The notes under the pieces: model-generated
What the model saw: only the letters and a program-made list of their open reading frames with translations
What the model was told of the DNA's origin: nothing
Database searches by the model: none
Translations under genes and position numbers: made by a program
NCBI GenBank assembly: GCA_964453645.1
Contig: CAYVRJ010000001.1
Location: 106,301 to 138,300 of the forward strand
DNA length: 32,000 nt
Direction of reading: 5' to 3'
Source of the DNA: an uncultured Clostridia bacterium
GTDB lineage: Bacteria; Bacillota; Clostridia; Christensenellales; JAWKQI01
Shown: positions 1 to 32,000 of the stretch, in pieces
Layout: every line of letters begins with the position of its first letter
How positions within the stretch are numbered: position 1 is the first letter of the stretch

Positions 1-13
1 AAGCCAAAAGGGG

Positions 14-1282
14 ATGAAAATAGAAATGAATAGTAGGGAAAAAATCCAAAATGCACTGAATCACAAAGAGGGAACCGTACCTGTGGATATGGGCAGTCTG
101 CCCGTTACAGGCTTGCATGTGAGCCTTGTTTCTAAACTGCGGGATTACTTGGGGTTGGAGAAGAGAATCTCTAAAGTGTTGGAGCCGTATCAAATGCTGG
201 GGGTTGTTGAGGACGATCTTCGGGATGCACTGGGCATCGACACCCAGCCGCTGTGGGGCAGCGGAAGCCTCATCGGCAAGTGGGACACGGGAAACTGGGT
301 GGAATGGTTGGCCCCCTGGGGGGAGACCGTGCTGGTTTCGGACAAGTTTGTCACCAAGCAAGAGGGTGAAAGGATTTACACCTATGCAGACGGGGACACA
401 AACTATCCGCCGACAGCCGTGATGGCACTGCCCTCCTATTTCTTTGATGCGATCATCTATCAGGATGAAATCGACGACGACAACTTAAACCCCCAGGACA
501 ACTTGGCGGAATATTCGGAGATCGACAGCAGCGAACTGTTGAGATATAAACAAAAAATTGAAGAATTAAAGAAAAAGCCGTATAGCATTTCGGCAAACTT
601 TGGCGGAACAGCCTTTGGGGACATTGCAATGATTCCCGGCTCCATGTTAAAGGAAAAGAAGGGCATTCGGGATATCGAGGAGTGGTACGTTTCTTTGGCC
701 ATTCGTCAGGACTACATCCACAAAGTGTTTGAGGGGCAGTGTGAGATTGCGCTCAAAAATCTACAAAAAGTGTATGAAACAGTGGGGGACGACATTTCTG
801 TCGCCATGGTGTGTGGAACGGACTTTGGCACACAGCACTCCACCTTCTGCTCCCCCGATACGTTTAGAAGTTTGTACATGCCCTACTACAAGCAAATCAA
901 CGAATGGATTCACAAAAACACCAATTGGAAGACATTTAAACACTCCTGCGGTGCGGTGTTCCCCCTGGTGGAATGTATGATCGAAGCAGGGTTCGACATC
1001 ATCAACCCCGTGCAGTGGACAGCCAACGGCATGGAGGCGAAAAACTTAAAGGCAACCTTTGGCAAGGACATGACCTTCTGGGGAGGCGGAGTCGATACCC
1101 AATCCACACTGCCCTTTAAATCCCCCGAGGACGTGAGAAGAGAAGTGCTCACCATGCTGGAGGTGCTGGCAAAGGACGGGGGATATGTGTTTAACTCCAT
1201 CCACAACCTGTTGTCCAACTCCCCTGTGGAAAACATTGTGGCCATGTTCAGCGCTGTAAAAGAGTTTAATTCAATGAAATAA
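14..1282 (+). CDS. Uroporphyrinogen decarboxylase-like / MtaA-CmuA methyltransferase-family protein
   Basis: 422 aa ORF starting MNSREKIQNALNHKEGTVPVDMG; HSCG metal-site-like motif (TFKHSCGAVFPLVECMIEAGFDIINPVQ) typical of the UROD/MtaA/CmuA family. The internal ATG at 26 is an alternative start. Confidence 0.85.
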   Translation: MKIEMNSREKIQNALNHKEGTVPVDMGSLPVTGLHVSLVSKLRDYLGLEKRISKVLEPYQMLGVVEDDLRDALGIDTQPLWGSGSLIGKWDTGNWVEWLAPWGETVLVSDKFVTKQEGERIYTYADGDTNYPPTAVMALPSYFFDAIIYQDEIDDDNLNPQDNLAEYSEIDSSELLRYKQKIEELKKKPYSISANFGGTAFGDIAMIPGSMLKEKKGIRDIEEWYVSLAIRQDYIHKVFEGQCEIALKNLQKVYETVGDDISVAMVCGTDFGTQHSTFCSPDTFRSLYMPYYKQINEWIHKNTNWKTFKHSCGAVFPLVECMIEAGFDIINPVQWTANGMEAKNLKATFGKDMTFWGGGVDTQSTLPFKSPEDVRREVLTMLEVLAKDGGYVFNSIHNLLSNSPVENIVAMFSAVKEFNSMK

Positions 1283-1308
1283 TATTATTCTGAAAGGAAC
1301 CAAAAGAC

Positions 1309-2448
1309 ATGAAGAAAATGCGAGCAGGAATTATCGGAGTAGGATTTATTGGTGCAGTACACGTGGAACAGTTGCGCAGACTGGGTAACGTTGAGGTGGT
1401 TGCGATTACCGACTTCCCCAACGCCCAGGGTAAGGCAGATGCGTTGTGTGTGCCCAAGGGTTACGAAGACTACAAAGAGATGATAGATAAGGAAAATCTG
1501 GATTGCGTGCACATCTGCACCCCCAACAACACCCACTACGAGATGGCCATGTATGCCATGAACAAGGGTGTCCACGTGGTGTGCGAAAAACCCATGACCA
1601 CCACCCTGCAAGAAGCACAGGAGCTGGAAGCAACTCTGCGCAAAAACAAACTGGTGGGCGCAATCAACTTAAACTGCCGGTTCTACCCAATGGCTTATCA
1701 GATCAGAGAGATGATCAAGAGCGGAGAGCTGGGTGAGATCTATACCATCTCCGGGGGATATTTGCAGGATTGGCTGTTCCTAGACACCGACTACAACTGG
1801 CGGTTAGAGCCCGAACTCTCGGGTATTTCCCGTGCGTTTTCGGACATCGGCTCCCACTGGATCGATTTGGTGGAGTTTGTCAGCGGACTCAAGGCAGAAA
1901 AAGTGCTGGCAGACTTTGCAACCTTCCACAAGACCAGAAAGAAACCCACAAAACCCATCGAGACGTTTTCCAACATGTCCCTGCGCCCCGAGGATTTCGA
2001 GACGGTTGCCATCAACACCGAGGACTACTGCAACGTGCTCTTTAAGATGGAAGGGGAGACCCGTGCGTGCTGCAACATCAGCCAGGTGTGCGCTGGACGT
2101 AAGAACCAAATTTCCCTGTCCATTGCAGGTTCCAAGTGCTCGGTTCACTGGAACAGCGAAAACTCCAACGAACTGTGGATTGGCAGAAGAGATCGGGACA
2201 ACGGCTTGTTGGCAAAAGACCCATCTATTTTAAACGATGCAACTCGCAAGGTGATTTCCTATCCCGGCGGACACGTGGAAGGATTCCCCGATACATTCAA
2301 ACAAAACTTCAAGAGCATCTACAGCGCCATTGCAAACAACCAGACCACAGGCGGAGATTTTGCAAACTTCGAAGACGGCGTGAGAGAAATGCTGCTCTGT
2401 GAAAAAGTTGTGCAGAGTGCAGCGGAGGAACGCTGGATCACCATTTAG
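1309..2448 (+). CDS. Gfo/Idh/MocA-family NAD(P)-dependent oxidoreductase
   Basis: N-terminal Rossmann motif GVGFIGAVHVEQL, then HICTPNNTHYEMAMYAMNKGVHVVCEKPMTTTLQEAQEL (EKP motif), 379 aa. Confidence 0.93.
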   Translation: MKKMRAGIIGVGFIGAVHVEQLRRLGNVEVVAITDFPNAQGKADALCVPKGYEDYKEMIDKENLDCVHICTPNNTHYEMAMYAMNKGVHVVCEKPMTTTLQEAQELEATLRKNKLVGAINLNCRFYPMAYQIREMIKSGELGEIYTISGGYLQDWLFLDTDYNWRLEPELSGISRAFSDIGSHWIDLVEFVSGLKAEKVLADFATFHKTRKKPTKPIETFSNMSLRPEDFETVAINTEDYCNVLFKMEGETRACCNISQVCAGRKNQISLSIAGSKCSVHWNSENSNELWIGRRDRDNGLLAKDPSILNDATRKVISYPGGHVEGFPDTFKQNFKSIYSAIANNQTTGGDFANFEDGVREMLLCEKVVQSAAEERWITI

Positions 2449-2460
2449 TGAGGTTTACAC

Positions 2461-3309
2461 ATGAAAATTGGAACACTGGCAGATTGGTTTGGCGTTGGTG
2501 TCATTGAGGGCATCCGTTTGTCGGAGCGGTGCGGCGCACAGGGCGTGCAGATTTATGCTTGGAACGAGCTGGATCCCCGCACTGTAACAAAAGAGATCAT
2601 AGACACAGTCAAAAAGACCGTGAGAGAATGCAACCAGGAGGTCACCGCCCTTTGCGGTGAGCTTCATGGTCACGGCTTTGAAATTGAGGCCGAAAATGCA
2701 ACCAAGATCGAGTATTTAAAAAAGACAATCGATTTGGCGCTGGATTTTCATTGCACCATCGTCACCACCCACATCGGGCGGATTCCGAAAGATACGGCTT
2801 CTTCTCGGTATCAGGTAATGCTGGATGCTTGTTTAGAAGTGGGTGAATATGCAAAGAAGATGGGTGCCCGCGTTGCTGTTGAAACCGGGCCCGAACCGGT
2901 TGAACGATTGGTGGCCTTTTGCAAACAGTGCCCCGGCATCGCCATTAACTACGACCCAGCGAATTTGGTGATGGTCACGAAAGACGATGAAGTGAAGGGT
3001 GTTGCAACTGCCAAGGACTTTATTGTGCACACCCACGCCAAAGACGGCATTATGAAACAGTATTTGGGCACCGAAGAAGTATACGAAGCCTTTGCCAACG
3101 GCGGGGTGGAGGAGATTACCAAGATGTCGGACTATTTCCAAGAAATGCCCTTGGGGGGCGGACAAGTTCGCTTTAAAGAATACCTCATGGCGTTAAAGGA
3201 GATCGGCTACAACGGTTTTCTCACCATCGAGCGGGAAGTGAAGGAAAACGCTGCCAAGGATATTGAAATGGCGGTAGGGTTTTTAAAGAACTTACTCAAA
3301 GAGATTTAG
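2461..3309 (+). CDS. Sugar phosphate isomerase/epimerase family protein (TIM barrel, AP endonuclease 2-like fold)
   Basis: 282 aa; TIM-barrel pattern with VETGPEPVERL, INYDPANLVM, FIVHTHAKD, FLTIERE. Confidence 0.85.
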   Translation: MKIGTLADWFGVGVIEGIRLSERCGAQGVQIYAWNELDPRTVTKEIIDTVKKTVRECNQEVTALCGELHGHGFEIEAENATKIEYLKKTIDLALDFHCTIVTTHIGRIPKDTASSRYQVMLDACLEVGEYAKKMGARVAVETGPEPVERLVAFCKQCPGIAINYDPANLVMVTKDDEVKGVATAKDFIVHTHAKDGIMKQYLGTEEVYEAFANGGVEEITKMSDYFQEMPLGGGQVRFKEYLMALKEIGYNGFLTIEREVKENAAKDIEMAVGFLKNLLKEI

Positions 3310-3361
3310 GAAGAACAGGTTGGCGTGAAAGAGTTTCACGGCTAATGGAAGGGAGTTTTTT

Positions 3362-4276
3362 ATGATGAAATTAGGACTTGTTTCGGCAATACTGCCCGAC
3401 AACACCTTTGAAGAGGTCATAGATTTTGCTGCAAAGGTTGGATTTTCTTGCGTTGAAGTTTGCTGCTGGCCAAAAGGTAAGGCGGCGAGACGGTATGCGG
3501 GTATCACCCACATCGACTTGAGTGATCTGGATCAGGCTAAGATGGACTATTATTTAAACTATGCCAAGGAACGGGGAGTGGAGATCAGCTCTCTTGGGTA
3601 CTACCCCAACCCCCTAGACCCGGATACCGAGGCCAGAAGTACGGCCATTGATCACATTATGGCCCTCATCGATGCTTCGGCGCAAATGGGCATCAACATG
3701 ATCACCACCTTTATTGGCAAAGATAAAAACAAGACGGTGGATGAAAATTTAGAGCTGTACAAAGAGATTTGGACGCCCATCGTAAAATACGCTGAATCAA
3801 AGAAGGTGCGCATCGGCATTGAAAACTGCCCCATGCTCTACACAGTCAACGAGTGGCCGGGTGGGGTGAACCTTGCCAGCACACCCTATGTTTGGAAGAA
3901 GATGTTTGAGCTGATTCCAAGCGACTATCTGGGCTTAAACTACGATCCCTCCCACCCCTATTTGATTCAGATGGATTATATTCAGCCCGTCTACGACTTT
4001 AAGGATAAGATATTCCACGTCCACTTTAAGGACATTAAGATTTTTAAGGACAAACTCAACGAGTACGGCATCTATGCATATCCCACCCTGTGGCACTCTC
4101 CCAAATTACCCGGCATGGGGGGCGTGGACTTTGGTGCGTTCTGCTCGGCGCTCAACGACATCCGCTACAGCGGCCCCGCCTGCATCGAGGTGGAGGACAG
4201 AGCGTTTGAGGGTTGTTTAGACGACGTCAAGCGGGGTATCGAACAGAGCTACCGCTTCATGAAACAATACGTATGA
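3362..4276 (+). CDS. Sugar phosphate isomerase/epimerase family protein (TIM barrel)
   Basis: 304 aa; GFSCVEVCCW, IGIENCPML, LGLNYDPSHP, IFHVHFKDIK, ACIEVEDRAFEG; RBS GGGAG upstream of the ATG. Confidence 0.87.
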   Translation: MMKLGLVSAILPDNTFEEVIDFAAKVGFSCVEVCCWPKGKAARRYAGITHIDLSDLDQAKMDYYLNYAKERGVEISSLGYYPNPLDPDTEARSTAIDHIMALIDASAQMGINMITTFIGKDKNKTVDENLELYKEIWTPIVKYAESKKVRIGIENCPMLYTVNEWPGGVNLASTPYVWKKMFELIPSDYLGLNYDPSHPYLIQMDYIQPVYDFKDKIFHVHFKDIKIFKDKLNEYGIYAYPTLWHSPKLPGMGGVDFGAFCSALNDIRYSGPACIEVEDRAFEGCLDDVKRGIEQSYRFMKQYV

Positions 4277-5085
4277 TCGAAGTAAAAAACCTCACAAAAA
4301 CCTACGGCGTTCAGCGGGGTATAGAAAATATAAACTTTTTCATGGGCAAAGGTGAGGTAGTGGGCTTGCTGGGACTAAACGGTGCCGGCAAGTCTACGAC
4401 CATGAATATACTCTCGGGGTGTATGGGGGCATCGTCGGGTCATGTAACCATCGACGGCATCGATCTGTTTGCAGAGCCCGCAAAAGCCAAGGTTAAAATT
4501 GGCTACCTCCCCGAGATACCCCCCCTGTATCTGGATATGCGGGTGTGTGAATATTTAAACTTTGTGTTTGAACTCAAAGGTGTTAAAAAACACTCCTTTG
4601 ACAGCATTTGCACACAGGTGGGGATAGACGGCATAAAAAAACGGCTGATAAAAAACCTGTCCAAAGGGTATCGCCAGCGGGTGGGGTTGGCAGCAGCTCT
4701 GGTGGGCGATCCGGAGATTCTCATTTTAGACGAACCCACCGTGGGGCTGGACCCAACCCAAATCATAGAGATTCGTAATTTAATCTTAAGCTTGGGTAAG
4801 AACAGGACAGTCATCCTCTCCTCCCATATTTTAAGTGAAATTGAAGCTGTGTGCAGCAGAGTTTTTGTAATTCATCAGGGTAAACTCATCACAGACGATA
4901 CCCCGGAAAATCTTGTGCAAAAGCTCAACCCAAAAAACGTATGCCTTGCGCAGATCGAAGGAAAGTTGGAGGACGTGCAAAAGGCACTGCTCGATGCGGG
5001 TATATCCGTTCAGTCCCTTCGCCCTGCAAACATTTCCTTTGAAGAGGCATTTTTAAATGTAGTTGGAAAGGGGGAAAGGCTGTGA
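4273..5085 (+). CDS. ABC transporter ATP-binding protein (GldA/ABC-2 type)
   Basis: Walker A GLNGAGKST, signature LSKGYRQRVGLA, Walker B ILILDEPT. Start moved to the ATG at 4273 (MIEVKNLTKTYG), overlapping the previous stop as ATGA; the ORF-track TTG start at 4213 lies inside the upstream gene. Confidence 0.94.
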   Translation: MIEVKNLTKTYGVQRGIENINFFMGKGEVVGLLGLNGAGKSTTMNILSGCMGASSGHVTIDGIDLFAEPAKAKVKIGYLPEIPPLYLDMRVCEYLNFVFELKGVKKHSFDSICTQVGIDGIKKRLIKNLSKGYRQRVGLAAALVGDPEILILDEPTVGLDPTQIIEIRNLILSLGKNRTVILSSHILSEIEAVCSRVFVIHQGKLITDDTPENLVQKLNPKNVCLAQIEGKLEDVQKALLDAGISVQSLRPANISFEEAFLNVVGKGERL

Positions 5086-5786
5086 TTGCTGTTTTTAAGC
5101 GTGAATTTATGGCATATTTTCGTTCGCCGCTGGGTTATGTGTTTATTGCGGCGTACTATTTGCTGTCCGGATTTTTCTTCTTTAACTACAACCTATACGG
5201 CAACTCCACCGATATGCGCTCCCTGTTTTCGGTGTTGTTCACCGTGACATTGTTTTTAATACCCATCCTCACCATGAGGCTTTTTTCAGAAGATAAGCGG
5301 CAAAAGACCGATCAAATATTACTCATGTCTCCCGTTTCATCCACAGGTATTGTCCTTGGGAAATATTTGTCCGCCATTTGCGTCTACTTTATTGCCATGG
5401 CTGTGACACTCATCATGGCCGTAGTGCTTTCCATCGTCTCGCGCCCCGAGTGGCCGGTGATTATCGGGCACTTTATCGGGTTGTTTTTGCTGGGTTGTGG
5501 ACTCATTGCCATTGGCATGTTTATATCCTCTCTCACCGAAAACCAAATCATTGCGGCAGTGGGTGGGTTTGTGACAGGGTTTTTCCTCATGCTCTTAAAC
5601 TCCTTAGCAGCTATGATCGACACAAAATTGCTCTCCGATTTCGTATTAAGCCTTTCCTTTCAGCAGCGGTATCAATCGTTTACACTGGGAATCTTAAACG
5701 CCTCGGACATTTTCTTTTTTATCAGCGTGGTTGCGATCTTTGTGTTTTTCACAGTCTTTCGGTTTTATAAGCGCAGGATAGAGTAG
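5082..5786 (+). CDS. ABC transporter permease (ABC-2/GldF-like)
   Basis: 234 aa, multiple TM segments, starts MIAVFKREFMAYFRSPLGYVF, typical of GldF-like permeases; GTG start overlapping the upstream stop. Confidence 0.9.
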   Translation: MIAVFKREFMAYFRSPLGYVFIAAYYLLSGFFFFNYNLYGNSTDMRSLFSVLFTVTLFLIPILTMRLFSEDKRQKTDQILLMSPVSSTGIVLGKYLSAICVYFIAMAVTLIMAVVLSIVSRPEWPVIIGHFIGLFLLGCGLIAIGMFISSLTENQIIAAVGGFVTGFFLMLLNSLAAMIDTKLLSDFVLSLSFQQRYQSFTLGILNASDIFFFISVVAIFVFFTVFRFYKRRIE

Positions 5787-5788
5787 AG

Positions 5789-7222
5789 GTGTACATGAAG
5801 AGTAAAAAAAGTTTCCATATAGTACTGGTGATTTTGGTGGTAGCGTGTGTGTTTGTATTAAACATCGCAGTGGGGGTGTTTACCCAGCGCTACAAATTGG
5901 AGGCAGATCTCACCAGCGCACAAATATACAGCATATCCGACAAAACGGCACAAGCCCTCACTTCCTTAAAAAAGCAAGTGGACATCAACATGTTAGCTAA
6001 GGAAGAGACGTTTGTCTCCACCTCTGCGTATAACGCACAGGCCAATGAAATATTAAAACAATTTGATGGCGTTTCACAAAAGGTGACACTGCATTATATT
6101 GATTATGTAAAAAACCCTGGATTTGCAGCCAATTATCCCGATGTATCCATGAAACACGGGGATATCTTGGTGGTGTCGGGGGACAACCATTCCCTTGTGA
6201 AAACCGAAGATTTATTCAATTACGCCACGGGGCAGGGGGGGCTGGCGATTGCTTCCTCTAAGGCCGAAGAGGCCGTGCTCAGTGCGGTGCTCAGCGCCAC
6301 CAGCGACAAAAAGCCCTTGGTGTCCGTGGTCACAGGCCATGGGGAATACACCATGCAAAGCTTTGAGGAGCTGCTCAAGCGAAACAACTACGAGTTGACA
6401 TACGAAAACTTATTGGTGGGGGGCATTAGCAGCGAAGCAGCTTTTGTTGTGCTCATCGCACCCAAAACCGACCTCTCCCCCGAGGAGCTGAAGAAACTGG
6501 ACAGCTTCCTTGAAAACGGTGGGTTATACGGCAAGACCTTGTATTACTTTGCAGATATTTCCCAGCCAACGCTGCCGAATATCGAAACGTTTTTGGCAGA
6601 GTGGGGGCTGCGCATTCACTTAGGTTCAGTGTTTGAGACGGATGAAACGAAGGTATATAACTATCAGCCATTTTATGCAGTGGCCGAGTATGTGGACTAT
6701 ACCTACGCCGATATGTTGCTTACTCAAAACAAACCCTTGCTCATGCCGCTGTGCCGCCCCATTTCTGCCCTGTTTACCAGCAAGGTGGACTACACCACCA
6801 AGGTGTTGACCCAGTTTTCTAAAACCAGTGGCATTCGCCCCGACGATGCGGACGAAAACTTTACTGCCGAAATGGCAACGCAGCGGGGCCCGTTTAGTGC
6901 ATGGATGATATCCACCCACTCGGTGCGGTCGGGAGAAGAGATTAAAAAATCCAACGTGGTGTTGTCCGGTTCCACGGCAATGCTGGACACCTATGCCATG
7001 GACAACGCTTCCTTTGCAAACGCCCAGTACTTGATCAATTTGTTTAACGATCTGGCGGGCAGAGAGGATGTCATACAAGTAACCCCCAAGACGATCACGG
7101 GTAACAGCTTAAATTTAACCCAGAGCACTGTGGATATCATTGGTTCCGTCTTTGTGTTCGTATTACCCCCTGCCCTCCTAGTTCTGGGGCTGATCGTTTG
7201 GCTGAGGAGGAGACACACATAA
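5789..7222 (+). CDS. GldG-family ABC transporter accessory protein
   Basis: 477 aa; N-terminal TM, then DLTSAQIYSISDKTAQAL, VSVVTGHGEYTM and a C-terminal TM anchor. Actual start may be the ATG at 5795. Confidence 0.87.
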   Translation: MYMKSKKSFHIVLVILVVACVFVLNIAVGVFTQRYKLEADLTSAQIYSISDKTAQALTSLKKQVDINMLAKEETFVSTSAYNAQANEILKQFDGVSQKVTLHYIDYVKNPGFAANYPDVSMKHGDILVVSGDNHSLVKTEDLFNYATGQGGLAIASSKAEEAVLSAVLSATSDKKPLVSVVTGHGEYTMQSFEELLKRNNYELTYENLLVGGISSEAAFVVLIAPKTDLSPEELKKLDSFLENGGLYGKTLYYFADISQPTLPNIETFLAEWGLRIHLGSVFETDETKVYNYQPFYAVAEYVDYTYADMLLTQNKPLLMPLCRPISALFTSKVDYTTKVLTQFSKTSGIRPDDADENFTAEMATQRGPFSAWMISTHSVRSGEEIKKSNVVLSGSTAMLDTYAMDNASFANAQYLINLFNDLAGREDVIQVTPKTITGNSLNLTQSTVDIIGSVFVFVLPPALLVLGLIVWLRRRHT

Positions 7223-7224
7223 AC

Positions 7225-8634
7225 ATGAGCAAACAGGCAAAGACAATTTTTATACTGGGTGTGGTGCTGTTCGTGGCAGCCGTTGTCACCGTCATCGCAC
7301 TGACAATACCCGAAGTGAATGAACAAACCCAAGACCAACCTGTGCTGCTGGTGAATAAAACCATCAACGATGTGGCACGGGTGAATGTAACCAACAAGCT
7401 GTGCACCTATTCCGCCTGGCGGGAGGGCAACGGTTATACATTAGAGGACATTCCCCCCGAGAGCCTCAACATTGAATATTTAGGTATGCTGCTGGACGAG
7501 AGCAGCAAGATTGAATATGTGCGCGAAGTGGGCAGGGGAAACTTTGCCGACTACGGGTTAAACGACCCCGAGGCCACGGTGGACATTCAGTACACCGATG
7601 GGCAGGAAATGACACTGCTCTTAGGAGACCGGGAACAGTTGTCCGACGGACGGTATTTTGCGGTGAAAGGGGGAGAGGACGTCTATCTCATGGACAACAG
7701 CCGCTCCATTCGCTTCACCATGGACATTAAGAAATATATCGACTACGTGATTATTCCCCCAAGGGTGGAACCGTCGGTGATGGGTGCAATTTTAGATATT
7801 TCCTTTGAGGGTAAGGAATTTGAAAAACCCATCCGCATTCGTTCCATTGCCGGGGGCGACCCGGAGGTTGTGTCTCGTGCAGCCAGCTTTGGGGTTACCA
7901 CCCACATCATGGAAAGTCCCAACCTTCACGGGGTGGACTTAACCCAGGCAAACCAAATCTTTGGTTCCCTCACGGGTATGATCACCGATGGTGTCCTCGC
8001 ATACAATTGCAGCCAAGAGGAGCTTGCAAAGTATGGGTTAAACGACCCACGGCTCACCGTGCGCTACACCTACAAAAACGGCAAGGATGCAACCCCCGAG
8101 GAATTTCTCCTCAAAGTAGCAGACTATCAGGGCACCGAAGTGATGACCAAAAACGACGAGGGTATCGTCTATACAATATCCGAAGCACCCTTTACCAGCG
8201 CCAGTTATGAAAAATTAGTGGCAAAGCGGTTTTTAATGCCCATCATATTGGACGTTTCGGGAGTGGAAATTAAAACCCCCAATGAAACCTATCAATTTGA
8301 ACTGTTGGGTGAGCAGAGTAAGGATCTATCCGTTTTATTAAGTGGCAAACCGGTGGACACAGCACTGTTTCGCACGTTTTATAACTTGTTGGTATCCATT
8401 GACCACGACGGACGTTTGGTTCAAAATACAAAGACCAGTGGGGAACCCATCCTCACCATCACATATCGGTATAGAGATAAAACAAAGGGGGATGATACCA
8501 TGGAGTTTTACCCCGGCAGCTTGCGGCGCACCCTCGTTTCGGTGAACGGGGTGAGTGAGTTTGAAACCAACGAAAAGTTTCAAACAGAGATTTTAACAGA
8601 ATTAAACAAACTAATAAAGGAGACACAGCAATGA
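7225..8634 (+). CDS. DUF4340 domain-containing protein
   Basis: Single N-terminal TM followed by a repeated YGLNDP pattern typical of DUF4340; genomic position after GldF/GldG. The ATG at 7225 has an upstream GGAGGAG-type RBS. Confidence 0.82.
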   Translation: MSKQAKTIFILGVVLFVAAVVTVIALTIPEVNEQTQDQPVLLVNKTINDVARVNVTNKLCTYSAWREGNGYTLEDIPPESLNIEYLGMLLDESSKIEYVREVGRGNFADYGLNDPEATVDIQYTDGQEMTLLLGDREQLSDGRYFAVKGGEDVYLMDNSRSIRFTMDIKKYIDYVIIPPRVEPSVMGAILDISFEGKEFEKPIRIRSIAGGDPEVVSRAASFGVTTHIMESPNLHGVDLTQANQIFGSLTGMITDGVLAYNCSQEELAKYGLNDPRLTVRYTYKNGKDATPEEFLLKVADYQGTEVMTKNDEGIVYTISEAPFTSASYEKLVAKRFLMPIILDVSGVEIKTPNETYQFELLGEQSKDLSVLLSGKPVDTALFRTFYNLLVSIDHDGRLVQNTKTSGEPILTITYRYRDKTKGDDTMEFYPGSLRRTLVSVNGVSEFETNEKFQTEILTELNKLIKETQQ

Positions 8635-9374
8635 CAAAAGTGACAGCAAAGGACATCGCAAAGATGATCGACCATTCCCTCTTAAAACCCGAGATGACCA
8701 AACAGCAGGTGGAGGAGGGCTGCAAATTAGCAGCAAAATACGACTGCGCCACAGTGTGCGTGAAACCTTGCGACGTGGAACTGGCATACTCCATATTAAA
8801 AGACACCGATGTGCTCACCACCACGGTAATTGGTTTCCCCCACGGCTCCAATTTACCCGAAGTTAAGTTGCTTGAAGCGAAAATTGCTATGGATCAGGGC
8901 TGCAAGGAACTGGATTTTGTGCTCAACATCGGCAGGTTAAAGTCCGGCGACTACGATTTGGTAGGAGCAGACTTAAAGGCAGTGGTCGATGCTGCCCACG
9001 CCCGGAACGTGATCGTTAAAGTGATATTCGAAAACTTTTATTTAACAGATGAGGAGAAGGTGAAGGCTTGTGAAATTTGCACCCGCACGGGAGCAGACAT
9101 GACCAAAACCTCCACGGGGTATGCAGGCGGCGGTGCCACCATTCCCGATTTGCGGCTCATGCGTGCCAACACCCCCATGACCATGCAGGTAAAAGCGGCT
9201 GGCGGCGTGCGGACGCTGGATGCTGCGCTAAACATTCGTTCCATTGGCGTATCTCGGTTTGGCTGCACAACAACGGCAACGATTATGGAAGATGCATATG
9301 AGCGGGAAGCAAAGGGCACCCTCACCCTGCCAAATCCCGACAGCGTGAAAGAACTTTCGTCCACAGAGTATTGA
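8631..9374 (+). CDS. deoC: Deoxyribose-phosphate aldolase
   Basis: 247 aa; IDHSLLKPEMTKQQVEEGC, CVKPCDVELA, VIGFPHGSN, DFVLNIGRLKSGDY, VIVKVIFEN, DMTKTSTGYAGGGAT, VKAAGGVRTLD. Confidence 0.95.
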   Translation: MTKVTAKDIAKMIDHSLLKPEMTKQQVEEGCKLAAKYDCATVCVKPCDVELAYSILKDTDVLTTTVIGFPHGSNLPEVKLLEAKIAMDQGCKELDFVLNIGRLKSGDYDLVGADLKAVVDAAHARNVIVKVIFENFYLTDEEKVKACEICTRTGADMTKTSTGYAGGGATIPDLRLMRANTPMTMQVKAAGGVRTLDAALNIRSIGVSRFGCTTTATIMEDAYEREAKGTLTLPNPDSVKELSSTEY

Positions 9375-9387
9375 TTCAGCGTTGGTT

Positions 9388-10485
9388 ATGAAAAGTAAGC
9401 TACTCAGTGAAAAGAAACTATCTGCCGTCATCGGCTTTGATGGTTTTGTAGATGAAGTGGTTCACGTGGTGGACAAGCGAATTGATGCGGATAACTATAC
9501 CCGGGTGGAGACCCTTGCGGAGTATGGGACGCGCATTGCAAAGGCCTCGGGGCTTTCCTTTAACGTGGAGATTTTCCCCGTTGCCAAGAAATTGGGGGGC
9601 AATGGGCCGATCTTCGCCCTGGGGCTTAAAAAGTTTGGCATGGGCATCACCTACATCGGTGCCACGGGGCTTGCAAACACCAACAGCGTGTTTGCGGACT
9701 TAGCCCAGGGTTCCACAGTGATTGGGGTGACAGACCCTGCCCAAACAGATGCCATGGAGTTTTTGGACGGAAAGATCATCCGCTCCAAGCTCTCCACCCT
9801 CAATTCCCTCACATGGGAAAAGATTGTCAGTAAGCGGTCTGCTGGGGAATTAGCAGAACTGTTTGATGGTGCAGACCTTTTAAGCTTTAACAACTGGACG
9901 ATGATCACCCACATGAGTGACATTTGGTCGCATTTGTTAGAAGAAGTGTTTCCCCTAATGCGCAGCAGGGACAAGACGGTGTTCTTTGATTTGGCAGACC
10001 CTGAAAAGCGCAAACCCCAAGACATTCTCCACGCTCTTTCGCTGATTCAACAGTTTGAGAAGAGTGGCTTTTGCGTGGTGCTGGGGCTGAATAAAAAGGA
10101 AGCCTGTGAGATTTACGAGTTGATGACCCATGATAAGATTCTCGATTACGTTACTTTCGACCTTGAAAAGGTGTGTGTGAAGGTTTATGATCAGTTGGGA
10201 ATTCGCTGTCTGGTGGTTCACCCAACAGACCGTGCGGCTTGTGTGGTTGGCGGTGAATACTTTGAAGTGCAGGGGCCGTATTGCAAAAATCCGGTGTTAA
10301 CAACGGGTGCGGGGGATAACTTTAATGCTGGGTTTGTGCTGGGATATATGTCCCACTTAACCCCAACCGAGTGTTTGGAACTGGGTAACTTTTCATCGGG
10401 TTATTATGTGCGTTTTGCCAGAAGTGCCGATGTGTCCGAATTACTCTCCTTTATGGAGGACTTTAAACAAGGTAAAATCCAATAA
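9388..10485 (+). CDS. PfkB-family carbohydrate kinase
   Basis: C-terminal PfkB signature region VLTTGAGDNFNAGFVLGYM; N-terminal GFDGFVDEVVHVV. Start likely the ATG at 9388. Confidence 0.87.
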   Translation: MKSKLLSEKKLSAVIGFDGFVDEVVHVVDKRIDADNYTRVETLAEYGTRIAKASGLSFNVEIFPVAKKLGGNGPIFALGLKKFGMGITYIGATGLANTNSVFADLAQGSTVIGVTDPAQTDAMEFLDGKIIRSKLSTLNSLTWEKIVSKRSAGELAELFDGADLLSFNNWTMITHMSDIWSHLLEEVFPLMRSRDKTVFFDLADPEKRKPQDILHALSLIQQFEKSGFCVVLGLNKKEACEIYELMTHDKILDYVTFDLEKVCVKVYDQLGIRCLVVHPTDRAACVVGGEYFEVQGPYCKNPVLTTGAGDNFNAGFVLGYMSHLTPTECLELGNFSSGYYVRFARSADVSELLSFMEDFKQGKIQ

Positions 10486-10500
10486 AAAAATGTTGAAAGT

Positions 10501-11682
10501 TTAGGGCTGATAGATTTCTATCGGCTCTTTCTTTTTGCGGTTCATCACTAAAAAGATGGTTCCTCCAATGAGAGCGGGAATGCCGGATATCATCAGCATG
10601 CTGTTGATACCCATGGTTTCGGATAAAAATCCAAACAGCGGGTTTCCCACCATCTGGGAGATGCTGAGTGTGGCTTGGTAGATGAGGGCAGCCCCCGATA
10701 GGAACTTTACGTCCACGTGTTTGGCAATATAATAAACCACGCCGGGCACGAAGAGGGCAAAGGAAATGGCTTGCAGTGCAACAAACACCCACACGAGAAA
10801 TACGTTGGATGCCAAAGAGAGCGCAATGGAGCGAATGAAATAACCCACCATGCCAAAACCCAGCAGTTTGGATACGCCAAATTTATTCTTGAGTTTGGTG
10901 AACCCCAGCATCACCCAAAACTCTGCAAAGGCCATGATGAAATAGGCAATACCCACTTCCGACTGATTTCCCCCCAGATGTTGAATCAGCAGGGGGGTGA
11001 AGGTGGCCATGGAGACAAAAGTTAAATAGGACAAAAAGGCTGTGACTAAAAGGAGCACATATTTTTTGTTGCCAAAGAGATAGGATGCCGACTTGCGGAT
11101 GGTGATGTGCGTGGCATTTTCGTGCACTTGGGGGTTGGGGATTTTAAGAATCACGGTGAGGATGGTGAGGAACACCAAGATCATTGCATAAATCGCCAAG
11201 TGATTTCCAAAAGACGAAAACAACTGGCCCAGTACAATGGCAAAAACAGCGTATGTTAAAGAACCAATGCTGCGCACCCGGCCGTAGTCTAGCTTCACCT
11301 TTTGCTTTTGCAGCTTAGTGATCCAGGAATCGATAATACCCGTGAGAGACTGGGTGGTACCCAAAACAACCACCGAAAAACCCACAATAAAGGCGGGAGC
11401 TTCATAGAAGAAAAAGAGCAGGGGCAGCCCCGCAGTGCCCACCAGCAGCACAATGGCGATCATTTGTTTGATTTTGTTGAACTTATCCGACAAATATCCA
11501 AAGACCGGCTGACAGATAAAACAACTGATGGCTGTCCACATTAAGGCGATGCCAATGCTAAAATCCGAATATCCGAAACTCTTTAAAAATACCGTATAAT
11601 ATCCGCAAAAAATGAGTATCACAGTAAAATATCCGCCCATGAGGACGGAAAATCTGCTCGTCAATCCCTTTACTTCTTTCAA
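10501..11682 (-). CDS. MFS transporter
   Basis: 393 aa with about 12 hydrophobic segments; PVFGYLSDKFNKIKQ and DYGRVRSIGSLTYAVFA; TTG start preceded by AGGAGAGG. Confidence 0.87.
   Translation of the reverse strand: MKEVKGLTSRFSVLMGGYFTVILIFCGYYTVFLKSFGYSDFSIGIALMWTAISCFICQPVFGYLSDKFNKIKQMIAIVLLVGTAGLPLLFFFYEAPAFIVGFSVVVLGTTQSLTGIIDSWITKLQKQKVKLDYGRVRSIGSLTYAVFAIVLGQLFSSFGNHLAIYAMILVFLTILTVILKIPNPQVHENATHITIRKSASYLFGNKKYVLLLVTAFLSYLTFVSMATFTPLLIQHLGGNQSEVGIAYFIMAFAEFWVMLGFTKLKNKFGVSKLLGFGMVGYFIRSIALSLASNVFLVWVFVALQAISFALFVPGVVYYIAKHVDVKFLSGAALIYQATLSISQMVGNPLFGFLSETMGINSMLMISGIPALIGGTIFLVMNRKKKEPIEIYQP
10503..10537 (+). terminator. Rho-independent terminator for the + strand run
   Basis: AGGGCTGATAG-attt-CTATCGGCTCT (11 bp stem with two G-U pairs) followed by TTCTTTTT; lies inside the 3' end of the convergent MFS gene. 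Confidence 0.65.
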
Positions 11683-11711
11683 TGGCCTCTCCTCTTCTAG
11701 TAACTGACAAC

Positions 11712-11740
11712 ACTATACCACACAACACGTCTTGTTTCAA
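11712..11740 (-). promoter_or_regulatory. Sigma-A-type promoter for the MFS gene
   Basis: On the - strand: TTGAAA (11740-11735), 17 nt spacer, TATAGT (11717-11712). Confidence 0.65.
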
Positions 11741-11784
11741 CTAAAAATATGTGCCGTAAAAAGGCATAAGAATCTTCAAATTAC

Positions 11785-11813
11785 TTGATAATTCGACAGT
11801 TCAACAGTATAAT
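11785..11813 (+). promoter_or_regulatory. Sigma-A-type promoter for the radical SAM/nucleotide-sugar cassette
   Basis: TTGATA (11785-11790), 17 nt spacer, TATAAT (11808-11813), 36 nt upstream of the start codon. Confidence 0.78.
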
Positions 11814-11849
11814 ACAGGAATGGTTTATTAAAACAGAAGGGTTTCTGTG

Positions 11850-13757
11850 ATGAAAAATGTGTATTTAGCCCAGCCCAATTATCTCTATGGCAACAACGCT
11901 TACTTACCCTATTCGGCAGGAGCTATTGCTGCCTATGCCTTTGACGATCCCCAAGTGGCAGCGCACTATGCCTTGCCCCCCATTCTTTTTTTGCGCAGAG
12001 ATATTGCAAAGGTTGTGGAAGAACTGGACAACCCATGTGTGTTTGGGTTTTCAAATTATGTCTGGAATTTCGAGTACAACTTGTTGCTTGCAAGGGCTGT
12101 GAAAGCTGCTTATCCCGATTGTCTCATCCTCTTTGGAGGGCATCACATTCAAACCAATTCGGTGGAACTATTAAAAGACCACCGTTTTATCGATATACTC
12201 ATCTACGACGAGGGAGAAAAACCCTTTAGAGACATACTCAAGGCACTCCTAAACGGACAAGGGTTTGAAGACATTACAAACATCGCATACCGCAAAGACG
12301 GGTTGATTGTTGCAAACCAACTGGAGCGCTGGGAGGATACGGACTATCCCTCCCCCTACCTCACCGGGGTTTTTGACAACATCATCAGCGATACAAACGT
12401 TCACTTCACGGCAACTTTAGAGACCAACCGGGGGTGCCCGTTCTCCTGTGCCTACTGCGATTGGGGCATTTATAAATCCAAACTCAGAGCCTTTCCCATG
12501 GAGCGGATTGCAGAGGAAATCCAGTGGTTTTCAAAGAACCGAATCGAACTGGTCATGGGTGCGGATTCCAACTTCGGCATTTTGGAGAGAGATGTAGACA
12601 TTGCCAAAATGTTGATTAAAGCCAAGAAAGAGACGGGGTATCCCCAAAAGTTTCGGGTGTCCTACACCAAAAACAGCAACAAAACGGTATATGCCATCAA
12701 TGAGGCCTTAAACAACTCAGGTATGAGCAAGGGAGCAACGCTGTCCTTCCAAAGCTTAAGTGAAAGGGTGCTTCAAAATATCAACCGTAAGAACATGGAT
12801 ATGGGTATGTTTTCAGAGCTGCTCAAGCTCTACAATGCAAACAATATTCCCACCTACTCGGAAATTATCATGGGATTGCCGGGGGAGACCTATGCATCTT
12901 TTGTGCAGGGCATTGATACCCTGTTGGAAAATGGCCAGCACAACTCCATTAATATTTATAACTGTGAACTGCTGCCCAATTCCCTCATGGCCTCAAAGGA
13001 ATATATGCAAACCCATGCGATACAAACCATAAGAACGCCCCTAAACCAATACCACTGCGAACCCCAATCGGGGGATATCACCGAGTATTCCAACGTGGTG
13101 GTGAGCAACAGCACGATGACCATGGACGATTGGGTATTGTGTAACGTCTTTTCTGTGGTGGTCCAGTGTTTCCACTGTTTGGGGCTGTTGCAGTACATCG
13201 CAGTATTTGCCCGGCACAGGTACGGCGTACCCTACCACAAGTTTTACAGCCAGTTGCTCTCCTTTTTACCCGGATGCACAGGCATTGGTCTTATTTTCAA
13301 TAAAATTGTGAACCAAATAAAGGGCATCTCCTCGGGAAGCACTTGGGAGTATACAAATCCAAAGTTTGGTAACATCACTTGGCCCTTGGACGAGGGTGCT
13401 TTTTTGGAGTGTATGTGTCTCATGGACAGTTTTTATGAGGAACTCACCCCCTTCTTTGAGACGATGATACCCAATCGTGAGGAATTGCAGGAACTGATTC
13501 GCTATCAAAAGGCCTTGGTTAAGAAACCCTTTGATCGGGACTTCCGCTTGACGTGTGTTTACGACTTTAAGGATTATTTCGAAAAGGTGTATCTGGGGTC
13601 TGAAGTTGAACTTCAAAAAAAGTTGTGCACTTATGAAGTTTGTGTGGGAAAGACATACCACTCCTTTGCGTTATACGCAGTGGAAGTGGTGTGGTACGGC
13701 CGCAAGGGTGGAACGAATATATATCAAACAAATTATTTGCATGAAGGCCTTGCGTAA
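11850..13757 (+). CDS. B12-binding-domain-type radical SAM protein
   Basis: N-terminal domain with LILFGGHHIQTN and IYDEGEKPF, then the radical SAM CxxxCxxC motif in ETNRGCPFSCAYCDWG. GTG at 11847 is an alternative start. Confidence 0.85.
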   Translation: MKNVYLAQPNYLYGNNAYLPYSAGAIAAYAFDDPQVAAHYALPPILFLRRDIAKVVEELDNPCVFGFSNYVWNFEYNLLLARAVKAAYPDCLILFGGHHIQTNSVELLKDHRFIDILIYDEGEKPFRDILKALLNGQGFEDITNIAYRKDGLIVANQLERWEDTDYPSPYLTGVFDNIISDTNVHFTATLETNRGCPFSCAYCDWGIYKSKLRAFPMERIAEEIQWFSKNRIELVMGADSNFGILERDVDIAKMLIKAKKETGYPQKFRVSYTKNSNKTVYAINEALNNSGMSKGATLSFQSLSERVLQNINRKNMDMGMFSELLKLYNANNIPTYSEIIMGLPGETYASFVQGIDTLLENGQHNSINIYNCELLPNSLMASKEYMQTHAIQTIRTPLNQYHCEPQSGDITEYSNVVVSNSTMTMDDWVLCNVFSVVVQCFHCLGLLQYIAVFARHRYGVPYHKFYSQLLSFLPGCTGIGLIFNKIVNQIKGISSGSTWEYTNPKFGNITWPLDEGAFLECMCLMDSFYEELTPFFETMIPNREELQELIRYQKALVKKPFDRDFRLTCVYDFKDYFEKVYLGSEVELQKKLCTYEVCVGKTYHSFALYAVEVVWYGRKGGTNIYQTNYLHEGLA

Positions 13758-13766
13758 AGATTGAAA

Positions 13767-13804
13767 ACGATTTGTGCCGTATGTGAAACGGCGGAATGGA
13801 GTTT
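13767..13804 (+). repeat. Duplicated leader element, copy 1 (upstream of gmd)
   Basis: acgatttgtgccgtatgtgaaacggcggaatggagttt, 33/38 identical to 18357-18394. Confidence 0.7.
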
Positions 13805-13807
13805 ATT

Positions 13808-14815
13808 TTGAAAAAAGCACTGATTACAGGCATCACCGGGCAAGACGGTTCATATCTTGCCGAACTGTTGCTGAAAAAAAACTATGAGGTCCACGGCATT
13901 GTGAGGAGAGCCAGTGTGTTTAACACCGAGCGAATCGATCACATCTTAAAGGACATTCAGACGTACCACGGGGATCTCACCGATTCCTCCAACCTAAACC
14001 GCCTCATGGAAAAGATTGAGCCCGACGAAATTTATAACCTTGCGGCTCAGTCCCACGTGAAGGTGAGTTTTGAGGTGCCCGAGTACACCGCCGAGGTAGA
14101 CGCTGTGGGCACCCTAAAAATGCTGGACACATTGTCTGAACTGCGAACCCACACCCGGTTTTATCAAGCCTCCACCTCCGAATTGTTCGGTGGGTTTCCC
14201 GAAACGGCACCCCAGAGCGAAACAACCCCTTTCACTCCCCGCTCTCCCTATGCTGCCGCAAAACTCTATGCCTATTGGGTCACCGTGAATTTTCGCGAGG
14301 CCTATAATCTCTATGCCTGCAACGGCATATTGTTTAACCACGAATCTCCCCGCAGAGGCAAGACGTTTGTGACAAAAAAGATCACCATGGCGGTGGCCGA
14401 CATCGTTAGGGGCAAGCAGGAAAAGCTCACCCTGGGCAACATGGATGCAAAGCGGGACTGGGGTTATGCCAAGGACTACGTATACGCCATGTGGCTCATG
14501 TTACAACAGGAAAAACCCGACGACTACGTGATTGCAACGGGGGAAACCCACTCTGTGCGAGAGTTTGTGGAAGCTGCCTTTCGTTATGTGGACATCACCA
14601 TTGAGTGGCAGGGCAGCGGTGTGCATGAAGTGGGCAGAGATGCTAAGACGGGAAAGATTTTAGTGGACATAAACCCAAAATATTTTCGGCCAACCGAGGT
14701 GGACTGCCTGCTGGGCGATGCCACAAAAGCAAAGGAACAGTTGGGTTTTGTGCCCAAAACCTCCTTTGAAGAACTGGTGCACATCATGATGGAGTACGAC
14801 CTTCATGAGAGATGA
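13808..14815 (+). CDS. gmd: GDP-mannose 4,6-dehydratase
   Basis: [77 protein letters not shown]. Likely TTG start at 13808 with a GGAG RBS; the ATG at 13796 overlaps the Shine-Dalgarno. Confidence 0.95.
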
Positions 14816-15740
14816 AAAAATTTATTTGGCGGGGCACACCGGCTTGGTGGGAAGCGCCATATTTAAGGCCCTTAAGGACAGGGGATATACAAATATTCTC
14901 ACCGCTTCCCACAGGGAGCTGGATTTAACCAGGCAGGCGGACACAGAGGCTTTTTTCGAGCGGGAAAAGCCAACATACGTCATATTAGCTGCTGCAAAGG
15001 TGGGGGGCATTGGGGCGAATATGCAGAGTATGGCCGACTTTGGTTATATCAACGCCATGATCGGGGCAAACGTCATACACAGCGCCTACGCATACGGAGT
15101 AAAAAAACTCTTGTATTTGGGCAGTTCGTGTATATATCCAAGGCAGTGCCCCCAGCCCATGCGGGAGGACTGCCTCCTAACGGGTATTCCCGAACCCACC
15201 AACGAAGCCTATGCCCTCTCCAAAATATTGGGGCTTAAGCTTTGCGAGTACTACAACACCCAGTACAACTGCAACTTTATCAGTGCCATGCCCTGCAACA
15301 TATACGGTGAGGGGGACAATTTCGACGAAAAGACGTCCCACGTCATCCCTGCCCTCATGCAAAAGATGCACAACGCCCATGTTCGGGGGGAGGATAGCGT
15401 TCTCATTTGGGGCACGGGCAGAGCTAGACGGGAGTTTTTACACGTCTTTGACTTGGCTTTGGCCTGTATCTTTCTGCTGGAAAACTACGATGACAAACAG
15501 TTTGTCAACGTGGGTGCTGGGCATGACGTGACCATTGCCCAGTTGGCAGATATGATGCGCCAGGTGGTGGGCTTTCGGGGGGAAATCGTCTTCGATACCT
15601 CCAAACCCGACGGCATGATGAAAAAGTGTGTGGATACGTCTAAAATCAATGGCCTGGGGTGGAAGAGTGAGATCGATCTTATGAATGGCCTTAAGCAGAC
15701 GTACGCTTGGTTTTTAGAAAATATTGTGAGGTATACATGA
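14805..15740 (+). CDS. fcl: GDP-L-fucose synthase-like (GDP-4-keto-6-deoxymannose 3,5-epimerase/4-reductase), possibly a GDP-colitose-synthase role
   Basis: [71 protein letters not shown]; overlaps gmd by 11 nt. Confidence 0.87.
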
Positions 15741-16888
15741 AAAAATATCCGTTGGCGTCGGGGACGTGGGGACAAGAGGAACGGGAAGCAATCCTTCGGG
15801 TGATGGACAGGGACATGTTCACCATGGGTCAAGAAGTGTTAGAGTGCGAACAGGCCTTTGCTAAACAGTTTGGTGCAAACTATGCGGTCATGTGTAATTC
15901 GGGTTCGTCTGCAAATTTGTTGGCAGTGGGAGCTATGGTCTATTCGGGCAGATGGCAGCGGGGAGACGAAATCATCGTTCCCGCAATTGCATGGGCAACG
16001 ACGTACTATCCCCTCTATCAATACGGGCTGAAGCTTCGGTTTGTGGATATCGACAGGGAAACCCTGAACATCAGCATCCCCGCCTTAAAAGAGGCGATCA
16101 CCCCCAACACCAAGGGGCTGGTTGCAGTGAATCTCCTTGGCAACCCCAACGAGTTCAATGATATTGAACGTATTTGCAGGGATGGGGGGATCACCTACTT
16201 CGAGGACAACTGCGAGAGTATGGGTGCCAAATACAAGGGCAAATATGCGGGAACCTTTGGGCTTATGGGCACGTACAGCTCCTTTTTCTCCCACCACATC
16301 TCCACCATGGAGGGTGGGTTTATCACAACCGACGATGAACTACTCTACGACATGCTCAAGTGCCTGCGGGCACACGGCTGGACGAGGAATTTAAATAGTG
16401 ACAGCGTGTTGTTTGAGAAGGGGGATGAATTTTACGAACTGTTTCACTTTATCCTTCCGGGTTACAACTTTCGCCCCATGGAGATGCAAGGGGCCATCGG
16501 GAAAGAACAGCTCAAGCGTTTGGAAGGGTTTGTAACCCTGCGGCGGCAAAACGCACTGTATTTTAAAGAGAAGTTTAGGGACTTACCCCTCACCGTGCAA
16601 CAAGAGACGGGGGAAAGCTCCTATTTTGGACTGGCATTTCTTTTAAACAAACCCGGCAAACGCAATGCACTGGCAAAAAAGCTAATGGACAGCGGCATTG
16701 AGTGCAGGCCGGTGATGACGGGTAATTTCACCAAAAATCCCGTGATTCAATATATGGAGTTTAATATTTCGGGCACCCTGGACAATGCGGATTATGTCCA
16801 TGAAAACGGCATATTCCTTGGCAACCACAGCTACGACTTAAGGCAACACATCGACTATGCCTACGACGTAATTTGCGGAGAACTGTGA
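15737..16888 (+). CDS. DegT/DnrJ/EryC1-family PLP enzyme with Lys-to-His substitution; ColD-like GDP-4-keto-6-deoxy-D-mannose 3-dehydratase candidate
   Basis: DegT-fold motifs (GSSANLLAV, FEDNCESMGAKYKGK). The active-site segment is SSFFSHHISTMEGG where aminotransferases have a catalytic Lys; RAHGWTRNL follows. ATGA overlap with fcl. Confidence 0.8.
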   Translation: MKKYPLASGTWGQEEREAILRVMDRDMFTMGQEVLECEQAFAKQFGANYAVMCNSGSSANLLAVGAMVYSGRWQRGDEIIVPAIAWATTYYPLYQYGLKLRFVDIDRETLNISIPALKEAITPNTKGLVAVNLLGNPNEFNDIERICRDGGITYFEDNCESMGAKYKGKYAGTFGLMGTYSSFFSHHISTMEGGFITTDDELLYDMLKCLRAHGWTRNLNSDSVLFEKGDEFYELFHFILPGYNFRPMEMQGAIGKEQLKRLEGFVTLRRQNALYFKEKFRDLPLTVQQETGESSYFGLAFLLNKPGKRNALAKKLMDSGIECRPVMTGNFTKNPVIQYMEFNISGTLDNADYVHENGIFLGNHSYDLRQHIDYAYDVICGEL

Positions 16889-16891
16889 AGA

Positions 16892-18337
16892 ATGGATTAT
16901 AATATGAGCAGTTTTGTATTTGGCACCGGTGGGATCCGGGAAGTGATGGGGCAAGGCGAAGGGAAGATGAACGACGATGTGATTATTTTGGCATCTCTGG
17001 CGCTTGCCCGGTTTCTCTTTGAAAAGTTTGAGAACCCCAAAGTTTTGGTGGCCTACGACAGCAGAATCAATTCCAAGGAGTGGGCGAACCTCACGGCAAA
17101 GGTGTTGGTCTCCAAGGGGGTTGAGGCCTTTGTTTTTGATCGGCTGTGCCCCACCCCGGTGCTCAGCTTTGCTATTTTACATCTGAATTTATCGGCAGGG
17201 GTGGTGATCACCGCCAGCCACAACACAAAGGAATACAACGGTTATAAGGTGTACGGGCACACCGGGGTGCAGTGCGTGCCCCAAGAGACCAAACAAATAA
17301 CAAAACACGGCCAGCAGTGTAGCGTCTTTGATTATGTTGAGCCAGAGGCAGACATTCAAACGGTTGGGGAGGACGTGCTGCGTGCCTTTTATGATGCCGT
17401 GCTCTGTGAATCTGTCTTTGAAGAAACTGCAACTGCAAGTGAACTAAACGTTGTGTTCACCCCCCTCCACGGAACGGGTGGCCTGCCCGTTCTCACAGTG
17501 CTTAGAGAAGCGGGATTTCGTGATGTGTTGGTGGTGGAAGAACAGTTTGAACCCGATGGCAATTTCCCCACCGTGGATTCCCCCAACCCCGAGGAACCCT
17601 CCGCTCTAAAAATGGCCATTGACTTGGCGAATCAGACGGGTGCGGATATAGTCATTGGCACAGACCCGGATTGCGACAGGGTGGGGGTTGCGGTGCGCCA
17701 CATGGGTAAGTACGTGCAGCTCAGCGGCAACGAGGCAGGGGCACTGCTCACCGGGTATCTCCTTTTCAAAAAGAGCGGCAACACCTTGGTGAAAACAGTT
17801 GTGTCGGGAGAGCTGGGCGGGCAAATTGCCCGGCAAAACGGACTAAACGTAATCAATACTCCCACTGGGTTTAAATACATCGGCGAACAGATGGAAAGCT
17901 TAGGCGAAGACTTCTTTTTTGCCTACGAGGAGAGCTTTGGTTATTTGGGCGGGCGTTATGCCCGGGACAAATGCGGGGTGGGCGCATGTCTGCTCCTGTG
18001 CCAATGTGCGGCACACCATAAACAACGGGGAAAAACCTTAGTGGATGCCCTAAACGAACTCAAAGCAACCTATGGCCACTACCAAGACTTTGGCCAGAGT
18101 ATACGGCTTGACCCCGGTCAACAGGAGAAAGTGATTGAACGGTTAAAAAGCTTGGATGGAATTTTGGAGGTGGAGGAGGCAGGTAGTTTCTTAAAACTGC
18201 ACTTTCACAACGGATGGATTGCCGTTCGGCCTTCGGGTACCGAACCAAAACTCAAGCTGTATTACAGCGCCAAGGGAGAGAGCCATGAAGCGGCTCAAGT
18301 AGCACTGGATGAACTAAAGAAAAGAGTAGGGGCTTAA
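16892..18337 (+). CDS. Phosphohexomutase (phosphomannomutase/phosphoglucomutase family)
   Basis: ITASHNTKEYNGYKVY (phosphoserine loop), GTDPDCDRVGVAV (metal loop), EESFGYLGG (sugar loop), RPSGTEPKLKLYY. The context fits a GDP-mannose supply role. Confidence 0.88.
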   Translation: MDYNMSSFVFGTGGIREVMGQGEGKMNDDVIILASLALARFLFEKFENPKVLVAYDSRINSKEWANLTAKVLVSKGVEAFVFDRLCPTPVLSFAILHLNLSAGVVITASHNTKEYNGYKVYGHTGVQCVPQETKQITKHGQQCSVFDYVEPEADIQTVGEDVLRAFYDAVLCESVFEETATASELNVVFTPLHGTGGLPVLTVLREAGFRDVLVVEEQFEPDGNFPTVDSPNPEEPSALKMAIDLANQTGADIVIGTDPDCDRVGVAVRHMGKYVQLSGNEAGALLTGYLLFKKSGNTLVKTVVSGELGGQIARQNGLNVINTPTGFKYIGEQMESLGEDFFFAYEESFGYLGGRYARDKCGVGACLLLCQCAAHHKQRGKTLVDALNELKATYGHYQDFGQSIRLDPGQQEKVIERLKSLDGILEVEEAGSFLKLHFHNGWIAVRPSGTEPKLKLYYSAKGESHEAAQVALDELKKRVGA

Positions 18338-18356
18338 CGTGAGAGATTTTTTACGG

Positions 18357-18394
18357 ACGATTTGTGACGTAAGCCAGACGGCGGAATGGAGTTT
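18357..18394 (+). repeat. Duplicated leader element, copy 2 (upstream of manC)
   Basis: acgatttgtgacgtaagccagacggcggaatggagttt, 33/38 identical to 13767-13804. Confidence 0.7.
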
Positions 18395-18397
18395 TTT

Positions 18398-19732
18398 ATG
18401 AACATAGTATTATTATCGGGGGGGTCGGGCAAGCGGCTGTGGCCTTTGTCCAACGAAACTCGCTCCAAACAGTTTCTTAAATTATTGAGCACAGACAGTG
18501 GGGAAAAGCAGTCCATGATTCAACGGGTGTTTTCCCAGATCAAAGAGGCAGGCCTTGATAAAAGCCTCACGGTGACCACCAGCAGCACCCAGGAGAGTGC
18601 CATCGTTGGCCAAATCGGGGACAGTGCCAACATCGTCATCGAGCCGGAGAGGCGGGACACTTTTCCCGCAATCGCACTGGCGTGTTGTTATTTAAAGTTT
18701 AACAAATGCTTGTCCGACGACGAAGTGGTGATCGTTATGCCCGTGGATCCCTATGTGGACATCGATTATTTTCATAAGTTCCAAGAATTAAAGGACGGTG
18801 TAAACACCAATCAGTACGACATTGTGCTCATGGGTGTGACACCCACCTACCCTTCGGAGAAGTATGGATACATTCAGCCAAAGGCGGGGGGAAGTTTGCG
18901 GGAAGTGGATAGATTCAAAGAAAAACCCACCGTAGCCCAGGCCGAAGAGTTAATTGCTGGGGGTGCACTGTGGAACTGTGGGGTGTTTGCCTTTAAGCTT
19001 GGTTATATGATGAACGTCCTTGCAAAGTATATGGATGTCTCGTCCTATGAAGAGGTGTATGAAAACTATCACCTGCTCAACAAAAACAGTATGGACTACG
19101 AAGTGGTGGAAAAGGCGAAGCGGATTGGCCTCATAACCTACGACGGCAGATGGATGGACATGGGCACGTGGAACACCTTAGCCGAAGAGATGGGTGCAAA
19201 CACCATCGGCAGGGTCACTTTATCCCAAAACTCTAAGAACACCCACGTGATCAACGAGCTGAGCATTCCCGTGGTGGTCATCGGTGCTAAGGATATGATC
19301 GTTGCTGCAAACTACGACGGCATTCTGGTGAGCGACAAGGAGCAGAGTTCCTATTTGAAAGAGTATTTGAGCGATGTAAACAATCGCCCCATGTTTGAGG
19401 AGAGAGCGTGGGGCAGATATAAGGTGTTGGAGCTGTTTTCTTTGGGAAACGGCAACAAATCCTTAACAAAACATTTGTTTGTCAAACAGGGTAAGAAGCT
19501 GAGTTATCAAATGCACAGGCTGAGGCAAGAAATTTGGACGATTATTTCGGGCACAGGTATTTTCACCATGGACGGAATGAACAGTTCGGTGAAGGCGGGA
19601 GACGTGTTCACCATTGACATCGGCAAAAAACACACCATTCAAGCGCTCACAGACTTGGAATTGATCGAAGTGCAACTGGGTAAAGAGTTAGAGGAAAATG
19701 ATATCATTCGCTTTGAGGAGGAATCGATTTGA
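18398..19732 (+). CDS. manC: Mannose-1-phosphate guanylyltransferase / mannose-6-phosphate isomerase (type II PMI-GMP)
   Basis: MNIVLLSGGSGKRLWPLSNETRSKQFLKLL (GMP signature), FKEKPTV, and a C-terminal cupin region ERAWGRYKVLELF... LSYQMHRLRQEIWTIISGTG. Start moved to the ATG at 18398. Confidence 0.94.
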   Translation: MNIVLLSGGSGKRLWPLSNETRSKQFLKLLSTDSGEKQSMIQRVFSQIKEAGLDKSLTVTTSSTQESAIVGQIGDSANIVIEPERRDTFPAIALACCYLKFNKCLSDDEVVIVMPVDPYVDIDYFHKFQELKDGVNTNQYDIVLMGVTPTYPSEKYGYIQPKAGGSLREVDRFKEKPTVAQAEELIAGGALWNCGVFAFKLGYMMNVLAKYMDVSSYEEVYENYHLLNKNSMDYEVVEKAKRIGLITYDGRWMDMGTWNTLAEEMGANTIGRVTLSQNSKNTHVINELSIPVVVIGAKDMIVAANYDGILVSDKEQSSYLKEYLSDVNNRPMFEERAWGRYKVLELFSLGNGNKSLTKHLFVKQGKKLSYQMHRLRQEIWTIISGTGIFTMDGMNSSVKAGDVFTIDIGKKHTIQALTDLELIEVQLGKELEENDIIRFEEESI

Positions 19733-20607
19733 AAGTAGTATTGATGGACGGCGGGCTGGGCAACCAAATGTTTCAATATATATTTGCACGGTTTGTGGAA
19801 CTGTATTCGGGCGAACCCGTTTTTATCGACGATGCATTCTTTTTCTACGCAGACTTACACAACGGGTATGAAGTGGAAAAGGTGTTTCCCAACGCAAAAC
19901 CAAGGCTGCTCAGCAAAGAGTTTAGCCCCGGAACGTGGGATCAAATTGTGCAGTATGTAAAGAACGAGGCAGCGTTTCCCGAATTTATGAACAACGGTGG
20001 CAACAATTTCTTTGTTGTTTTTGAAAGTGGCGACATTCGTTATACTGGTAATATGGTGAAAGTGCCAGCCAACCAGTTTACCCCCGATATCGCCATCACC
20101 CAGGGTAATGTCTATTACTTTGGCTATTGGATCAACAAGAGGTGGTTGTCAAGTATTGCAGATTCAATAATGAGGGAGTTGGAGTTTCCGCCCATCCCCG
20201 GTGCACACAACCAAGACTATACAAGGTTGATTGAGAAAACCAATTCCGTTGCAGTACACATCCGCAGGGGAGATTTTGTGGATATAAAGTGGACGTTAGA
20301 GGACTCCTTTTATTTTAACTCCATAAAGGAAATCGCCCATAGGGTGGACAATCCAACATTTTTCATCTTTTCGGACGATCTCAACTGGTGCAGGGAAAAC
20401 AGCGAAGGATTGGGTTTTGAATTTGCAAAGGGAAATCTGGTGTATGTGGAGGGTAACATGGACAAACAAAACAACTATGTGGACATGCAGCTCATGTCTA
20501 TGTGCAAGCACATGGTCATCGCCAACAGTTCCTTTAGTTATTTGGCAGCCCTGCTCAACAGAAATGAAAACAAACTCATTGCCAATCCCACAGCACGGGA
20601 GCTTTAA
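19729..20607 (+). CDS. Glycosyltransferase family 11 (alpha-1,2-fucosyltransferase-like, possible colitosyltransferase)
   Basis: GGLGNQMFQYIFARFVEL N-terminus and the HIRRGDFV motif characteristic of GT11; TTG start overlapping the manC stop (TTGA). Confidence 0.9.
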   Translation: MKVVLMDGGLGNQMFQYIFARFVELYSGEPVFIDDAFFFYADLHNGYEVEKVFPNAKPRLLSKEFSPGTWDQIVQYVKNEAAFPEFMNNGGNNFFVVFESGDIRYTGNMVKVPANQFTPDIAITQGNVYYFGYWINKRWLSSIADSIMRELEFPPIPGAHNQDYTRLIEKTNSVAVHIRRGDFVDIKWTLEDSFYFNSIKEIAHRVDNPTFFIFSDDLNWCRENSEGLGFEFAKGNLVYVEGNMDKQNNYVDMQLMSMCKHMVIANSSFSYLAALLNRNENKLIANPTAREL

Positions 20608-20630
20608 ATATATTTTGTAAGGAGTGTCAC

Positions 20631-21983
20631 ATGGAAAAGAAAAAGAGAAAAGGACTAATTTTGATCATACTGCTGGGCCTTGTTGTGGTGATTGCAGGGT
20701 ATTTTTTAATCAACAGCTACATCAAGAGCCTGCCGGTATTTCAGTATGTAAACGGAACAAATACACAAATTGAATATCCCGACGCAAACTTTGCTGTGAT
20801 CAGCGATCTGCACATGTACGACCCTTCCCTGGGCACCGAAGGTGAGGCCTTTGATGAAGTGATGAACAGTGACAGAAAATTGCTGCTCAACAGCGAAGAG
20901 CTGCTGGATCTGGCGGTTGAACGCATTTTGGAATCCAAGGTGGATTTTGTGCTCATCCCCGGGGATATCACCAAGGACGGCGAGGTGGTGAACCATCAAA
21001 TTGCCGCAAACAAGCTGCAAGTCTTGGAGGACAACGGCATTCAGGTCTATGTGGTGCCCGGCAACCACGACATCAACAACCCGGACAGCAAGTCCTTTGC
21101 GGGCAGTAGTGCAACAAACGTGCCCAGCATCACCCCCGAAGACTTTAAACGGGTGTACGGAGGGTTTGGCTACGACAGCGCACTGTTTAAAGACGAAAAC
21201 ACTTTGAGTTACGCAACAGAGCCAATAGAGGGGCTATACATCTTAGGTTTGGACGGTTGCCAATACAATGTGGAAGGCCAGCGGAACCACAGCATCACCG
21301 GGGCGAAATATAACCAATCCACCATCGACTGGATCACCCAAACCGTTGCATATGCCCAGCAAAACGGCAAGGCCGTCATCGTCCTCTCCCACCACGGCAT
21401 TGTGGAGCACTGGAAGGGGCAGAGTTCCCTTCACCCCGAATATTTAACTCACGACTACCGTTATGTGGGTGAATTGTTGGCATCCTACAACGTGCGGTTG
21501 GCTTTTACAGGCCATTACCACGCACAGGACATTGTGCGGGGGGATTTTAACCAAGGTTTTCTCTACGACATTGAAACGGGTTCCCTGGTGACAGCCCCGT
21601 GCCCCGTGCGGTACGTTTCCATTGAAAACGGTGCTGCCACTGTGCGGACGGAAACGCTGGTGGATCAGCTGCACCCAGGCACAGACTTTGAAAAAAATGC
21701 AACGGATTTTGTGAAAAAGACAGTGGTGTTGGAGGCGTTTGCCACCCTTAAGAAATACTTGGTGTCCGACGAAGATGCCAACTACATTGCAAATCTGGTG
21801 GGGGATGCCTTTGTTGCCCACTACAGCGGAAATGAAGATCCAAGCCAGCGCATTATGGTGGATCAAAGTAAACTAAACTTGTGGGGCCAAATAGTCTATG
21901 CAACCCAGGGTTATGCCTTGGATGGCCTGTGGAACGACTTGCCCCCGCAGGACAGGGAGGCAGTGCTGCCGCTCAATCAATAA
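20631..21983 (+). CDS. Metallophosphoesterase (calcineurin-like), membrane-anchored or exported
   Basis: N-terminal hydrophobic segment; motifs AVISDLHMYD, VLIPGDITKDGE, VPGNHDIN, VLSHHG, FTGHYHAQD; AAGGAG RBS. Confidence 0.9.
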   Translation: MEKKKRKGLILIILLGLVVVIAGYFLINSYIKSLPVFQYVNGTNTQIEYPDANFAVISDLHMYDPSLGTEGEAFDEVMNSDRKLLLNSEELLDLAVERILESKVDFVLIPGDITKDGEVVNHQIAANKLQVLEDNGIQVYVVPGNHDINNPDSKSFAGSSATNVPSITPEDFKRVYGGFGYDSALFKDENTLSYATEPIEGLYILGLDGCQYNVEGQRNHSITGAKYNQSTIDWITQTVAYAQQNGKAVIVLSHHGIVEHWKGQSSLHPEYLTHDYRYVGELLASYNVRLAFTGHYHAQDIVRGDFNQGFLYDIETGSLVTAPCPVRYVSIENGAATVRTETLVDQLHPGTDFEKNATDFVKKTVVLEAFATLKKYLVSDEDANYIANLVGDAFVAHYSGNEDPSQRIMVDQSKLNLWGQIVYATQGYALDGLWNDLPPQDREAVLPLNQ

Positions 21984-21998
21984 AGGAATAAACATACA

Positions 21999-22035
21999 GT
22001 CGGCAGGTTTTTAGCCTTGCCGACTTATTTGTTTA
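21999..22035 (+). terminator. Rho-independent terminator after the metallophosphoesterase
   Basis: GTCGGCAGG-tttttag-CCTTGCCGAC stem (one bulge) followed by ttatttgttt. Confidence 0.6.
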
Positions 22036-22079
22036 TAATACATTCATAATAGATTTCCATTATTTTTTTATTTGCATGA

Positions 22080-22108
22080 TTGACTTTTTTACAATAAAAT
22101 CATACAAT
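22080..22108 (+). promoter_or_regulatory. Sigma-A-type promoter for the HD-GYP gene
   Basis: TTGACT (22080-22085), 17 nt spacer, TACAAT (22103-22108). Confidence 0.65.
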
Positions 22109-22171
22109 ATTATTGACGTTTTTCACCAGAAAGGAATGAGCTTAAAAGGAATGGATAAGGAGAATCAAATC

Positions 22172-23248
22172 GTGCACTTACGACCGATTTCTATTGAATA
22201 TTTAAAAGCAGGTATGCAGGTTCCCGACGATGTATACAATCACACGGGTAAATTGCTTTTGATTCCCAAGGGTTCATTGCTGACAGATACCATGTTGCTG
22301 CGGTTAAAGCGCCACAACGATGAGAATAAGAACATATGCGTTTCACCCATGCTGCACCGGGATTTATTGCAAAGTGATCTGCCCGAAAAGTTTGAACAAT
22401 CCTATATCGAGGACAGCATCGGTTATACCGAAACCAAGGAGCAAACCCAAGAGCTGTTCAGCGATGTGGAACACGGCAGCAGTGTGTCAAAGCAACAGGC
22501 GGAGCAGGTGTTTTTTGGCCTGTCCGAAAAATTAGCAACGGTGGATCCTTCCATCATATTTCAATGCGTAAACGGCAAAAACGATATCGACGAATACTTA
22601 TATAGGCACAGTGCCAACGTTGCACTCATCAACGGGTTGATCGGCAAGTGGCTGAATCTGCCCCAAATGGACATCGACATGCTGGTTATGGCGGGATTAC
22701 TCCACGATATCGGCAAAGCGAAGATTCCCCCGGCCATCCTCCACGCACCGCGAAAGCTCACCCCCAAGGAGTTTGAAATTATGAAACTCCACTCGGTGTA
22801 TTCTTTCGATTTGGTTTCGGAACAGAAGTTTAACAGTGCCATCCTCACGGCTGTGCGCCACCACCACGAAAAGATGAACGGTTCGGGTTACCCCGATCAC
22901 TTAAGTGCAGAGGAGATTTCCCTGTATGCCCGGATCACCGCCGTATCCGATGTGTACGACGCCATGGTTTCCAAGCGGTGTTATAAGGAAGCACACAGCC
23001 CCTTTGCGATTCTTGCTCAAATGGCCAAGCAGCGTCTGTCCGAGCTGGATATGCGCATTGTGGGTATATTTACCGACCTCATGCCCTATCAGCTTGTGGG
23101 TAAATCGGTGCTGATGTCCGACGGTTCAGTGGGCACAATCAAACACATTATGAACAACAAACCCGAATTCCCCTTGGTGGAGATCAACGGCGTGGTCGTT
23201 GCCACCAACAACAACCTGTACTGCTCGCGCATGATCTTTGACGAATAG
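22172..23248 (+). CDS. HD-GYP domain protein (putative c-di-GMP phosphodiesterase)
   Basis: HDIGKAKIPPAIL and HHHEKMNGSGYPDHLSAEEISLYARITAVSDVYDAM. The ORF track opens at 22076, upstream of the predicted promoter; GTG 22172 has an AAGGAG RBS with a 9 nt spacer (ATG 22136 and 22151 are alternatives). Confidence 0.87.
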   Translation: MHLRPISIEYLKAGMQVPDDVYNHTGKLLLIPKGSLLTDTMLLRLKRHNDENKNICVSPMLHRDLLQSDLPEKFEQSYIEDSIGYTETKEQTQELFSDVEHGSSVSKQQAEQVFFGLSEKLATVDPSIIFQCVNGKNDIDEYLYRHSANVALINGLIGKWLNLPQMDIDMLVMAGLLHDIGKAKIPPAILHAPRKLTPKEFEIMKLHSVYSFDLVSEQKFNSAILTAVRHHHEKMNGSGYPDHLSAEEISLYARITAVSDVYDAMVSKRCYKEAHSPFAILAQMAKQRLSELDMRIVGIFTDLMPYQLVGKSVLMSDGSVGTIKHIMNNKPEFPLVEINGVVVATNNNLYCSRMIFDE

Positions 23249-23256
23249 GAAATACA

Positions 23257-23469
23257 ATGAATCAAAATACGGAAGGTAAGAAGAATAGATATTTTGCCTT
23301 TGTCATTGTGGCATTGGCACTGGCGCTGGTTGTCACTTTAGTCAACGCCATGGGTATTATCCAAGGGTTGACAGAACAAGTGACCAACTTAAGAAACGAA
23401 GTCCACCAACTGCGGGTGGAGATAAACGACCTGGACAACTACATCTACGATTTGGTGCAGCAAAGATAA
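23257..23469 (+). CDS. Small single-pass membrane protein with C-terminal coiled coil
   Basis: 70 aa: one hydrophobic helix (YFAFVIVALALALVVTLVNAMG), then heptad-like VTNLRNEVHQLRVEINDLDNYIYDL; positioned 8 nt after the HD-GYP stop. Confidence 0.6.
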   Translation: MNQNTEGKKNRYFAFVIVALALALVVTLVNAMGIIQGLTEQVTNLRNEVHQLRVEINDLDNYIYDLVQQR

Positions 23470-23505
23470 TACGTGATTTGTTTTTGATTTTTATGGGGTA
23501 CTGAT

Positions 23506-25590
23506 ATGAAAAAAATACTGTTGTTGCTATTTATTGGCGTTGCTATCTTTTGTGGTTGCGGAATTTTTGTTGATCCTGCGGCAACTGCGAAAGATTTTTT
23601 GCATGCCATCGCCAGCCGCAACTTTGCAAAAGCCTACGACCTCACGTGGTATTATTCCCCTCAGCGGTATTCCAAGGAAGAATTTGTGGCAAAATACACC
23701 AGCATCTTTTCGGGGTTGCAGGTCTCAGACATTACCTATTCCAACGAACAACTAAACGACGATGGGACTCAACTGACCTATACATACGACGCAGTGTATC
23801 ACACGAAATACGGAGAGTTTGAAGGGCAATACACAATGATGCTGGCCATCACCGAAGAGGGTTATGCCGTTGATTATGCGCCCAATTTAATATTACCCGA
23901 AATGGAATTCGGCGATACCATTCGGGTATCCACTCAAAATGCCAACAGGGGGGAGATATTCACCCAAGATCATTACGTTCTGGCGAAAAACACCTACGCA
24001 TACACCGTCTTTTTGCAGGTGGCAGAGGTGGAAAACATTGACGAAACGTCCCTGGGATTGAGTGCATATGTAGATATTTCCGCAATGGATATTGTGGAGA
24101 GGTATGACTATGCAAAAAAGAACGGGTATGAAGTGGCAATTGTCAAATCGTTTCAGCAGTTAGACAGTGCTTTGATGGAAAAAATTACAGCCATTCAAGG
24201 GGTTGCGGTGGACGCCCAGGGTATGACCCCCCTTCGCTACTACGAAGAGAACAGTGCAGCCGCACATCTAACGGGTTATGCCACGGCAGCCCAAAAGGAA
24301 GATTTGGAAAAGCTGTCCATGAGGGAAGGAAAACCGCCTGCCTTTGTGGGGCGAACGGGACTGGAGGGGGAGTTTAACGAAGAATTGTCCGAGCAAAGGG
24401 GGATACTGGTGGCTTTGGTGGACGAATCGGGCAGCGTGAAGCGAACGCTCTACGAAGAACAGCCAAAGCATGGGGCAGACGTTTGGCTCAATATCGATGG
24501 CGACTTGCAGGAGCGAGCGTATTTAGCCTTAGCCCAGTATGTGGACGAAACCCAGGGCGGTTGTGCCGTGGTGCTCAACGCAGATACGGGAGCAGTGCTC
24601 TGTGCGGCTTCCTATCCCTCCTTTGACCCAAACAAGTTTACCTTAGGGGTGGCAAAGGACTACTGGGACAGTTTAATGGAAAACAAATTAACCCCCCTGT
24701 ACTCTCGGTTTTCACAGGGCAGGTATCCACCGGGGTCTACGTTTAAACCCTTCACCATCGTTCCCGCTCTGGACAGCGGGGTCATCACCACCAACTCCGT
24801 CTTTCCCGCAACCGAACGGGTTGTGGACAGGCGGTGGACGCCCTCCTTCGAGCGAAACTGGTATTTTCCCCCCATTACAAGGAAAGACCCGTTGACACTG
24901 GAGCCGACCTTGGAGAACTGCATGATCGTGTCCGACAACATTTTCTTTGCCTATGCCATGCTCAAGCTGGGGGAAGACAAGTTGATGGACTATCTGCACA
25001 AAATTGGGATGGACAAGCCCCTGGACTTTGCCCTGCCCTTGGGAAAACCCAACATACTAAACGCCGAAGAAAATTTAACACGCAAGATGTTGGCAGACAT
25101 GGGTTATGGTCAGGGGGAGTTGCTCATCACGCCCGTCCAGTTGGCAGCTATGTTCACAGCCTTTGTCAACGACGGAGATATATTAACGCCCCAACTGGTG
25201 AATAAAATATCCATCAGCAGGGACGGAAAGGAAGAGATACTTCAGGAATTTGGCAGGGAAGTGGCTGTTGCAGATGTTATATCGGCTTCAGCACGAAAGA
25301 CCCTGCTTCCCATATTAAAAAAGGTAATGGAACCCGGCGGAACGGGCAGCCCCTCCCGGGTGAGCGGAAAGACCCTGGCGGGTAAGACGGGCACCGCACA
25401 GCTTGGGGGAGAGCAGGAGATCGGTTGGATTGTCACCTTTGAAACGGAGGGGCAAGACCGTCGGTTGGTTTTGGTGATGGTGGACGGCCCTGCCCGTTTG
25501 GGTGCAACGAAGTTTGCCATTGCTAAGGAACTCATGTCGTATCAGAACCTGCCCGAAACACCTCCGGATACAACACCCAACGAAGACTAA
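23506..25590 (+). CDS. Class B penicillin-binding protein (PBP2a-like, NTF2-like N-terminal domain plus transpeptidase)
   Basis: Transpeptidase motifs PGSTFKPF (SxxK), VSDN (SxN), GKTGTAQ (KTG); N-terminal AKDFLHAIASRNFAKAYDLTWYYSPQRYSKEEF resembles the MecA_N/NTF2-like domain. Confidence 0.9.
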   Translation: MKKILLLLFIGVAIFCGCGIFVDPAATAKDFLHAIASRNFAKAYDLTWYYSPQRYSKEEFVAKYTSIFSGLQVSDITYSNEQLNDDGTQLTYTYDAVYHTKYGEFEGQYTMMLAITEEGYAVDYAPNLILPEMEFGDTIRVSTQNANRGEIFTQDHYVLAKNTYAYTVFLQVAEVENIDETSLGLSAYVDISAMDIVERYDYAKKNGYEVAIVKSFQQLDSALMEKITAIQGVAVDAQGMTPLRYYEENSAAAHLTGYATAAQKEDLEKLSMREGKPPAFVGRTGLEGEFNEELSEQRGILVALVDESGSVKRTLYEEQPKHGADVWLNIDGDLQERAYLALAQYVDETQGGCAVVLNADTGAVLCAASYPSFDPNKFTLGVAKDYWDSLMENKLTPLYSRFSQGRYPPGSTFKPFTIVPALDSGVITTNSVFPATERVVDRRWTPSFERNWYFPPITRKDPLTLEPTLENCMIVSDNIFFAYAMLKLGEDKLMDYLHKIGMDKPLDFALPLGKPNILNAEENLTRKMLADMGYGQGELLITPVQLAAMFTAFVNDGDILTPQLVNKISISRDGKEEILQEFGREVAVADVISASARKTLLPILKKVMEPGGTGSPSRVSGKTLAGKTGTAQLGGEQEIGWIVTFETEGQDRRLVLVMVDGPARLGATKFAIAKELMSYQNLPETPPDTTPNED

Positions 25591-27080
25591 CTGGCGATGA
25601 TCAGCACCTTTTGCCCCTCGTAGAGGTTGTCGGAGATATCGGGGTTTAGCTCCATAATCTGCTTTTCGGTGGTGCGATATTTTTTAGCCACATCGAAGGT
25701 TGAGTCCTTGCCGTTTGCAAAATATATGAATATACCCGCATTCTTTTCGACTTTTTCACCGGTATCCGTTGCTCCCACGGCAACTTCCATCTCTTCGCAG
25801 GCATAAACCTGTATCTGGAAGTCTAGCGTACAGCTGACGTTCACTTTGCCGTCGGCAATTTCGCCCTTGGCATCCCGCACCCCACAGCGGATGGCACACT
25901 TGTTGTCTTCTTCCATGCCGCCAATGGGCAGTTCATAGGCGAAGGGTGCCTCTAACTTGCGGCACATGAGGGAGTCTCCCTGCATAAAGAATGCATAGAT
26001 GTCGGCCATACCCTCCAGCGAAACGCTGTCTTTGGAACACTGTTTCCACAAAATCAAGGGTCGAAGCATGACAACCGTTTCACCGCTGTCTACTCCCGAA
26101 ATGTCACTGGACAGCTGGGTTTCTTTACTCAGGCTCACCCCAAAGGAATCGTAGGTGTGGGTGTGGTTTTGCTTGGATATCTCAATGACCGTATCTTGGC
26201 AGTATGCGTCGCAGGTGATCTCCACGGTCTCTTTGCCGCAGAGGGTGAGCTTAATGGAGAGCATGGCTTCGATGCAGATTAAATTGCTCTCGCCTTCGAT
26301 GGCAACGGCGTTCAGCTCATCTATGTTGGCTTCCACCCGGGCGTAATCGCCCTCTTGGTAGTTCTCCAGGGTGAACAGTTGTTCAAAGGGAATGGCTGCG
26401 GTGTGGGTGCACAGGGGGGCAGATTCATTACCCGTGCGCATGAGCACGTTTACCACCATTTCTCCCGTGACTACGGCAGAGTTTTCGTCGAACATAATGT
26501 CACAGCCCTTGGCGTAGCCGTGCAGGTTTACAATATCTTCAATACTCATGGGCAGTTTTACATCTTCTCGAATGGGCACCATGCGGGTTTTCACATCTCG
26601 GATAAAGCTGACATTTTTTAAGCTGGACTTGGTGATCAGGTTTTGATCCCGGGCGTCCAGTGCCACTTGTCGCTGATTGTTCACAGCAGAAGCGTTGATG
26701 TCGATGGCACTTTTTAGATAAATCTCACGAGGCCCTCCCTGCACACTCTCGCAGTCGGAAACACCCACCCAAACGGACAAGATGGAGTCGGGCAGTACGC
26801 CGTTGGTCTCCACCGTGGTTTTAAACGCAGCTGTGGCGCTAAAGGAACAACAGGTGTCTTGCACAGAGAGGTAACAAATGGTATACACCACATTGCCGTC
26901 CATGAGGATGCGGCCGTGGGTTGGCTCCGCAGAGAGCAGCCTTGCCCGGGCATCGGCCATGAGCACTTGCTTAATGTCGGGCAGCGTGGGGGGAGGAGAG
27001 AGTTTGGCTTCGTTTATCGCTTGTGTCGCAAACTCCATCATTTCGCCCAAAAAACATAACTCCTTCATATTTATATCCAT
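25587..27080 (-). CDS. SPOCS (DUF3794) domain protein with C-terminal LysM domain; probable spore/envelope protein
   Basis: 497 aa; repeated SPOCS-like segments plus a C-terminal LysM (YRTTEKQIMELNPDISDNLYEGQKVLII). Confidence 0.83.
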   Translation of the reverse strand: MDINMKELCFLGEMMEFATQAINEAKLSPPPTLPDIKQVLMADARARLLSAEPTHGRILMDGNVVYTICYLSVQDTCCSFSATAAFKTTVETNGVLPDSILSVWVGVSDCESVQGGPREIYLKSAIDINASAVNNQRQVALDARDQNLITKSSLKNVSFIRDVKTRMVPIREDVKLPMSIEDIVNLHGYAKGCDIMFDENSAVVTGEMVVNVLMRTGNESAPLCTHTAAIPFEQLFTLENYQEGDYARVEANIDELNAVAIEGESNLICIEAMLSIKLTLCGKETVEITCDAYCQDTVIEISKQNHTHTYDSFGVSLSKETQLSSDISGVDSGETVVMLRPLILWKQCSKDSVSLEGMADIYAFFMQGDSLMCRKLEAPFAYELPIGGMEEDNKCAIRCGVRDAKGEIADGKVNVSCTLDFQIQVYACEEMEVAVGATDTGEKVEKNAGIFIYFANGKDSTFDVAKKYRTTEKQIMELNPDISDNLYEGQKVLIIAS

Positions 27081-27249
27081 TTTCTACACCCTTTCATATA
27101 CAGTTTGTTTATATATACTTGGATGCTTTTTAAATTATGCAATGAAAATTTTTTGCCAAAAACTTCTTTGCAACAAAAAATACAAGGCTGCACAAAATAA
27201 ATCGAGGAAATCTATAATATAAATAGGATAGAATAAATAAGGAGAGCTG

Positions 27250-27921
27250 ATGAGTCTAAGTGCGATCAATAGTGTTGAATACTTAGTTTATGCCGACACA
27301 ATAATCGAAAGCTTACAAGTTAGATTTATACATAGAAAAATAGATAAGTTTAATTCAAAATTGAGCGACAACCTAAAAAACGAAATAACAAAACGGGTTT
27401 TAAGACAAATTTGGCTAAGGCCAAATGGCAGCGGTTTGGTGGAGCAGGCGAAGCTTGACGTGGCGAATCGGATTGCAGAACTAGTGGCCGAAAAACCTTG
27501 CGAAGATTATATCAACCTAGAGGGGTTTTTGCAGTTTCGCATGAAGGATTACGTGGAGCGATGGAGCCAGTGCGTGGACGAAGTGATCGACGAGTTGGTG
27601 GAAGAATCGGCCTATAACGAGTTTATCCACGTTCTCAAAAGCTTTGTGGAACTAAACGAACCCATGTGCGGCAATGTGCACATATATTTCGACAAAAACG
27701 GGTATCGTCTGACAGATGATGAAAACCAACCCATCCCTCTGGCCGGAATGGAGGAGTGCAGTTGGTTTAGTATGGATATGACCAATGCGGATAAACTGCT
27801 ATCAACACTCATCAATTTGTGTCCCTTGCGGATCACCATGCATATTGCCGGAAAGGTGGAGCGAAAAGGTCTCATTCAGACCATCGCAACAGTATTCGAG
27901 GGCAGAGTGGAGTATGTTTAA
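27250..27921 (+). CDS. ytxC: YtxC-like sporulation protein
   Basis: 223 aa with EGFLQFRMKDYVERWSQCVDEVIDELVEESAYNEFIHVLKSFVELNEP, resembling the YtxC family; GGAGAG RBS. Confidence 0.75.
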   Translation: MSLSAINSVEYLVYADTIIESLQVRFIHRKIDKFNSKLSDNLKNEITKRVLRQIWLRPNGSGLVEQAKLDVANRIAELVAEKPCEDYINLEGFLQFRMKDYVERWSQCVDEVIDELVEESAYNEFIHVLKSFVELNEPMCGNVHIYFDKNGYRLTDDENQPIPLAGMEECSWFSMDMTNADKLLSTLINLCPLRITMHIAGKVERKGLIQTIATVFEGRVEYV

Positions 27922-28481
27922 ATGTTTTTGAGGGCAAGGTTTAATTTAAAGACTGGAAGCCCCACTACATTAAAATAATCTCCGTTGATTTTTTCAACAA
28001 ACTTTGCCCCGTAACCCTGTATGCCATACGCTCCAGCCTTGTCCAAGTGTTCCCCTGTCTCTAAATATCGTTTAATTTCTTCGTCGGGAATTTGACCGAA
28101 GGTGACAGACGTTCGCTCACAAAAGCCCATACGTTTACCCGACAAGGTGTTGATGAGACAAACCCCAGTAAACACGTGATGGGTTCGTCCCGACAACATT
28201 TTGAGCATGAGAAAGGCCTGATCGTCGGATTTAGGCTTTTGCATAATGCGTCCGTTTAGCTCCACAATCGTGTCACAACCAATGACAATGGATTCGTCCA
28301 GCACCCGAAGGGCTACGTCCAGCGCCTTTTGCTGGGCGAGTTTTTTTGTGTATTCGTCGGGATCGCAAAGGGGTATGGCCGATTCGTCCACTTGACTCAC
28401 CAGAATAGAAAACTTGGGAACGATTAATTTTAACAGCTCCTGTCGCCTTTTGGATGCAGATGCCAAAACCACACTCAACAT
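27918..28481 (-). CDS. maf: Maf-like nucleotide pyrophosphatase
   Basis: VVLASASKRRQELL, VIGCDTIVELNGRIMQKP, LSGRTHHVFTGVCL, GAYGIQGYGAKFVEKINGDYFNVVGLP. Start moved to the ATG at 28481, just after the rnfB stop. Confidence 0.93.
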   Translation of the reverse strand: MLSVVLASASKRRQELLKLIVPKFSILVSQVDESAIPLCDPDEYTKKLAQQKALDVALRVLDESIVIGCDTIVELNGRIMQKPKSDDQAFLMLKMLSGRTHHVFTGVCLINTLSGKRMGFCERTSVTFGQIPDEEIKRYLETGEHLDKAGAYGIQGYGAKFVEKINGDYFNVVGLPVFKLNLALKNI

Positions 28482-28485
28482 TGTT

Positions 28486-29298
28486 TTACCAATTTTCCTC
28501 CGCAATTCGATCGATAATCTTTGTGGGACACTTCTTTGCACATGTCAAACAGTTGGTGCACTTCTCGTGTTCAAAGACGGGGATGTTGTCGGCCATGGTG
28601 AGGGCACCTGCCTCGCAGTTTTTGGCGCAAAGGCCGCAGCCAATGCAACCCACTTTACACACCGACAAAACCTCTTTACCCTTACCCGTGTTGCGGCAAG
28701 CGATATAAAAGGAGTGTGCCTCGTCCTCGATGACGATACACTTTTTGGGGCAGATGTTCACGCATTTGGCACAGCCCGTGCACTTGGTAGTGTCTACATA
28801 TGCCACTCCCCGGTCGTTCACGGAGATGGCACCAAAGGGGCAGACGTTGGTACAAGTGCCAAACCCAAGGCAGCCGTACGCGCAGGCCTTAAACCCACCC
28901 GCAACAGCAAATGCGCTCCGGCAGTCTGAAAGCCCTGCATAGGCAAAGGCATTCACACTCAAGTCCTCACCCCCCGAACAGAGCACCCGTGCGTGCTTCT
29001 CAGACAGCTTGGAGAGGGAAACACCCAAGATTTCACTGGCCTTTTGGGCATTTTCTTTAGAGATAACACCGCAAGCGGTGATGTTTGCATTGCCTTCGCA
29101 CACGGCTTGGGCTAAACCCGCACAGCCGGGAAAACCGCAGCCCCCGCAGTTTGCACCGGGCAATAGTTCTGCTATTTCGTCAAAGTGTGCCACTTTTTCA
29201 ACAGCAAATTTTTTGGAAGCAATGCCAAGGCCAATGCCAAAGAGCAGTCCCAAGCCCCCAAGAATGGAAAGGGGCAGAAGTAACGATTGAAAGTCCAT
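28486..29298 (-). CDS. rnfB: Electron transport complex protein RnfB
   Basis: N-terminal TM, CGGCGFPGCAGLAQAVCEG Fe-S motif and multiple 4Fe-4S CxxCxxCxxxCP motifs. Confidence 0.93.
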   Translation of the reverse strand: MDFQSLLLPLSILGGLGLLFGIGLGIASKKFAVEKVAHFDEIAELLPGANCGGCGFPGCAGLAQAVCEGNANITACGVISKENAQKASEILGVSLSKLSEKHARVLCSGGEDLSVNAFAYAGLSDCRSAFAVAGGFKACAYGCLGFGTCTNVCPFGAISVNDRGVAYVDTTKCTGCAKCVNICPKKCIVIEDEAHSFYIACRNTGKGKEVLSVCKVGCIGCGLCAKNCEAGALTMADNIPVFEHEKCTNCLTCAKKCPTKIIDRIAEENW

Positions 29299-29310
29299 AA
29301 ATATACCCCC

Positions 29311-29889
29311 CTATATCATGCCGCTAAAGCCCATAAATGCAACGCTCATGAGCGCCGCACTGATGAGGGCGATGGGGATACCCTGCATGGCCTTTGGGAT
29401 GTTGGAGAGCTCCAGTCGTTCCCGAATGCCCGCAAACAACACGATGGCTAAGGTGAACCCGATGGCCGCACCGATGCCGTTCACAAGGGTGCCCACAAAG
29501 CCGTACTGTTCAGTGATGTTCAGGATGGCCACGCCCAGCACCGCACAGTTGGTGGTGATGAGGGGCAAAAACACACCCAGTGCCTGATACAGCGAAGGGG
29601 AGAGCTTTTGCAGTGCCATTTCTACTAGCTGCACCAGCGCAGCGATGACGAGAATAAACGCAACGGTTTGTAAATATCCAATTCCTAGGGGAACGAGAAT
29701 AAAGTACCAGACGAAATAGGTGATGACCGAAGCGAGTGCCATAACGAAGGTGACGGCAAGGCCCATGCCCGCAGCAGTCTGCACCCGTTTGGATACCCCA
29801 AGAAAGGGGCAGATGCCCAAAAACCGGGATAAAACAAAGTTGTTGACTAAAATGGAACTGAGTAGTATTAAGAAGATATTTTCTTTCAT
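29311..29889 (-). CDS. rnfA: Electron transport complex protein RnfA
   Basis: 192 aa membrane protein; ILVNNFVLSRFLGICPFLGVSK, YFVWYFILVPLGIGYLQTVAFILVIAALVQLVEM. Confidence 0.94.
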   Translation of the reverse strand: MKENIFLILLSSILVNNFVLSRFLGICPFLGVSKRVQTAAGMGLAVTFVMALASVITYFVWYFILVPLGIGYLQTVAFILVIAALVQLVEMALQKLSPSLYQALGVFLPLITTNCAVLGVAILNITEQYGFVGTLVNGIGAAIGFTLAIVLFAGIRERLELSNIPKAMQGIPIALISAALMSVAFMGFSGMI

Positions 29890-30500
29890 GCCTGACCTCC
29901 CCGCTTATTTTCCCGCTTGTTGTTGATGGCGTTGATTAAGGCGAGCACCAAACCAAGGGTTAAAAATCCACCCGGTGCCATGATCATGATGAGGGCAGAG
30001 GGGAAACTTTCACCAAAGAGGGGAAAACCCAGTAGCGTGCCGTTGCCCACAATCTCCCGGATGAAGGAGAGCACGCACAGTCCCAAAGTGAACCCCAATC
30101 CCATACCCAAGCCGTCTACTAAGGATTGAAACACCGTGTGCTTAGAGGCAAAGGATTCCGCACGGGCGAGAATGATACAGTTGACTACGATGAGGGGGAT
30201 GAACAACCCCAAAGATTTGTCCAGATCGGGCAGATAGGCCTTGAGGGCCAACTGAACGATGGTCACAAAGGAGGCGATAACTACGATAAACGCAGGGATG
30301 CGCACCTTGCTGGGTATAAAGTTGCGAAGGAGGGAGATGACCACATTGGAACAAATGAGCACAAAGGTGGCCGCAAGCCCCATGCCGATTCCGTTGGAAA
30401 GGGCGGTGGTCACCGCTAAGGTGGGGCACATGCCCAAAACCAGCACAAAAGTTGGGTTTTGGCTAAATATTCCGTCTTTTAATATTTTTAGAGGTTTCAC
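29886..30500 (-). CDS. rnfE: Electron transport complex protein RnfE
   Basis: PLKILKDGIFSQNPTFVLVLGMCPTLAVTTALSNGIGMG. Likely GTG start at 30500 with a GGGAGG RBS and GTGA overlap with the rnfG stop. Confidence 0.93.
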   Translation of the reverse strand: MKPLKILKDGIFSQNPTFVLVLGMCPTLAVTTALSNGIGMGLAATFVLICSNVVISLLRNFIPSKVRIPAFIVVIASFVTIVQLALKAYLPDLDKSLGLFIPLIVVNCIILARAESFASKHTVFQSLVDGLGMGLGFTLGLCVLSFIREIVGNGTLLGFPLFGESFPSALIMIMAPGGFLTLGLVLALINAINNKRENKRGGQA

Positions 30501-31063
30501 TTTGCACCTCCCAATTCTTTGCATAACGTTAAAGCCAAATTCACAGCGTGGGTCACACCCTTAGAAGAAAGGGTTGCACCCGAGATGGCTTGGATTTCGC
30601 TGTCCAAAGATGGTGGGTTTTTCACCACTTTGAGTTCCCCAACCTTGCCCGCAAACTGGCCTAAGAAAACCGGTTCGCTGGCCTTTGATCCAAGGCCGGG
30701 GGTTTCCTGCATGGACGTGATGTACACGTTGGAGACTGAACCATCGGCATGTATGCCCACGGCTACGTTGAGCCCACTGTTGTACCCCTTTGTTGAGATG
30801 TTCACAACATATCCAACGGTTTCACTTTGGTTTACACCTCGAAACAGGCTTTGCACCTCGGGGTAGCCGCTGGGCTTTGAAAGTTCTTGGAATTCTTGAG
30901 CTTGGGGTAAAACGATCTGCTGGGACTGTTTTAACACTTCTTGGTCCCGTGCTGCTATTTCTCCAAAAGTGAGCTGATAGGCACCGCCCAGCAGCAGTGC
31001 GCTGAGGGCACAAATGAGGGTGAGCCGCCAAGCCAAGTTGAATGTGGATTCTTTGTTCTTCAT
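30497..31063 (-). CDS. rnfG: Electron transport complex protein RnfG (FMN-binding)
   Basis: N-terminal TM, FMN-binding domain with GLGSKA and the flavinylation-site-like ISGATLSSKGVTHAV. Confidence 0.91.
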   Translation of the reverse strand: MKNKESTFNLAWRLTLICALSALLLGGAYQLTFGEIAARDQEVLKQSQQIVLPQAQEFQELSKPSGYPEVQSLFRGVNQSETVGYVVNISTKGYNSGLNVAVGIHADGSVSNVYITSMQETPGLGSKASEPVFLGQFAGKVGELKVVKNPPSLDSEIQAISGATLSSKGVTHAVNLALTLCKELGGAK

Positions 31064-32000
31064 TTTGCACCTCCGTACAGCCTTGGTTTTACAGTCTTTT
31101 CAAGGAGAGGAGTGCACACGTTGGCAATGAGGATGGCAAAGGAAACGCCCTCGGGGTATCCGCCGTATATACGAATGACGGATGTTAATACCCCGCACAG
31201 CAGCCCATAAATAAAACGGGCACGGGTGGTCACAGGGGAACTGGCGTAGTCCGTGGCCATGAAAATGGCACCGATAAAGAGTCCGCCACCTAAAATCTCG
31301 TATAAGCCATAAAGGGGGGAGAAACCAACGGGGGAGAGCAGGGTTGTGAGCACAAACACAGTTGAAATGTAGACAAGGGGAATCACCGGGTGAATCACCT
31401 TGCGGATGACCAAATATAACCCCCCGAGGAGCAGGGCTATGGCAGAAACTTCCCCGATGCATCCGGCAATGTTGCCTGTGAACATGTCCATCAATGGGGG
31501 GACAGAGGCCATATCTCCCGCTTTGAGCAGAGCCAAGGGAGTTGCGGAAGACACCGCATCCACCAGTGGCTGGCTCCACGTCGTCATATACACCGGCCAA
31601 GAGATGAGCATCACACACCGGGCAGCCAGTGCAGGGTTTAAGAAATTGTGGGCCAAACCGCCAAAGGCCTGCTTGGCGATGGCGATGGCGAATATACCGC
31701 CGATCACGGGCAGCCACAGGGGAATTTCGGGGGGAAGGTTTAACCCCAAGAGAAGCCCCGTGATGATTGCAGAAAAATCGTTGATGGTAACGGGTACTCG
31801 CCGAAGTTTTTGTATGACAAACTCAGTGGCAACGCAGGTGAGTACGCATAACCCCACCACCAACAAAGAGTACAATCCAAACAGTACAGCCCCAACGATG
31901 GTTGCGGGGATCAGTGCGATCACCACGTCCTTCATGAGCCGGGGTACGGTGACGTTGGAGTGGACGTGGGGGGAGGAGGAGAGGTATAAACTATTGTTTG
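31060..32000 (-). CDS. rnfD: Electron transport complex protein RnfD, 5' end cut by the window edge
   Basis: Multi-TM protein with VDAVSSATPLALLKAG. The reading frame stays open upstream of the ORF-track ATG (31935) to 32000 and encodes NNSLYLSSSPHVHSNVTVPRLMKDVVIALIPA, matching the conserved RnfD N-terminus. Confidence 0.9.
   Translation of the reverse strand, partial: NNSLYLSSSPHVHSNVTVPRLMKDVVIALIPATIVGAVLFGLYSLLVVGLCVLTCVATEFVIQKLRRVPVTINDFSAIITGLLLGLNLPPEIPLWLPVIGGIFAIAIAKQAFGGLAHNFLNPALAARCVMLISWPVYMTTWSQPLVDAVSSATPLALLKAGDMASVPPLMDMFTGNIAGCIGEVSAIALLLGGLYLVIRKVIHPVIPLVYISTVFVLTTLLSPVGFSPLYGLYEILGGGLFIGAIFMATDYASSPVTTRARFIYGLLCGVLTSVIRIYGGYPEGVSFAILIANVCTPLLEKTVKPRLYGGAK

Follow-up and report, generated by a model that had tools for sequence, protein, structure and literature searches.

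Organization of the locus

The window, i.e., the whole 32-kb stretch of DNA that was analysed, belongs to a spore-forming gut-type Clostridium and contains a single tight operon of eight genes that runs from promoter through terminator (11785-22025). The features of the window are the following:

4213-8634: ABC-2-type transporter with GldG-like and DUF4340 partners, a gene block separate from the operon
10501-11682, minus strand: divergent MFS transporter, LacY/SET-like (MFS_1 102 bits, LacY_symp 32 bits)
11740-11712: promoter-like site for the divergent MFS gene
11785-11813, plus strand: sigma-70-type promoter, TTGATA-17-TATAAT (11 of 12 positions match)
11847/11850-13757, plus strand: class B (cobalamin-dependent) radical-SAM protein (rSAM), TokK/ThnK/CysS-like, putative C-methyltransferase (B12-binding and Radical_SAM Pfam domains)
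13796-14815, plus strand: gmd, GDP-mannose 4,6-dehydratase (TIGR01472, 554 bits versus a cutoff of 415)
14805-15740, plus strand: Fcl-like SDR epimerase/reductase, putative GDP-L-colitose synthase (ColC role), possibly also Fcl (NF047922)
15737-16888, plus strand: colD, PMP-dependent GDP-4-keto-6-deoxy-D-mannose 3-dehydratase (E. coli ColD match)
16892-18337, plus strand: phosphohexomutase PGM/PMM, putative manB role (four of four PGM_PMM domains)
18386-19732, plus strand: manC, mannose-1-phosphate guanylyltransferase with a C-terminal PMI/cupin part (NTP_transferase, MannoseP_isomer and Cupin_2 domains; TIGR01479 235 bits, under cutoff)
19729-20607, plus strand: GT11 glycosyltransferase, alpha-1,2-fucosyl/colitosyl-transferase family (PF01531, 89 bits versus a cutoff of 24)
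20631-21983, plus strand: membrane-anchored Lmo2642-like metallophosphoesterase (PF00149, 60 bits)
21998-22025, plus strand: intrinsic terminator (10-bp stem with 6 GC pairs, T-rich tail)
28486-31935: Rnf genes

The promoter lies between the divergently transcribed genes, which are 165 bp apart, with 34 nt separating it from the first gene of the operon, and is followed by a GAAGGG ribosome-binding site 5' of the ATG at 11850. It is the sole match of this grade in the window when both strands are searched (0.52 per window are expected from Markov shuffles), which supports the near-consensus promoter that had been proposed in the original prediction. The eight genes, all on the plus strand and in the order listed, are spaced by 38, -11, -4, 3, 48, -4 and 23 bp; a strong terminator was found only 3' of the eighth gene. 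Domain and family model searches placed the seven genes of the original prediction where it had put them; however, the operon extends past the GT11 gene and position 20607: the metallophosphoesterase gene, which had been omitted, starts 23 bp further on, and only then comes the terminator. The Rnf genes and the sporulation-type genes (SipL, YtxC) that had been noticed in the window were also confirmed.

The product of the eighth gene has a hydrophobic N-terminal helix after the residues KKKRK and is similar in length to Lmo2642 of Listeria monocytogenes (PDB 2xmo), with a match of 160 bits over the catalytic domain. Kim et al. 2011 (cited in PMC4320098) described Lmo2642 as a cyclic-nucleotide phosphodiesterase, and nothing ties it to glycan synthesis; in contrast, the window protein, which would be extracytoplasmic, is encoded in a sugar operon, where it has no assigned step.

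The B12-dependent radical-SAM protein

The first gene encodes the most unusual and newer component of the operon, a point that was missed when the gene was originally listed. Its product scores 50 bits with PF04055 and 33 bits with PF02310; the alignment with TokK (PDB 7kdx) reaches 315 bits over residues 11-483, and that with CysS 143 bits. TokK, ThnK and CysS are cobalamin-dependent radical-SAM methylases of unactivated sp3 carbons, which they often methylate repeatedly, and all the methylase motifs of these enzymes, i.e., SxYxW, CX3CX2C-x-W and D-x-N, are present in the window protein. The C-terminal domain of TokK is its substrate-binding part, and about 150 C-terminal residues of the window protein fall outside the TokK alignment. 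The three methylases belong to secondary-metabolite clusters, where their substrates are precursors of carbapenems or cystobactamids, whereas the window gene belongs to a nucleotide-sugar operon. The KedN5 family model gives 268 bits, well under its cutoff of 700. A precedent for the C-methylation of carbohydrate carbons by class B enzymes, likened here by description, is provided by GenK, GenD1, Fms7 and MoeK5, which act on antibiotic sugar moieties (PMC9204698); their substrates, however, are aminoglycoside or moenomycin intermediates and not GDP-sugars or cell-surface glycans. Passages in PMC9204698 and PMC13331322 indicate that class B enzymes also perform non-methylation chemistry.

The protein belongs to an uncharacterized family whose members are about 640 residues long and occur in glycan loci of Clostridia. 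Its closest subclade is formed by three independent metagenomic loci, in which the rSAM gene recurs beside a GT11 gene (L090), gmd-fcl-manC (L002) or gmd-fcl-DegT(His)-manC (L093). More distant relatives adjoin Fkp-like GDP-fucose salvage genes, present in many loci of the family, or GDP-heptose genes, and the wider family is almost always encoded among nucleotide-sugar, GT2 and membrane-protein genes. Since L002 pairs the rSAM with gmd-fcl-manC without ColD, the enzyme is not tied to the 3-deoxy step.

It has to be considered that the rSAM could be functionally unrelated to the sugar pathway, either merely co-transcribed or acting on a lipid, a protein or a cofactor, and that the remaining genes would form an ordinary colitose cassette. 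The colitose and fucose pathways known so far need no rSAM (PMC8987622), most members of the family do not have gmd, fcl or colD as neighbours (79 genome loci), and the substrate is unreadable from sequence. On the other hand, this is the first gene behind the only promoter, it is followed by gmd with no terminator in between, and the company kept both by the closest subclade, i.e., genes for GDP-mannose-derived sugars or GT11, and by the wider family points to sugar metabolism. We regard this alternative as unlikely, albeit worth weighing, and favor an rSAM that participates in the sugar pathway, for which a C-methylated deoxyhexose is a plausible product.

ColD, the Fcl-like SDR and the GT11 transferase

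The open reading frame of the DegT/ColD protein spans 15707-16888, and its likeliest true start is the ATG at 15737, as called in L001. The protein aligns end to end with the crystallized E. coli ColD (PDB 2gms; 473 bits, E 6e-141), with an identity of about 57%, and is 55-57% identical to the ColD proteins of a Peptostreptococcaceae MAG and of Thermosipho. ColD is defined by a catalytic His that replaces Lys and by the absence of an FeS cluster (PMC8987622). In the window protein, an SHH motif puts a His at the position of His188, the residue that was exchanged in the H188N and H188K structures, and the E1-type Cys-rich insert is absent when its sequence is compared with the ColD references. 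This comparison identifies a true ColD orthologue, as the ColD-like assignment had anticipated, although the accompanying label of PLP enzyme was inexact: ColD is a dehydratase that uses PMP and a catalytic His, not an ordinary PLP aminotransferase. Since the His is kept and the E1-type insert is lacking, GDP-L-colitose would be the likeliest product.

The preceding gene had been described as fcl-like. An Fcl-like SDR is indeed encoded there, with Cys109 and His179 conserved and 443 bits with the Fcl model NF047922 (short of its cutoff of 500), but a specific likeness to ColC was not borne out: its identity is 49% with Fcl of E. coli versus 38-39% with ColC of E. coli O55, and no residue that separates the two functions was found in the SDR comparison. 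Being no closer to ColC than to a true Fcl, it can be assigned the ColC role only from context, i.e., from the gmd-fcl-colD synteny common to the Peptostreptococcaceae MAG (L087/L088) and Thermosipho sp. 1070 (L112), where gmd directly precedes the SDR gene. An Fcl-like SDR is encoded directly 5' of colD in the three reference ColD loci examined, and the window SDR is 52-53% identical to those of the Peptostreptococcaceae MAG and Thermosipho.

The GT11 protein carries the motifs GGLGNQMFQY, HIRRGD and NSSFS. It is 44-46% identical to the GT11 proteins encoded next to rSAM genes in L090 and L091, 32% identical to that of L087, whose gene is directly 3' of colD, and 28% identical to the O55 protein encoded at the wbgN position. 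Its closest homologue (L092) is isolated, with no sugar genes nearby. WbgN, a characterized GT11 enzyme, uses GDP-colitose and tolerates GDP-fucose (PMC12723683). Together with the ColD orthology, this precedent supports, within the reach of sequence evidence, the proposed link between a GDP-L-colitose pathway and a GT11 transferase.

These same proteins allow a different reading, in which the operon would essentially serve GDP-L-fucose synthesis and alpha-1,2-fucosylation, with a normal Fcl, a GT11 fucosyltransferase, and a ColD product that is minor or differently used. Besides the identity of the SDR to Fcl, the closest GT11 homologues bear the source name alpha-1,2-fucosyltransferase, and both the ColD-free arrangement of L002 and the Fkp-like salvage genes near other rSAM relatives fit with fucose. 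Nevertheless, colD shows no damage, its protein still has the catalytic His, and its translation is coupled to that of the flanking mid-operon genes (overlap of 4 bp on the 5' side, gap of 3 bp on the 3' side); without ColC activity, what ColD makes would be a dead end. Moreover, the ColD-adjacent SDRs from two other phyla are equally Fcl-like; therefore, this likeness is no argument against a ColC role. A fucose operon seems to us rather improbable, and GDP-L-colitose is retained as the main product, some GDP-fucose output from the SDR being possible.

The original prediction stated that the window has no flippase, polymerase or second glycosyltransferase, and this holds, as it does for a priming transferase, for every ORF of at least 100 aa. 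That the GT11 enzyme modifies a small soluble acceptor in the cytoplasm, e.g., a galactoside imported or exported by the MFS protein, instead of a surface polymer, would agree with this and with the weak LacY/sugar-efflux similarity, shared intergenic region and own promoter-like site of the MFS gene, but it is highly unlikely: this gene is not conserved beside rSAM or GT11 homologues in the loci checked, its product scores far under the cutoffs of the LacY and SET models, and related loci encode polytopic proteins and membrane-associated GT2 enzymes of the kind usual in the making of surface glycans. For the acceptor glycan, a cell-wall, flagellar, S-layer or spore location, as well as a blood-group-H-like structure, is pure conjecture.

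Comparison with known colitose loci

The same enzyme set is found in the E. coli O55/O111 O-antigen systems (Gmd, ColD/WbdK, ColC/WbdJ, ManB, ManC and the GT11 WbgN; L083 was the locus compared). In contrast with E. coli, a Gram-negative with LPS, the host is a spore-forming Clostridium, the operon has no adjacent wzx, wzy, wzz or further glycosyltransferase genes, the SDR and GT11 proteins diverge from ColC and the O55 GT11 as described above, and the rSAM and phosphoesterase genes are additional. The gene order gmd, Fcl-like SDR, colD is that of L087/L088 and L112, but there the modules lie within conventional Wzx/Wzy-type polysaccharide loci with many glycosyltransferases, and lack manB, manC and the B12-rSAM gene, all three of which are present in the window. 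The combination is less exceptional than was originally implied, because the Peptostreptococcaceae MAG carries gmd-fcl-colD-GT11 in an ordinary locus of this type; the pathway follows chemistry that is already known, and another Firmicute has the gmd-colC-colD-GT11 module as well.

Proposed pathway

We consider it fairly probable, on the gene content and the ColD assignment, that the enzymes of the operon synthesize GDP-L-colitose de novo for use in one terminal glycosylation. The PMI domain of ManC would convert fructose-6-P to mannose-6-P, ManB would yield mannose-1-P, and ManC would then form GDP-mannose; the manB role is taken from context because the phosphohexomutase reaches no NCBIfam equivalog cutoff. 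Gmd would produce GDP-4-keto-6-deoxymannose, from which ColD, with PMP and its catalytic His, would remove the C3 hydroxyl, and the Fcl-like SDR would epimerize C5 and reduce C4 to give GDP-L-colitose. GDP-L-fucose could arise as a side product if the SDR also takes the substrate of ColD. The GT11 enzyme would then attach the 6-deoxy sugar, with alpha-1,2 as the probable linkage, to a glycan with backbone genes outside the window. The TokK-like rSAM would most likely methylate, at least once, an unactivated carbon of either the deoxyhexose or the acceptor. If it acts on the pathway sugar, methyl groups may be added to the rare sugar colitose.

Organisation of the operon

The original prediction had placed a complete GDP-sugar cassette, with a ColD-like enzyme and a GT11 transferase, between positions 11785 and 20607. 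All seven of the genes that it named were found where it put them, on the plus strand; its 3' end proved to be too early, as a metallophosphoesterase gene and a terminator come after the GT11 gene. Since the phosphoesterase gene starts only 23 bp behind that of GT11 and is followed by the terminator, the unit is an eight-gene operon that extends from 11785 to 22025.

Genes and terminator of the operon
11847-13757, +, B12-binding/radical-SAM protein (rSAM), from its domain content
13796-14815, +, gmd (TIGR01472, 554 bits, above cutoff)
14805-15740, +, Fcl-like SDR (NF047922, 443 bits, below the cutoff of 500)
ORF from 15707, likely start ATG 15737, +, DegT-family/ColD (start as called in an identical public contig)
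16892-18337, +, four-domain phosphohexomutase (putative manB)
18386-19732, +, manC with a C-terminal PMI/cupin domain
19729-20607, +, GT11 glycosyltransferase (PF01531, 89 bits)
20631-21983, +, membrane-anchored metallophosphoesterase
21998-22025, intrinsic terminator, the sole strong one, 3' of the metallophosphoesterase gene

The intergenic gaps along the operon are, in order, 38, -11, -4, 3, 48, -4 and 23 bp. The promoter (TTGATA-17-TATAAT, 11785-11813) lies inside a divergent intergenic region of 165 bp and matches 11 of the 12 consensus positions; no other site on either strand of the window is as good, and 0.52 such sites per window are expected from shuffled sequences. The GC content of the operon (0.44-0.52) resembles that of the window (0.49), which gives no indication of a recent transfer. 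The window proteins that were looked up in a collection of 15 billion proteins all formed singleton clusters.

In the proposed order of action, the PMI domain of ManC would be followed by ManB, ManC, Gmd, ColD and the Fcl-like SDR, giving GDP-L-colitose de novo; GT11 would then pass this sugar to a glycan whose synthesis is encoded elsewhere in the genome, and the TokK-like rSAM would carry out a radical C-methylation. Colitose synthesis coupled to transfer by GT11 is probably the core function of this operon.

The radical-SAM protein and its family

The first gene of the operon encodes a cobalamin-dependent class B radical-SAM protein. Among solved structures its best match is TokK (315 bits, over residues 11-483), followed by CysS (143 bits), and the B12-binding domain PF02310 is detected with 32.9 bits against a cutoff of 32.1. 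All three motifs of the TokK/ThnK/CysS group are present and exactly aligned: the SxYxW lower-axial motif beneath the corrin (S-N-Y-V-W, aligned to S72-x-Y74-x-W76 of TokK), the CX3CX2C-x-W motif (CPFSCAYCDW versus CPYSCSFCDW in TokK) and a D-x-N at the GGE position (D-S-N in GADSNFG versus CDANFG in TokK); these residues are invariant across a family alignment of 21 sequences. TokK and CysS are radical-SAM methylases that depend on cobalamin and transfer methyl groups repeatedly to unactivated sp3 carbons (PMC9204698; PMC12846815). By these motifs rSAM is a member of the TokK/ThnK/CysS-type class B methylase family and a putative methyl transferase to an sp3 carbon. Membership in the KedN5 family (NCBIfam NF033712, 624 positions) was not obtained, the score being 268 bits, over profile positions 16-404 only, against a cutoff of 700. 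The C-terminal domain of TokK is the substrate-binding part, and about 150 residues at the C-terminus of rSAM fall outside the TokK alignment. The family to which rSAM belongs is unnamed and uniformly of about 640 residues; it is abundant in metagenome-assembled genomes (MAGs) of Oscillospiraceae, Acutalibacteraceae and other Clostridia, with a few members in Patescibacteria. To our knowledge none of its members has been characterised.

In 79 genome loci, genes of this family often occur as two to six tandem paralogues; such tandems are seen in the loci L004-L082 and L093-L111, from Acutalibacteraceae and Oscillospiraceae MAGs, with six copies each in L010, L013, L030 and L032. Across the 79 loci the neighbours include a small AglJ-like GT2 (45 loci), an unannotated polytopic protein of about 412 residues (34 loci), GDP-heptose genes of the HddC/GmhB-like and GHMP-kinase types (about 20; HddA and HddC-GmhB-like genes are among them), an SDR with a cupin (about 21-23) and Fkp-like fucose pyrophosphorylase/kinase proteins (about 18-21). 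A general co-occurrence of the family with gmd, fcl, colD and GT11 was not found in these loci, where such genes are rare neighbours. The link to gmd/fcl/GT11-type genes is limited to the subclade of the window protein, which in a clustering of 236 members was grouped with exactly three others, those of L002, L093 and L090. L002 has the arrangement gmd-fcl-manC-rSAM and no ColD; L093 has gmd-GT2-fcl-DegT-manC-rSAM, with a DegT enzyme (7409-8635) in which His replaces the catalytic Lys and which has a Cys-rich insert like that of E1 (CTCERC...VC), but no more than 31% identity to ColD; and L090 combines rSAM with a GT2 of 546 residues and with a GT11 sharing 44% identity with the window enzyme. 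In a further member, L091, genes for a GT2, an SDR, a GT11, rSAM and an Fkp-like protein lie together. From these contexts it follows that the rSAM subclade is tied repeatedly to the supply of GDP-6-deoxyhexoses and to this GT11 subfamily; the link is not specific to the 3-deoxygenation step.

It may tentatively be proposed that rSAM methylates a sugar. In a specific version of this proposal, which we hold to be doubtful, it would C-methylate GDP-L-colitose, GDP-L-fucose or the transferred residue, giving a branched or chain-extended 3,6-dideoxyhexose new to glycans. That the protein is functionally unrelated to the sugar is itself unlikely. The recurrent contexts of the subclade speak against it; on the other side, the family at large keeps other neighbours. 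Of the two closest rSAM homologues, L111 has the generic family context, with no GDP-mannose genes, and the contig of L110 ends 88 bp 3' of the gene.

Some family loci carry genes of other kinds. A flavoprotein (NAD_binding_8/amine-oxidase-like) lies beside rSAM members in L003 (9913-11157), L093 (2398-3762) and L111 (10087-11286) and is absent from the window; that of L003 resembles UDP-galactopyranose mutase weakly along its full length, a hint of furanose sugar forms in the loci that bear it. Further 3' in L093, beyond its gmd-fcl-manC context, genes at 15641-20148 resemble the Campylobacter O-methyl-phosphoramidate set; they encode PRK05849 (943 bits), an NTP transferase, a methyltransferase and a protein like gamma-glutamyl-CDP-amidate hydrolase.

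Identity of the ColD enzyme

The ColD-like assignment of the DegT-family enzyme was borne out. It aligns over essentially its whole length with E. coli ColD (473 bits, E 6e-141), and scores 150 bits with E1 and 122 bits with perosamine synthase. The segment SSFFSHHISTMEGG of the window enzyme is aligned to SSFYSHHIATMEGG of E. coli ColD, and the structures of the ColD mutants H188N and H188K carry N or K exactly at the first His of this motif; the catalytic His188 is therefore conserved in the window enzyme. The presence of an FeS Cys cluster was used as the criterion that separates E1 and SpnQ from ColD. Where E1 has RDCYCAPGCDNTCKKR, the window enzyme follows ColD, with two gaps of one residue, and has no Cys, so that the Cys-rich [2Fe-2S] insert of E1 is absent. 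A His in place of Lys and the lack of an FeS cluster set ColD apart from aminotransferases and from E1 (PMC8987622). With both features, the enzyme is a ColD, predicted to be a GDP-4-keto-6-deoxy-D-mannose 3-dehydratase.

Two other assignments were considered and rejected. An ordinary aminotransferase or perosamine synthase disagrees with the His that replaces Lys and with the scores (ColD 473 versus Per 122 bits); E1/RfbH, the top NCBIfam match, reaches 227 bits against a cutoff of 423, and its Cys-rich FeS insert is lacking. Homologues with 55-58% identity are spread over many phyla, being found in E. coli, Citrobacter, Aliarcobacter, Campylobacter, Thermosipho, Marinitoga, Vampirovibrio and a Peptostreptococcaceae MAG; apart from an identical copy in the source genome, the closest is at 58%. 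ColD has been characterised from Gram-negative bacteria only (PMC8987622).

The Fcl-like reductase and the proposed ColC step

The SDR encoded between gmd and colD would supply the last step. In the NCBIfam model for Fcl (NF047922, an equivalog) its 443 bits compare with 553 for E. coli Fcl, 497 for the ColD-adjacent SDR of L087 (a Peptostreptococcaceae MAG) and 305 for ColC of E. coli O55. It shares 49% of its residues with E. coli Fcl and 38-39% with the O55 ColC; the SDRs directly 5' of colD in L087 and in L112 (Thermosipho sp. 1070) are 52-53% identical to it and 47-53% to E. coli Fcl, and the E. coli ColC stands apart from every other SDR compared. These identities give the window SDR no specific relationship to the characterised ColC as distinct from Fcl. 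Neither HMM score, identity matrix nor catalytic residues yielded a separable ColC clade; as judged from these sequences, ColC is not a separable family. The window SDR has the conserved motifs GSSCIYP and SHVIP, with the catalytic Cys and His of the Fcl type, and Cys109 and His179 are kept in five of five aligned SDRs. The Thermosipho SDR (L112, 7058-7999) has Asn at Cys109, with SSANIYP versus SSCIYP, the Cys being kept in the window, L087 and E. coli ColC; the substitution may mark an SDR able to do without the double epimerisation.

In three of three reference loci the gene next to colD on its 5' side encodes an Fcl-like SDR, and in L087/L088 and L112 gmd directly precedes that gene. A ColC role is assigned to the window SDR because of this gmd-SDR-colD synteny across three phyla, and because the product of ColD would otherwise be a dead end. 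Possibly the SDR has a dual Fcl/ColC function, and hence some GDP-fucose would be formed. That the operon serves mainly for GDP-fucose synthesis and fucosylation seems quite unlikely: the resemblance of the SDR to Fcl is in its favour, as are the names given to the nearest GT11 homologues, and a ColD that retains its catalytic His argues against it.

The GT11 transferase and its acceptor

GT11 surpasses the PF01531 cutoff (24 bits) widely, and its motifs GGLGNQMFQY, HIRRGD and NSSFS align with those of the E. coli O55 GT11, which places it within the family. Its nearest homologues (50-53%) come from clostridial metagenomes and, where named, are called alpha-1,2-fucosyltransferases. WbgN has GDP-colitose as its natural donor and tolerates GDP-fucose (PMC12723683). 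Reading the donor of the window enzyme from its likeness to ColD-associated family members was set aside, because 28% identity to the GT11 at the wbgN position of an E. coli O55-type cluster (L083) and 32% to the GT11 3' of colD in L087 are uninformative. A search for solved structures that match GT11 by sequence found none. The closest homologue for which the context is known (L092) is a lone gene amid housekeeping genes. This homologue and the closest rSAM homologue (L110) are each 53% identical to the window proteins, and lie on different contigs of the same run, SRR29713737; since no sugar genes adjoin the GT11 gene there, the arrangement of the operon may be unconserved even in the nearest relative.

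The claim that the window has no flippase, polymerase or second glycosyltransferase held among all ORFs of at least 100 residues, where a priming transferase was not found either; by these ORFs the window is not a capsule or O-antigen-type locus, whether Wzx/Wzy- or ABC-dependent. The ABC-2 transporter at 4213-5786 is part of a separate GldG-like/DUF4340 block. The last gene product of the operon scores 160 bits with Lmo2642 (2xmo) and, because of its N-terminal anchor, would be extracytoplasmic. That GT11 acts on a soluble acceptor molecule linked to the divergent MFS transporter is highly improbable; the transporter gene shares the intergenic region with the operon, and it is not conserved beside the rSAM homologues in the loci checked.

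Genomic surroundings

Upstream of the operon there are a putative sugar-catabolic block, the ABC-2 transporter with its partners and the divergent MFS gene. The region 14-10485 encodes a URO-D-like protein, a GFO/IDH/MocA oxidoreductase, two xylose-isomerase-like TIM barrels, the ABC-2 transporter with GldG-like (ABC_transp_aux/DUF7088) and DUF4340 partners, a DeoC/LacD-family aldolase and a prokaryotic ketohexokinase (PF25270), and has the appearance of an as yet uncharacterised cluster for sugar catabolism or export. The MFS transporter is LacY/SET-like (10501-11682, minus strand) and has its own promoter-like site at 11712-11740 (TTGAAA-17-TATAGT with TG).

Downstream, an HD-GYP-type (HD_5) protein (22076-23248) directly follows the operon. 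In L092 (7734-10813) a PAS-GGDEF protein is encoded 30 bp 5' of the closest GT11 homologue on the same strand; that c-di-GMP-turnover genes adjoin GT11 in both places may be a coincidence. An anti-phage role of the phosphoesterase and the HD protein was rejected, since the domain matches were weak and generic. The cell-envelope and sporulation genes of the region 23506-31935 are those for a SpoVD-like PBP that contains a MecA_N domain, a SipL bearing a LysM domain, YtxC and Maf; the rnfBAEGD operon lies there as well, on the minus strand. SipL, YtxC and Rnf, together with the taxonomy of the homologues, place the source among spore-forming Clostridia. Rfam and tRNA scans of the window gave no match.

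Comparison with known systems and significance

The chemistry expected of the operon matches that of the enterobacterial colitose system with WbgN. Another Firmicute, L087, also has a gmd-colC-colD-GT11 module, but inside a conventional Wzx/Wzy-type locus; Firmicute colitose genes and their pairing with GT11 therefore have a precedent at the level of sequence. The operon described here differs in that it is self-contained with a single transferase, is set among housekeeping and sporulation genes, and begins with a TokK-type radical methylase gene. The pathway is known, and what is said of the operon's function beyond family membership is inferred. The association with rSAM lifts the operon above the routine and is directly testable.

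Colitose is known from the O-antigens of a few Gram-negative pathogens, and human lectins and antibodies recognise rare L-deoxy sugars. In the literature searched, no report of colitose in a Gram-positive or clostridial glycan was found, nor of a B12-dependent radical-SAM enzyme acting on a GDP-sugar; C-methylated sugars made by radical chemistry are, as far as we know, limited so far to antibiotic pathways. If functional, the operon would add Gram-positive anaerobes of the gut, a group with mostly unexplored surface glycans, to the bearers of an immunologically distinctive sugar. If the methylase were unrelated to the sugar, the remainder would be a compact but otherwise ordinary example of a known pathway. 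Of greater weight than colitose itself is that a TokK-type methylase recurs beside GDP-deoxyhexose and GT11 genes: this offers a concrete, testable way into a large uncharacterised radical-SAM family, and could reveal radically C-methylated sugars in primary cell-surface glycans. Should the C-methylation be true, the family of about 640 residues would represent a widespread and uncharacterised glycan C-methylation system of gut Clostridia.
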